Part shown: positions 1 through 64,000 of the stretch, piece by piece
Position numbering within the stretch: the first letter of the stretch is position 1
Layout: every line of letters begins with the position of its first letter
Origin: a virus
Length of the DNA stretch: 64,000 nt
Virus record (IMG/VR): IMGVR_UViG_3300045988_138661
Direction: 5' to 3' (one strand)
Position numbers and translations under genes: made by a program
The notes under the pieces: model-generated
Database searches by the model: none
What the model was told of the DNA's origin: nothing
The model's input: the letters and a program-made list of their open reading frames with translations, nothing else

Positions 1-200
1 GTGCCTTGGAAACCAGAACCATTATTACCCCAGCCATTACCGCCCCAACCATTGAAGCAGAATAAGAACAGGATAATAATCCACCATGCTCCGTCTCCCC
101 ACATTCCGCCATCATTATTACGATAGCCATTTCCAGAAGCCGCAGCAATATCAGATAATGAATAATTCGGCGTGCTCATTGGATAATTGTAATTAAACAT
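1..200 (-). CDS. Partial small Gly/Asn/Trp-rich protein with a hydrophobic segment. N-terminal 67 aa visible (MFNYNYPMSTPNYSLSDIAAASGNGYRNNDGGMWGDGAWWIIILFLFCFNGWGGNGWGNNGSGFQG); runs off the window.
   Basis: ATG at 200-198 preceded by SD (gaaagaggttttgttATG). No stop before the window edge. Confidence 0.4.
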   Translation of the reverse strand, partial: MFNYNYPMSTPNYSLSDIAAASGNGYRNNDGGMWGDGAWWIIILFLFCFNGWGGNGWGNNGSGFQG

Positions 201-226
201 AACAAAACCTCTTTCTATAATTTTAT

Positions 227-475
227 TTATTTAAACCCCATTTGGGACTTAAAACTATTGAACTCTTTATCGAAATTCAACCCTCTTGATTCAAACAAAT
301 TACGAGCAAATTTTTCAATGTCATCGGATTGACCGTTCCGTGCCATTCGTAATAAATTATTGCCCATTGGCGTTCCGCCCATTTGATTTTCAAGCATAGA
401 TAAAACTAATTGCTATGGATTTTGACCGTTTTTAATCATAGCAATAATTTGCATTGGATTCATTGATTGTGTCAT
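227..475 (-). CDS. Hypothetical protein, 82 aa (MTQSMNPMQIIAMIKNGQNP-TAG-QLVLSMLENQMGG...), with one in-frame TAG.
   Basis: Hand translation: SD ggagagcttcaaATG, in-frame TAG (plus-strand CTA at 413-415), TAA stop at 229-227. Missed by the ORF track because of the TAG. Confidence 0.5.
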
Positions 476-487
476 TTGAAGCTCTCC

Positions 488-934
488 TTAAAAATTAAAC
501 TGCGGTTTGCTCTCTGCTGGTTGCTATGGAGTTGGCTAATCCGTTCCTTGAGATGGCGCAACCGCGTTATTGGATCCCATGATCTATGCAAATACTTCTT
601 TAATAGAAGTTAAGGTAGTATTAAATTCTTCTCGTGTTATATAGTCATTATTAGGCTAAGAAGAATTTGGGATTTCCTTTAATTCATACATATTGATAGA
701 AGCTGTTCCATCCATATTTATTTGTTTTGTATAAATTCTACGATTAGCATAGTCAGGAAAATAAAAAACTGAACCATCAAAATCTATATTCATAGCTCGA
801 ACCTCTTCTAAAGAAGCAACGGGTCTAATTCGCTATGCAGTACTGTTTTGAATCATAGGTGTAGCAGTTGTTCCATAAATAGGTCTATTATTACCTATTG
901 GATACTACTGCTATGGATAACCATAAGTATTCAT
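488..934 (-). CDS. Hypothetical protein, about 148 aa, with several in-frame TAG.
   Basis: ATG 934-932 with SD (ctccggaggtaataacATG). Frame stays open through CTA triplets to a TAA at 490-488 that overlaps the SD of the next gene. Confidence 0.45.
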
Positions 935-1063
935 GTTATTACCTCCGGAGAAATATAATAATGAAAGGTTTTATCTTTTCCTTTCATTATTATATGACTT
1001 TTATTTTGTGTAAATATATTATAATTACTGACACTTTTTGGATAAAAATTTCACTTACTTAAA

Positions 1064-1125
1064 ATTAAATAAATTTGACACTTTATAATTTTTTATTTTA
1101 CAATATTTAAAAATTTTTGTATAAT
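1064..1125 (+). promoter_or_regulatory. AT-rich promoter region upstream of the LytTR gene (TTGACA-N17-TTACAAT; repeated TGACACTTT motif).
   Basis: ttgacactttataattttttattttacaat, with a second tgtataattataat downstream. Confidence 0.3.
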
Positions 1126-1177
1126 TATAATATAGAAAGAATATAAAGATAGAAAAATTTTTTCTAAAATAAACAAA

Positions 1178-1894
1178 ATGAAGGTGATTAAAATTTTTAT
1201 CGTAGGTATTTGCGACAATAGCGATTAGCAAAATGACTCATTGGAAGAAATAATAAATCAGTATTTTAAAGAATTTAATTTGCCGGGATATATATATAAA
1301 TTTACTGATCCTGGAAAATTAATTGATTCTAATATTGATTATGATGCAATCTTTTTAGGAATTACATTCAAAAACATGGATGGCATTGAAATAGCTCATC
1401 TTTTAAGAACAAATGGGTATATTGGAAAAATAATTTTTGTTTCCTCCCAAATAAATTATGGAGTAGCTTCTTATGAAGTAAAGGCATTTAATTTCGTCAA
1501 AAAACCTGTTAATAAAGAAAAAATTTTTTCTATTTTACATGAAGTTAGAGAAGGAAAAAGACGTGAATATAAATATTTAGATACTCCTAACGGAGAAGTA
1601 AAAATTGATTTAAATAAAGTATTATATGCTGATATCCAAAAACGAAATTTATGTTGTCATTTAGAAAATGAGGTTCTAAATAGTAAAACTTTAAAAACTT
1701 CTTTTGAAAATTATATAGGAACTTTAGTTTATCATCCAGATTTTGTCTTTATCCCACCAAGTTTAATTATTAATTTAAATCAAATTAAAATAATGAATAA
1801 AGACAATTTAACTTTTAGAAATGGTGAAATTTTATACTTTCCTAAAAAAGGTTATGAAGAAATTAATCGACGATGGAAAAATCCATTTAGATAA
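1178..1894 (+). CDS. LytTR-family DNA-binding regulator with a degenerate receiver domain (FLGITF in place of FLDI). The long form starts at ATG 1178 and reads through one in-frame TAG at 1226-1228; the alternative TTG start at 1241 gives 217 aa.
   Basis: C-terminal LytTR-like segment (YADIQKRNLCCHLENEVLNSKTLKTSFENYIGTLVYHPDFVFIPPSLIINLNQI). Upstream in-frame MKVIKIFIVGICDNSD-TAG-QNDSLEE resembles receiver beta1/alpha1. TAA at 1892-1894. Confidence 0.6.
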
Positions 1895-1895
1895 A

Positions 1896-1937
1896 AAAAA
1901 ATAAGGGAGACATTCAATTAAGAATGTCTCCCTTATT
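1896..1937. terminator. Bidirectional intrinsic terminator between the LytTR gene and the leftward genes.
   Basis: aaaaaaaataagggagacattcaattaagaatgtctcccttatttttatt: 13-bp stem flanked by A and T runs. Confidence 0.6.
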
Positions 1938-2034
1938 TTTATTACTTTAAATCATCATTTGGAGTACGATAATTATTTACTGTAGATTCAATCTTTTCTT
2001 GTAAATATTTATTTAAATCGCCAAAAGCATTATT

Positions 2035-2349
2035 TAAATATTCTTTAGCGTCATCGCTTAAAATAAGCAATACCGCTTGATAAGTTCTCTAAAATGCTTC
2101 TTTTTGAGCAGCTTCATCAAACTTGCCTTGTTCTTTAAGAGAATTTACATAAGTTTGATTAGTGGCAATAACACAGTTAGTAATTGTGTCAGTAGCCATT
2201 TGCACATATTTATTTAAAATATCATTGTCAGTTTTCTTTTGTAGTTCTGCACTTTTTGCTTTAATCCAAATAACTATAAAAGTAGTTAAAGCACCAAGCA
2301 TAGGAATCAAGCACACTTGAAATAATTGATTAATCAAATTTTGATCCAT
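2035..2349 (-). CDS. Small membrane protein, holin-like (N-terminal TM helix LFQVCLIPMLGALTTFIVIWI, charged C-terminus), about 104 aa with one TAG.
   Basis: The ORF-track piece 2089..2349 ends at TAG (2089-2091). The frame continues to TAA at 2037-2035. SD aggagataatattATG. Confidence 0.45.
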
Positions 2350-2383
2350 AATATTATCTCCTTTTTCTTACAATAAATTTATA

Positions 2384-3412
2384 TTAAATCCAAGCCACTG
2401 GAACAGGTGTCCAAGTGCCTGTGGTAGAAGTCCTATATTTAAAAGTACCAGTTTTAGCAGTTGTATCTATCCATATTAAAGGCGCGGTGCCAGAAGCAGG
2501 CTATGTAGATCCAATATAAATAGAATAATCAGTAGTAGTTCCAACCGTAGGAGGAGTAGCATTATCAACATATTTTTTAGTTGCTAAATCCATATCTGCT
2601 GTAGGAATATAAGTATTATCCATGGTAATTTTACCATTTGCAGTCATTGTATTAGATTTATTTTTATATACTGCTTGTGTTACATCATCAGGAACAGTTG
2701 CTAATTTATCATCAATTTGTTTAATAGCACTACTTACTTTATTATTAATAGTTATTTCAGCATTATCTACTGCTTCCTAAATCTAAGCAACTTTTTCGTC
2801 TACATTAATTGCGGCGGCTCCTTCAATACCCATAACCGCAAGATAATCATCAGCTTCACTGGTCCAACCATTTAAAGTAATAACTTTTCCTTCAATGGTA
2901 TAATGATCTGTTTCTTTTAACATAATACCATTGTAATATAAAGTTAAAGCACTGCTATCATCAAAATCAAAAGGAATGGTAAATGTATTCTAATTTGCTT
3001 TTGCGGTAAATACATATTTATTTATAGGTTTACTTATTATATTAGTAGGACAAGTAACATTATGCTCAATTCCATTAATATTTATTGTACCAATTTTACT
3101 TCCAGTATCATCAATATTTTCATAAGATACTTCTGACAATTCCGCTAAATTACGTCCGTTTTCATCATAAGTAGCATAATCCGCGTGATCAGTATATAAA
3201 TTTAATCTTTTATCTTTAGTATCAATATAAAATTTATGAGTGTCTTCTGTAAAATAAGCATATCCTTCTGTAATAGGAGTACTGTCTGCTGTTGTAAATA
3301 AAGTTTTTCCTGAATCTAAGGCAGGAAAAGGAATTTTACCATTAACTACTTCAGCATTATCATAGGAAACTAAATTATTTGAGTTTCCTTTTAAAATTTT
3401 AAATAGAGCCAT
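2384..3412 (-). CDS. Putative tail fibre or receptor-binding protein, about 342 aa, with TAG.
   Basis: ORF 2990..3412 with SD ggagttattgaagatcgATG. Same frame continues through CTA triplets to TAA at 2386-2384. Confidence 0.4.
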
Positions 3413-3482
3413 CGATCTTCAATAACTCCTTTCTATAAATTAATGGTATAGAATTAATTAATAATTCTATACCATTTAGTTT

Positions 3483-4107
3483 ATTTATTCAAGAACAATC
3501 CAATAAACATCCAACCCATTACCACCAACAAATCCTTCTAAACGAGCTAAACGCTCCCAAATTTGTTGAACTACTTGGCTATCATCAATTACATAATAAT
3601 CTTCTTCTTTTACAATAGAATCTAAATTGAGCTTAGAATAAATCTAAAGACTTGCTGGCAATGTATTTAAATTATATAATAAATTATTAGAATCTTTTTC
3701 TATTTTGTAAAAAGTTATCATATAATTTAAATTACCAGATTTTTTAGTAGCACTATAATTTAAAACCCAAGGAAAAATAATTTTATCTTTATGAGTTAAA
3801 GTATCATAATATGGAACTGGATAAATACGTTTTTCATTGTCAGCATTAATATACTAAATAATACACATCATATTAGTTAAATCCATAGTGTCAAAATATC
3901 TATCTACTTCAAAATAAATAATTTCAGCAGCATGGTCGCCTTCAACTGTAATATAATTATTTTCATTACTAATAGTCCTTGAATTTAAATTTATCTAAAC
4001 TAATTTTTCATCTTCTGGAGCAGGAAAAGCTGGATATTTTACTGGAAAATTTTCATCTTGTATTTGATGTAAAACGCTATAATAATCAGTTGGATTAGTT
4101 ATCATTT
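3483..4107 (-). CDS. Hypothetical protein, about 208 aa, paralogous to the N-terminal domain of gene 4111..5794 (shared AEIIYFEVDRYFD / AETIYFQIDRYFD block). Candidate fibre chaperone or assembly protein.
   Basis: Hand translation from ATG about 4107 (ggtaaaataaATG) through three TAG to a stop near 3483. Not in the ORF track because of the TAG. Confidence 0.45.
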
Positions 4108-4110
4108 ATT

Positions 4111-5794
4111 TTACCTCTTATATCGTAAGTACTCCTGGCTTTGATTTTCTTTCACCTTTTTTAATAATAACAGCCACTTGAGTAATATTTTCATTTATTT
4201 CTATTGCGTTATTAGTCCCAGAAGTAGTTATTTGAGTAACACCTTCAGCATTTTTCCACTAATATTCATAAATTCCATTTCCTAACTCACTAGTATTAGT
4301 GATATTAACAATATATTTTCCATTTTCAGTTTTTACTTCACCAGTAGGCACTAAATTGATAGGATCAAAATAATTAGTAAAATTAATTGGACCATAATCT
4401 ATATTATCTTTATTTTTATACCCATGAACTGTTAAAGTATAATTATCTTCTTGAGTTAAAGTTACAGTTTTTTCATTGCTAAATTCAGACCCATTCTTTG
4501 TCCAAAGATAAGTACATTGAACTCCTTCATCATTCTACCCAATAGCAGTAATTGTATTAGAAGAGCCATAATAACATCCATTATCAGGAGAGGGATCAAG
4601 AATAATTTTAAAATCTTCACTAATACCTTCCACAACAACACTTAATCCTACCCATTTAACTTCTCTACTTACTTGATTTGCGGTCGTACCATAGGCAGTT
4701 ACACTATAACTTCCGCACCCGTCGACTTCACAATATTGGACTTTTAAATAAAGATCATTCTTTTTAGCAACATAATTCTCAAGATTAATATCGCTACTAC
4801 TATTAATATAAGTATCTCCATTTTTAGTGAAATAAGTCAATTTTTCGTTATAGGCCATATCTCCGCTAAAAATACTATTATCATCAACAATTTTTTTGTA
4901 TTCATAGCCAATACCATTTTTTAATTCAGTATTAGTTCCTCTATAATTACAAATCCATTTATATTCAATAGTAGTATTGTCTGGATTGTTTAAAGTATCA
5001 TTATAAGCTAAAGCATATAATTTATCACCAGTTAAATAAACTGATTTATTATTTAAAATACTTGTCAAGAAAGCCACATTATCAGGGACTCCAAAGCCCG
5101 CAGATTTCTTTGAATCAATTAAACTTTCTAAATACCCAGTTAAATAATCAACAGGTTGCGCGGTAATTAAGTCTTCATCAATGTCTAAAGTTTTATTAAT
5201 AACCATTTGCGCGGGTAATGTATTAAATACATACATTAAATTATTATTATCTTTTGGATTTTTTTTGAAGAAAATAATAGAAAACTATAAAGTACCAGGT
5301 TCACTAGTTACTTCATCACTAATTTGCCAACCAAAAATTAATTTTCCAGCAGTACCAATATCGGGGCAAATAGCTTCAGAATAACCTTGAATTTGATCGT
5401 TCAAATAATACTAAATATAAATTTTAATATCATCAGCTGCTAAATCTTGTAAATCAAAATATCTATCAATTTGGAAATAAATTGTTTCTGCCAAATGATC
5501 ATTTTCAACAGTAAGTAGTTGAGTTTTTCCAAATTCTTTAGTTAATTCAATTTGACGAGTATCAGCATTTATATTTATAATAGGCTCATCTAAGGGTATG
5601 CGAAGAACAGATGGATCTAGTTTCTTCATTTGAACAATACCAGTGATGTTACTATAATAGTCTTCAATAGATTTTATTTCAACGATTTTTCCATTAACGT
5701 TTTTTATTTTATTATCTTTAGCTAAAGTATTAATTTTCTTTTGAAGTTCTTCCCACTTAGCTTGTTCGATAACACTATCATTTTTAACTATCAA
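4111..5794 (-). CDS. Structural, tail-fibre-like protein of about 560 aa. N-terminal domain paralogous to 3483..4107, C-terminal domain Asn/Gly/Tyr-rich. TTG start.
   Basis: ORFs 5411..5794 and 4535..5236 are in the same frame. The gap 5237-5410 was checked codon by codon: only TAG, no TAA or TGA. TTG start 9 nt after SD aaaggaagag, with a TAA immediately upstream. Confidence 0.45.
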
Positions 5795-5804
5795 ATCTAT
5801 CTCT

Positions 5805-5845
5805 TCCTTTCTAAAAAAATTAGGTTAAATAGTTTTTTTCCTATT
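5805..5845. terminator. Hairpin plus T-run terminator (aggttaaatag ttttttt cctatttaacct aatttttttt).
   Basis: Perfect inverted repeat flanked by T or A runs on both strands. Confidence 0.5.
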
Positions 5846-5889
5846 TAACCTAATTTTTTTTATATTTAAATCAATGTATTCTGGCCTAT

Positions 5890-6090
5890 TTAAACCTCAT
5901 ACCATTCTTTTAATTCATTTTCAGGAACTAAAGGAGAGATGGAAAAGAATTCTTTTCCATCTCTTGTTAATTTTTTATTGTAATCTGCTATTAATCTATA
6001 TAAAGTAGTTGCAGGAATTCCTGTTAATTGAATAGAAGATTCAATAATACCATTAGAACCCATATATCTATAAACAATTTCTTTTTCCAT
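5890..6090 (-). CDS. Hypothetical protein, 66 aa, TAG-free.
   Basis: ORF track. SD gaggacaaattATG. Real TAA stop at 5892-5890. Confidence 0.55.
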   Translation of the reverse strand: MEKEIVYRYMGSNGIIESSIQLTGIPATTLYRLIADYNKKLTRDGKEFFSISPLVPENELKEWYEV

Positions 6091-6099
6091 AATTTGTCC

Positions 6100-9000
6100 T
6101 CACTTTACAATAGGCTCTTCTTCAAAATTCGCTCTATTGGATATCATTGCTTCATAAATATTATGTAAAGTATTTTTAACACTTTCACCATAACTAGCCA
6201 CATAATAATATCTAAAACGACCTGTGTATCCATTAGCAACAGTAGGCATACCAGTTTGACGAGGAGTAAAAATATTACCAGAACTATCTGCTGTAATTTG
6301 TTTAATTGGGTGTTTATTAGTACCAATCTATACTTGGATAGCACCAGTATAACCTTTAAACTAATTACCAGACATATTTAAAATTGTCTGGCCAGAAAAT
6401 GCATTTATATCAAAATTAAGAATACCGTCTTTGCATCCCTCTATAATTAAATTATAAGGAGAATAAGAACCCATCTTACTTTGATAAAATGCTTGAGCTC
6501 CAAAAGTCAAACCTTCAGTAGAAGAAGAATAAGGAATTATGTTATTACGGCTTAAAGGACATTGATAAAATGCTTTAGTGCCAATTTTCTTTAAACAATC
6601 ACTAAATTGGAAATATTCTAATCCGCTATCTAAAATAAAGGCATAATCATCTATTACAGAAATTTTATTACTATCTTTTGGAGCAAAGAATATAGCAGTA
6701 ATATTAGGATTTACCTGAATACCAACTGCTGCTGAGGGGTTAACTTGACTATATTTAATTCTTGTAATTGGCTAACCATTATAAGTTGTAGGTAAAGTAA
6801 TTTTGCCTTTTAAATTCTTAGCTAAGTCAGTCATTGCAAATGATAATTCTCCATCAGAGTTTATAATATCATAATATTTATGAGTAGCATCATTAGTTAA
6901 AATATTATCATAAACACTAATCGGCTCTCCAACAGCATAAAATTCGCGGTCAGCATAGGCTAGTTGTTTAGTTAAATCAATTTTAACTCCATCCTTATCC
7001 GCCCATCCCGTCTATCTCCAAGTCCACTCTAATGGGTCTTCGCCTTCTGGTAAATCAGATACTTCTGTATTATTAAAATAATAGAATTCTTTTGGAACAG
7101 TAATTTTTTCACCATAATTAAATACTTTCTTTACAGTTGAATCATTAATAATGCGGTCACCATTAACGAAAGTGATCGTATAAGATTTACGCTCAAATCT
7201 CGCTTTAAAAATATAATCCATTTTATTAGGTTGTAAAGACAAAGAATTCCAATCGCTTTTTAAAACAACGTCTTCTTCATTTACATTTTTTCCAACAGTA
7301 ATTACTAATTCTCCCGTATCATCTTCCCAACCTTTAAAATCATAAGTTGGCATTTTTTCTTGTAAGCTACCAAAAGAAATATAAGTTTCACTAGAAGAAT
7401 TTGTTGGATCATCAAAGAATTCACTGCTAGATAAGGGTAATTTCTAAGTTTTTAGAACCTCCTAAATTAACACTCCATCAATATCTTCTTTTTCTAAAAT
7501 AAACTTGGCAGAACATTCTTGTTTAACGTTTTCTACAAAAATTATTAAATCAGGGTATTTATTCTATAACTCAGTCTAGATAATAGATTCATCAATCTAA
7601 TTATTATTTTTTATATACATAACACCAGATATTTCTGGCTTATTAGTATTAAGACCCCTATAATTATTATAAATATCAATTAATAAATTATAATCAGTTA
7701 TTATACTATGATTATTATTGTCTCCATTTATTGTATCTAAATAATAAATCTGATTATTTTTAATATCAGATTTTGTTATTTTATTAACCTAATCTTTTGG
7801 AATAGCTACCAACTAAAAATGTCCATTATCTCTATAATAAGATTTTCTTTCTGGATCAAGAGTTGTTTTAGTGTCAGTCAGAAGTCTATATGGACTCCAC
7901 TAAACATTATTTAAATTAATAATACAATTAGATAAATCTAATTTACTATTTTTACTAGCTGAAATATATTTGCGTAATAATTTATAACTATTATAGCCTA
8001 AATTGCCACCTCGAATATCAAAAGTTCTTATCTCAGTTTTTTCTTTTCCTTCTTCAGCATCGGTAAGACCTTGAATATATAAACCACGATTTTCATCTAA
8101 AATCTCAAGTTTTCCAGTAATCGGATTTTTTTTAGGATATACATAATTAGTTATTAATTTCGTTAATAAATTAGCTTCTATTAAACTTAAATAATTTGTT
8201 CGATTAGTTAAATATAAAGTATTTAAAGCTACTCCAGGAGCGAAATTAACTCTCGGAATATTAGATTTAGTATTTCTAAAGTTTTCAAGTTTTTCACTTT
8301 TAGTTAAATCTAATGCACCCTAGTCTTTTTTAAAGTTAATATTACAAAGATTCATTTCTTTAAGTAAAGGCATTCCACCTTTTGGGAAGGACCAGTCATT
8401 TACATCATTATTAAAATATTCATTACCGCTTTCATCTTTTCCATCATATCCTAATAATAAATCAGTTAAACGCTCCATTTTTCCTTCAGCTGCAAACTCT
8501 TGGAAATATAATTTACTTAAATCACCAAGGGATTTCATTTGATCCATTCCATAAATATAATATAATTGTTCTTTATAATTACCGCTACTCATAATTCCTT
8601 TTTTAATATCAGGAGCTACATATTTAACCGGTTCTAAACCATTATATTTTTTTGAAGGAAAATTTTCTCCATCTGTACCAATAGTAACATAGGCATTACG
8701 CGCGGGTTCCATGTTGATCCAATATTCACCATCAAACATATGATTTTTTTCTTCGAATTCAGCACCATTTTTCCAATACTGAGAATTTGTAATTAATCCT
8801 TCCATATTTTGAGTGTTAGTACCTTCAATCCATTTATCTGATGTATTCTTAGGATTGTTCGCGGAAATACGACTTCTAATATAGCTTCCTCCACCGTTTC
8901 TGGCATAAGTGCCAACAGTCAACCAAGAGTCAATGTAATTAAGACGATTAGCTAAAAATTGCGCGCGATAAAGATTTCTATCTCCTTGCAAAGCATAAAA

Positions 9001-12000
9001 ATATTTATCATCTTCAACCTCATATGAACCTCCATCAGTTAAACGGCCAAATACTGGCATATTTTCAGCTTTAGAATTTGTTGGAATAATATATTTAAAT
9101 TCTTCATCTAAGCTTAAAGCAATAATTGGTCGATCTCCTAAAGCGGCATAACTATCAAGAAATACTGATGGATCAGTACGATACCATTTATCTACAATAT
9201 CGCTCTTTTTAGCCCCTGCTCCTGCGCCTTTAGTAAAAATTTTATTTACTCTTGAATCATTTGGGCTATAAGAATTATTTTGAGTTCCCATTAATTGCTT
9301 ATATTTATCTACCATTTTATTCTTAAAGAAAGTATAAAAATTATTCCAAAGAACACTATCATTAGTCGAAAAACTTCCTTCTTCAGTAGCATCAATATAA
9401 TATTCAAAAGATGGGATACCGGTATTATTAATACCTAGTTGAGTATCAATATCATAAAAGATAGGATACCAAATATAATGCTATTTACCGGTAGATTTTT
9501 GAACATTGCCTTTTTGCGGACCCCAAGAAGCAAACATTGCATTTTTTCCACGAGAATCATAACATTCAAAAATTTCCGTCATCAAAAGATAAGAAGCCAA
9601 ATATTCGATATCAAAGAAATTACTTAATTCATTTTTAAATTTAGCTTGACGGTATTCTTTACTATCTTTAGTATAAGTAATAGAATCATAAGTTACTGGT
9701 TTAGGCAATCTCCATCTTTCATCAATAAGATCTTCATTTTTAACAAAAGAATAATAATCTAAAGAAGAATTAAATTTATCAGAACTTAATACATAAATTT
9801 CATTTTTACTATCAACTAAAAGGTAGTAAGTATTTGTTTTATATACTTTACTCAAATCATTTGTAAGTTTTATACTTATATAATTTACTTTATTATTTTC
9901 ATTAATCTATTTATAATACCTTAATTCAGGATTATAATCTTCAGAAGCTAATTTATAAATAATTTTTCCATCTTTATTAACCCCATCTTCGATGTAATAT
10001 TCATTAGGGGTGTATATAGCTGCTGCAAGTCCTTCAACTTTAGTATAAGTACCCATAGATTGAAGCTCTAATTTCTATCCATCCTCAAACTCAATCTTAC
10101 CACAATCTAAACAGGTACTCCATACCCAACTAACTGCATCTTCCCAGTTAGACATTAAAGCTAAGAGCAATTCTTGTTTACTTGTATTATTACCAACATT
10201 AAATTCTATTTCTTCTCCATCTGGATTTTTTATAATCCATTTAATAGATTTTACACCAGTAATTTCATCAATTATTTCTTTTTTAATAAGCCTATCAGGA
10301 GCTACATTTTTTAATTCTTCTCCAACAATCTTAGTCTATGTTCCATCTGGGTCATCCCAGTCTTTTAAATTAAATAACTATTCAGCAATTAAATCATCAT
10401 TTGGATTATATCTTGGTTCAAAAGAATCAACAACTTTTGGAGCGCCTTTAACTAATTCAGGATTATCTCCATCTGGAGGAATTACCATATTAGGATTCCT
10501 AAATGATAATTTATAACGATTCCAAGGGTCGCGGAAAGAACAATATGTTCTTGAATTATTCTAAAATTCCCAACATTCAGCAATATCTCTTACTTTTGGA
10601 GTTCCATTAATTTGATTCTATAAAACCTTTTTATCAGGCTTAAATCCATAGCATTCATCTGACCCTTTGTCTAATAGCATATTATATTTACCAATAAAAA
10701 TACAATTACTGCTATTTTCTTTAGAATATGTATTATCATCATTAGACATATAATGGAAAGCTAAAACTGGGAATCCTTTCACTGAAGTACGATAATCTTC
10801 TAAATTTCCATATAAATTATAATTATCAAAAGAATCTTTATAATCTTCTACGGGATGTTTAGAATAAATTTCATTAACTAAATTAGCAAACCCTCTATTA
10901 TAATCTCCTGAAGATTCCATAAAATCTATTTTTAAAGTAAACTTAGTAGTACCAACTGTTTTATTATCCATATAAAACCATTCTAAATAACAAGGATGTT
11001 TAGTTATATCTTCATTATACTAATCTCCTGCTTTTTTATAAGCCTCAGCAAATGGGCCTCTATTTAAAAGCATTGATTTTTTACATTTAGCCTTATAATT
11101 ACGACGAGGATAAAATTGTGAAGAAGTGCCTTGGACTTGAAAAGTACATCCATTAAGAACAGTTATAAAACTAGGGCAATGATGTATATAATAATTCTAT
11201 ACAGCAGTATATTTTATTGTTTCTATCCCAGTCTCTTTATTTTTTTCAATTACAGGTTTCCATCCTTCTTTTATAGCAACTTTTTCTAATTCGCCACTAT
11301 TATAAGCAGCATCTAAAGCCGTATTAACAAATTCTAAAGTTCCTTCCTAACTTCCTTTTGCTTTAGAATAAGGTAATCTATTATCTGTGTTGTTTTTATT
11401 ATTTTTAGTAGTTCTTAAAATAATATAAGGCATTAAAGGATCAGTAGGATGATTATCATTATACTTTTTCATTTTAGTATAAGAGAATACATCATCTTTT
11501 AATACCGTGTTATTCTCGTAAAGGTCTTTTTGATCCCATTGTTTTATACTTCTTTTATCAAAAGCATAATTTTGGACTATTTCAGGAATAGTTAAATCTG
11601 TATCATAAACTCTAATACTATAAATATCAATATCACAAGTATTAGACATAAATTTAATGGAATCAGAATCAATATTCCAAACATCACTATTACAACGTAC
11701 AACACTAGTTAAAACGCCATTCATAAAAATTTCTAATAATTTAGAATTTCCGCCTTCTATATCGCTTTTCTTTTTAGTATAAACAAATGAAAGATTTAGC
11801 ATTTCATTTTCAATAAAATCAACTGAAACTGTTTCTTGAGCGCCATTAGCCGTAAATACAGCATCCTATGGACTAAAATAAATACCAGGAGAAACGGAAC
11901 TTCCTAATTTACCATACACACAAACTAAATTCTTTAAATTAAAATCTTGTTCTATTTTATTATACTCTAAATCATCATAACTATAATTAGTTGTCGGTAA

Positions 12001-13716
12001 ATATTCTTTAATTAAAAACTCATCATAATTAAGATATTTATTTTGAGCTTTAAATTTATCCCAAGCATCATCATCTTCCCAATTATCTTTACTTACTTTA
12101 TATCTAGTATATTTAGTTATAACTTTAGCATAATTTTGAGGATTTTTTATTTTAAATTGAACCTCAATAGTAGCAGATGATGATCCATCTTTAAAAGCCA
12201 TTTTCCCAATTGGGATAGACACCTCGGCACCATTACTTACTCGCAAACAAGTCGTATTGTTTTCATCGAAAATCCAGCCATTATTATACCAATTAAAATT
12301 TTTAAATTCTACGTATTTATTATTATTAATTAAATAAGTTTCACGACCTAATTTTCCCTCTGAGTTAGAACGACCAGTAGCTATAAAATTAACTTTTAAA
12401 TTATCTTTTTTTGCTAATTTCATATCTCTTAAAGGATCAATTAAAATTGTAAAATTAAAATTACGAGAATAAGAATAAGGATCAGTACCAACTTTAATAG
12501 TATAATAAGAACTATCATCTACAGTTAAATTAGTAATTTCCCAATATTGCCATTCTCTAACTTGTGAACTATCTAATTCTCTAGTTCCTACTTGGACGCC
12601 ATTCTTATAAAGAGTTATAAAAGCTCCATTATTATTTGGGTCTAATACTTTAAAAGGAATTCTTATTGTCTCATAAGTATAATATTCTGTCTTAAAATCT
12701 TGCACCCAAATTAAAGGCATTTTATTGCCTGGTTCTTGAATAACAATTTCCTTTTGAATAAAATCTGTTCCCGCGCCTTTTTTAGAATTATTCATTAAAT
12801 ATAACTTTGCTTTTATTATATGCTCACCATGAGTAAAATAATTTTTTAAAGTAGAAACTTTGTCAATCCCTAATATATTTGTATCAGGAGTAATAACAAA
12901 AGAATCTTCAGAAGAAGAATCAGTATCACTATAAGTTCTATCTAAAACTAAATAGTCATCAAAATAAACTTCAACAGATCTAGCGATATCTTCAGACATT
13001 AACCAGCTAACAGATATTTGTCCGTTATCAATTGGACTATCATTACTAAAACTACTTTCTTTCCAACTGAAAGAAAGATGGTGCTTATTAATATTAATAG
13101 TGTCAGAGTTTTTCTAAAATCTATTATTTTCTTCATCAGGATTATAATAAATGCTAAAATTAATCTCACTAGAACATGAATTTCTTAAAATATTAGTTAA
13201 ATCAATTTCTTGTGGAACATTATGTTCATAAGTAGTAGGAGGAGAAGTATAATATACTTCTTTTTCTGTAGCACTTTTAATTTCACTTATAGTTATAATT
13301 CCTTGCACAGAAGAAGATTGCGGAATACCACCAACAGTTCTACATTTAACCAAAACTTTTACTTTAACATTTTCTTCATTTAAGATATCAACAGGGCTGT
13401 CAGATGGAATTCTTGTTAAAGAAACAGTTCCTAAAACTTTTTGTTCAGAGTCTCCTTCTCCGCCACCGCCCGCCCCGGCGACAGTTAATTTTTCACATCT
13501 CGCACATTCTTCGCGGTTTTCATTTAAAGCAAAACCTAAAATTCGATAAAAACATCCATCTAAATTTAAAATTAAATCATCTATATGACAATTTGTTATA
13601 GATAATTTTGATAAAAGAATTAAATAAGCCACTGGGTTTTCATCCGCATCATATTCAATTTCCACAGTATTATCTGTACCGTAAATTACCTGAACACCAC
13701 TAGACCCTATTGGCAT
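6100..13716 (-). CDS. Giant structural protein of about 2538 aa (tail-associated or host-recognition candidate), read through about 40 or more in-frame TAG.
   Basis: ORFs 7012..7353, 8320..9315, 9481..9855, 10618..10971, 11347..11802, 11866..12999 and 13114..13716 share one frame. Each ends in CTA on the plus strand. The gaps 7354-8319, 9316-9480, 11803-11865 and 6103-6420 were hand-checked and contain no TAA or TGA. TAA lies immediately upstream of ATG 13716; TGA at 6102-6100. Remaining gaps were not checked, so this could be two or three genes. Confidence 0.4.
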
Positions 13717-13848
13717 TTTATTTTCAGTTGCTGTATCTAAATAAACTCGGCCTGTATCTGTTGCAACATAAAAATATCCATCGCTTTGAGGATATTCTTT
13801 TATTTTTTCTTCTGGGCCCTATACAGGACGAAAACGTATTTTAGACAT
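13717..13848 (-). CDS. Small protein, 43 aa (MSKIRFRPV-TAG-GPEEKIKEYPQSDGYFYVATDTGRVYLDTATENK).
   Basis: SD aaaggagtaaattATG. TAA at 13719-13717 directly abuts the next ATG (TAAATG). Confidence 0.35.
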
Positions 13849-13871
13849 AATTTACTCCTTTCTATCCTAAA

Positions 13872-13915
13872 AAAAATATGGGGAAAGAATATTTCATCTT
13901 TCCCCATAAAAACAT
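13872..13915 (-). terminator. Intrinsic terminator downstream of the tail fibre gene.
   Basis: tatggggaaag aatatttcat ctttccccata, with an 8-T run on the minus strand. Confidence 0.6.
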
Positions 13916-13966
13916 TCTTCTATATAAAATAGAAAAAATTATATTTATTATTAAATAGTATTGCCC

Positions 13967-15628
13967 TTAGAATGTTCCCCACTCTAGCTCAAAATTAACT
14001 TTAGCATCATCAGTCTTAGTTGCCGCGGAAACATTAACCTTTAGACTATTACTTGCGAAAACAAGCGGTTTACCTTCAAGAACAGCACCCGCAACTTTAA
14101 GATTAGGAATTAAAGTATTAGTACCATTTACCGTATAATCTGCATTAGCAATTTCTTGATGAGTATTTTTTACAGTAAAAGTTTTTTGAGTAGATTTAAT
14201 TACATGCCCTTGAGCATCAATTTCAGTTGGCTCATTAATAGTAATAGTTTGTTCATCAGCATAAGATTGAGAAACTGGATCATTTACAGTTAAAGTATTA
14301 CTATGTTTAATAGTAACAACTTTAGAATTAGTAGGTTGACCTTTTGAATCTGTTAAAACTTCTGTTTCTAAAACAATACCACTTTCACCATGAAGAGCAT
14401 AATCTAAAAGTTTTCTGGTAGACCCAAGTTTAATAATAAAACCAGCAGTACTATTATCATTGGCTCCTTCAATTTCAGTAACAGGATCATTAGCAGAAGG
14501 AACATAAGTCCAATTAATAGTACCAGTAATAACGCCATTAACCTCTTCCCCAGAAGCAATAATTAAATCACCAGGGCGTAAATAATGACCATTCCAAAGA
14601 GTATCTTCAGCTCCAGTATAAATAAAGGTATTACCTTCAGTAATTTCAGCAATATCAGAATTATCATAGGCAATAGCTCCATCTTTAACTTGGAATCCGC
14701 CACGGAATACCATAGCATTAATAGTTCTAAGTTGATTATCAATATCTTGCTTACTATAAACAGGAAGAGTTAAAACACCATCTTTAAATTTGTAGCTACC
14801 AGTTTTACCTTCTAAAGCAATTTCCGGATCAATATCAGCAGATAAAGTTGTATTATTACCAGCCCCTTGAACACCAGGACCACTAATAGAAGCAGTAAAA
14901 CCAGTACCAGTAGCATGATTAGCTACATCAATACTATCAACAGCTTTATTTACACTTAAAGTATAATTTCCAGTAGAAGTTTCAGCAATATTAACATTAC
15001 TACCGGCGGTAATATTAAAATTACCTGCACCAGTATCGCCATTATTTAAATTAACATTTAAAGTTTTTTCGTTTAAAGAAGAATTTAATTGATAATTAAT
15101 TCCTTTTAAACTCAATTTAACAGTGTCTACACCGTTATCACCAATAGCAGGAACTGCTTCAATTTGGATATAATCGCTACCTATAATATCATAAGTTTCA
15201 GTAATAATATTACCACTACTATCAGCAATAGTATTAGTTATAGAAGCTCCATTAGGTCTTTCAGGATTGTTATTTACTGATACATTACTATTCTCTTTTC
15301 TAGTATCTAAAACAGTATCAGTATTAGTTTGAATCCAATTTTTACCATTATTGATACATAAAATATTTTTATCTTTTATATAATAAAATTCGCCAGCAGT
15401 ATTTTGGTTAAAACTTTGAGGTAAATCTGCGGTAGTATCAACTACATTAATGCCTTGATTTACAGGGACGCAATTATTTTCATCTACACCATAATAAAGA
15501 CGGCTTGGTTTTTTATAGTCTTCGGCGGACTTATTGTCATTAATTACTAAATAAAACGCACCAGGTTTATATCTACCTGCCACCTTTTCAAATTCGGCTT
15601 GAGAGCCTTTTAAAAACTTAACGTTCAA
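13967..15628 (-). CDS. Tail fibre or receptor-binding protein, 553 aa, TAG-free. N-terminal KFLKGSQAEFEKVAGRYKPGAFYLV anchor motif common to phage fibre proteins.
   Basis: Intact ORF. SD aaaggagtgaaaaaaATG. TAA stop. Gly/Asn/Thr-rich repeats typical of fibres. Confidence 0.65.
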   Translation of the reverse strand: MNVKFLKGSQAEFEKVAGRYKPGAFYLVINDNKSAEDYKKPSRLYYGVDENNCVPVNQGINVVDTTADLPQSFNQNTAGEFYYIKDKNILCINNGKNWIQTNTDTVLDTRKENSNVSVNNNPERPNGASITNTIADSSGNIITETYDIIGSDYIQIEAVPAIGDNGVDTVKLSLKGINYQLNSSLNEKTLNVNLNNGDTGAGNFNITAGSNVNIAETSTGNYTLSVNKAVDSIDVANHATGTGFTASISGPGVQGAGNNTTLSADIDPEIALEGKTGSYKFKDGVLTLPVYSKQDIDNQLRTINAMVFRGGFQVKDGAIAYDNSDIAEITEGNTFIYTGAEDTLWNGHYLRPGDLIIASGEEVNGVITGTINWTYVPSANDPVTEIEGANDNSTAGFIIKLGSTRKLLDYALHGESGIVLETEVLTDSKGQPTNSKVVTIKHSNTLTVNDPVSQSYADEQTITINEPTEIDAQGHVIKSTQKTFTVKNTHQEIANADYTVNGTNTLIPNLKVAGAVLEGKPLVFASNSLKVNVSAATKTDDAKVNFELEWGTF

Positions 15629-15642
15629 TTTTTTTCACTCCT

Positions 15643-16224
15643 TTAAATATCAGCCCAAGAAACAGTTTGTTCAACCGCTTCAACACGAGTTACCAAATTA
15701 TCAGGACCCTTATCTACTAAATATTTATTAGCTATACTAATTGTTTCAATATCTCCCTAAGTTAATGTTCCTACTGGCATATCAATCCATGTACCAGCAT
15801 CAGTGAGGATATGTTTTCCTTTAGTTTCATGCAAAGAAACTGGAACTAAACCTGGAACTCTACCCTTAAAAACAGGAGCTAATTTAGCTAAATTTTCTTC
15901 TGTAGATAATTTTTCAACAATAGAATTAATTAAAGTCTCATTATTTTCTAAACTCTAATTAACCCATTTTTTTTGTTCTTCATTATAAGTTAAAACTTGA
16001 TTTGTCTTAACTTCATTGAGGACAATATCGCTTAAATCACTTAACTTACCTGCGGAACTAATTCCACCACAAATTAGACGACTACCTAAATAAAGTTCTC
16101 CAGAAGAATCATTTTCCCCATAAATAAAATATAAAGTATCATTGTCTCTTTTTGTTCCTAAACTTTCAAAAGCAGTTTTAGAACCTCTGACAAATTTTAC
16201 ATATTTATTTAATGTATTAGGCAA
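15643..16224 (-). CDS. Second protein with the fibre N-terminal anchor motif (KYVKFVRGSKTAFESLG...TLYFIYGENDSSGELYLG), about 193 aa with a TAG.
   Basis: ORF 15955..16224 ends in TAG. Frame continues to TAA at 15645-15643. SD ggaaggagtcgattatcttATG. Confidence 0.5.
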
Positions 16225-16261
16225 GATAATCGACTCCTTCCTATTATTTATAAAATCTTTT

Positions 16262-16300
16262 TAATCAATACTAAAAGGGTTTGGCCTGTTAAGACCAAAC
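16262..16300. terminator. Bidirectional hairpin terminator (aaagggtttggcc tgttaa gaccaaaccctttat).
   Basis: 13-bp perfect stem. Confidence 0.55.
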
Positions 16301-16316
16301 CCTTTATTTAAATTAA

Positions 16317-18586
16317 GTCGTCTCAGATGGAGTATCAGTATTATTTGAGCTATTTTTTAAAGCATCAACATCAGTTCTTAATCCAACAATTAAATTATTT
16401 AATTCAATGTCTTTATTCTATAATGCTTTGATGGTTGTATTTAACTACGTATTTTTATTCTATAATTCTACAATTAAATCAAACATTTCTGCTATTGTTT
16501 TAGCTCCATTATTTCCAGAAGTCGCATTATATGTAAGACTGCGCACCGCGCTTTCATTTAATTTACTATTTGCTAAAGTATTTACATCAGCTAATGTGCC
16601 AGTATAACCACCTAAAAGATTTGCTTTTAAAGTATTTAAACTACTCATAGTAGCAACTTTATTACTATTACTATAAGTTCCATCAAAAGTAATAGGCAAA
16701 TCACTTTCTTGTAAAGCACTTCTTGAAACAGTTATTAAACCATCTTTTTCTTCTACCGCCGTAACAAATTGTTTATCTACCTTGTTATCAGCTTTATCTA
16801 ATTTATCAATAGCCTATTTAATACTATAAGCAACAGAATTAGTAGTAGATACATCTCCATTTAAAATATCAATTTTACTACTTAAATTACTAATACTAGT
16901 TCTATCACTATTAATTCCTTGTCTTAAACCATAAAGAGTTGGGACAGTATCTTTACCAAAACTATTATTAGTTTGACCTAATAAAGTATTATATTTACTA
17001 TCGCTATTATCAATCAATTTAGTAATACTATCATTAAGAGTTGTATCTTTAGTGATAGTATTTAATTTATCGTTAGTAATATATCCAGTTCCTAATGTTA
17101 AAGTACCTAAATAAGATTTCTCACTACTTAAAGCTCCAGTAGTATCAATAAAACTTAAAGAAGTAAGAACATTACCTTCTTTAGTATTTTCATAAGAGCC
17201 TTTTGGGATACTAATTGAGAATGTTTCTTCTTTTACAACATGCCCAGCTCTATCAGTAAACAATTTAGGTAAATTAATGGAAGAACCAAAAGTATTAAAA
17301 TCAACATCTTTACCATAACTTTTTGATGCTTTATTTACATCTAAATTATTATGGGTAATTATAATAGCTCCACCATTTTTTTCAATATCTGCATCTATTG
17401 AAATTAGATTATCTCCCTAAATAGTTGCAGATTTCATATAATTATCATTAATATCATTGTCAGTTTCAGTAGAAAAGTAAATAAGTTTATTGGTCTCTAA
17501 TTTTTCTAAATTCATTTTTTTATTAAGAGTATTTAAAGCTCCCTTAACATTAGTTTTATCAAAATTAGTAACAGAATCATTACGATTTTGACCATAAAGT
17601 AAATCATAAGTTTCACATACCGCATTACCAAGAGCAGGAAGCTTTACTACAAGTGATTTGCGATCATAGCCATCTTCAATCGGTTCACCAACAACATTAT
17701 CCTATTCTACATTATAATAAAATTTATATCCTGACTAACTTAATTTATAATTAATACTATTTTCTGTAATATTATCATAAGAGCGTTTTGTTTTACTAAA
17801 TCCTTCTTTATTATAATAAATATTATTATTATCTAAATCAAGTTGAAAATTAGTAGGAACTCTTAATTTATAAAGTAAATTTGTACTACTTTGATCAGCA
17901 GTTATTGCTGGTCCAAGTTCGCTTTCTAAATAATAAACGCGCCCTTCAGTTTTAGTATCATTATTATCTAATTTATAATGACTGTCAGCTTCATCGTAAT
18001 AATAATACCTACCTGGCTGATATACAATATTAGTACTATCAACCGCAACATATGGGTCTTGAGGAAGTAATGGATAAATTGAAAAATTCGGAACAACAGT
18101 ATTTAATTCAGCAATCTAAATATAAGTTTCTTGGTTATTAACATATTGTTTTATCCAAACTGTAGAATCATATCCTCGTCCATAAACTGGATAATCTATT
18201 TGATAATTTTTATTATACTATTCATCATCAACTCTGTCATTAGTGATTCTAGTAAGATATCTCCAATATGGAGACCCATCAGATTTGGTATCTCCGGTAT
18301 ATAAATACCAATATCTATTTCTATTAACCTTTACCATTTTACCTTTTTCACATAAAATAATGTGAGAATCACTTCTATCAACAGGATCATCATACATAAT
18401 CTCATTATTGTCAAGGTAGCCTATTATATACTAAGAAGCCGGAAGGCCATACTCAACTAAAACATAGCGACCTAAAAATACTCCATCGCTTGCGCAATTG
18501 TTATCCATTTGAAGTCTATTATTATAAATCCTATCAAAAGTGAAGGTCGTTTTTGAAGTATTACTTATATTACCATAAAAACCCAT
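16317..18586 (-). CDS. Tail or baseplate structural protein of about 756 aa, with TAG.
   Basis: ATG 18586 with SD gaggagggttgataATG. ORFs 16814..17263 and 16460..16699 are in the same frame. Confidence 0.45.
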
Positions 18587-18588
18587 TA

Positions 18589-18933
18589 TCAACCCTCCTC
18601 AAATAAATAATCTATAATAAGATATGCTTCTTTATTTTGATTAATCAAATTCATAGAACTTCTATCAAATTTAATTAAATTAATAGTAGAAATACCTTCT
18701 AAATCTAACTCATAAATACCAGTATTCCCAACAATAATAGCATTAGCACTATCATTCAAATAAAATTTTGTTCCTGGTAAAGTCTAAATACCCAACTGAG
18801 TAATCAACACATTTTGATTATTATTTTTAAATGCAGTTCCTGTAATTAGTTTACTCATATTGACATCACTTGGATAGTTCTTAGAATTAAGACCTTCACC
18901 ATAATATCGAATTTGTCTTATCTTTCTTGCCAT
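18589..18933 (-). CDS. Hypothetical structural protein, 114 aa (MARKIRQIRYYGEGLNSKNYPSD...).
   Basis: SD ttaaggaggatcactaaATG. TGA at 18591-18589 overlaps the SD and start of the next gene. Confidence 0.5.
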
Positions 18934-18946
18934 TTAGTGATCCTCC

Positions 18947-21253
18947 TTAATATACTCTTGATATTGCTTTGGTGGCACTAATAGACATTAAACCATTATA
19001 AGTTAATGGAATAGTTATTTTATTAACTAAATATTCTCCTTCAACGCCACTTCTTTTATCTTCAATATAAATTCTATTATTAGGTTCTAAATAATAAACT
19101 GGAATAGTAGAAATTGAAACACTTTCCGTACAATAGGCTGTTGTATAAAGCAAATCTTCAATTTCATCAACTGCGCTCTTACCTTTAGGACTAATTTTAA
19201 AATAATTATCATATCCAGAAGGAATATTAATCCAAATATACCCACTTTCTGTTGGATAATTATTCTAAATAATAGAATCATAATCTGTCTATGTCATAAA
19301 TAATACATCAGGTGTATCTCTATAACATATAACTTTTATATTAGTATCATTAATTGCTTTTGTTCTATCTCCAATTAATTGAACTGAGTATTTAGCGATA
19401 TCCGCGTTTTCTTCCCCAATAAAATCAAACCAAAAATTTAAATTCTCAGGATTATTCTTTACTTCTTCTTTAAAATCTAATTTATCATAATCATAGATAT
19501 CTCTCCAAAAAGAAAATAAATCTACATAATAAGTTTCATAGCCAGTTATTCCAGAAGGATAAAAATCAGGATTCGCGGCTGCCACTTTACTAGTAAAATC
19601 ATCTGCATAATTATATTGGTAATAATCTACAGCCATACGATATAAAACTTCACGCCAATCGCAATAAATAACTCCCGGCTCATTTTCACTTTGATACCAT
19701 TTGTTTTTATAAGTTTTTTGCTCTAATTGTGGATTCATAGTATCAAAAATATCATTATTATACATTGTAGATTTATACCTATTTATATCATTATCATTCA
19801 CAATAATTGTAGTATATTGAATAGGTTTTTGATCTATTGCATATCTTAAATGAATAGGAATTTCCGCCCCACTGGCGCTTTCTCTCTATCCCCAAATAGA
19901 AAAATCATTTCTTAGATTAGCAATCTATGGAGTATTATTAAAAGAAATAACCGTCTATCCATCTCTAAAAGAATAAATTGAAGAAGAAGAATAAACCGCA
20001 GGCTCAATATAATTATCTCCATTAGAATTCTTTACTATATTATTCCAAGATTGGTATTCATAAAATTTCTTTCGCTAAAAAATGAATCTACCATCTATAT
20101 CATAGTAATACTCAAAACAACTTAACATATTTTTAATTTTGTCTAATACGCTAGTTATATTTTCACCAACACTTGTAATAAGTTCTCCTGCATAGACTAA
20201 ATCACAAATACGATAACCAACTGTTTCATTAGTTACTCGACTTATAATAGTGTAAATAGTTCCATTATTTACCAGCCTTACTTTAGTCGGTTCAGAAACG
20301 TCATCTAATAATTTATTACTATCTAAATTATCAAATTTAATACTACTTATATCAGTTATTTCATTATTGTTTATATCTAATAAAGTAGGCATTGTCCCTA
20401 TCGAAGCATTAACTATTCTATTCGTTTGCGCATCTTTAAAGAAATACATAGTTTCATCACATTTATTAGCTAATAACTCATAACCATATTGATCTAAATC
20501 ATTAATAATTATATTACTTTCTTTTTCTTTGCCATAAACTGTAAGAAGTTTTTTAATAATAGTCTAAATAGGGATTGAAATTAAATTCAAATGACTCTCC
20601 CTTAAATAATACTCTTTATTACTAAACTCTTCTTCATCTAAAACATAATAAGTAGTTCGTTTATTCTAAGTAGAAATATAATAAATATTATGTTTTTTAG
20701 CTTCTTCTTCACTATTAACAATATAACAATATTTACCTTTTATATAATTATCTTTAGTTATATTATTTTGTTTATTATAGCTATAAGTAATTACTTCTTC
20801 TTTTCCAAAATCTACAGAAGCAGGTAAATCTCCTCCTAAGTCTCCGTTTAATAGACACATCTTATCTTTACCTTGGATAGAAATATTATATGAGCTAGCA
20901 CTTTGAGAAGTATTAAAAGACGTAATTAAATAAATGCCTTGATTAAACCAAATAATATCTGGATATTTATTATCAATTTTATTTTCTAATCCAATAGCCA
21001 AACTAAATTTAGAATTTAAACCCCAAGAATATTGTTTATATAATTTCTCATTCGTGACCATAGTAAGAGAACAAGACCGGCGGACCGCAGATGTCCCATC
21101 AATATTAATTGATCCGCCGGTTATCTTACCCTCTATACTTTCTATTGGTAATTCATCAAATGTTAGTAGTTCAATACGAGCATAAACTACTTTATGTTTA
21201 AATTCATCTAACTTTTTAAGAAAATCGGTATCATATTGTCTTTGAGTTTTCAT
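18947..21253 (-). CDS. Phage tail protein, possibly distal-tail (Dit) or Tal-like, about 768 aa, with TAG.
   Basis: ORFs 20666..21253, 20075..20449, 19289..19801 and 18947..19153 share one frame. Gaps 19802-20074 were hand-checked: TAG only. SD ggtagaggagtATG. TAA at 18949-18947. Confidence 0.5.
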
Positions 21254-24110
21254 ACTCCTCTACCGCCTTTCTTAAAGTATCAATAAATAAAGTATAAGTT
21301 TCATCTATAGTCTTTTGTAATTCTACTACTCTTCTATTGTATTTTTTTATACAATCCTGAATATTACTTTGATTTACATTATAAAATGGATCATCATTAG
21401 AAAAATCAGGATTGCTTTTATCTTGTTCTAATTCTTTAAAATCTTTTAAAGCCTTTTTAGCTCTTAACCAATTTTGCTTTAATTGATAAATAGTTGTTGT
21501 AGTATAAGTCTAACCATTAAAAATTCTATAAGTAGTTTGATTATCATTTTCAAAAGAATAAACTATTTCTTGACGTTGTACTGATAATTCACATAAAACG
21601 CCAGGATCAATTTCAATAGAAGTAATATCAGTCAAATCTTTTATTTGATATTCATTTTTATGGTCTATACCAATAATCTATTTATTATCTTCATTTATTC
21701 TAATATTACATGCCCAGTTTTTCTCATCTACTAAAATACCTGAATCATAAATTTCCTTTTTAGTATAACCATCAATATAATAATCTCTTTCTTCATTTTC
21801 TTTAACTACATACACATGATAAATTAAGGTTGGATCAAAATCTTCGCGCTTAATCTCCATGGTATAATTATTATCTTCCAATGCCCTATCAGGAGCTATA
21901 TAAAAATTAATTCTATTATTAGTATATAGTTTCTATACTTCGCGTTTCGTAAAACGTAAGAAATAAATTTTTGTGATTTTATATTTGAAATTATCATTAT
22001 AAAGATTTAAAATATTACCTTCAGTACCATAATATTGTTCTAAAGGTAAATCAGCAACTTGAATATCACTAACGGTATCAAATTTACTTGCTTGTTTACC
22101 ATAATAAGAATATACAATAGTTCCTTGCTGTAATCCTATGTCGGATAATTCAATTATTTTTACACTATGAATAGGAGCTACATGATCTATTAAATAAGCT
22201 CCTGTAATACCAATAACAATTTCTTCTCCATCAACATTAAATTTATCTCCAGGAGCAAAACCTTCAAATCGAATAGTTATCGCAGGAGAATTAGCCAAGA
22301 TATCTTTAGTCTATAAACTATAATGATCTCCATTATAAAGTAACTCAAACATAGGATAAAAACTTAATGTTTGTAATAAATTGTCTAAACAAGTTTGTTT
22401 ATTCGCTTGTAATTTCTTAATTTCTGCCTAAGTTAAATTTTCATTTTTTAAATTATCAATATAAGTATTTACATCATCAATATAGCCATTAATTTTATAC
22501 CATCCATCAAAAGATACACTATCCCATTTAAGAATTTCACTTTCAGGCGGGTCCGCATCAATAAATCCATAAGTAGTAAGATTATCAAAACTAACTTTAT
22601 CAATTTCATATGCGGTTCCACTAAATGTGTGAAGCATACGACCTAATTTATCTTCTGGACTTAAACTCACATTCAATAAACGTACAATGAAATTTCCTTC
22701 TGTTGGAGATTTAAATAATTTAGGTTCTCCATCAGTTAAAAACTCTAAAGCCTTAGTTTTAAATTGACGTTCTATATTAATATTATAATCAGTCAAATCA
22801 GTTGATGTAAAATCTTTAATTTCATCATCGCCCAATTTGTCCATAAATAAATGATCTTCATCCATAAGGTAAGAAATTAAACCACTTATAGGAAATTCGT
22901 GATAATAAGTATTTCCATTTCTAAAAATATAAGGATATTGACTTCCAATAGTATCAGTTTTACTTTCAAGAGTATTGATTTTAAAACTACTTACTTTTGG
23001 ATTAAATCTTATTTTTAATAACTGCCCATTACTGTATAAAAAACTATCTTCAAAAATACTATATATCGTATTAGAAAAAATTTTATTACTGCGGATAGCG
23101 GTTTCATCGCTATATTGCTACACCGCATATTGATAACTAAATCCATGCTCAACAGTAAAATCTTTATACAATTCTCTTGAAGGAGTTTCACCAATTAATT
23201 TAAACTTTAATATTGTATTCCAAGTATTAAAATCATCTTCGCTACTGGCTCTTAATAAAGCAAAAGCTCCTGTCGCGGGAATTTCTAATCCTGTCTTTTT
23301 ATCACGAATTCCGTTTAAATTAATTTTTACATATCCATTATTTTCATCCATAATCGCAGAAAGAGTTGCTTGTAATTCTGGGTTAATAGTTTCTCTATTA
23401 ATAATTTGATAACGAATACTTTCTGCTTCATAGTTATTAATAGTGGTTATAGAATATTGAATAAAATAATTTTTATTCTTTTGTAATTCTTTATTTAATT
23501 CAAAACTATCATAACTTTCATTTAATTCTGTATCATTAATTGAATTATGTAATTGCTCTCCGCTATCAGCAAAAATATTACCATTTTCATCATATACTTT
23601 AAATCTATATGAATAAACTTTTTCAGTAATATCATCATTTTTTTCTTTTTGACTATATACTCCAATAAAATTTGTTTTATTTATTCCTACTAAATTATCT
23701 TCAAAACCTTTTATATAAACTGCGGGCTTAGTCGTGCATTTAGCAATACCAACCGTAGAATAATATCCAACTACTCCATTAGTATTAATATATGCTAACT
23801 GAACTTTGTAAGACTATCCTGGATTTAATTTATATTGGATAGGTTTTCCGCTATTAGTAATTGATTTAAGATTTATATTGAAAGTAATAGACCCTTGTTC
23901 CAAACAACCGCGGACTTTGCTTGGAGTAAAATCCGCGGTTGTCCCCTAAGCAATTACGACATTGCTTGACACTGTTTTAATTATATAACATAATCCTGAA
24001 ACTTCTACCATACTAACTGCACGATTCATTTGAAATGGAATAGTAATTTCCTATCCAACAAATGCTGGTAAAGTTCCAGGTATAATAGGTGGATATAATT
24101 TATTAACCAT
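21231..24110 (-). CDS. Large structural protein of about 959 aa, with TAG. Overlaps the next gene start by 23 nt.
   Basis: ATG 24110 with SD ggagggataaaATG. ORFs 23118..23351, 22428..22865, 21933..22298 and 21678..21881 share one frame. Region 21253-21677 was hand-checked. TGA at 21233-21231. Confidence 0.45.
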
Positions 24111-24111
24111 T

Positions 24112-24288
24112 TTATCCCTCCTAATTATTTTCGTTATTCTTCTCCTCTTGAAGACTTACTAATCTATTTGTAAAATCTCTTAATTGTTTTAAACATTCTC
24201 CCATAAGAATAGTATCTTCTCCTTTAGTTGTCACTAAAGAAAGAGTATTATATAAAACTTTTAAAAAATTAATATCTCGCTCATTCAT
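24112..24288 (-). CDS. Small protein, 58 aa (MNERDINFLKVLYNTLSLVTTKGEDTILMGECLKQLRDFTNRLVSLQEEKNNENN-TAG-EG).
   Basis: SD ggagaaaaaggaaaATG. TAA immediately before the next ATG. Confidence 0.4.
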
Positions 24289-24314
24289 TTTCCTTTTTCT
24301 CCTTCTTATTATAT

Positions 24315-27300
24315 TTAACCTGTTATGTCTCGTCCATTAAGAGTTAATGAACCATTTATTACAACAGGGCCGTCTAAATAAATAGAGTTATTAGTTACAT
24401 TTAAATAATATCCTGAACCGCCCATCATACCAACTGTTCCATTTCCCTAAACAATAAATTTAGCGCCTTCTTCATTATTCCAATAATGTAAATAAACATT
24501 TCCTGACCCCTATTTATAATTAAGGATTTGGCTTACATATGCTAATTGGCTAATAGCGTCGTCCGCCCTTGCCTAAGCATTAGCTATATCTTGAGTCCAT
24601 GTGATAGAAGCCGTTGCCAAATCACTAGCTTCTTTGGCGGCTTTTCCAATCTAATTTAAAATATAACTTAAACTTCGATCGCCATAAGTCCATTCATCAC
24701 CCGTGCTACCGGTATAATTAATTATAATGTCGCCTTTAAATGTACCAGTATTGGCAGTAATAGAACCATCATTTAAATTTATATACATTCCTGTAGTTCC
24801 ATCTGTAGTATAATTTTTAGACTTTAAATAATAACTATTATCTCCTACATTCATTAAAGTAGTATTACTAACAGGGTCTTTAATTGTTAAATATGGACTA
24901 GATTTATTTAATAAAAAAGCACTATAATTATTACTTTTACCATCTATTTTACTTTCTTTTAAATCAATTAAAAGACCATTACCGCTATCATAACCAGCGG
25001 ATTTTATTTTCCCAGAATCGCCTTTAATTTCAATCTAACCATTTCCAGATTTACCAAATGTCGCAGTACCATCATCTTTTAAAGCATAAACCTATTTACC
25101 TTGGTAATATCCATAAACACCAGTATTTTTACTAAGACTACTATCTGATTTATTATCACCAAAAGATCCCATTAAGACACCAGTAAATGTATTATTATTT
25201 TCTTTTTTACCAGCCGCGATCTGAGCAACACCAATAAAATTATTATCACTATCTATATTTAACTATCCGTCCCACTTATTTACCATTGCTGATGGATATT
25301 TATTCTAAATGACTAAAATAGGTTGACTCCAAACTATCTTGCTTCCCTATTTTCCTTGAACTCCATAAGTGCTTACTCCATCAACATAAAAGTTCATAGG
25401 ACTTAATCTATATTCTTTTTTCTTATCATTATATTTAATCTATCCAATAAATTTATCGGTAGATCCAGTGGGATAAATACTCCAAGCCGCAGTTTCATCT
25501 ACTTCGCCATCTATAAATAATTTATAAGGCTCTTTAGAAAATGTAGGTTCACCATTACTTAAATAAATTACCTCTGTTGGACCATTTATATAAGCATTAT
25601 CTAAAATCGTAATAGGAACTGGATAATAAGCAGTTAAATCATAATCTCCCCACCCAGATAACTTTACCTATAAAATAATTAAATTATTCATTATAGAATT
25701 TGTGGTATTAACTCTTAACACGCAATTCTAATTATTAGTATTCTATAAATCAACATTATTAACCGTTGATCCAGACATAAAGCTCCAAGTCCAATTACAT
25801 TTTTTAAAATCAGTAATTTCCTTACCTTCATTATCATATAGCTAAGCTCTAAAAGTATAATTATCTCTTACACCACTTTTTATAGCAGTAAATACTTTAT
25901 TATTTAAATTCTCGTGAGCTATCATATCAATTACTAAAGTACAGTCAGTACCATTAGTTCCTGCCTATCCAAAAGTGAAATCTTTAATGGCGGTATAAAC
26001 AATACCATCTTTTTCCACCTTGGCAATTACGGTATTATTAGATTTATTACTACTATAAAAAGTATTAATAGTATAATTTAAAGAAAATTCTCCAGGAGAA
26101 ACATTGACGTTTTCATTAGTTAAATCAATAATAATTTCTTTATAAGTAGCATCAGTTTCATCATCTTTAACACCAAAATTAAGCATAGTATTTTTAATAG
26201 GAATTTGCCAAATTACTCTCTAAGCTTCAACTAATTTACTTTCTCCATCCTAATTTTTACCAATTATACCATTATTAATAGCATAAGTCTTAGAATCAAA
26301 ATGTAAAGTTAATTTACGACTAATCTTTCCATCTGATCTATTCATCAAATAATTAGCCTAATTATAAATTAAATAATTACCGTTAGTCTAATCTCCACAG
26401 TGAATAGACAAAGCATTTAAACTATCAATAGTCGCATCATTAGGAACTTGTTTTTCATTATTAAAAGTAATTATATTACTTCTATAAACTTTTCCATTAT
26501 ATAAAATAATTACTTTAACCTATTCTTGATTTTTATTAGAGCGCGGTTTTAGCTAATAATAAAAATTATTTTTATTATCTTCAATCGCAGTCCAATAGAC
26601 ACCAGAATATTCGTCTGCGGACGGCGCTCCAAATTCATACCTATACCAACGGACTTCAAAAGTATCATCTTTTTTATGCTCGGTTATTTGAGTTCTATTG
26701 CCATCTTCATCAAAATGAACCCATTTTAATCTAATAATTTTAGAATCAATCTAACCTTTATCATCAATTACGTAAGTACTTCCATCTAATGAATATAATC
26801 TTACATATTCATTTTCAATTTCGTCCGCGGAAATACCTAATCCCATATATATATCTTTTACAAAGATATTATTAGGCGGAATTGACATATTAAAATCATT
26901 GGCATAACTAATTAAATTATTATTACTATCTTTAAAATTACCTTTTTGATATAAAAATATTTTTATATTATATATTTTAGCTACTGCGCTAGTATCAATA
27001 ACAATTTCTTGAGAATAGTATCCTTCAAAATTATAAGGATTGCCATACATATCATTAGTATCTAAATCAATAGATGCAATTAAAGGGATTTCTCCATTAT
27101 TTTTAATACTATTTTCTATTTTTTTAATATTATCCGCAGTATCATCTTTAATACCATATATATTTAATTTTAATCCATAATTACCACTTACTACGCCGAG
27201 CGTTTCAAGCCAGGCGCGGAAATCGGCACGCAGCCCTAACCGCGTAAATCCCTATTGCTCATCAGTAAAAGTAATTCCGCCATTTGGGGTAATCTCAATT

Positions 27301-27713
27301 TCCTCTTCATTGCCATTAGCTAAGATACTCCAAACTTCTTTATTATTATCTTTGGCAATAAAGAAATTACCAGTTAAATCAATAAAAGTATTAAAAGGAT
27401 TGACAAAATTATATGGCTTATCTTCATTTTTATCTGTCTTTTTACCGACAATAAATTTAGTGCTATTATAATCTCCTTTTGGGATCTATACATAGACTTT
27501 ATCGCCTTTATTATAAGTGGTTATTTGGGAATAAGCATAAAATTCCGCATAAGATTCATTTTTAACCTTATACTTACCAATAAGTTTATCAGTTGCATCA
27601 ATAATGGTACATTCAATGGTACTATCAAATTTAACTTTATCAACACTTGAATTAGCAATAATACTCATTGCTTGACATAAACTTTCTTGAATATTTAGTG
27701 CCTTATCAGCCAA
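24315..27713 (-). CDS. Very large tail protein of about 1132 aa, with many TAG and a TTG start.
   Basis: ORFs 27486..27713, 26751..27050, 25965..26186 and 24651..24854 share one frame. TAA at 24317-24315 was hand-checked. SD aaaaggagggattattTTG. Internal gaps were not all checked. Confidence 0.4.
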
Positions 27714-27792
27714 AATAATCCCTCCTTTTACTCATTACTCTATAATTTTCTAAAAAATTAATTAGTTTTATTCAATATAATTACCCAAAAAG

Positions 27793-27836
27793 AAAAAGGG
27801 TGAAGCCTATAAGACTTCACCCTTAATTTTATTTTC
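27793..27836 (-). terminator. Intrinsic terminator after the tape measure gene (agggtgaag cctataag acttcaccct plus T-run).
   Basis: 10-bp stem followed by 5 or more T on the minus strand. Confidence 0.6.
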
Positions 27837-30800
27837 TATTGGCATACTAAGAAGCTACATTAACTAATGTATTAAATGCTTCTTGAATTTCGTATCTATC
27901 AGTAGCGTTCGGGAAACTAGCTTCAATTCTAACATTCTGCTCTAATGTTCCATCTTGAGAATTAACAGTAAATCCAGAAGAAGAAAGAGTAGAGATTTGT
28001 TGACTATTGAAGTCTAATTGTTTTGCGATCTATCTAACTAATTGAATAGAAGCTAACATATTTTCCGTGTCATCAGCATTAAGAACTAATTCTTTCTAAT
28101 GTAAGAACGCTAATTTTCCATCATCATTCCAAGTGCCAGTATAACCACCACTTCTAAATCCAACTAATTGTTTCCAAACATTATCAGGAATATCAGTAAA
28201 ATGACTATAAGTTTTTCCATTATAACTAATCGGCAATGCTAATCCTTTACGATAAAAAGCATCAACACGGGCGGTAGTAGCAGCTTCAACGTCATATCCT
28301 CCCCTAATAACGTCTTCACGATTCTAATAATATTCATTATATTTGTCAGAACCATATTCAACTTGACCCATTTTTTCAGACCAATCAACTCTTGTTAAAG
28401 AATTACTACTTCCACTACCAAATCCGCTCTAAGCGCGCAATGTTGCTTGAATAGCGTTCAAAAGCTCTTCATAAGCTCTAATAGTATCAAGTAATTGCTG
28501 ACGATGTTGTGCCCAAGCTTCAGTAGCACTACGAACGGAACTTAACTCGTTTTCAAGAGCAGGAATAACTCTATTAGATACTTCTTGATAAAGTTTATTA
28601 CTTTCATCAGTAACATCTTTAACTTTCTATTGAGTGTCTTTTAAATCATCCCCAACAATTTTACTAATTTCATCCATACTATCTTGCCATTCTTTAAATG
28701 TATCATTGATAATATTAGTATTTTCAGTAATAGTGTCTTTCCAACTATTACTGTTATCTTTGATAATATCAAAAGAATTTACCCAAGCATCTTGAACTAC
28801 TCTACTGTCTTCTTCTTGCGCTTTCGCATAAAGATTTCCAGCAGTAGTAATTAAATCAGTATATTGTTGAATTACTAATGCGCGTTCTTGCTGATATGTA
28901 GTCTCGCGGTAAACGGCATCTTCCGCGGCTTTCTAATCAAGTTCCGCAAGCTTTTCAGCCAACTCTTTCTCATATTGAAGTTTTTGTTGACCATATTTAT
29001 TTGTCGCATCAAGGCGAATATTATATAAGTCATTTTCCGCGTCTGCCAAAGCCTATTGCGCGTCATTTACTTTCTCTTGGTCTGCGGTATACACATAACC
29101 AAAATTACCCTCATTATCACGTTGCAGTCTAACTGTAGACTTTGCGTTTTGAGCTTCCTCTAATGCAATTTGTGCTTCAAGCACTTTATATTTAGCCTAA
29201 GCAATTTCTAATTCTAATTGACTTAATTTATCTTTATCTCTTAACTACTCAATTTCTTTAGTAAATTGCTGGTATCTATTTTTAGCTGCTTGATTATTTG
29301 TCTTATCAATAGCCTAATTAACATTATTAAGTAGTTTATTCATTTCATAAATCTAATTAGTCTTTGTTAAATATTCATCTTGATAAGAAGACATTCTATC
29401 CAAAGCATCATTTAAAGCATCCCAACCAGAAATATTAAAGTTATTACCATTAATACTCACTTTAGTAGTGCTCAATTGCTTATTCATTTCATCCGCAGCT
29501 TGTTCCATCTTTGTAGTAAGAATTTCTTTTAATGCTTCACCATATTCTTCCGCTTTAGAAAGCATATCCTCTTCCGCTTCATCGAACGCGGCTAATATAG
29601 CATCATAATTCTTTTGAAGCACTTCACGCTCAGCCTCATCAGTTGAACTGGCTAAAGCCGCGGCCGCTGCATCACGTTCACGTTTCAAACTTTCATACCA
29701 TTGTTTAGAAGCATCAAAATTATTTTTCTTAGTCTAAGCAGTTCCATTTAAAACTGATAAAACTTTATCATAATCTTTATCTTTACCTAACAAAGTAATA
29801 ATAGAACGATAATGATCCAATACACTAGTCAAATGCTCCATATGATCTGTATATTTAGATAATTCATCATTTGCTAAATCTATAGTATTACCATAATATT
29901 CAAGCATTTCTTTATCTAAATCCTATAAAGCATTTAAATTATCTAATGTATTATCATATACATCTTGTAAGCCTTCAATATAATTTTCTTGAGAAATTTC
30001 TCCATTAGAATAAGCATTATTTAACTGACCATAGAAATTTTCGTAAGTTCCTAACTGACTAATTACTGGATCAAATTGACCTTGTAAATATCCAAGAGCT
30101 TCAGCAGCTTTATAAATATTATCACTTAATTTATCAAAATAATATTCTAATTTCTTAGTATCATTTTCATCTAATTGGACTTTTACTTCAACTTCATAAG
30201 TAAGCATTTGATAATTTTTATCTTGCCACTCATTTATTTTATCTTGAATATTATCAGTTAATTCTTCGACTAAATCTCTTGTATCTTCATATTGACTAAT
30301 GGCGTCTTTTAACTCATCAATTTTCTTTTGAATCGGATCTAAAGTTGCTTCTTTATAAGCATCTTGAGCGTCTTTTGTAGAAAAAGAATTTGCTTTATCC
30401 TAAGCGGCTACAAGCTAATTATAAAGTTTAGTCATCTAATCAGTATAATTAGAAATATCACCATCTTCATCAAATGTGAAAGTAATTCCAGCTTTTTTCG
30501 CAGCTTGCTATAAAGTAGCTTTATCTGTCTTTAAATAAGCCTAAGCTTCTTTTTGCTTTTGTTTTAATAAATCAACTTCCTTAAGAGTTAATTTATTACT
30601 TTTAGCCATTGCATCAAGATGAGCTTTGCCCCAAAGCCTATCGGCAGATTTATTAGCTTTATCTAAAGCACGAGTAGTATCATTGATGCTATCAGTTATT
30701 TCTTTATATCTATCAACGACATCAGATTTTTTAGATTTATCAATTTTAGAAGGCTTAGAAGAAGAAGAACCACCACTTGATTTGCTTCCTCCTCCTGACC

Positions 30801-33800
30801 CTCCAGAATTAGTAGAAGAATGATTGTTCGAACTGCCGGTAGCTTTTCGATGAAATCCCTAAATTTTAGGAGGAGTTTTTCCGCCGCTAAAAGATACTAA
30901 ACGCATACCGCCAGGAGATTTTGTAGGTTCCTCAGCTTTTGTTTCTGTTATTGTTGAAATTGAAGGTAAATTAATAGTATGTTTACCTAAGAATCCAAGA
31001 TCAAAAGTTTTAGGATTGTCAGCCTTAATATCTACTACGCGAGTAATAGTTTCAGCATTTGGCATTTCCGCAGAGGTATCAATATCTTCTGCGTTATAGA
31101 CTGGTTCATAGCCAATTCCTGCAAAATAAGCATTAGCTTCATCTGCAGTCATCTAAGATTCCTTAACTAAGTTATTAGCTGCTTCTAAGAAATCAGCATC
31201 ATCAACTTTTGCTCCAATCTCAATGGTCGGATCAAGTTTAGAGCAAGCATCTTTAACTTTCTAGTCTAAAGAATTTATCTAAGCAGTAAATTCTTCATCT
31301 TGTCCTAAAGTGATTCTAGCAATAATCTCTTCATCCATTGAATTTCTTAAAGAATCAATAGCTTTTTCATCGCCTTTAGCTGCTTTAGCAATTTCATCTA
31401 AATGGCTAGTAACAAAATCATCTGAAATAAACTCTTCTTCAACATCAAGGACATCAGATAAAGCAGAACGGGTTTTAGTTAAAGCATTAAAATATTCTTG
31501 ACTGCCCTTAGTACTATTCTTTAAAATATCATTCCAAGTTTCAAAATTACCTGATAAAGTTTCTACTCCTTTATTCATTCGAGTAATCTAAACTGCTAAA
31601 CGGGCAGCTGCGTTAGCATTCTAAGAAACACTATCATCAAATTCTGATGAATTTTTAGATACTTCAAGAATATAAGAAGCATAATCTTTCATAGACTAAA
31701 CTTCATCATCACTTAGTCCCATTTCTTTACCGGCATTAGTAAAGAAATCAGACATACTATTTAATTCTCCGATAGCATTTAACTCTTTAAGACCATCTTT
31801 AAATTCATCAATGGTTACCTATCCATTAGCTAATTGCTATACTAATCTTTGATAAGCTTCGCTTTGTTTGTCTATATATTTAATACTTTCACTAAAATTC
31901 TATAAATCTTCTTCAGAAGTACCATAGGCTTTAACGATTTTATTAAAATACTTAGTACCTAATTCTGTATCACCAAAAGATTCTTGTAAGCTTCTCTAAA
32001 AACTATCTAAATAATTTAATTGATTTAAATCTAAATTACTTAAATCTATACCGTTTAAAGATTTCTGCAAAGTATTCTATAAAGCTGTAGTAAATTTTTC
32101 AGCTACTTCAGGAGAAGAATAAGCTTCTGCTAACTAACTATAAAATTGATCTGCACTAACTTTTAATTCTTCATCATCGACTTTCAAAATCATATTACCA
32201 TTACGCTAAGCAACATAAGATACATCTTCATATCCTTGCTATTTAAGTAACTAAATATAATCTTGAATTTCTTGCTCATTACCACTATAATTTATATGTT
32301 TATTCCATTTAAAATCTTTCTATAATTTAGATTTCTAATCTGCAACAGTTTGACTATAAATATCTTCTCCATTAAATAAGTCATTTATTTCATCAGCAGT
32401 CCTATCACTTCCAAGAGCTGAAAATTCCGCTTCCAATAAATTATTATATAATAATTTTCCCTATTCTTTTAAAGAAGAATTTTTAATTATCTAATCTTTA
32501 TTTTCTAAAATAAATTGATAAAAAGCTTCAGCAGTCTCATCACTAATAGCTCCAATACTAGTTCCAGTGGCATCTACTATAGCAGTTAATAACTCTCTTG
32601 CTCCTTCTTTAGTATATAACATATTACCAAAGTTAGGATTATCAGCAGCATTCTAAATCATTTCACTTATACCTGCTTTAGTAAGAATACTTTTACTTGA
32701 CACTAAATCAATAATATTCTAAATACCCTAATCACTATCTTTAAATTGATTATAACTATTAGTAATTTGCTAATCATTTACCGCAATCTAGTCTCTTATT
32801 TTTGTCGCAGTAAAAATTTTAAGATTTTCTTTTTGAGATTCTCCTAAATATTTTCGCCCTTCATCACTAATATCCATAGCTCCATTTTCATCAATGCTGA
32901 CGTATTTAGATAACTCAGGATATTTCTCTAATAATTTAGTAATTTCAGCATTAACATCAGAAATGGCTTTATACCATTCAATTGTGCCAGGAACTAAATC
33001 ACCAATTGTATCTTTATAAGACTATAATTTTTCTAATGCTGAGTTAGTTTCATCAATATTATTATTTAATTTATCAAAAGCTTCAGAACTCGCTTTTGCA
33101 TTCTCTTCTAACTTTTTTAATTTTGCTTCTGGAGTGCTTTCCTGCATTTTTTTAAATCCAATAGCAATTAAAGTTACAGCTCCCGCTAAAGCAATAAAAG
33201 CTCCAGCCGCAATAAGCGCAGTTGCGGCAACTAAACTTATACCCATTTTTGCTGCTAATAAAGCTGCCGTCTAAATTAATAAACTATTAGCAAATTTTGT
33301 TGACGCAAGAGCAGCCTAAATCTCTGCTAAAGTCATCTCTTTAGTAATAACTATTTTGCCTTTTCCCGCTGCAGTATTAGCATTTATAGCAATAGTTTCA
33401 AGTAATGTCTATGCTGTTGATTTTAATTGAGCAGCAGTTTTCTTTAATTCTGCTTGTTTAAATTGATTTACAGCAGAAGTTAAAGAAACTAAAGCCATAC
33501 TTAAAGACATAGTAATAGATAATAGTTTATCTCCAATACTCATATCTTCATCTTGTAAGGTATCAATAGCTCCTTTTAAAGACATTAACCCCATTGATAA
33601 AGAAGAAAGGGCTGTAAAACTCTAAGTAATTGATTTACCAAAATCATTTAAAGCACTTTGATATCCGCTAATAGCACTTTTTATCTCGACAAACTAATTA
33701 CGTAATCCTTCGTGACCTTTTTTTACAATTTCAATTTTTTCTTTTAATTTTAATAGAGTATTTCCTAAAGCTTCAGCCAAATCGTCAAATTCTTTAGCAG

Positions 33801-36083
33801 CTTTACCAGTTATTCCAAACTATTCTTTTAAAAATTGTACTCGAGCACTTATTTCAATCGCAGTATCAGATAATAAATCCCCCGCATTTACATTTTCTAA
33901 CTTTTCGAATTCTTCTCTAAAAGCTTTGACATCTAATTCTCCATTTTCAAAACGAGCTGATAAATTTCTCACTGCTTTAGCGGATTCTGTTAAATGTACC
34001 TAATCTAATGCTTTAGCTAATATTTCAAACTCAGCATGAAGCTCGGTAGATCTATTTTTTAAAATCCCAATTTTTTCATTAATGGTATTTAAAGCAGCCG
34101 CTCCTTGGTATCCTGTATCTACGACACCATTTAAACTTTGTCTTATTTGTGAATAACTTTTTAAATTATTTTCTATACTACCATTTTTAGAATCATTTCT
34201 TATAATTGATCTTAAATCAGTATTAATGCTCTATAACTCTTCAGTTACCTAGTCTTTAGCCTAAGCCGCCTTAATAACCTAATCTCCATAAGCCTAATTA
34301 ATTTTAATTAAATTTTCTAACTATTCTCTTTCTTGTGAAGTTATATCACCAGAAATTTTCTAAATTTCTTTTTTTAATTCTAAAGTATATTTTAATTGTT
34401 CACCAGAAACAGCATCTGCTTCAGTAACATTATCAAAAGCCATATTAGATGCTCTAGTATAAGCTTCTTCTTTCATCTACTCAGCAGAGCGTTTAGTGTA
34501 TCCTACCAAAGACTATATACCAAATCCAACATTACTTAATCCCTAAGCGATTTGCTTATTAAAAACTTTGGTAAATATAATTCCAACAGCAGCAATTACT
34601 CCTGGTAAGCCACCCATACTTTCTATTAAATCATTTATTTTATCTAAAACGTCGGCTAATAAATCGTTTAATGTAATAAAAAATTTATCATTAATCAGCT
34701 CAGCATAGACGCTCTATGCAGCTGCTTTTACTCTGTTACTAGCAGCTTCCCAAGATTCCGCATAAATATCAGCTTGTTTTTGAAGAGATCCATCAGCACT
34801 CTATGCTCTAGCAAGATTTTCTTTATAATAATCAAAATGGTCCATCAAAGCAATTAATTGAGTATATTGACGGACACCCGCAACCTATTGTGCTAAAGCC
34901 ACTTGCTAATCTTTATTAATACTCTGCCATTTATTACCCATTTCTTCGATGATGTTATCCATATCTTTTAATTCACCATTAGAATCTTTGATATTAATTC
35001 CAACTTTTTCAAGAGCCTATGAGTATTGATTTAATGTAGTACCATCTTCTAAAGTTTCGCCAAGCTTCAAGCCTTGAATACGAGCAAAGATAGTTTTTAA
35101 AGCTGTACCTACGACATCTTCACTTTGACGAGTAGTAGCAGTAATAGTAGCTAACGCGGCAGCTGCGTTATCAAAGCTTAAACCAATAGTATCAGCGACA
35201 GCGGCGAATTTTTCAAGACCGCCAGCAATTTCGTCAGAGCTAGATGCGGTATCTACACCTAAGCGCACCATCGCATCAGCGTAATGCTCTAATGATTGAC
35301 TTCCATCATAAAAGTTATTCCAAACAGCAGTCATCTGATCTGAAACTATTTCAGCACTTTCACGAGCTACATTTGCCATTTTAATAGTAATATCAGTGCG
35401 TTCTTTTACCTATTCATCATTTAAACCCTATTGATAATAAATTAAAGCAGCGTCAGTATATTCAGTAGTAGTTGTGCTTAAAGTTCTGGCCGCGATATTT
35501 GCCTATTTAGCAAATTTAGCCATCTAATCAGAGCTCTAACCTGTAACAATACGGATATTATTTAAAGATTTATTTAAATCTTGAGCGTATCCATAAGCAG
35601 TCTAAACTGCTCCCATAAAACTATGAATTGCACTTGAAGAAATCTGCCAACGAACTGTATTCTTCATAACAGTCCACATTTCAGATACTAAAGCACTTGT
35701 TCTTTTTAATGGAACGTCAGCCTCAATAATAGATTGAGATAAAGTCATAAAGGCCTTTTGGCCTTCTGGTCCTAATTCCATTAAATTACTCTATAATTTT
35801 TCTAAGTTTAAATTACTCTATCTTAAAGACTAAGAGAACTTAGTCAAATCCATTTTCCCAGTTTTTATATTTACCGTTTGAGATAAAATAGTCTATAACT
35901 TAGAAGCGGCTATTTGTGCTTCCGTCAATTCTTTTGTTATAGGTAATTTTTGAGTTTGAACTTCATTTATTGAAGACTTCAATAAATTATCTAACTAAAA
36001 TTGCAAATCTCTAATTTGATTCTAAGCTGATTTAGCATCAGTAGTAAATTGTAAATTAACCTAATAACTATTTAATTGTTTAG
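27829..36083 (-). CDS. Tail tape measure protein of about 2751 aa, coiled-coil rich, with dozens of in-frame TAG.
   Basis: All ORF fragments between 29353 and 35379 share one frame and each is bounded by CTA (checked at 33022 and 33409). SD gagaaaggagatttctATG at 36083. TAA at 27831-27829. The size and position after the chaperone genes match a tape measure protein. Confidence 0.6.
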
Positions 36084-36209
36084 CCATAGAAATCTCCTTT
36101 CTCTCCAAGTTTTATCTTTATATAAAAATAAAACGGGGATAAGAGCAATTATACTCTTATCCCCATCACTCTATTATTTTTCAAAAAATAATATTATTAA
36201 CTAATTTAA

Positions 36210-36743
36210 TTAGCCCAATTTAGTAAGCACATCTTTCAATAAAGCCATATTATCTGGATCATTTAACTTCTTTTGAATGTCTGTCGCATCCAAATCTAAA
36301 TTACTGTAATCTGCGGAAATTGCTTCCATAATACCCATAGCAGAATTGCGATATGTCACAATATTATTAGCCATTTCATGAGTCGTTTTATTTAAATAAT
36401 AAAATTCTCCATCTGGCACAAGACCAATAATAAGATTAAGCACTTTAGAAGCATTAAGCATATCATAAAGCTTCATTGGATCTTCCTTTTGTTTTTCAGT
36501 AAATGAAATATTACTATAAGCATAAACAATCTCTAAACCAAGATTCATATCTAACTTTAAAAGATTATAATATCCAGTATTTTCATCCACTGAGTTATTC
36601 AATACACGAGTAATCAATTCACTCTTTTCCGCAATGGGAAGATATTGCTTTACTTCAATAGTCTAATCATTGTATTCAACAGTTTGAACTTTATTAAGTT
36701 CATCCTTAGTAATTCCTAATTTATTATATGAAATTTTAGCCAT
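36210..36743 (-). CDS. Tail assembly chaperone-like protein, 177 aa, with one TAG.
   Basis: ATG 36743 with SD aaaggaggctaattATG. Hand-checked through a TAG at 36663. TAA at 36212-36210. Sits immediately upstream of the tape measure gene. Confidence 0.45.
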
Positions 36744-36804
36744 AATTAGCCTCCTTTTACTCTTTATTATATTATACAAAAAATTTTTTATTTAGTCAAA
36801 ATTC

Positions 36805-37848
36805 AATTATTTTTTATTAAATAATAATTCTTCAGTTAATTTTTCGCCATGATAGCGGACTAATCCATCAATACTTTTTTGACTTAATTCTCTTATCTAA
36901 CTAATTCTTTTTTCTTTTTCTTCAATAGTGAAACGATTTATGAAATCAGCAAAACTTTGAGGTGAAAACTATTTATCTCTTAAAATTTTTAACCATTTTA
37001 TTATAGTAGTATATTTCTATGGAGATCCGCCTTCACCCTTAACTGCATATTGGATTTTCCCTCCAGATACATCTCCAATTAAAAATCCATTCATATTATC
37101 AGCATTAATCGCACCCATAGTAGGATCTAACATAAAATAATCAATATTTGTTTCAAGATCTGAATTAAATTTAATATTATTTATATAAAAAGATACAAAT
37201 GCTTCATTAATAGGACCACGAGTAGACATTGTATATCCTTTCCACGAATCTTTATACCATAATATTCTCTTTTTATATTTATTATATCTTAATTCTACTT
37301 GCATTGCTGTATTCTATAATCCTTTATTATCATCATCCGGCAAAGCATTTTTTAAATTTTCATAATGCTAATTCATATCATATTCTAATTTAGCATAATT
37401 ATAACCCTATACAGACGTTTTTTTAACTGCTTGAATATTTTTTATATCATTATCCATTAATCTAATTTCTCTTTGGCCTGTAATTGGATCGACATAGACA
37501 GCAGTAATTTTTATTTCTTGATTTAAAAACTCATTAATTAAATTCTATAAATTAAAAAATTCCTAATAGATTAATATTTTTTTCTACTCTAATAGATTTA
37601 AAGTCATAGTCATTGATTTATTTATTTTACTATTATACTTTTTCTAAATATTATCAAAAATAGTAAAATGATTAATTAATATTTCTGATGATTTTCTTAT
37701 TTTTTCATATAATTCTTTAAAATGTTCCTACTATAACTACTCTTTTACCATATCTTCAGTCCAATAAATAAAATCTTCGGCAATTTTCTAACTTTCTTGA
37801 CTATTATCGCTATAATTATTTTTAATTACCAAATTTAATCCTCCTTTT
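36805..37848 (-). CDS. Hypothetical protein of about 347 aa, TAG-dense (13 or more TAG); possible second chaperone.
   Basis: Continuous frame from just after the terminator at 37858 (SD aaaggagg plus TTG) through ORF 37017..37304. Boundaries are approximate. Confidence 0.3.
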
Positions 37849-37857
37849 CCGCATAAC

Positions 37858-37895
37858 AAAAAAATGGGAGAGAATATTTTTATTCTCTCCCATTA
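37858..37895 (-). terminator. Strong intrinsic terminator after the major tail gene cluster.
   Basis: aatgggagagaat aaaaata ttctctcccatt plus a T-run on the minus strand. Confidence 0.65.
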
Positions 37896-37896
37896 A

Positions 37897-38079
37897 TTAA
37901 TCTTTTTTATCTAATTCAGATAAAATCTTACTTACCTCATCTTCCTCTTGAAGAATTACTTCCTCAATAGGTTCGATAAGCTCTTTCTTTACAGCCTTTT
38001 CTACTTTTGGCTGCTTTTTAGTAGATTCTTTTTTAGGCTGTTTTGGTGGAGTATATTTTACTGGACCTTTTACAACCAT
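37897..38079 (-). CDS. Small Lys/Glu-rich protein, 60 aa, TAG-free.
   Basis: SD attggaggctaattaatATG. TAA stop. Confidence 0.5.
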   Translation of the reverse strand: MVVKGPVKYTPPKQPKKESTKKQPKVEKAVKKELIEPIEEVILQEEDEVSKILSELDKKD

Positions 38080-38084
38080 ATTAA

Positions 38085-39068
38085 TTAGCCTCCAATAGCA
38101 ATGGTGCTATTAGCAGCGGTCTTTCTACGAATATCGTTGTCAACAGTTTCGTCTTCTTCAATAATCTGAATAGCAGCCAAAACTTTCTTACTATGATCGA
38201 AACGAGTATAATCAGGGAATGCGTCCATAGTAAAAGTGAAAGTGGAAGGATCACCAGAAGAAGCCATTGTAAAGTTAAAGTTGGATTGAATCTTGCAGTT
38301 AGGAATAATAAATTCAGCAGGCATATCTACGCCGTCTTGATTGCGGAATAAGGTAGAAGCTTCAAGATAGTAGTTACCACCGAACTTATCAGCAGTAATT
38401 TCAATCTGCTTAGCGCCAGATTCACGCTCAGTATAATAATCAACCATTACGGAGTCGCATTTAGCATAATCATTCTCTAAATCGTTAGTGGTATAAGCCA
38501 CTCCACTAGCACGATCAAATCCTTTTACGGTAATACTAAAACCAGTCTCTCCCGTAGTAACTCCTTCATGCGCCAGATAAGGCTCAGAAATAATTTCGCC
38601 ATCTTTCATAAAGAAAACATAAACATAATCGTCATCTTTATGCTCATTATCAAGATAAGGGGCATAAGAAACAGGAACGATTAGTCCATCAGTCTTAATG
38701 TTTTTTCCAGCGTTAGCAGGGACAATGTCTTTAGTCTTATCAACAGTTTGAGTAATATGTTGCTTAATCTTATTATCAGCAGAAGCCTCAACAAGACCAG
38801 CACCGGAAAGAATCATGAAACCTTCAGGAGAAATAAGAGCATCTTCCATTGTGAAGGTAACAGTACGCTCGCCTTCCCATGCGACTAAGTTAGTATTACC
38901 ACGACCACCTTGTGCGTATACGGTGGTAGCAGCGCCTTCCATACTGGAAGTCTTTAAAGTGTCGAAATAAATAACTGGCTCATTCTTATAAAATTGCTTA
39001 TTACCAATCTTTTGATTAGCCTTTGCCTTTAAAACGACATCGCAAATTTCGCGTACACCAAATTTCAT
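38085..39068 (-). CDS. Putative major tail protein, 327 aa, TAG-free.
   Basis: Strong SD ggaggaaaaaaacctATG. No TAG in a TAG-dense region. Followed by a small gene and a strong terminator. Confidence 0.45.
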   Translation of the reverse strand: MKFGVREICDVVLKAKANQKIGNKQFYKNEPVIYFDTLKTSSMEGAATTVYAQGGRGNTNLVAWEGERTVTFTMEDALISPEGFMILSGAGLVEASADNKIKQHITQTVDKTKDIVPANAGKNIKTDGLIVPVSYAPYLDNEHKDDDYVYVFFMKDGEIISEPYLAHEGVTTGETGFSITVKGFDRASGVAYTTNDLENDYAKCDSVMVDYYTERESGAKQIEITADKFGGNYYLEASTLFRNQDGVDMPAEFIIPNCKIQSNFNFTMASSGDPSTFTFTMDAFPDYTRFDHSKKVLAAIQIIEEDETVDNDIRRKTAANSTIAIGG

Positions 39069-39092
39069 AGGTTTTTTTCCTCCTTAAAAAAT

Positions 39093-39818
39093 TTAATGGA
39101 TATTTTTCATCCAGTTATCCGGCTTATTATCAGGCTTTGCGCCTGCTAATCTAGACCGGATATCAATATCCCAATTAATATAAAGTTGATATCTTTCAAC
39201 AAGGTCATAGAGTTGGAACATTGTTAAATCCATTAAATCCTGTAAAGACATTGAATCAAGACCTATAGTAAGCATTGAAAGATACTAACTAAATATACTA
39301 GCATTAGCCGTGCCGTTTAATTCAGCGACACGTTGTCTACCTCGCATTAATTTATCGGCTATCTTTTTCGCGGCCGCACTTCCAGGATTAAATCCCATTT
39401 CTTGCGAAGCATTAGATTTAAAACAAAATATTTCTTTAATATATTCCTATAATATATTAAAATTGCTTTCGTCAATCATTATTTGTGGGTCACCTTGTAA
39501 AACAATTGACCTAGGGGTAAATAAAACATTTTGCTTTGGAAACAATAATGTAAGAACCTACATAGATGCTTGTTTTTTATCGGCCATCTCTTTTTCTTTC
39601 ATCATTGTCATAAATATCTAAAAATTATTTGTTTCTCTTAAAAGACTTTCGCCCGAATTCTCTATTATGTTTTTATCAATACATAAACACTAAATCCCCA
39701 AGAAAAGATCTTTTTCACCTATAAAAGAAATTTCTTTTATAGATGGCTAATGAATAGTGACTTCTAATTCAGGTATTGGTAAATCAATACCTGTCATTAA
39801 TCCAAGTCTGATATCCAT
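39093..39818 (-). CDS. Hypothetical tail or connector protein, 241 aa, with 7 TAG.
   Basis: Codon-by-codon check from 39276 to 39818: TAG only. ATG 39818-39816 overlaps the TAA of the upstream gene (TAATG). Confidence 0.5.
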
Positions 39819-40399
39819 TACTCTTCAGTTCTTTTTTTAAAATCTTCTATAAATCTTTCCTCGTCATTAGGATTTGGCATAGATTTTTTATCTTCTTCAC
39901 CATGAACTGCCTGATACATAAGACACAAACCCGCATATTCATCAGTTAAAATAATTTGATTTGCTCCAAGAAATTCTAACTTACCAATACCGGTTAAATG
40001 CGTTTTATCTATCATGCTATCAATTTCTGCGGCAATACGATAAGGGCGCAATTGGTAATCTTTTAAATGCCATTGATCAAAATGACAAATAATATCGAAT
40101 TCAATAATATTGTCTCTAAACTCAGGATTTCCACTTTGTGTAAAATTATCAAAATTAATAATTAAATAATTTAATACACTTCCATCAACATAAAGCTTAG
40201 GAATTAATTTAATATTTTTATTAAATAATTGAATCATTTGTTCATCATTTAGATCTGGCTTATCAATAGCATCTTTTGTTGTATAATACAATAATCGCTT
40301 TAATCTCTCATTTTTACAGAGATGTCTTACAATAATTTCTAAATCTTTTTCAACAGAAAGAAAACTTGATTTAGGTAAATTTACACCATTAATTTTCAT
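39818..40399 (-). CDS. Hypothetical structural protein, 193 aa, TAG-free.
   Basis: ORF track. SD ggagtaaaaggtgttATG. TAA stop. Confidence 0.55.
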   Translation of the reverse strand: MKINGVNLPKSSFLSVEKDLEIIVRHLCKNERLKRLLYYTTKDAIDKPDLNDEQMIQLFNKNIKLIPKLYVDGSVLNYLIINFDNFTQSGNPEFRDNIIEFDIICHFDQWHLKDYQLRPYRIAAEIDSMIDKTHLTGIGKLEFLGANQIILTDEYAGLCLMYQAVHGEEDKKSMPNPNDEERFIEDFKKRTEE

Positions 40400-40414
40400 A
40401 ACACCTTTTACTCC

Positions 40415-41479
40415 TTAAAACAATGATTGAACTACAATCGTTTTCTTATAATCTCCATAACATAAATCGAACTATCCACTATATCCAGAAGTCCAACTTA
40501 TTTCAACTGTTGGCTTTTTTGCTTCTTTAATAACTTTTAAAGAAACTGGCAACTTTTTATTATTCTTTATTTTCCATTCTAGAACAACTTCACCATCAAA
40601 ATAATAAGTATAAGTTTTCTTTGGGAAAATAAATGTTTCCCCTATAATATCAGTTGTCGTAGGATTTGGATCAATTGGTTCCGCAATTAAAGAACCAACA
40701 GTCTTATTATCTAAATTATCTTCCTACTCATTAATATAATATTCAGTCGCATTAACTTCTAAAATACCTGGCATACTTATTGAATCTACAGCTTCAACAC
40801 GCCAACAAATTAAATTGTCTCCCTCATCCTAACCATCTAAATAAAATTTAGTATAACGCCTAAAATAACTTAAAGTATCTTTATTTTTTGGCATTAAAAT
40901 ATTTAATGAATAATTAGGATTATCTACACTAATTTCATGTTTCTAAATATAATTAATTTTCGTTTCTACCGGACCGCGGATTGCTGCATAAGTAGATTTT
41001 TTCTCTCCATTATCTACCCAATTTATTTTATAAGAGCATTTTCTAATATCTCCTCTAAAATAAGCCAATTCAGTTAAATCCTAAAGATAACAAATCCAAT
41101 AGGTATTAGTTCCGCACCATTCAAAGATATCTCCCGGTTTAAACTAATACTCATTTCCAACAGACAAAATCTTGTCATCATAATCCTATTTTAATTTATT
41201 GGGATTAATTAAACACCTAATAGGTTTTTTATATTCCGCATCCTATTTAATAATTTCTGCGGCTTGATATGAATTCCATACTGCTCTATCCAAGCTTCTG
41301 CGCTTAGATAAAATCATACGCTCTTGTTGGCGGTTTCCGCCCATTTGACCGAGCCGAACCGCCATATAATTAACGCCTTCAACAGGGCTACCTTCAAAGG
41401 GTGGTTTATCATAAATTCCTAAGCGACCTTGCTATAATCTAAAAGGTTGCTTACTACTATAATCAAACCCTGACGCCAT
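40415..41479 (-). CDS. Structural protein of about 354 aa, with TAG.
   Basis: SD ggagataaattATG at 41479. Hand translation continuous through TAG to TAA at 40417-40415. Confidence 0.4.
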
Positions 41480-41760
41480 AATTTATCTCCTATAAAAGAC
41501 TGATCGTTTCAAATACAGTCTTACGATAAAAATTAAAATCAGTATCTCGATTCTACAATCCCTCAAGTTTATTTAATAACTATAAATAAAGGGGTTCAGC
41601 GTTAAAAATCACACTAAACCCCACAATTTCATTTATAACAGTTTCTAGCTATTTATGCCAATCTTCATTATTTTCGCGCATTGGAATTAATTTCCATAAT
41701 TGATTGGTTAAGCGCAAACAATTTACCTTTATACTCTCTATTGGAATATCAAAATTATAT

Positions 41761-42333
41761 TTAGTAATCATATCGACTTTTAAACACATCCCAATTAGAT
41801 TCATACTCACCTTTGTCATTTAGACGTCTGCGTTTATATAAACGCTACATATGGTGAGATTGTCTTTGGCATTCACTTAACAAACTTAACAGCTTTGATA
41901 GATGATTTGCCTAAGAAGTAAATTTAAAATCAGAGCCACTATATTTCATTCGAGTATTCTCAATTGAAGTGACTTGCCTTTGCGTCCAACCGCACATCAT
42001 TAAAATAGCTAAAATATTAATTTCTTCTTCAGTTAGATCACAATTAAAACTAGATCTATCAACTAAAACTTGAGGTTCTTCACCCGGTTCTGGAAGTTCT
42101 CCCCATACCGTTCCTACAATAAAATCATCCGGCATAGCATCAGATTCATTAATAGTAGCAACATCTAAATTATAATCTAAAAGATTTTTTCGCGGAAATT
42201 CAAATCCAGGAATAGCATCTATTATAAGATTCTATAAATCTCTTAAAGTATCTTCAGGAGTCAACTCCAGATACATGTCATCAGTAACCTTGTTTAGAAA
42301 GCGATTATAAACAGCTGAGAATAATGTTCCCAC
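41761..42333 (-). CDS. Hypothetical protein of about 190 aa, GTG start, two TAG.
   Basis: SD taggagggcgattaaGTG. Includes ORF 41911..42135. TAA at 41763-41761. Confidence 0.45.
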
Positions 42334-42352
42334 TTAATCGCCCTCCTATAAA

Positions 42353-42946
42353 TTATTTCTTGGAGGAAGTTTCCTCGGTTTTATTAATTACTTTATATCC
42401 AGAACCGCTTGTGCGACGACCTTGAGTAGTAGGTTCTTCTCTTACTACACGGCGCTTAGCTGCTGGTTCTTTCTCTACAATAGTATCTTCTTCTTTACTA
42501 GCGATATCATTAGCAATAGCTTTATCAACATCAAACCCAGTTTTTTCCTTCAAAGCTCTACGCTTATTAATATCAGTAATAGGAAGGCTAACAGATAAAT
42601 TCTTGATTAAGTCAATAATTCCAATAGGAGCAAAATCAAGAGCATCTAAGAAAGCATCTAATGAGCCATTAAGAATTAAATCAGCAACTTGTTGCTCTGA
42701 CATATTATATTCAGGTTCAGTATGAACATTAAGAGTATGAGTTACTTCTGGCTCTAAAATTTGTAAAAAATTAGCAATCAATTCGCGGCCGCCTGCCTGA
42801 TAAGTTAACTTCTCTAACTCACCAAATGGAATACGTTTAGTTTCACCGGGCGCAAATTCACGACGCAAATTAGTATCAGGAATAGTATAAACAACTACGC
42901 TAGTGCTTCTATTTTTTACATTATAAATATCTTCATTATTAATCAT
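42353..42946 (-). CDS. Hypothetical head or connector protein, 197 aa, TAG-free.
   Basis: ORF track. SD aaaaggagaaattgaATG. TAA stop. Confidence 0.55.
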   Translation of the reverse strand: MINNEDIYNVKNRSTSVVVYTIPDTNLRREFAPGETKRIPFGELEKLTYQAGGRELIANFLQILEPEVTHTLNVHTEPEYNMSEQQVADLILNGSLDAFLDALDFAPIGIIDLIKNLSVSLPITDINKRRALKEKTGFDVDKAIANDIASKEEDTIVEKEPAAKRRVVREEPTTQGRRTSGSGYKVINKTEETSSKK

Positions 42947-42974
42947 TATTCAATTTCTCCTTTTACTCATAAAA

Positions 42975-43020
42975 CAAAAATATGGGGAGAGGGAGTTTAA
43001 TCCCTTCTCCCCATGGAATA
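42975..43020 (-). terminator. Strong intrinsic terminator after the major capsid gene.
   Basis: ccatggggagaagggattaaactccctctccccatatttttgtttt on the minus strand. Confidence 0.65.
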
Positions 43021-43032
43021 ATTTATATTAAA

Positions 43033-44139
43033 TTAGACATTGCCATCAAGACGGCCATCATAAGTGACAACCTTACCGGTGACTCCATCATAATTCCAAG
43101 TATACATCTGACCGAGAAGTGAAGTATCAACATAGGCACAGATGTTATTAGCAAGCATACAAACTACGCCAACCTTCTTGTAAACCTGAATCTCACGAGA
43201 ACGATCATAATTGTTAAACTCGTCAACAATAGTGCCGCCTTCGAAAGCAATCTTTACAGGCTTACCATCAGCGCCCGTAGGAATAACCCAAGCATAACCA
43301 GGATCAATAACCTTACGAGTATTGGTTTCATCTTCAAAGCCCTGCTCAAGAATAATAACCTTAGTGCCCTTGTAAGTAGCAAGACGACCATTATTCCAAA
43401 GCTCGTTCTTCATAGCTTCAGTATATCTCCAAGCCTCATGAGGAATCATCTTAACAGCGAACTCATAAGTGCAATAAATAGTAGGAGTACCATAAGCAGA
43501 AGCAATAGTAATCAAACGATCCATAGCCGCTTCATCAAATCCGGCAGCCGCAACGCGGTTAGCAGGAGGAAGTTGATTGATAGAAGATCTAAGAGCAGCA
43601 GCAACTTCTTTATAAATAAGTTCATCCATACCATCCATGATGATCTTGGTTACTTCACCAAAATCAACACGACCATCAAGGAACTCTTCGAAGCCAATCT
43701 GAGCAGCTCCGCCGATAGCGCTAGTACGTACCTCGAAGGCTTCATTCTCTTTAGGTCCGAGCTTGAAGACTTCATAAATACCAGCAAGACCAACGCGAGT
43801 TACAAACTGTTTAGCACGAGCACGATTATTAAGAGGACGACGGAAGACAGGCTTATCACCCTGAGCGAAAGTCTTAACCTCAGCAAACTGATCATATTGC
43901 TGAATAACTTTCTTAGGAAGAACCTCATCAAGAGTCTCCTCAATCATAGAGAAAATAAGATTCTTATTTTCACGATAAAGAGCGTAAGTACCAGCCAACT
44001 CATTCATTTCATTACGAAGAGTTTCATTTAAGGCTTCATAACTAAGATTTTTTCCCTCATAACTATAAGCAACAGGAGCAGAAGGATCAGCCTTAGCAAC
44101 TTGCTTCATAAGAGCAACTAAATTATTTTTATCTAACAT
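43033..44139 (-). CDS. Putative major capsid protein, 368 aa, TAG-free and with higher GC than neighbours.
   Basis: Intact ORF. SD aaaggagaaaaggataATG. Sits downstream of scaffold and decoration-like genes and before a strong terminator. Confidence 0.55.
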   Translation of the reverse strand: MLDKNNLVALMKQVAKADPSAPVAYSYEGKNLSYEALNETLRNEMNELAGTYALYRENKNLIFSMIEETLDEVLPKKVIQQYDQFAEVKTFAQGDKPVFRRPLNNRARAKQFVTRVGLAGIYEVFKLGPKENEAFEVRTSAIGGAAQIGFEEFLDGRVDFGEVTKIIMDGMDELIYKEVAAALRSSINQLPPANRVAAAGFDEAAMDRLITIASAYGTPTIYCTYEFAVKMIPHEAWRYTEAMKNELWNNGRLATYKGTKVIILEQGFEDETNTRKVIDPGYAWVIPTGADGKPVKIAFEGGTIVDEFNNYDRSREIQVYKKVGVVCMLANNICAYVDTSLLGQMYTWNYDGVTGKVVTYDGRLDGNV

Positions 44140-44156
44140 TATCCTTTTCTCCTTTC

Positions 44157-45074
44157 TTACTTAATACGCATTACCTTGACGCCCTTTTGACCATCAGGCA
44201 TAGTATAAACTTTAACAACCTGCCAGATCATTGAATCGTCACCAGTTTTGCTAAGAATACCCTTTGTAGCAGCAGAAGGAGAAAGTTTATCTCCAACAGC
44301 AAGAGTCTCTTCATTAATCATATTAGTAGTGTAAAGATCACCAATCATGGTCTTAAATACACGAGGAACCATAGAAGTGCCAGATTCCATGAACTTCTCA
44401 TGATAGATACCTAACTTATGATATGGATCATTGGTCCAATTTGCTTCATATATATCAGGAACATCAGTAAGAAGTTTATCATAGTAATACTTTACAGGAA
44501 CATTAGCAACCTGATGATTACTATCAAGAGTATATTCATTACCATCATAAGTAAACTTGCCAGTTTCATCAACATCATAAACACGGCCAGCAATAGTAAC
44601 AGTCTTTAAACCCTGATCAGCGGAAACGGTCTGATTGATCAATTTATAAGTTTGACCCTTATCATCAACGCCGTTCCAGAAACGACCACCATATTCAACC
44701 TCGGTATGCTCCCAATCATAAGGGCTATAAACACGAGCCTGATAGTCATCCTTAAGCATAGCAAATTCGCAATCCCACTGCTTACTGCCATCAGAATGAT
44801 CACGATAAAGCTTAATCTCGTTATAAACGAGCATCCATTCACCTTCGCCAGTAAAGTTGACTTCGCCGATACCATTACCATTAGCAGCATAGTCATACTT
44901 TACAAACTGACCGTTTTCAAGAATCTCAATGTCTTTATTGGCGGGAAGTTGAGCATAGATTTGAGCATTTCTTTGTGCGGAAAGGTGATTAGGCTCGACC
45001 TGACCGTAACCAAACTCAACATACTTTGCCTGAGACTTAATAGGAAGATTCTTATTCAAAAAGTCTTTAAACAT
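44157..45074 (-). CDS. Capsid-associated protein, possibly decoration, 305 aa, TAG-free.
   Basis: Intact ORF. SD taaggaggacatactaaATG. Confidence 0.45.
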   Translation of the reverse strand: MFKDFLNKNLPIKSQAKYVEFGYGQVEPNHLSAQRNAQIYAQLPANKDIEILENGQFVKYDYAANGNGIGEVNFTGEGEWMLVYNEIKLYRDHSDGSKQWDCEFAMLKDDYQARVYSPYDWEHTEVEYGGRFWNGVDDKGQTYKLINQTVSADQGLKTVTIAGRVYDVDETGKFTYDGNEYTLDSNHQVANVPVKYYYDKLLTDVPDIYEANWTNDPYHKLGIYHEKFMESGTSMVPRVFKTMIGDLYTTNMINEETLAVGDKLSPSAATKGILSKTGDDSMIWQVVKVYTMPDGQKGVKVMRIK

Positions 45075-45091
45075 TTAGTATGTCCTCCTTA

Positions 45092-46138
45092 TTAATTTTT
45101 GTTGGCGGTAGCAAAAGCCGCCTTCACCCAAGCGGGCATATCATCATCTTCTGAACCATTATTGTTCAAATTAAAAGTAGTAGCACCATTGGGCTTATTA
45201 TTTTCGTCAAGGTCGAAACTCACCTTGTTGCGAACACAAATAACAGATAATTTAGCTTCAATATCATCAAGAGAATATTTATCAATATTTTTAACAACAT
45301 CAGCCTTATCTTCATCAGAAAGCATATAGAATTTAGCAATCATATCTTCTTTATCTTTCTTCTCAGCAGCATTTTTAAATTCAGCAAGTGGAGCAATTTG
45401 CTCTTTCAAGCTATTATTTTCAGTTTCAAGAGCCGCGAATTTAGTCTGTAATTCATCATACTGAGCTTTAAGTTCAGTATATTCAACGACATCTTCAAGA
45501 GAATAATTTTTCTTTTTCTTTTTATCATCGTCATCATTCTCGCCTTTGTCGCCTTTGTCAGACTTATTAGAGGGTTCTCCATTATCAGGATTCTTCTTAT
45601 TATCATTGCCCTCTGATTTATTATCAGGGTTTTGGCCATTAGATTTATTATTTTTGTCCTCTTCCTCAGCCTTTTTCTTTGAAGCATAATTAGTCTCAAA
45701 AGCTTCAATATCAGCAAGAGCAAACTGAGGCTCTGCTGCCGGAGTATAAGACTTAGTTACTTCAGTTAAAGCGTCAGAAGGAACAAAGCCTTCTGCATCG
45801 GTAAGAGAAAAGTCCATGCGATAATATTTTTGATCTTGTCTATTTTGAAGAATAGCAAACTTTTGTCCAGCATCTTCATAAACGCCTTCAATGCGATAAA
45901 TAGAACAATAACTACTAGGCTCGCCAGGATACTTAGTCTCAATATAAGACCAGAGAGAATTCCACAAACTATCGCCAATTTCAACAGCATATTGTGTAAA
46001 CACTTTGGGTCCTCCTTCTTTCATAAATTCTTTAAGTTCATTCATCATGGAGAACAAAGTGTTCTTAAAACCATCATCGAATGAAAAATTCACATTGATT
46101 TGGGAGCCTTCGAAACAAGGTTCATTTTCTTCTCCCAA
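45092..46138 (-). CDS. Scaffold-like protein with a highly charged Lys/Asp/Asn/Glu low-complexity region and a coiled-coil C-terminus, 348 aa.
   Basis: ORF track. Composition (NNKSNGQNPDNKSEGNDNKKNPDNGEPSNKSDKGDKGENDDDDKKKKK; LKAQYDELQTKFAALETENNSLKEQ). Start uncertain: TTG 46138 or downstream ATG. Confidence 0.45.
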   Translation of the reverse strand: MGEENEPCFEGSQINVNFSFDDGFKNTLFSMMNELKEFMKEGGPKVFTQYAVEIGDSLWNSLWSYIETKYPGEPSSYCSIYRIEGVYEDAGQKFAILQNRQDQKYYRMDFSLTDAEGFVPSDALTEVTKSYTPAAEPQFALADIEAFETNYASKKKAEEEDKNNKSNGQNPDNKSEGNDNKKNPDNGEPSNKSDKGDKGENDDDDKKKKKNYSLEDVVEYTELKAQYDELQTKFAALETENNSLKEQIAPLAEFKNAAEKKDKEDMIAKFYMLSDEDKADVVKNIDKYSLDDIEAKLSVICVRNKVSFDLDENNKPNGATTFNLNNNGSEDDDMPAWVKAAFATANKN

Positions 46139-46168
46139 AATACAAAGTTTAGAAATAATTGCCTTATT

Positions 46169-46681
46169 TATAATAAAAAACTAAGGCTTTCCATTACTAT
46201 CTTTTGCCCACGTAGCATTTAATGTTTTTTCATCAAGCTCCATAGAATGATTATTCCCTTTATCAACTACACGTTTACATTCAGGATACTAACCAGTCCA
46301 CAAATAACCTTCAGTCATTAAATATTCACGTTCGACAACACCATCATCCAAAAATTTCTAGAACCAAACTTTAGCTCCAAGATCAACAAAACCATAAGGG
46401 CGAGTATTATCTCTCATTCTAAATTCGCCATTAGATAATTCAATTATCCTATTATGTTCTTCAAAATCTTCGGTATTTTCGTTAAAAAAGCCAACAATAG
46501 GACTGCCTGGAAGACTATTAGCCATCTCAGTCGCTACATCTTTAGTGATTACGCTTTTATTACGATTAGGCTTATCATCTACATAGCAAACCTTAATTTG
46601 GCATTTAGAAATTAAAGGATTTACAGGAGTTATATTTATAAACTCACAAGGTGTATTTAATTTAATACTTGTATGTTTCAT
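46169..46681 (-). CDS. Head morphogenesis protein, 170 aa, with two TAG.
   Basis: SD ataaggaggatttATG. ORF 46358..46681 continues through TAG to TAA at 46171-46169. Confidence 0.45.
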
Positions 46682-46690
46682 AAATCCTCC

Positions 46691-48334
46691 TTATTTCATT
46701 GCTTCTTTATTTTGAATAGTTTTTTCACTTTTCTAATCATCAGGTTTTTCCGGACGTCCTGCTTCGCCATTAGAAACTTTAGCAGTTCCAGAACCTGAGC
46801 TTCCTGAATTATTTTGAGTTTTATTATTAGATGATGAACCTTTTAAACCCAAAATATCTTCACTACCCATAGTAGAACTCATAAGAGGAGGAATCATAAT
46901 TTCACTTAAATGTAAAATCTCATTTTCAAAATGAGCTGCATTAAGAATAAAACTCTATGAATGTCCAAGAGCAATCTAAGACAATAGTTTTGATTGTCCC
47001 ATTTGCGCTTGTTCTTTATACATTTTAGAAAGTGTTTGATAATTATTCTGAGTAGTTTCTAATAAATAAAATCTAAAATTATATTTCTTATTACTACTCT
47101 TTTTTTCAATAATTCTATTAAAGAATATATTAAACTATAAAATTAAACTTCTTATTGTAGATTCATCATTTAATACTGATTTTTCTAAAGCCATATTGCC
47201 ATCAGTATTAAACAAATTCTATGAAATACCTAATGAATTATAAACACTACGTTCAACTTTAGCTAAATCATCTGTCGTTGTAGTAGTATTTTTATCAGAC
47301 ATATCAATAGAATCTACATCAGTAAATGTAGTTAAAACATCTACTCCAATAGCCCTCTATAACATCTAAACGGCATTATTATGGATATCTCTGGCTTCAT
47401 CAACATCAAATATCAAATCACCATTTTTATCCATTGGGAGCTTTTGGACTAAAATTTTAAGCAACTTCTACATTTGTTTCTTGCGGTCAAGATCTTGCGC
47501 TGCATCTAAATCCATAATAGTAGGAATGGAATTTACAAAAATAGGAACATCACTATTATTAATATTAAATTTAATACAATTTTCTGGCTCAAGAACATAC
47601 CAACTACCAGTATGCTAGCATCCAACCGCATCTTCTAAAGCAAGTTTTCCTTGCTTATATAAAACATAACCTTTAGCAAATTCTTCTGGGAATAATTTTA
47701 ATACTTTTAAGCGATAATTCATATCTTTAAAAGTATCAAAAAATCGCATATCAAATTCGACAACTGGGATATTATTTACACTATAACGTGTTCTACAATA
47801 TCTAACTGGCAATTCTTGTAAAATTAGATTTTTCTCTGAAGGAACTATATATCCATAATAGCATCCATTTTTAACAACTTGCAAAGCAATATCTCCACAA
47901 ATCTTTTTAATATAACTATTATCAAAATAATTCAACATTCTATAAAAATCTTTTAAAACTTTTTCTTCTTTTACATTATCATCATAAGTTTCGGCTGCAA
48001 TATACCAATCATAGCGGTATAAAAAAGCAACATAATTACAAACTCGTTGATATACACCACTTATATCATAATAAAAATTAGAAATGTATCGCAAAGTATT
48101 TAAATCTCTTTCTGCGAGTGCGCGAAGCACATCAGGTTTCGTAATAATACGATTTTGACCTGGGTATCTAATCTTACTATAATCACCAAGTTTTAAAATA
48201 GCATCATCTAAAGTTTTTGTGCCAACTTTTATTTTTCTATTGGCATAATCCGTAGCATCATTATAATTATATTCACAACGACCATTATAAATATCAAAAC
48301 CTTTAGCATGAATCTAATCATTACGATCTTGCGT
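46691..48334 (-). CDS. Putative portal protein of about 547 aa, with TAG and a TTG start.
   Basis: Position between terminase and scaffold. SD taaaggaggtggaacTTTG. Contains ORF 47615..48130 in frame (LRALAERDLNTLRYIS...). TAA at 46693-46691. Confidence 0.5.
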
Positions 48335-48353
48335 ATCCAAAGTTCCACCTCCT

Positions 48354-48710
48354 TTAATAACCTGCTAATTTCATTATATAATCATAAGAAATAAGGTTTT
48401 CGTCGGTATATGGAATCTCTATTAATCTAAAATCATGTAAAGCGCAAAAACGTCTTTTTTGATTATCATTATATTGCTACTGGTATAAACCGCGTTTTCC
48501 GCCAAATTTAGAACTGGCTTCATAATGCTATTTTCCCTAATACTCAATAATGAAATCAATTTTTCCATCATCATCAAATATAACAAAATCAAAACGAAGC
48601 GGACGCCCGCTGGGGCTTTTTAAATCTGGAAAGATATATTCCATTTTAAAAGGTAGTCCTGCTTCTTCTAAGATTTCTTCAATTTTAATTTCTCCTCTTG
48701 AAGCACGCAT
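48354..48710 (-). CDS. Small PD-(D/E)xK-type nuclease-like protein, 118 aa, with TAG (LRFDFVIFDDDGKIDFIIEY-TAG-GK-TAG-HYEAS...). Candidate free-standing homing-endonuclease-like insert.
   Basis: SD taaattaaggagggtggaaaATG directly after the terminase stop. Motif resembles the core of Vsr/DUF559-type endonucleases. Confidence 0.45.
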
Positions 48711-48722
48711 TTTCCACCCTCC

Positions 48723-50462
48723 TTAATTTAAAAAGCACCAATCAGCTGCATTAAACTTTTTACGTTTTTTCTTTTTATCTTCTTCAAGTTTTAAATAATA
48801 TAATCCATATTCAAAAGCCGAAAATTTATCTTTACGAATTCCGCGATTTGCTTGTTTTAGAATAATATTAATACCTTCATTTTCTTCGCGTAAATTCATC
48901 ATTTCTTCTTTTAATATGGAGGTTAAAGTAAATGGTTTTAAATAATCTGCCCTTTGTTCAGGAGTCATTTTTGAACCTTTTTGAGTAGCTAATAATTTTT
49001 CTTTAGCCGTTCTCTCATCTATTAAGAATTTTACCTTACCCGCTTGTAATTGAGTCTGAGCATTAGCATGACATTCAGTATTTATTGGAGCATTTGCTTT
49101 AATAACATACATAGCATCAAATTGAGTATTTGGTGTGCGATATTTTTTATAATATCCATCATCATCATTCTCAACGCCAAAATCAGGTAAAAATTCACCA
49201 TCTTCATCATTTTGAGATTTTACCATATAATCTAAAAGCCCAATACCTAAACCATTACCGTCTATAACTAAAGTTTTAGCTTTATATTTATAAAATAATT
49301 TCTTTAATTTAATAGCCTAATCTTCAAAATGATCATCTGACATAGTATACATATTTACTAATGATTTAATAGCTGGACCTTGAGCTTGTGGTGTTACTTT
49401 AAATACACAAACTACTGAATCGCATCCCTTACGGCCTACATCTACAGAAAGCACATAATAAGCTTGCGCGCCCGCACGTCCAGAAGCTTCATACTCAGGC
49501 TATAATAATTTTCTATTTCTATCAAAATGCTCTCCATTAAAGAAAGCATCTTCAACAGTTCCTGACCACTTAGATTCATATTCACGCTCAAATGAGGCCT
49601 CGTTATAAGTTCCTTCATTCTTTTGGTCAGTAATAAATGTCTTACTTTGTAATCCTACCGCAACAGGAGTTCGCCATGTTCCGCCTAATACCATACAACG
49701 ATCGGGCTAAGTTACCATACGAACTAAGAAACCAATAAGTCTATCATAAGGGAACGTGCCCTTATAACCAGCAGTAGTAATATAGATTTGTGATTTATTT
49801 AATGGCTCTTGCTCATTGGTAGTGCCATCTTTAGCTCTACGGGAAATTGCCATAACAGGAATAATAACTTCACGAAGGATGGCATCATCAATACCAACAC
49901 ACTCTTCCATTAGTCCACCATGACGACGCTGACCACGAGTGCTTTCACGAGCTGCGAGGTTATCTAAAACTGAACCATTTTTAAATACATATCTAACTTT
50001 ATCTTTTCCTTCAAGAGTTTTTCCTCGGCTCCAATCAATTTCTCGATTAAAACTTGGAATAAGTTCACATATTTCTTGAACTTTATCATGAAGAATACTA
50101 GCACCTTGTTCTTTACCTCCAGAAGTAACGAATAGATGCGCACCAGGATACAAAATACATCTAATCATTAATGCCATAACAGACAAAAATGATTTAGAAT
50201 AAGCACGAGGAAAAACCGCGTAAACATACTAATAACGCATAACAGAACGGAGAAATACTCTCTAATAAAAATAAAAATTAAATTCTCCATCTTTTATTTC
50301 AGTGCGTCTTCCTCGCACCATAAAATCTACAAATAAATCAGGATATTCTCTCCAAAAAGCAACGTATTTTCGGATGATGGGCATTACCGCCTCTACTCGC
50401 TCCGGTGATAAACCTATTTTTCTACGGCTATCACTTAACTACAGTAAATCTTGTAATGCCAT
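48723..50462 (-). CDS. terL: Terminase large subunit of about 579 aa, with TAG.
   Basis: Three ORF pieces (48723..49226, 49500..49694, 49707..50186) share one frame. Upstream extension was hand-translated to ATG 50462. Terminase-like segments (LFVTSGGKEQGAS; nuclease region ASFEREYESKW). TAA stop at 48725-48723. Confidence 0.65.
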
Positions 50463-51649
50463 TATTTATTCAAACCCTATAAGAACTCATTATCTTGCGC
50501 GGACTCCTATTCTTTAAATTCCTCAAAGTCCGCGTAATCACTATCTTTAATAGTTTTTTCAAGTTCTTCAATACTTAAATCAGCATCATCAACGATATCA
50601 CTTTCCACGTTCTTTGCTTTCTCTTCATCTTCTTTAGCATTTTCGCGTAAAGCCTTTTCTACCATTGTGCTAATATTAGTTTCATCTTCAATAAGAGTGC
50701 GAGTATAACGTTGCATATCTTGAATAGTTAAATCCACTTTATCATGTGGCTATTCAACATAATATCTTTCAATATATCCTTCTTTTTCACACAATTCAAT
50801 TAATTCACCAATTGAATCAACAAATTCACCTGATTCTGCTTTATTTTGAGCAGCGGTAAATTTACCAGACTTCATTAAGCTATCGTATACTTTGCTCATC
50901 TTTTGGAAACCTTCAATATCACCAATATCGATCAATTGATTTGCCTTTAAAGATGTCTTACATATTAATTTTAGCGTATCTTTGTGTCCGGCACCTTGAA
51001 TATCATAAGAAGCCATCATTTCTTCATACAACTATTCAAGCTTAACCCATTCTTCAGGCTTATAAGTTTTGCCCCATTTAAGTCTTAAATAAGTGCGGTC
51101 TTCATCAGTTAAATCTAATTCTTGTTCCACTTCACCACTCTATTGTGCGAAATAATCTTCCGTAGGAGCATTAGGTGGTGGAGCATAAACCGGCTCTTTT
51201 AGTTCTCCTTCTGGAATAGCGATAGAACTTTTTTCAATAGCAGTTGCAATCTATTGAGCGTCATATCCTTGGCGTTTCATAGTTTGCTCTAATTTATTAT
51301 TTGCCATCTACTGTAAAAATTCTGTATCTTTCCAACGATAATCTTTAAACTATTTGAGTTTCATTTTTGACAAATAACGTCCAAGAATTGTCATACCGGT
51401 CATAGACTGCGGATCGCGCCCATATTTTTCCATTAATTTATTCCATTCGTCTGGGACATAAGGAACATCCGCTTCTTGTAAAATCCATAAATAAGTATCT
51501 GGATTCCAATTATCGACGTGCATTGTCATACATTTTTTGCACACAGGGAATTTACCATCATTAGGATATTTTTCTAAATTATTAGATGAATAAAATTCCG
51601 TGCCATTCATTGTGCGGTTACATTTTTCGCAATAATATGTTTCAGCCAT
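50462..51649 (-). CDS. Protein with an N-terminal zinc ribbon (CEKC...CKKC) and an acidic C-terminus, 395 aa, with 6 TAG. Possible terminase small subunit or DNA-binding protein.
   Basis: ORFs 51350..51649, 50750..51031 and 50507..50737 share one frame. All intervening codons were hand-checked (TAG only). TAA at 50464-50462 overlaps the terminase ATG (TAATG). SD aaggagaatatcttatttATG. Confidence 0.45.
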
Positions 51650-51698
51650 AAATAAGATATTCTCCTTTCAATTATTTATTATAAACAAAAGGACAATA

Positions 51699-52754
51699 TT
51701 AAGATTTTTTGGCCTTAGAATTTCGACAACTTTTACAAATACTATAAAAGCCATCTTTACTTGTTTTATTTTTACTAAAATATTTATTGTGAGCTAATTT
51801 TATTTTGCCACAACGACTACATTTTTTATATTTACCTTTTTCAACATTTAAATAATAATTATCTAAGTATTCATCTTCCGCAGTCGAAGCAATTAATTTT
51901 GGAATTTTATTACGCCATAAACTTGAAATATATTCAAGGCTGTGCTTAATACCAAATTCCATTTGTATTTTCTCTTGAATGTCAATATTTTGTAAACCAT
52001 CAATTTTATATTCAACGATTCTATCATAAAGAGGATAATTAGCTAAAGCTTTATCACAAAGTTTATCAAAATCCTCCATTAAATACCATAAATCTTTATC
52101 ATATTCGCCCCAACTATCTTGCTTTAATCGGGAATAATTACATAAAATCGCAGAACATATCTCAGGTCTTAATAAACTAATTCCATCAGGAATGGGAAAA
52201 CCATCATCATCAAAAATAAATGTTTCATCATCTAATGGAATATAAGACTTTGATCTGGTTAATTTTGTAGGCACTATTGGACGACGATAAGCATTTTTTA
52301 TAACATACTAATCTTTACGCATTTCAATAAGAGCCTTTTTAATAACAAAAGCATCTTTACCTTCTGTTACTTTTAATTTAGCCTCCCAAACATTAATGGC
52401 TTCTCTTAACTAATTTAAACTTGGTATCTCTTCTAAATCTTTTTTTGTAATTGTAATATGTGGTTGAAATATTGTATTTCTATTATCTGTAATTAAATTA
52501 TAAATTCCATCTTCGCCATTTTCGAGTTGGGAAACAAGACCTTCAAAAGAAGTCTCACGTTTATTAACTGTAGCCATACGATTATCAGTTAATAATTTTT
52601 TCTCCTTTTTTTCTTGTTTCTCCATACAAAGAACCAAATAGTCTGCTAAAATTTCTAAATACTTTTCAGGCGGATCTGGATTATCAGCCAAAATTTGTTC
52701 GACTAATTGATTTCTTTCTTCTGGAGTTTGTAAAGAATAATCAAGTTTTATCAT
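51699..52754 (-). CDS. Hypothetical protein, 351 aa, with a C-terminal zinc ribbon (CSRCGK...CKSCRNSK) and 2 TAG. First gene of the leftward arm.
   Basis: ORFs 52410..52754 and 51699..52274 share one frame; the gap was hand-checked. SD ggaggtaaaaaATG. TAA at 51701-51699. Confidence 0.45.
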
Positions 52755-52946
52755 TTTTTACCTCCAGTCTATGTTTATATTATACTCGAAAAAATTTTTT
52801 TTGTCAAGTTTCATTTAAAAATTTTTCTTTTTATATTTAAAAATTTTTTTAACAAAACAAATAACTTTTGCCCAATCACGCCCTACGATTTGACATTTTT
52901 TATTTTTTATTTTATTATTATTATAAGAAAAAGAAAAGGAGTATTT
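52755..52946. promoter_or_regulatory. Divergent promoter region separating the leftward recoded arm from the rightward standard-code arm.
   Basis: Minus strand: TTGACA-N18-TATAAT then SD. Plus strand: TTGACA-N17-TATTAT then aaaggag and ATG at 52947. Very AT-rich. Confidence 0.5.
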
Positions 52947-53339
52947 ATGGAAATTATTTTTATTGTATTATTGAGTTGTGCGTTAGTAGTATCCCTCCTT
53001 TTTTTATGGTTATACAGAAAAGCCTTTTGGGTATTATACCAAAAAATGGCAAATCAGCAAAAAGAATTAAATAAATGGCCAATCGCGCAATATGAGTGTA
53101 TGTTATTATTAAATATATTTTATAATTATGACTTTGAGGGAAGAGCAGTAGATTTTTCGCGATATGAAACGCAAGGACTAATTGTTTATAATTGTTTTCA
53201 TGAAGCGAAAAATAGTCCAAAAGGAATTACAAATGATGGAATTGTTTCATCATTTTATAAACAAGCATTTGTATATGAATTAGATGATGGAACATTTGAA
53301 TGGGAGGATATTGAAAATGGGTCGGAACCAGCCTTTTGA
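52947..53339 (+). CDS. Small membrane protein, 130 aa (N-terminal TM helix IIFIVLLSCALVVSLLFLWL).
   Basis: ORF track frame. ATG at 52947 has SD aaaggag. Confidence 0.55.
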   Translation: MEIIFIVLLSCALVVSLLFLWLYRKAFWVLYQKMANQQKELNKWPIAQYECMLLLNIFYNYDFEGRAVDFSRYETQGLIVYNCFHEAKNSPKGITNDGIVSSFYKQAFVYELDDGTFEWEDIENGSEPAF

Positions 53340-53712
53340 AGTAAGAGGAATAGATGCGGTAATATTTAGATTAGAACAAGAATATTCTAACGCAACAAGA
53401 GATAAAGATCCTTTTGTAAGAGATTGGAAATTATTTAAAACAATACGTATTGAGAAAAAGGATAATGGGTCAAGAACAATTACTTACAGACCTTTATCAG
53501 ACGCGGAAAAGGCTCAATTAAGCACCAAAGAAGAACAAGAAGAATATCAGTTAAACAAATACAAATATGTATTAGAGCACTTAATGGAAAAATATGATAT
53601 AAATACTATTAATAGATATATTGATAGTTGTAAATATAAAGATAAATTAATTGAATATATTGAGAAAAAATTAAATGCGGAAACCACTCAGCCCTTTGAA
53701 GGCAATTGCTAA
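53317..53712 (+). CDS. Hypothetical protein, 131 aa.
   Basis: ATG 53317 with SD gaggatattgaaaATG, overlapping the previous gene end. Confidence 0.5.
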   Translation: MGRNQPFEVRGIDAVIFRLEQEYSNATRDKDPFVRDWKLFKTIRIEKKDNGSRTITYRPLSDAEKAQLSTKEEQEEYQLNKYKYVLEHLMEKYDINTINRYIDSCKYKDKLIEYIEKKLNAETTQPFEGNC

Positions 53713-53802
53713 AAAGTGTCAGCAGAAAGTCACTTATTCTGTTACTTCTGGATTATACACTCTTATGCAGGGTGAGAAACCTAAAAGAGGTAGAAAAAAG
53801 AA

Positions 53803-53920
53803 ATCATGATTTGAAATTAAAAATTGATTTGTTGTTTTAACCGTATTCTGAAATTGAAAATTGATTTAGATAAATTTAAATTATTCTTCGTGATTTGAAA
53901 TTGAAAATTGATTTAGATTG
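53803..53920. repeat. Three direct repeats of about 25 bp (core GAAATTGAAAATTGATTT), spaced about 42 bp apart. Iteron-like.
   Basis: tgatttgaaattaaaaattgattt / ctgaaattgaaaattgatttagat / tgatttgaaattgaaaattgatttagat, inside a 570-bp non-coding stretch. Confidence 0.6.
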
Positions 53921-54092
53921 CGTTTTGACCACGCAAAAGGAAAAACACAAATAAAAAAAAATTTTTTCCCGAAATACACCCCCGCCCTATAAGGTTCTAA
54001 CTTGTTTATTCTCTGAGAGTATACCAGCCTTACTCTCGCTCTTTTGCGGAACGCAAGACCCCATCCCGCATAAATGCCCCGGTAAACGTTGC

Positions 54093-54135
54093 TCGGCTCG
54101 CTGGCGGTAGTGGCGAGCCGAGTTTTATAAAAATC
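54093..54135 (+). terminator. GC hairpin plus U-tract (ctcggctcgc tggcggtagtg gcgagccgag ttttat); copy E of the GC-hairpin module.
   Basis: 10-bp stem. Followed by TTGCACAAA..ATGCACAAA and a promoter. Confidence 0.5.
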
Positions 54136-54289
54136 AGCAGTTTGCACAAATTTCTCGCCGAAACTTCGTCATAATGCACAAACATCAAAATGCCCGAAAC
54201 TACGCCATCACATTTGGGTAAAATGACTATTGACAATCCAGTAGCCATGTGCTATACTTGTATCATCAAAAAGAAAGAGGTAAATCAAA

Positions 54290-54655
54290 ATGAAGAACAT
54301 TTCCAAAATCATCACCATGGCCATTGCTATCATTCTCTCCGTGTCTTTCTTTGGCCCGTTCCACGACCACACAACCGCGGAAGCCTGTGAGGAAGCGCCC
54401 CAGTCCTACGACCTCTCGGTCATTGAGAATTGGTGCGGTTCAGGCACGGAGCGCGGAAGTATCCGTTTCGTCGGCGCAGAGGTCTATGAGCGCGAGGGCG
54501 ATACACTGACGCTCATTGATGAGCAAGGCAATCTGTGGGACGTGGAAGCACTCAACATTGATGACAACGACTTCTTGCTCTTGTGGATTAACGACAATGA
54601 CACTGACACTGTGGAAGATGATACAATCATTAAGGTATGGAGAGAGGCTTACTAA
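54290..54655 (+). CDS. Secreted small protein, 121 aa, with a signal peptide (MKNISKIITMAIAIILSVSFFGP).
   Basis: ORF track. Promoter tattgacaatccagtagccatgtgctatact. RBS aagaaagaggtaaatcaaaATG. Confidence 0.6.
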   Translation: MKNISKIITMAIAIILSVSFFGPFHDHTTAEACEEAPQSYDLSVIENWCGSGTERGSIRFVGAEVYEREGDTLTLIDEQGNLWDVEALNIDDNDFLLLWINDNDTDTVEDDTIIKVWREAY

Positions 54656-54684
54656 GTCTCTCTCTTTCTTGCGGATCGGCGAAG

Positions 54685-54702
54685 ATTGTTAAAAAATTAA
54701 CA
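54685..54702. promoter_or_regulatory. Perfect palindrome TTGTTAAAAAATTAACAA (operator-like), about 25 nt upstream of a -35 hexamer. Also at 55109-55126, and a variant at 59041-59058.
   Basis: ggcgaagATTGTTAAAAAATTAACAAg and ggcgtagATTGTTAAAAAATTAACAAa are near-identical 27-mers. Confidence 0.5.
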
Positions 54703-54783
54703 AGCAAAGAAGAGTAAAAAACTCTTGACAAATGCGCAATGATGTGCTACAATGTAGATACAATAAGAAAGGGGAATACTCAG

Positions 54784-55074
54784 ATGACTAATAAGAATTT
54801 TTATAATGCTCTCAAAGCAGAAAAGGAACGGTTGATGAACGAAAGCAAGCAGGCATCCCGCGACTGCCAGATTAAGCATGGTGAGATGTCAAAGGCATGG
54901 AACATTGTCAATGCCCTTGAAAGCTTGGGTAAGTTTGGCACGCAGGAACTCAGCAACGCGTATGATAACTATGAGGAAGCCAGCTACGCAAGTATGTTAG
55001 CAGACAACCACTTCGATGACATTGATGAAGCCATTGATAAGATAAATGGATTGATGGGTCTTTACGAAGAATAA
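54784..55074 (+). CDS. Hypothetical protein, 96 aa.
   Basis: Promoter cttgacaaatgcgcaatgatgtgctacaat. RBS aaaggggaatactcagATG. Terminator agggagcagtaatgctccct. Confidence 0.6.
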   Translation: MTNKNFYNALKAEKERLMNESKQASRDCQIKHGEMSKAWNIVNALESLGKFGTQELSNAYDNYEEASYASMLADNHFDDIDEAIDKINGLMGLYEE

Positions 55075-55204
55075 GGGAGCAGTAATGCTCCCTTTCTAAC
55101 GGCGTAGATTGTTAAAAAATTAACAAAGATTTTTCTCAAAAAGGTCTTGACAAATCAGTTAGAATGTGGTATTCTATAATCACAAAGGGAAAGGGGAAAG
55201 AAAA

Positions 55205-55414
55205 ATGATTTATGGCATTGTTTATTATACTAAGGGCGGTCAGGGCTATCTCTTCCAGCAAGCGTTCGAAGAACAGCGCGCTATGGAGATTGCAGGTAAG
55301 ATGAACGACTTACTCGCGACAGGTGCTACGATGTATAATGATAAGTCCTATGGCAAGCTCGACTTGCGGAACGTTGAGTATTTCACAGTTGAACCCAGTA
55401 GCGAAATGTATTAA
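55205..55414 (+). CDS. Hypothetical protein, 69 aa.
   Basis: Promoter cttgacaaatcagttagaatgtggtattctataat. RBS aaaggggaaagaaaaATG. GC hairpin plus T-tract terminator follows. Confidence 0.55.
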   Translation: MIYGIVYYTKGGQGYLFQQAFEEQRAMEIAGKMNDLLATGATMYNDKSYGKLDLRNVEYFTVEPSSEMY

Positions 55415-55599
55415 GGGCGGGAGCGGGCTCCCCGCTCTTTCTCTTGCGCCGTGGGGCGCGTGTAGAGCGTCCCAGCCCGAACTTTATCACAGTAAAGCAT
55501 TAAAGCAAAATTTTTTCCATTTTTTGCCAAAAACCACTTGACATTCCTATCCCGAAATGCTATAATAGTATCATCAAAAGAAAGAAAGAGGTAAATCAA

Positions 55600-55722
55600 A
55601 TGTCTATTCACGATGGTCTTGTTCTTCTCGCTATCTATGTTGGTGTTATCGGCGCGGGCGCGCTCATCGAATACGTGGAGCACCGCGTAAAGAGAGCGGT
55701 TCATCGCAGAAAGAGAAGTTGA
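55600..55722 (+). CDS. Hydrophobic micro-protein, 40 aa (MSIHDGLVLLAIYVGVIGAGALIEYVEHRVKRAVHRRKRS): one TM helix plus a basic tail.
   Basis: Own promoter (cacttgacattcctatcccgaaatgctataat), RBS and terminator (agagaagtt gaaaa aacttctct ttttttt). Confidence 0.4.
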   Translation: MSIHDGLVLLAIYVGVIGAGALIEYVEHRVKRAVHRRKRS

Positions 55723-55776
55723 AAAACTTCTCTTTTTTTATAAAAAACACTTGACAAATCCAACAGCCGGTGCTAT

Positions 55777-55925
55777 ACTATAATTGTCAAGAGGGGAAGA
55801 GATAAGTTACTTCCCAAAGGGTGTGTGGCAAGTAGCCATTTCCTTTGATAAAACGCTTAGTTGGAGCGACCAGACAGGGCGCGCACTGTCCGCAAAAGTA
55901 GAGAATAAAAAAATTCCAACTTCTC
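55777..55925 (+). ncRNA. Candidate non-coding transcript from promoter 55751-55776; begins UGUCAAGAGG and contains hairpins.
   Basis: No credible ORF (track ORF 55784..56023 runs across the next promoter). Stem gggaag/cttccc and gacag-ggcgcgca-ctgtc. Confidence 0.3.
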
Positions 55926-56104
55926 AAAAAAACCTCTTGACAGACCCCTTAGAGTGTGATACAATAAGGATGTCAAGAGGCAGACAGGAGCGAACAACCT
56001 CTCCCCAATGCGTAGTTGGGTGAAGTAAAACAAAATCTCCCTACCGAACAAAAAAGTTCAAAAAACCTCTTGACAAACCCCTTAGAGTGTGATACAATAA
56101 GGGT
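55924..56104 (+). repeat. Tandem duplication of a 44-bp promoter unit (aaaaacctcttgacaNaccccttagagtgtgatacaataagg) at 55924-55967 and 56061-56104.
   Basis: Near-identical copies. The first is followed by AUGUCAAGAGG..., the second by the tRNA-like element. Confidence 0.6.
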
Positions 56105-56110
56105 ACAGAT

Positions 56111-56222
56111 GGCGGTGAGGTAGAACGGTTCTACTTCCACAAAGATGGCTGAGATACAAAAGTGTCGCTCACTTGGAAACGTTCGCTATTGGAAAATGTG
56201 GGTTCAACTCCCACCACCGCCT
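56111..56222 (+). tRNA. tRNA-like element of 113 nt: 7-bp acceptor stem (GGCGGTG/CACCGCC), D-arm (GTAG-AACGGTT-CTAC) and canonical T-arm (GTGGG-TTCAACT-CCCAC). Has an insertion of about 40 nt in the anticodon region, so either an atypical or intron-containing tRNA, or a tRNA-like RNA.
   Basis: Arms identified by hand. Possible anticodon stem 56136-56140 / 56189-56193 enclosing the insert. The promoter places the TSS about 5 nt upstream. Length is atypical and the anticodon is unresolved. Confidence 0.45.
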
Positions 56223-56302
56223 CAAAATTTTTTGAAAAAACACTTGACAAATCCAAAAGTAGATGTTATAATGTAGATACAATAAGAAAGGGGATAAAAA
56301 CC

Positions 56303-56566
56303 ATGACTACTTACAACATTCTCACTATTGGCCCTTCTCGTGAACCGAAGCTCGCGGGCAAGTTCAACGTTGCGGATACTGAAAACTTCCTTGACCGGTT
56401 AGAGGAAACGCTCTACATTCTCTTTGAATTAGAGCCGAAATCCCGCGAATGGAAACGCGAATTTCTCAAACATCTTTTTGCGGAATTCACTTATCACTTT
56501 TGCGAAGATTCCCGCGTTGAAAAGCAAGGCAACAATATTATCGTTTATGAAGAAAATGAGGGCTGA
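56303..56566 (+). CDS. Hypothetical protein, 87 aa (MTTYNILTIGPSREPK...).
   Basis: Promoter cacttgacaaatccaaaagtagatgttataat. RBS aaaggggataaaaaccATG. Terminator gggctgaaaaagccc plus T8. Confidence 0.6.
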   Translation: MTTYNILTIGPSREPKLAGKFNVADTENFLDRLEETLYILFELEPKSREWKREFLKHLFAEFTYHFCEDSRVEKQGNNIIVYEENEG

Positions 56567-56682
56567 AAAAGCCCTCATTTTTTTTCAAACTTTTTTCAAA
56601 AAACTATTGACATTTACTGCCCTAAGTGGTATTATAATATCAGAAAGGGAAAGGAAAATCCCGAACACCAGAAAGGTTAGCT

Positions 56683-56874
56683 ATGGATACTTTCGAAATG
56701 TATTACGAGAAATTCATGAAGATGCGCAAGGCTGACATTATTCGCGAGGGTCAGACTTGGGATATTTGGGCAAACTGCCAAAGCACTGCCGATAGCCTGA
56801 TGAAGTGGACAAAGCCCGTTCTTGCGAGAGTTCTTGCTGGACGCCTGGACCGTTTGGAAAAGCGGGGCTACTAA
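56683..56874 (+). CDS. Hypothetical protein, 63 aa.
   Basis: ORF track. Promoter ctattgacatttactgccctaagtggtattataat. Terminator agcggggctactaagccccgct. Confidence 0.55.
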   Translation: MDTFEMYYEKFMKMRKADIIREGQTWDIWANCQSTADSLMKWTKPVLARVLAGRLDRLEKRGY

Positions 56875-56959
56875 GCCCCGCTTCTTTCTTGAAAAAAGTT
56901 CTTGACAAATCTCGAATCTATGGTATAATAAGAGTATAAAAGGAAAGGGGATAAACAAA

Positions 56960-57199
56960 ATGACTTTGGACATGATTAAAAATGTAATTGGCACGGTAAA
57001 AGGCGCGCTGATGTTCTATGAGGGGAATGGCGTCGAAGTGATAAACGAAAACACTTGCGGTCGCTATCTCAAAGACCGCAAAGGTCGCATGACTTTGAAT
57101 GGTGATGTGTTAGACGCAAGCGAAGAGTGGGTGCTGGGATTGCCGGTCAGCGATTTGAAAGCCAGAGATAACGTTCTCATTATTTATGTTGATGGCTAA
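56960..57199 (+). CDS. Hypothetical protein, 79 aa.
   Basis: ORF track. Promoter cttgacaaatctcgaatctatggtataat. Terminator atctcccc aaaaa tggggagat plus T7. Confidence 0.55.
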   Translation: MTLDMIKNVIGTVKGALMFYEGNGVEVINENTCGRYLKDRKGRMTLNGDVLDASEEWVLGLPVSDLKARDNVLIIYVDG

Positions 57200-57253
57200 A
57201 ATTAAATTTTTTGAATTAAAAATCTCCCCAAAAATGGGGAGATTTTTTTGTAC

Positions 57254-57440
57254 ATTTTATCTATTGACAATCCCAAAACTTCATGGTATAATCGGCCGGC
57301 GCGCGAACGGACCTGGCGCGCCGAGTTTTTGTCAATAGGCGGGTTGCACAAATTTTTGGGGCAAATCTTTGTGCATAATGTCAATAGACAGAATCCCGAA
57401 TTGGTGCTATACTATAATCACAGTAAGGGAAGGAAAACCT
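57254..57440 (+). promoter_or_regulatory. GC-hairpin module copy A: promoter P1 (TTGACA 57254 / TATAAT 57277), GC hairpin 57283-57315 (cggccGGCGCGCgaacggacctgGCGCGCCgag) plus T5, TTGTCAAT, dyad TGCACAAA-N17-TTTGTGCA, then promoter P2 (TAGACA-N17-TATACT).
   Basis: Read directly from the sequence. Comparable modules at 60790-60960 (B), 62828-63010 (C), 59041-59250 (D) and 54093-54280 (E). Confidence 0.5.
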
Positions 57441-57464
57441 ACCAAACCGGAAAGGGATAACAAC

Positions 57465-57773
57465 ATGATTAACATTCGTTCTATTCTCAAACTCGCTGAA
57501 AATGACGGTCTGACCCTCAAACATGGCAAGAAGGTCAATTACAAGTCCGGCTGGCAGGTCGCCACTAATGGCGTTGAATGTAAGACCGCCCGCGAAGCCA
57601 TTAACGCGGTCAAGGAATATGGCGGCAACTGCGGCGTGTGGTTTGCGAACGGCATTTATTATGTTGACAAGTCCAAGAGGGTGCAGACCAAGAAGCAGGC
57701 GCTTGAAATCGGCAAGGCGTGCAACCAAATCAGTGTATATGGCTGGGCGCGCGGCAATCTGGCTTACTGCTAA
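57465..57773 (+). CDS. Hypothetical protein, 102 aa.
   Basis: RBS ggaaagggataacaacATG. ORF track frame. Confidence 0.6.
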   Translation: MINIRSILKLAENDGLTLKHGKKVNYKSGWQVATNGVECKTAREAINAVKEYGGNCGVWFANGIYYVDKSKRVQTKKQALEIGKACNQISVYGWARGNLAYC

Positions 57774-57851
57774 AAAATTAAATAGAGGGCTTGACAAAAC
57801 AAGCCCTCTATGCTATAATAAAGGCACAATAAAGGAAAGGGAGAAAACAAC

Positions 57852-58121
57852 ATGGAAATTAAATATGCTCACGAAATGGCGGCTATCGCTAAGGACATCC
57901 GCACCGCCAAGCGCGCCAAAGATACTGCTACGGCCCGCGCCTATCTTGAAGAAAACCTGATGAAAGATATTGAAGACCACGCGGAAAAAGGCGAGAATTA
58001 TCTGTCTCGCTGTCTCGTTGCCATTGAAGATGAAGCCGTGAAAGAAGCCTTAAAAAATCTTTTGCGGAATTATGGCTATACAACTTCTTATTCAAACGGC
58101 GTTCTCACCGTAAGGTGGTAA
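57852..58121 (+). CDS. Hypothetical protein, 89 aa.
   Basis: ORF track. Promoter with the -35 hexamer inside the palindrome agagggcttgacaaaacaagccctct. Terminator agagggaaaatttttccctct plus T. Confidence 0.6.
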   Translation: MEIKYAHEMAAIAKDIRTAKRAKDTATARAYLEENLMKDIEDHAEKGENYLSRCLVAIEDEAVKEALKNLLRNYGYTTSYSNGVLTVRW

Positions 58122-58225
58122 GGTAAAAGAGGGAAAATTTTTCCCTCTTTTTCTAAAAAACTTCTTGACAAATCCAAAAGCAGATGTTATAATAAAAGCA
58201 CAATAAAGGAAAGGGGAATAAATTA

Positions 58226-58297
58226 ATGGAATGTCCTTATTGCGATGGAAAGTGCGGAACACATGCTCAATGCGTTAAATGCGGAAAAGGGAAATAA
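58226..58297 (+). CDS. Candidate 23-aa Cys-rich micro-protein (MECPYCDGKCGTHAQCVKCGKGK), a zinc-ribbon-like peptide.
   Basis: Strong RBS aaaggaaaggggaataaattaATG. Four CxxC-type Cys pairs. Confidence 0.3.
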   Translation: MECPYCDGKCGTHAQCVKCGKGK

Positions 58298-58299
58298 AA

Positions 58300-58656
58300 A
58301 TGGGAACGGAATTCTTAATTATTGGCGGAATTTTTAGCGCAGTCCTTGCGCTGTTTGTCTGCCTTGTCTGTTGGTGCCGCATGGAAAAGTCTCACCCAAT
58401 AGTCAGATTGTTAGTTGGTATCCTTATTTCGTGCGCCATCGGTTATGGCATGACGGGCGCGTTAGTCGCAGAACATAATGCCGATAGAAAAGCATGGAAC
58501 AACGGCTATTGCTCCATTTGCGGAAATGAAATGGAATTTGTAAATGCTTCTCATGGTCGGCATGGAACAGTTTATTACTATTGGTATTGCGATGAGTGCG
58601 GTCATACGTTAGAGTTAACTTCTAACTTTGCAAAGGGGGAAACAGATAATGAATGA
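58300..58656 (+). CDS. Membrane protein with two TM helices plus a C-terminal zinc ribbon (CSICG...CDECG), 118 aa.
   Basis: RBS ggaaaagggaaataaaaATG. ORF track frame. Confidence 0.55.
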   Translation: MGTEFLIIGGIFSAVLALFVCLVCWCRMEKSHPIVRLLVGILISCAIGYGMTGALVAEHNADRKAWNNGYCSICGNEMEFVNASHGRHGTVYYYWYCDECGHTLELTSNFAKGETDNE

Positions 58657-58855
58657 AAAAACTATCCCACAGGCTTTGAGAGAACAGGCAGACGCCATTG
58701 AAAAGTTAGCTCAAAGAATTGCGAAAGAAAGCAAGGAATTTCCAGACGAGGAAGACCGCAGAGACGGCGGAGAACTTGCGGACGCTTTATTTGCGATTCA
58801 ATCAAAGCTCCGCTATGAGTACTCTTGGATTGCGGAAACCATGTGGGACGTGTAA
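58649..58855 (+). CDS. Hypothetical acidic protein, 68 aa.
   Basis: RBS caaagggggaaacagataATG, overlapping the previous stop. Terminator tcaggcgagat ttaat tatctcgcctga plus T. Confidence 0.5.
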   Translation: MNEKTIPQALREQADAIEKLAQRIAKESKEFPDEEDRRDGGELADALFAIQSKLRYEYSWIAETMWDV

Positions 58856-58934
58856 TTTTCAGGCGAGATTTAATTATCTCGCCTGAAAATTTTTTTCAAA
58901 AAACTATTGACAAACTCACCCCGTTGTGGTATTA

Positions 58935-59036
58935 TAATCATGTCAAGAGGAAGTGGTAAGCCTCTTGAAGTAGTGAACAAATTTCTCATACTATGGTTTG
59001 CGCGGTAGCCGATAATTACCGCGCCCTTTCTATTTC
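58935..59036 (+). ncRNA. Candidate small RNA or leaderless micro-ORF transcript. Starts AUGUCAAGAGG, has a 5-prime hairpin caagagg/cctcttg and a terminator gcgcggta-gccgataat-taccgcgc plus T-run.
   Basis: Promoter ctattgacaaactcaccccgttgtggtattataat immediately upstream. A possible 22-aa leaderless ORF (MSRGSGKPLEVVNKFLILWFAR) ends at TAG. Confidence 0.3.
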
Positions 59037-59258
59037 ATTTTTGTTAAAATTTTAACAATGATTGTTCGGCCGGGCGCGCACGGACCACGCGCCCGGAATT
59101 TCAATTATATCACAGGGCCAGCAATTTGTCAAGCAAAAAGTCGCGAAAATTTGCATAAATTATTTTTCCCAATTTTGTGCGATCCGTCAATAGACAAATC
59201 TCTAAGAGTGTGTTATATTATAATTGTTCCAAGGGAACAGAAAGATGAGGTAAATAAA

Positions 59259-59465
59259 ATGACTAACTACAACATTCACTCTTTTATCAAGACCCAGCTT
59301 CTCCATGCCGAGCAGATGCCCAGCGATGCCGAACTTTTCAAGCATAACGCCTATGGCGCAGTCTCGTGGGAGTTATATCGCACGAATGACCATGCCCTTG
59401 AAGAACAGTGGGCAAATGTATATGCTCCCAAGTTCGACGCCATCATCAGAAATTATCATTTCTGA
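59259..59465 (+). CDS. Hypothetical protein, 68 aa (MTNYNIHSFIK...).
   Basis: RBS gatgaggtaaataaaATG. Promoter tagacaaatctctaagagtgtgttatatt. Confidence 0.55.
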   Translation: MTNYNIHSFIKTQLLHAEQMPSDAELFKHNAYGAVSWELYRTNDHALEEQWANVYAPKFDAIIRNYHF

Positions 59466-59534
59466 TAAAAAGGGCTTGACAAAAGCCCTTTCGCATGATA
59501 TAATACATATACAATCAAGAAAGAGGTAAAACAA

Positions 59535-59873
59535 ATGCTTATCAAAATGTCAAAACACGCCACGCAAGACCGCATTGACCGCCTGCTCTTCATCTACGAT
59601 AATGTAGGAATCGGCGAACCGTATATCGACAGTGTTGAGGACGATGTTCTCTACACTATCACTACAACAGGTATTCTTCTTGTTCGTAGTGCTAAGGACG
59701 GAACACTCATTACAGCCTATATCGCGGATATTGATAAAATCACCGCAATATGGAGAAATAAGCACGGCGAGCGCCCTATGCCTGATAACCTTTACAAGCG
59801 GGTTCTCGCAAACGCGTTCTTTGATAGAATGTGGAATAAGCAAGAAAAGGAGAAAAAGAAAAATGTTCGGTAA
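59535..59873 (+). CDS. Hypothetical protein, 112 aa.
   Basis: ORF track. Promoter with the -35 hexamer inside aaagggcttgacaaaagcccttt. Confidence 0.6.
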   Translation: MLIKMSKHATQDRIDRLLFIYDNVGIGEPYIDSVEDDVLYTITTTGILLVRSAKDGTLITAYIADIDKITAIWRNKHGERPMPDNLYKRVLANAFFDRMWNKQEKEKKKNVR

Positions 59874-60216
59874 GAAAAAGAAGCCTTTCAATCCATATGA
59901 AAAACGCGCGGACGATGCGCTTTATGAAGTATGGGAAACGCGCGACCGCCTTTATGAAAAGACAAGGCAAGTCATTACGCGCGTAGGGGTGATTAACCTT
60001 TACCCCAATGGCGCTGACCGCGAGAAAGCCGTCTCTGACGCCGAAGAAGCGAAGCACGCTTTGCTTGTAGCTATTGGAGCATACGACACCGCGCGCATGG
60101 AATACAATGATTATGTTGAAAAAAACGCGGAAAAGTTTGACAACCATAAAGAAAAATGGACTACCACGAGCCATGAAATTATCGAATGGGCTTACAAATA
60201 CTATTATAAAGGGTGA
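59863..60216 (+). CDS. Hypothetical protein, 117 aa.
   Basis: RBS aaaaggagaaaaagaaaaATG, overlapping the upstream gene end. Confidence 0.55.
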   Translation: MFGKKKKPFNPYEKRADDALYEVWETRDRLYEKTRQVITRVGVINLYPNGADREKAVSDAEEAKHALLVAIGAYDTARMEYNDYVEKNAEKFDNHKEKWTTTSHEIIEWAYKYYYKG

Positions 60217-60221
60217 ATAAA

Positions 60222-60455
60222 ATGAAGATTACTATTAAGAATAATAAACTCGCCCCCTTTGGAGAAATTGCCAAGGGCGTAGTTTTCAAAGACCCGACCG
60301 CCGAAGATTATTACATCAAAATCGCCGCAGAGGTCGATGAAAATACCGGTGATGATGAATGGAATTGTCTCCATTTGGACAATTACGCTCTCGACTGTTT
60401 CGGCCTAAAAGATATGGTTCTCCCCATCTACGATGCGGAACTGATTATTCCCTGA
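60222..60455 (+). CDS. Hypothetical protein, 77 aa.
   Basis: RBS aaagggtgaataaaATG. Hairpin ggcggttgt-accccaaaaa-acaaccgcc follows. Confidence 0.55.
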   Translation: MKITIKNNKLAPFGEIAKGVVFKDPTAEDYYIKIAAEVDENTGDDEWNCLHLDNYALDCFGLKDMVLPIYDAELIIP

Positions 60456-60568
60456 TAAAACCGGACTTTGTCCGCGTTTCTCTCCCCCTTTCCTATGGCT
60501 TTGGCGGTTGTACCCCAAAAAACAACCGCCACCCTTTCCAAAAAATAAATTGAATGGAGATAAAAAAG

Positions 60569-60745
60569 ATGAAGAATGAGAAACTTAGTGAGGTTGTTAA
60601 AACTGTGTGCTTGATGGCACGATACGGCATTCAGAAGGGATATCCCTCGGGCGGGACAGAAGCAAATGACATGATTGAACGTGTCGCGCTTCTTGAAAAC
60701 AAGCTCGTTCCCATTCTCGTCGACCTTGAAGCCGTAGAAAACTAA
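60569..60745 (+). CDS. Hypothetical protein, 58 aa.
   Basis: RBS aatggagataaaaaagATG. Terminator aatcacccaa tttgggtgatt plus T8. Confidence 0.5.
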   Translation: MKNEKLSEVVKTVCLMARYGIQKGYPSGGTEANDMIERVALLENKLVPILVDLEAVEN

Positions 60746-60967
60746 ATGAAAAATCACCCAATTTGGGTGATTTTTTTTGTTTACTTTCACTATTGACAAA
60801 GTTCCTTGAATGTGATAAAATCGTCGGCGCGCGGACGATTGTGGCGCGCCGAGTTTTTTGTCAAGAGGTAAGTTCAACAAATTTTCGCACGAATTTTTGT
60901 GTAAAATGCCAATAGACAAAAATCCTATAATGTGGTAAGATGTATACAACAAATAGAGGGGGCTAAA

Positions 60968-61315
60968 ATGATGGTTGCATGGTATTGGTTAATTCTCGCG
61001 TTTTGCGTGGGTATTGCGTTCGCTACAATCACTGATGAGTGGTATGATTGGGAAAACACTTTAACTGACATTCTTGCATGGATTGCTCTGATTATCGGCT
61101 TCGTTCCTTTGACTTTCTATTGCATATTTCTCAAACTGACGGTTTTCCACCCCACTACGCGAGAGAAGTTTGAGGAAGTCAAAAAGGTTAGCGAAGAAAC
61201 TTGTAAAATCTATCGAGTATGCGGAAACGTGTATTTCTGGATTGACCTTAAAGCAACAAAAATCTATAACAAGGTATTCTTTATTCGAGTAAAGGAAACT
61301 GAAAACAATGGGTGA
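60968..61315 (+). CDS. Small membrane protein, 115 aa.
   Basis: RBS aaatagagggggctaaaATG. Preceded by GC-hairpin module copy B. Confidence 0.55.
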   Translation: MMVAWYWLILAFCVGIAFATITDEWYDWENTLTDILAWIALIIGFVPLTFYCIFLKLTVFHPTTREKFEEVKKVSEETCKIYRVCGNVYFWIDLKATKIYNKVFFIRVKETENNG

Positions 61316-61466
61316 AAGAGTTAATGTTTTATGTTTAATTGAGTGGTTGCGCGCTTGGACGGAAACCTTTAATGACTGCGCTTGTTGTCCTTTGTCCAAC
61401 GAGTGCGACCGCCGGAGCATCAGTTATGAATGTGCTGATGACCTATTAGAAAAATTAAAGGAGTAA
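61308..61466 (+). CDS. Cys-rich 52-aa protein (…FNDCACCPLSNECDRRSISYECADD…).
   Basis: ATG overlaps the upstream stop. RBS-like ggaaactgaaaacaATG. Confidence 0.4.
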   Translation: MGERVNVLCLIEWLRAWTETFNDCACCPLSNECDRRSISYECADDLLEKLKE

Positions 61467-61539
61467 ATTAAAAACTCTCTATTGACATTTTTGTTATAAT
61501 ATGATATTATTATAATAGAAAAAGGAAAGGGTGATAATA

Positions 61540-62013
61540 ATGAATACAATTCTTCTGTTCGCGCTTTGCACGGCGGTGAATGTTATTCTGTCAACTATCA
61601 AAAGCATTTTGACTGTTAAGGGCGGAAAACTTAGCGCGTCTTTCATCAACGCTCTCACTTATGGTTTTTATTCCTATGTGATTGTGCTGACTTCTGCGGA
61701 CGGTATGCCTATTTGGTTAAAAATGGCTATTACTGCCATTTGTAATTTCGTAGGCGTTTACCTTGTCAAGTGGATTGAAGAAAAAGCGCGTAAAGATAAA
61801 TTATGGAAAGTCGAGCTTACCGTACCGACAAGATACACTAATACCATTGACTTTGACTTACATGATGTTCCACATTCTTACATTGAATTGAGCGATAAAC
61901 ATACGCTTTTCAATTTTTACTGCGCGACCCAAAAGGAAAGCGCAAAAGTCAAGGCTATCGCTAATCAGTATGAAGCAAAATATTTTGTTGCGGAAAGCAA
62001 AAATCTTGAATAA
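61540..62013 (+). CDS. Membrane protein, 157 aa (N-terminal 3-4 TM helices plus a soluble C-terminal domain).
   Basis: Promoter ctctattgacatttttgttataat. RBS aaaaggaaagggtgataataATG. Confidence 0.6.
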   Translation: MNTILLFALCTAVNVILSTIKSILTVKGGKLSASFINALTYGFYSYVIVLTSADGMPIWLKMAITAICNFVGVYLVKWIEEKARKDKLWKVELTVPTRYTNTIDFDLHDVPHSYIELSDKHTLFNFYCATQKESAKVKAIANQYEAKYFVAESKNLE

Positions 62014-62077
62014 AGGGCTTGACAAAAGCCTTTTATTCTGCTATACTTAACGTATCAAGTGAAAGGGGAAAATTAAA

Positions 62078-62530
62078 ATGAAAGCTACTGGTATCGTTCG
62101 CAGAATTGATGACCTTGGACGTGTGGTCATTCCGAAAGAGATTCGCCGGACTTTGAAGATCCGCGAGGGCGACCCGCTTGAAATCTTCCTTGGAGAGGAC
62201 AACTGCGTTTGCTTCAAGAGGTATTCAGTGCTTGGTTCGTTGACCGAAGAGGCTCTGCGAACCGCTATTACAATGGCGTCAAATTCCGGTCTACGCCCTA
62301 TCGCAATTTATGATACTACTGTAAAACTGCGGGGCATGGAAAACTTTTCGGCCTATGTCCCGACCCAGTGGGAATTTGAAAGAAAGCCATTTGTTTTCAA
62401 TAATACCTATGGCGTTTATCCGGTTTGCGCGGACGGCGACCTTGTGGGTTATGCGGTTTGCGACCAGCAAGACATGGGGTGTGAAATGGACATGATTGTT
62501 CGCTACCTCAGCATTGTGTCTGAACGTTAA
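62078..62530 (+). CDS. AbrB/SpoVT-family transcriptional regulator, 150 aa (N-terminal swapped-hairpin domain MKATGIVRRIDDLGRVVIPKEIRRTLKIREGDPLEIF).
   Basis: The N-terminus matches the hallmark AbrB/Abh/SpoVT N-domain almost residue for residue. Own promoter and RBS. Confidence 0.75.
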   Translation: MKATGIVRRIDDLGRVVIPKEIRRTLKIREGDPLEIFLGEDNCVCFKRYSVLGSLTEEALRTAITMASNSGLRPIAIYDTTVKLRGMENFSAYVPTQWEFERKPFVFNNTYGVYPVCADGDLVGYAVCDQQDMGCEMDMIVRYLSIVSER

Positions 62531-62606
62531 AAAAATAGCACAAGGGGCTTGACAAAACAAGTCCCTTGTGCTATAATAAAACCATCAAAGGAAAGGGGCA
62601 AATAAA

Positions 62607-62783
62607 ATGGAAATTGAAAAGAAATTCCAGGTTGATTATAGCGGTAAAAATCCTTGGGACCAGTATTACGACAATCGGGTTAATTTTGATTCCGAAGAAA
62701 AAGCCGATGCTTTTATCCAAAAGTTGATGGAAGATGAAAATATCTATCAAATTTTCAAAACCATTACTGCCAGATACAGATAA
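62607..62783 (+). CDS. Hypothetical protein, 58 aa.
   Basis: RBS aaggaaaggggcaaataaaATG. Terminator ggtgaaaattcacc plus T7. Confidence 0.5.
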   Translation: MEIEKKFQVDYSGKNPWDQYYDNRVNFDSEEKADAFIQKLMEDENIYQIFKTITARYR

Positions 62784-63021
62784 AATTTGAGGTGAAAATT
62801 CACCTCATTTTTTTGGTTATTTTGCCTATTGACAAAAATCCAATAGTGTGATAAAATGGCCGGCCGTTTACGTATGCCACGGCCGGAACTTCAATTATAC
62901 CAGAAGCCAGCAAATTTGTCAATCGGCAAAATGCACAAAAATCTAATTAGTTTTTTTCCCAAAATGTGCTTGACAAAATCCAGCAGATGCGCTATAATGT
63001 ATTTAGAAAGAGGTGAAAAAC

Positions 63022-63180
63022 ATGGATAATTTCAAGAAAGCCACTGTAAAAGATTATACTGCTTGGGATTTGAATTGTAGAAACATTTGCCCTCACGATA
63101 AATCTTCTAATAAACTGGAAAAGCGTATCAAGCGCAAGGCTCGCAGAAGTCTTAAACAAAATTTGAAAAAAAAGTATTGA
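63022..63180 (+). CDS. Small basic protein, 52 aa.
   Basis: RBS agaaagaggtgaaaaacATG. The stop lies inside the -35 hexamer of the next promoter. Confidence 0.45.
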   Translation: MDNFKKATVKDYTAWDLNCRNICPHDKSSNKLEKRIKRKARRSLKQNLKKKY

Positions 63181-63237
63181 CAAAATACAGCAAATGCGCT
63201 ATAATGTAAGTACAGTAAAGGAAAGGGGTAAACACCA

Positions 63238-63738
63238 ATGAAAATCACTTACATCAAGTCTCACGTTGTGACCACTCGACGCTCTATCAACTTTGACATG
63301 GACGGCACTATCGCTGACCTCTACGGCGTCAAGGATTGGCTCGCGCTTCTCCGTTCGGAAAATCCCACACCCTATCGGACTGCCGCTCCTATGTGCGATA
63401 TGGCTGAATTGAATGAGGTTTGCGAACTTCTCCGCGCCGAGGGTTGGGAAATCAACATCATCACTTGGCTTTCCAAAGATTCGAGCGAGGAATACAAAAA
63501 CCTCGTGCGTAAAGCAAAGCGTGCGTGGCTTGAAGAACAGGGCTTCCACTATGACCACTTCCACGGCGTCCAGTATGGCGCGACCAAAGCCGACAGCGTG
63601 CGCGACCGCTATGACGTGTCCATCTTGGTTGACGATAATGAAAAGGTTCGGAATGGTTGGCACTTGGGCGCTACCATTGACCCGACCGCAGTAAACATTA
63701 TCGAAAAACTTTCGGAACTTTTGGAGAAAAGGGCTTGA
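63238..63738 (+). CDS. HAD-superfamily 5-prime(3-prime)-deoxyribonucleotidase-like protein (NT5C-type; FDMDGTIAD motif I), 166 aa.
   Basis: DxDGT motif near the N-terminus and a size typical of the NT5C family. Promoter attgacaaaatacagcaaatgcgctataat. Confidence 0.55.
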   Translation: MKITYIKSHVVTTRRSINFDMDGTIADLYGVKDWLALLRSENPTPYRTAAPMCDMAELNEVCELLRAEGWEINIITWLSKDSSEEYKNLVRKAKRAWLEEQGFHYDHFHGVQYGATKADSVRDRYDVSILVDDNEKVRNGWHLGATIDPTAVNIIEKLSELLEKRA

Positions 63739-63792
63739 CAAAGCCCTACTCCAATGGTATAATAAATACATCAAATGAAAGGGGAAAATAAA

Positions 63793-64000
63793 ATGTTTGT
63801 TCTTTTAATTCTGCTGTCTCTCACAATTTCGTTCCTGCTTATCTCTGGTTTAGTTTGGCTTCTCTGTTGGCTTCTCCCTGCCATTGGTATCACCGCAATC
63901 GGCACTTTCACCATCGTGTTCTCGTGGAAGCTGGCACTCGCAATTTGGATTATTCTCCTGCTTCTGAGCACTATCTTCCCGAGCGGTAGTAATAGGGGGT
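63793..64000 (+). CDS. Partial membrane protein (multi-TM; MFVLLILLSLTISFLLISGLVWLL...), running off the window.
   Basis: RBS aaaggggaaaataaaATG. Promoter with the -35 hexamer inside the agggcttgacaaagccct palindrome. Confidence 0.5.
   Translation, partial: MFVLLILLSLTISFLLISGLVWLLCWLLPAIGITAIGTFTIVFSWKLALAIWIILLLLSTIFPSGSNRG

What the first reader, a model, noticed from the sequence alone, without database searches (positions are those of the whole stretch)
57785..63747. -35 hexamer embedded in a GC palindrome (GGGCTTGACAAAAGCCC), five copies
At 57785, 59470, 62012, 62540 and 63728 the TTGACA lies inside a stem-loop (AGAGGGCTTG-ACAAAA-CAAGCCCTCT, AAAGGGCTT-GACAAA-AGCCCTTT and variants). On read-through RNA these would form 3-prime hairpins of the upstream message. 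On DNA they form a dyad over the -35 region. This looks like a compact combined stop signal and promoter, or a repressor site overlapping the -35 hexamer.
Basis: seen in the sequence. Interest (0 to 1): 0.5.

Follow-up and report, generated by a model that had tools for sequence, protein, structure and literature searches.

The report
Fused hairpin–promoter cassettes in a phage
Five strong early promoters of a gut phage each have their -35 box built into an RNA hairpin that takes the place of the upstream gene's terminator; this compact promoter-plus-stop cassette, which also acts as a recombination joint for swapping small genes, is already known from T4-like phages (PeSLs) and is seen here in a different phage lineage.

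Summary
Five consensus sigma-A/sigma-70 promoters (TTGACA-17-TATAAT, with extended -10) at 57791, 59476, 62019, 62549 and 63735 each have the -35 hexamer inside a GC-rich stem-loop (-14 to -29 kcal/mol, z -3.5 to -9.9). The window is a TAG-recoded tailed phage of Firmicutes type. The sites lie in its standard-code early region, which holds 22 strong promoters in 10 kb. In 14 close relatives, 25-30% of strong promoters are wrapped this way. The stems covary and the loop register drifts by 5 nt. Wrapped hairpins never co-occur with a separate upstream terminator (0/76 vs 126/261). Chimeric cassettes mark gene-cassette deletions between relatives. The same 17-mer-plus-promoter occurs in at least 56 distinct contexts in viral contigs and in a cultured Enterococcus phage. 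This matches PeSLs (promoter-early stem-loops) of T4-like phages, whose nt-1/KVP40 consensus is A3-4G3-loop-C3T3-4. Caveat: the canonical U-tract lies on the antisense side. On the sense strand the hairpin is probably an attenuator or 3' stabiliser, not a full terminator. The repressor-operator reading is not supported. Verdict: new member of a known kind, of moderate interest.

The parts
57782..57811 (+). Site 1 hairpin (12 bp stem, loop ACAAAA) containing the -35 TTGACA at 57791-57796. The -10 TATAAT is at 57814-57819. The upstream ORF stop TAA is at 57771-57773 and the downstream ORF ATG at 57852.
   Evidence: (dG -21, z -5.8)
59469..59491 (+). Site 2 hairpin (9 bp stem, loop GACAA) containing the -35 at 59476-59481. 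The -10 is at 59499-59504. The upstream stop TGA is at 59463-59465 and the downstream ATG at 59535. This is the only exact copy of GGGCTTGACAAAAGCCC.
   Evidence: (dG -14.2, z -3.5). One search shows that relative to L216 this cassette is a recombinant (crossover in the shared SD).
62008..62038 (+). Site 3 hairpin (13 positions, of which 12 Watson-Crick pairs and one G.T wobble) containing the -35 at 62019-62024. The -10 TATACT is at 62042-62047. The upstream stop TAA at 62011-62013 lies inside the 5' arm. The downstream ATG at 62078 starts an AbrB/MazE-fold ORF. This is the only site with a fair + strand U-tract (TTTTATTC).
   Evidence: (dG -16.9, z -6.9)
62535..62574 (+). Site 4 hairpin (17 positions, of which 16 Watson-Crick pairs and one G.T wobble) containing the -35 at 62549-62554. 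Its 3' arm runs into the -10 at 62572-62577. The upstream stop TAA is at 62528-62530 and the downstream ATG at 62607. The cassette plus ORF 62607-62783 is an indel between relatives.
   Evidence: (dG -29.2, z -9.9)
63717..63758 (+). Site 5 two-tier hairpin: inner stem 63730-63736/63741-63747 and outer stem 63721-26/63749-54. The -35 is at 63735-63740 and the -10 at 63758-63763. The stop codon TGA of the upstream ORF (63736-63738) lies inside the -35 hexamer, so the 5' arm is coding. The downstream ATG is at 63793.
   Evidence: (dG -22, z -6.1)
54230..63763 (+). Early-region promoter array: 22 promoters with at least 11 of 12 consensus matches, small mostly ORFan genes, and repeat families of 43-85 nt running from the A-tract to the ATG.

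Best explanation
These are PeSL-type composite cassettes: an 'A-tract, hairpin, consensus promoter, short 5'UTR, SD, ATG' unit of about 70-85 nt in the early (host-RNAP-transcribed) hyperplastic region of a TAG-recoded Firmicutes-type phage. The hairpin acts at the RNA level. It is a bidirectional intrinsic terminator that has been merged with the next gene's promoter. The -35 hexamer supplies the loop and the inner stem (CTTG...CAAG). The spacer and -10 replace the sense-strand U-tract. For the upstream message the hairpin therefore most likely acts as a partial terminator/attenuator and a 3'-end protecting structure. For antisense transcripts it remains a canonical terminator (hairpin plus T-run). 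The fusion saves about 45 nt per intergenic region. Because the core (GGGCTTGACAAA ... SD) is shared by many cassettes, it also serves as a short homology patch at which gene cassettes are deleted, inserted or swapped between related phages. Shown here: the structure, the covariation, the exclusivity with separate terminators, and the recombinant junctions. Inferred: actual termination or stabilisation, and promoter activity.
For: Promoter quality and hairpin stability. In 14 relatives 25-30% of strong promoters are wrapped, against 5.2% of random positions. Compensatory changes occur at orthologous sites: G-C<->T-A in site 1, G.T<->A-T<->G-C in site 4, T-A<->C-G in a third family, and A-T<->G-C in site 5 with a matching coding change. 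Formal pair count on 54 distinct elements: covariation 0.253 vs 0.123+-0.012 (0/500 shuffles reach it), double-sided changes 96 vs 43.5, and all slid registers lower. Stem extension beyond the searched core: 2.94 vs 1.44+-0.14 bp. Internal G.T/T.G 15 vs A.C/C.A 4. None of 76 wrapped promoters has a separate terminator within 90 nt upstream, against 126 of 261 unwrapped. The stop-to-ATG spacer is 68 vs 113 nt. Separate terminators in the region are mostly bidirectional, and wrapped ones keep only the antisense T-run. Chimeric cassettes sit at deletion junctions: L226, L222/L223, L219 and window site 2. A [wrapped promoter + ORF] insertion occurs next to an existing terminator. Repeat families of up to 85 nt. 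Of 101 occurrences of the 17-mer in viral contigs, 88 have a -10 at exactly 17 bp. The same element occurs in a cultured Enterococcus saphexavirus. A KVP40 PeSL has the same build. Published PeSL description and assays: PMC2839356 and PMC4122927.
Against: No transcript data exist for this phage, so neither start nor stop activity has been observed. On the + strand only 6 of 68 elements have at least 6 T in the 9 nt after the GC core (mean 3.8). Of the five window sites only site 3 has a fair U-tract. By canonical rules four of five would terminate poorly. The G.U excess is small and comes partly from orthologues: 15 vs 4 in the clade, and 3 vs 0 in the broader set, which is not significant. 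The inner GGGC/GCCC is conserved in sequence (94-99%). This could reflect cassette homogenisation, but it does not by itself exclude a sequence-specific reader.
Confidence: 0.65

Rival explanations
1. The hairpin does not terminate on the sense strand at all. It is only an RNA 3'-end stabiliser or processing site on read-through polycistronic early RNA, acting as an exonuclease block or an RNase III-type substrate for the long 12-17 bp stems, as at the intercistronic hairpins of T7 early mRNA (from memory).
For: Weak + strand U-tracts. Long, nearly perfect stems at sites 1 and 4. In a Firmicutes phage transcriptome only 13 of 66 mapped 3' ends were canonical intrinsic terminators (PMC12282133).
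Against: Wrapped hairpins replace bona fide terminators one for one. About a quarter of the wider family do carry T-runs, including the Enterococcus phage copy AAGCCCTTTTTT. A PeSL stem-loop terminated as well as rrnB T1 in a reporter assay (PMC2839356).
Confidence: 0.15
2. The palindrome is a DNA operator for a dimeric repressor (for example the AbrB/MazE-fold protein encoded at 62078-62527) that shuts off a subset of early promoters by occluding the -35.
For: The dyad overlaps the -35. The inner GGGC...GCCC is 94-99% conserved. A DNA-binding-fold gene lies between sites 3 and 4.
Against: The partner of base -1 lies at offsets 7, 8, 9, 10 or 12, so half-site spacing varies by 5 bp and the dyad centre by 2.5 bp. 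Stem length ranges from 6 to 17 bp. Outer arms differ in sequence but remain complementary. G.T positions persist across orthologues. There is exclusivity with terminators. The element is present in unrelated phages, including an Enterococcus saphexavirus and KVP40-type PeSLs.
Confidence: 0.05
3. The hairpin has no function of its own. The five copies are paralogous duplicates of one promoter cassette, and the palindrome is a hitch-hiking or recombination-generated by-product.
For: The cassettes are a repeat family and recombine with each other.
Against: Compensatory double changes and partner-shuffle and slide controls show selection for pairing. One chimera with mismatched halves (L222/L223) still pairs through the shared core. 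Position and exclusivity are non-random.
Confidence: 0.05
4. DNA cruciform extrusion at the palindrome makes the promoter sensitive to supercoiling.
For: A perfect 12-17 bp palindrome with AT-rich flanks at sites 1 and 4.
Against: Most stems are short (6-9 bp core). G.T positions would be mismatches in both cruciform arms. Nothing links the elements to topology.
Confidence: 0.02

Closest known systems
PeSLs (promoter-early stem-loops) of T4-like phages: RB49/phi1 (Arbiol et al. 2010, PMC2839356) and T4/PST, KVP40/nt-1 (Comeau et al. 2014, PMC4122927)
   Same: A strong sigma-70-type early promoter, an AT-rich upstream tract holding the upstream stop codon, a G-run/C-run stem-loop, SD plus ATG at the 3' end, and about 100 bp of conserved sequence. 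They lie between small ORFans in hyperplastic regions and sit at indel or replacement junctions with chimeric elements. A stem-loop overlapping the -35 is one of the five described positional classes. The nt-1/KVP40 consensus A3-4G3-loop-C3T3-4 is essentially the motif here. A KVP40 site aligns to the window's site 2 cassette at 78% over 59 nt.
   Different: The host phage is not T4-like. Its terminase relatives are large Firmicutes siphophages and the TAG-recoded gut phage Phass-1. The promoters are Gram-positive style with an extended -10. The stem-loop is always centred on the -35, whereas RB49/phi1 mostly place it between the -35 and -10 or over the -10. The sense-strand U-tract is largely lost. 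Mini-circles and terminator activity were not tested here.
Bidirectional intrinsic (Rho-independent) terminators
   Same: A GC-rich stem, a loop of 3-8 nt, and an A-tract upstream with pyrimidines or T downstream. Separate terminators in the same region are mostly bidirectional.
   Different: The downstream U-tract is replaced by the promoter spacer and -10. Only the antisense side keeps a canonical T-run.
Morons (autonomous promoter-gene-terminator insertions in lambdoid phages; cited in PMC2839356)
   Same: Single small genes with their own promoter and stop signal, present or absent between relatives.
   Different: Here the flanking regulatory cassette itself provides the homology used for recombination, as proposed for PeSLs and not for morons.
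Wrapped promoter in Enterococcus phage vB_OCPT_CCS2 (Saphexavirus, ON113173, about 12,396-12,433)
   Same: AAAGGGGCTTGACAAAAGCCCTTTTTT-N4-TATAAT between two genes, with the identical 17-mer core.
   Different: It has a full sense-strand U-tract, is a single site, is not annotated, and the phage is unrelated.

Membership tests
PeSL (promoter-early stem-loop cassette) | Near-consensus sigma-70-type early promoter (-35, about 17 bp, -10) | tested here: met
   12 of 12 matches at four sites and 11 of 12 at site 3, all with TG-extended -10. Activity not assayed.
PeSL (promoter-early stem-loop cassette) | Stable stem-loop within or adjacent to the promoter (five positional classes, including overlap with the -35); G-run/loop/C-run composition | tested here: met
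   dG -14 to -29 kcal/mol, z -3.5 to -9.9. GGGC/GCCC arms. Covariation.
PeSL (promoter-early stem-loop cassette) | AT-rich tract upstream of the -35 holding the upstream gene's stop codon; SD and start codon at the 3' end; conservation over roughly 100 bp | tested here: met
   A at 85% or more at -20..-16 (63-64% at -15 and -14). The hairpin starts 5 nt before to 8 nt after the end of the stop codon. Repeat families up to 85 nt reaching the ATG.
PeSL (promoter-early stem-loop cassette) | Located in a hyperplastic region between small, mostly ORFan early genes | tested here: met
   22 strong promoters in 10 kb. 6 of 9 flanking ORFs have no Pfam hit at E <= 0.01 and only one passes a curated cut-off. 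The region is mosaic between relatives.
PeSL (promoter-early stem-loop cassette) | Sits at insertion, deletion or replacement junctions between close relatives, with chimeric elements | tested here: met
   L226_9719: left half 96% identical to one cassette, right half 94% to another. L222/L223 and L219 likewise. Window site 2 is recombinant. Indel of [site 4 + ORF].
PeSL (promoter-early stem-loop cassette) | Stem-loop terminates or attenuates transcription (shown by lacZ reporter in phi1) | not testable with these tools
   Indirect only: exclusivity with separate terminators, but a weak sense-strand U-tract.
PeSL (promoter-early stem-loop cassette) | Excision of PeSL-flanked genes as mini-circles | not testable with these tools
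   Needs inverse PCR or long reads.
PeSL (promoter-early stem-loop cassette) | Taxonomic range as described so far: T4-like myoviruses of Gram-negative hosts | tested here: not met
   Terminase relatives are Firmicutes phages and Phass-1. PeSL papers in the library concern only T4-likes. This is a range, not a mechanistic criterion, so the element is filed as a new member outside the original range.
Canonical intrinsic terminator (sense strand) | U-rich tract (about 5-6 or more U in 8-9 nt) immediately 3' of a GC-rich stem | tested here: not met
   T count of 3-4 in 9 nt at all five sites. 6 of 68 in the clade have at least 6 T. Site 3 is fair only if the A/T base pairs are counted as tail (TTTTATTC).
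Canonical intrinsic terminator (antisense strand) | U-rich tract 3' of the stem on the minus strand | tested here: met
   T count 5-8 of 9 at the five sites. 45 of 68 have at least 6 T. Site 1 was called terminator-like on the minus strand by the scan.
Repressor operator overlapping the -35 | Half-sites of fixed sequence at fixed spacing and fixed position relative to the promoter | tested here: not met
   Five different registers (offsets 7-12) and variable outer arms.

The most novel reading that the evidence does not exclude
The geometry is functional, not merely economical. The only canonical U-tract is on the antisense side, so the elements are primarily antisense-transcription insulators built into each sense promoter. 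Candidate sources of antisense transcription are the consensus minus-strand promoters at 59,132 and 62,922, or late leftward transcription. On the sense strand, a polymerase that pauses or releases its RNA at the hairpin is already sitting on a consensus promoter and re-initiates there. That would give a terminate-and-reinitiate relay that resets transcript 5' ends gene by gene. In addition, the near-identity of build (and 78% identity over 59 nt) with KVP40 PeSLs could mean that such cassettes spread horizontally between very distant phages, instead of arising by convergence.
Probability: 0.12. Interest if true: 0.6.

Novelty: new member of a known kind. Interest (0 to 1): 0.35.

Why it matters
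The result extends the PeSL concept, a promoter and stop signal fused into one mobile regulatory cassette that drives shuffling of small early genes. The concept moves from T4-like phages of Gram-negative hosts to a TAG-recoded, Firmicutes-type gut phage clade and to many other uncultured phages: at least 56 distinct promoter contexts in IMG/VR and one cultured Enterococcus phage. This gives annotators a simple, recognisable signature for early-gene boundaries and recombination joints in uncultured phage genomes. It explains part of the mosaicism of host-takeover regions. It also offers compact natural terminator/promoter parts for Gram-positive synthetic biology. It does not reveal a new mechanism.

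Tried and rejected
Megablast of the early region against annotated phages found no match. Rfam at permissive thresholds found nothing above gathering for the sites or the region. ARAGORN found no tRNA or tmRNA. The idea that hairpin-wrapping is a general property of phage sigma-70 promoters was therefore dropped. A MAFFT alignment of all wrapped elements kept the promoter in register and could not align the 3' arms, so a fixed-register subset was used instead. The G.U vs A.C test on the broader set was too small to be significant (3 vs 0). A suspected chimeric assembly at the GC step (about 53.95 kb) was rejected because at least 10 independent contigs share the junction. The SPO1 host-takeover literature search gave no description of fused terminator/promoters in the open library. 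The operator, cruciform and neutral-duplicate readings were considered and down-weighted, as set out under the rival explanations.


Full report
OBSERVATION. The sequence is as described. GGGCTTGACA occurs exactly five times on the + strand, at 57787, 59472, 62015, 62545 and 63731. With one mismatch allowed there are 8 matches against 1.6 expected, and none of 100 shuffles reaches 8. Each copy is a full sigma-70/sigma-A consensus promoter: TTGACA, a 17-bp spacer, and TATAAT (TATACT at site 3), with a TG extended -10. About 30 nt further on comes a strong Shine-Dalgarno sequence and an ATG. In each copy the hexamer lies in the loop and inner stem of a GC-rich hairpin. The exact arms are 57782-93/57800-11, 59469-77/59483-91, 62008-20/62026-38, 62535-51/62558-74 and 63730-36/63741-47, the last with an outer helix. 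As RNA the hairpins fold at -14 to -29 kcal/mol, with z-scores of -3.5 to -9.9.

CONTEXT. The window is one phage genome in two compositional halves. Positions 1 to about 53,950 are 29% GC and coded on the minus strand. This half only reads as long genes if TAG is a sense codon: 15,471 aa fall in ORFs of at least 200 aa, against 4,307 under the standard code. It encodes a terminase, a portal protein, a virion protein and a sigma-factor-like protein. From about 53,950 to 64,000 the sequence is 43% GC, on the + strand and in the standard code. This half holds 22 promoters with at least 11 of 12 consensus matches and small genes, most of them without Pfam hits. The junction is shared by at least 10 independent contigs, so it is not an assembly chimera. 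The terminase's nearest annotated relatives are large Firmicutes phages (Enterococcus, Geobacillus, Brevibacillus, Bacillus) and the TAG-recoded gut phage Phass-1. The five sites therefore sit in the host-RNAP-transcribed early region of a non-T4-like, Firmicutes-type, recoded phage.

IS THE HAIRPIN SELECTED? Fourteen close relatives (92-99% protein identity to ORF 59535-59873) each carry 12-34 strong promoters per 20 kb or less. Of these, 25-30% are wrapped, against 5.2% of random positions by the same criterion. Orthologous sites show compensatory changes. Site 1 has AGAGGGC/GCCCTCT against ATATAGGGC/GCCCTATAT. Site 4 has G.T, A-T or G-C at the same pair. Another family has aatagggc/gtcctatt against aacagggc/gtcctgtt. 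Site 5 has aGGGC/GCCCt against GGGGC/GCCCC, where the 5' change also alters a codon. An exact scan of viral contigs for GGGCTTGACAAAAGCCC found 101 occurrences, of which 88 have a TATAAT-like hexamer exactly 17 bp downstream. Beyond the fixed core, stems extend by 2.94 bp against 1.44+-0.14 for shuffled partners. On 54 distinct fixed-register elements the formal count gives a covariation score of 0.253 against 0.123+-0.012 (0 of 500 shuffles reach it), 96 against 43.5 double-sided changes, and lower values in every slid register. The first unconstrained pair is AU 24, GC 19, GU 7, UA 2, with 2 unpaired. Internal wobble positions are G.T/T.G 15 against A.C/C.A 4 in the clade, which favours folding of + strand RNA. 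In the broader set the count is too small to be significant (3 vs 0).

WHAT SLOT DOES IT FILL? All five window hairpins begin 5 nt before to 8 nt after the end of the upstream ORF's stop codon. At site 3 the TAA is in the stem. At site 5 the TGA is inside TTGACA and the 5' arm is coding. Unwrapped promoters usually have a separate canonical terminator 15-25 nt upstream. Across distinct promoters, none of 76 wrapped ones has such a terminator within 90 nt, against 126 of 261 unwrapped ones (Fisher p about 1e-18, inflated by orthology). In the window the counts are 0 of 5 against 9 of 17. The stop-to-ATG spacer is 68 nt for wrapped sites and 113 nt for sites with a separate terminator. The wrapped hairpin therefore occupies the terminator's place.

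A CAVEAT THAT CHANGES THE MECHANISM. Wrapped promoters have a conserved A-tract at -20..-14, GGGC at -4..-1, and a pyrimidine-only but only half-T distal spacer. After the GC core, the + strand has on average 3.8 T in 9 nt, and only 6 of 68 elements have at least 6 T. The minus strand has 6.3 T on average, and 45 of 68 elements have at least 6 T. Separate terminators in the region are mostly bidirectional, with T-runs on both sides in 66 of 104. A wrapped element therefore looks like a bidirectional terminator whose sense-strand U-tract has been overwritten by the next promoter. I infer that on the sense strand it is an attenuator and/or a 3'-end protecting hairpin, not a full stop, while it remains a canonical terminator for antisense transcripts. 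Non-canonical 3' ends are common in a Firmicutes phage transcriptome (13 of 66 canonical; PMC12282133), so a weak U-tract does not exclude 3'-end formation. Stop codons within or next to the stem are tolerable where transcription outruns translation, as reported for B. subtilis (from memory; not checked here).

RECOMBINATION ROLE. The cassettes are repeat families of 43-85 nt running from the A-tract to the ATG. Synteny breaks between relatives fall at them. L222 and L226 lack window 57,820-59,470, which is exactly the interval from site 1 to site 2. Their junction elements are chimeras: the left 70 nt is 96% identical to the site-1-family cassette and the right 84 nt is 94-95% identical to another cassette, with the crossover inside GGGCTTGACA(AA). 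L219 carries a third chimera. Window site 2 is itself a recombinant relative to L216, with the crossover in the shared SD, and it lacks a small gene present there. The unit [site 4 wrapped promoter + ORF 62607-62783] is present in the window and L216 but absent in L213, L221, L222 and L226. In those four, the upstream gene is instead followed directly by a separate terminator.

COMPARISON WITH KNOWN SYSTEMS. This matches PeSLs (promoter-early stem-loops). These are composite sigma-70 early promoter plus stem-loop cassettes in the hyperplastic regions of T4-like phages. They have an AT-rich upstream tract, G-run/C-run stems and SD/ATG at the 3' end. They fall into five positional classes, one of which overlaps the -35. 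Terminator and promoter activity were demonstrated for them, along with a role in modular shuffling and mini-circle formation (PMC2839356). The nt-1/KVP40 consensus stem-loop is 'A3-4G3-loop-C3T3-4' with promoter TTGYVH-N17-TAWWAT (PMC4122927), which is essentially the motif here. A blastn search with the site 2 cassette recovered KVP40-group phages (59 nt, 78-79% identity, E 3e-4 to 1e-3). The KVP40 site reads aaaaaagggTTGACAgatgtcagccctttcgcg...TTATAC...atcaaatcaagaaagga...ATG. In the searchable literature PeSLs are reported only for T4-likes. The same wrapped promoter, with a full sense U-tract, occurs unannotated in the cultured Enterococcus saphexavirus vB_OCPT_CCS2. In 596 Gb of bacterial genomes the full motif occurs in only 17 loci. 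All are MAG contigs, mostly gut Clostridia bins, and several carry multiple copies. IMG/VR holds 65 perfect copies, so the motif is phage-enriched.

RIVALS. An operator for a dimeric repressor is disfavoured. The partner of base -1 lies at five different offsets (7-12), so spacing and dyad position float. Stems range from 6 to 17 bp, and outer arms differ in sequence yet pair. A pure stabiliser or processing role, without termination, cannot be excluded and would fit the weak sense U-tracts. A neutral duplicate is contradicted by the covariation. Cruciform extrusion is disfavoured by the G.T positions and the short stems. A general sample of phage promoters with the same core showed only weak arm complementarity, so the feature is cassette- or lineage-specific and not universal.

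VERDICT. The 'combined stop signal and promoter' reading is partly supported: the right kind of element, with termination untested and probably partial on the sense strand. The repressor reading is not supported. This is a new member of a known kind, namely PeSL-type cassettes outside T4-like phages, in a TAG-recoded Firmicutes-type gut phage clade. Interest is moderate to low (0.35).

Noticed in passing
window 1-53,900 (minus strand) vs 54,000-64,000: The late/structural half only reads as long genes if TAG is sense: 15,471 vs 4,307 aa in ORFs of at least 200 aa, with the longest ORF 2,760 aa. The early half uses the standard code. The two halves also differ sharply in GC (29% vs 43%), with the step at about 53,950, and at least 10 independent contigs share this junction. 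No suppressor tRNA is found in the window.
   Followed up: partly
window 57264-57335, 60793-60865, 62829-62922, 59060-59132, 54090-54125; many copies in L213-L226: A repeated unit: a consensus promoter fires within 2-4 nt into a GC hairpin (8-9 bp stem, 9-11 nt loop). The hairpin is followed either by GAGTTTTT or by a perfect consensus promoter on the opposite strand, giving face-to-face promoters about 35-40 nt apart. Stems covary between copies (CCGGCCGT/ACGGCCGG, CCGGTCGC/GCGACCGG, CGGACCGC/GCGGTCCG and others). There is no ORF and no Rfam hit. Function unknown; candidates are tiny hairpin RNAs, an RNAP sink, or an origin.
   Followed up: partly
window 56100-56230 (+), under promoter 56070: A tRNA-like or tmRNA-like fold: a 7-bp acceptor-like stem GGCGGTG/CACCGCC, a T-arm-like GTGGG-TTCAACT-CCCAC, and a central insert of about 65 nt. 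The Rfam tmRNA score is 16.8 bits (E 0.002, below gathering). ARAGORN is negative even with relaxed settings. It lies in a segment (55,756-56,228) that is replaced in relatives.
   Followed up: partly
window 55787, 55973, 58943, 60862 (+): Four promoter-proximal non-coding stretches begin with GTCAAGAGG, some forming a 5' hairpin with a downstream CCTCTTGA. They are probably small RNAs, with no ORF and no Rfam match.
   Followed up: no
window 51699-52754 (-) and promoter 52779-52807 (-): A sigma-factor-like gene (PHROG 5767, E 9e-55) with a C-terminal zinc-ribbon/HNH-like tail, driven by a perfect TTGACA-17-TATAAT on the minus strand and divergent from the early region. It is a plausible early-to-late switch.
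   Followed up: partly
window 53812-53830, 53849-53867, 53896-53914: Three direct repeats TGAAATTRAAAATTGATTT lie immediately before the GC step between the late and early halves. They are iteron-like and could mark an origin or a genome end.
   Followed up: no
window 63177-63182: At an unwrapped promoter the stop codon TGA of ORF 63013-63180 lies inside the -35 hexamer with no hairpin or terminator at all. This shows that read-through into the next promoter is tolerated at some junctions.
   Followed up: no
window 54684-54704 and 55107-55127: A repeated AT hairpin GATTGTTAAAAAATTAACAA(G/A) is inserted between a terminator and the next promoter in two consecutive intergenic regions.
   Followed up: no
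window 62078-62527 (+): This ORF has an AbrB/MazE (SpoVT) N-terminal fold (Pfam E 5e-10) and relatives in at least 246 viral-contig loci. It is by far the most widely conserved gene of this early region, and it is flanked by wrapped promoters 3 and 4.
   Followed up: partly
L307 (Vibrio phage KVP40 97,789-97,850) vs window 59465-59535: A KVP40 PeSL and the window's site 2 cassette share 78% identity over about 59 nt, including the 5'UTR (ACATATCAAATCAAGAAAGG vs ACATATACAATCAAGAAAGAGG), despite unrelated phages and hosts. Whether this is convergence or cassette transfer is undecided.
   Followed up: partly
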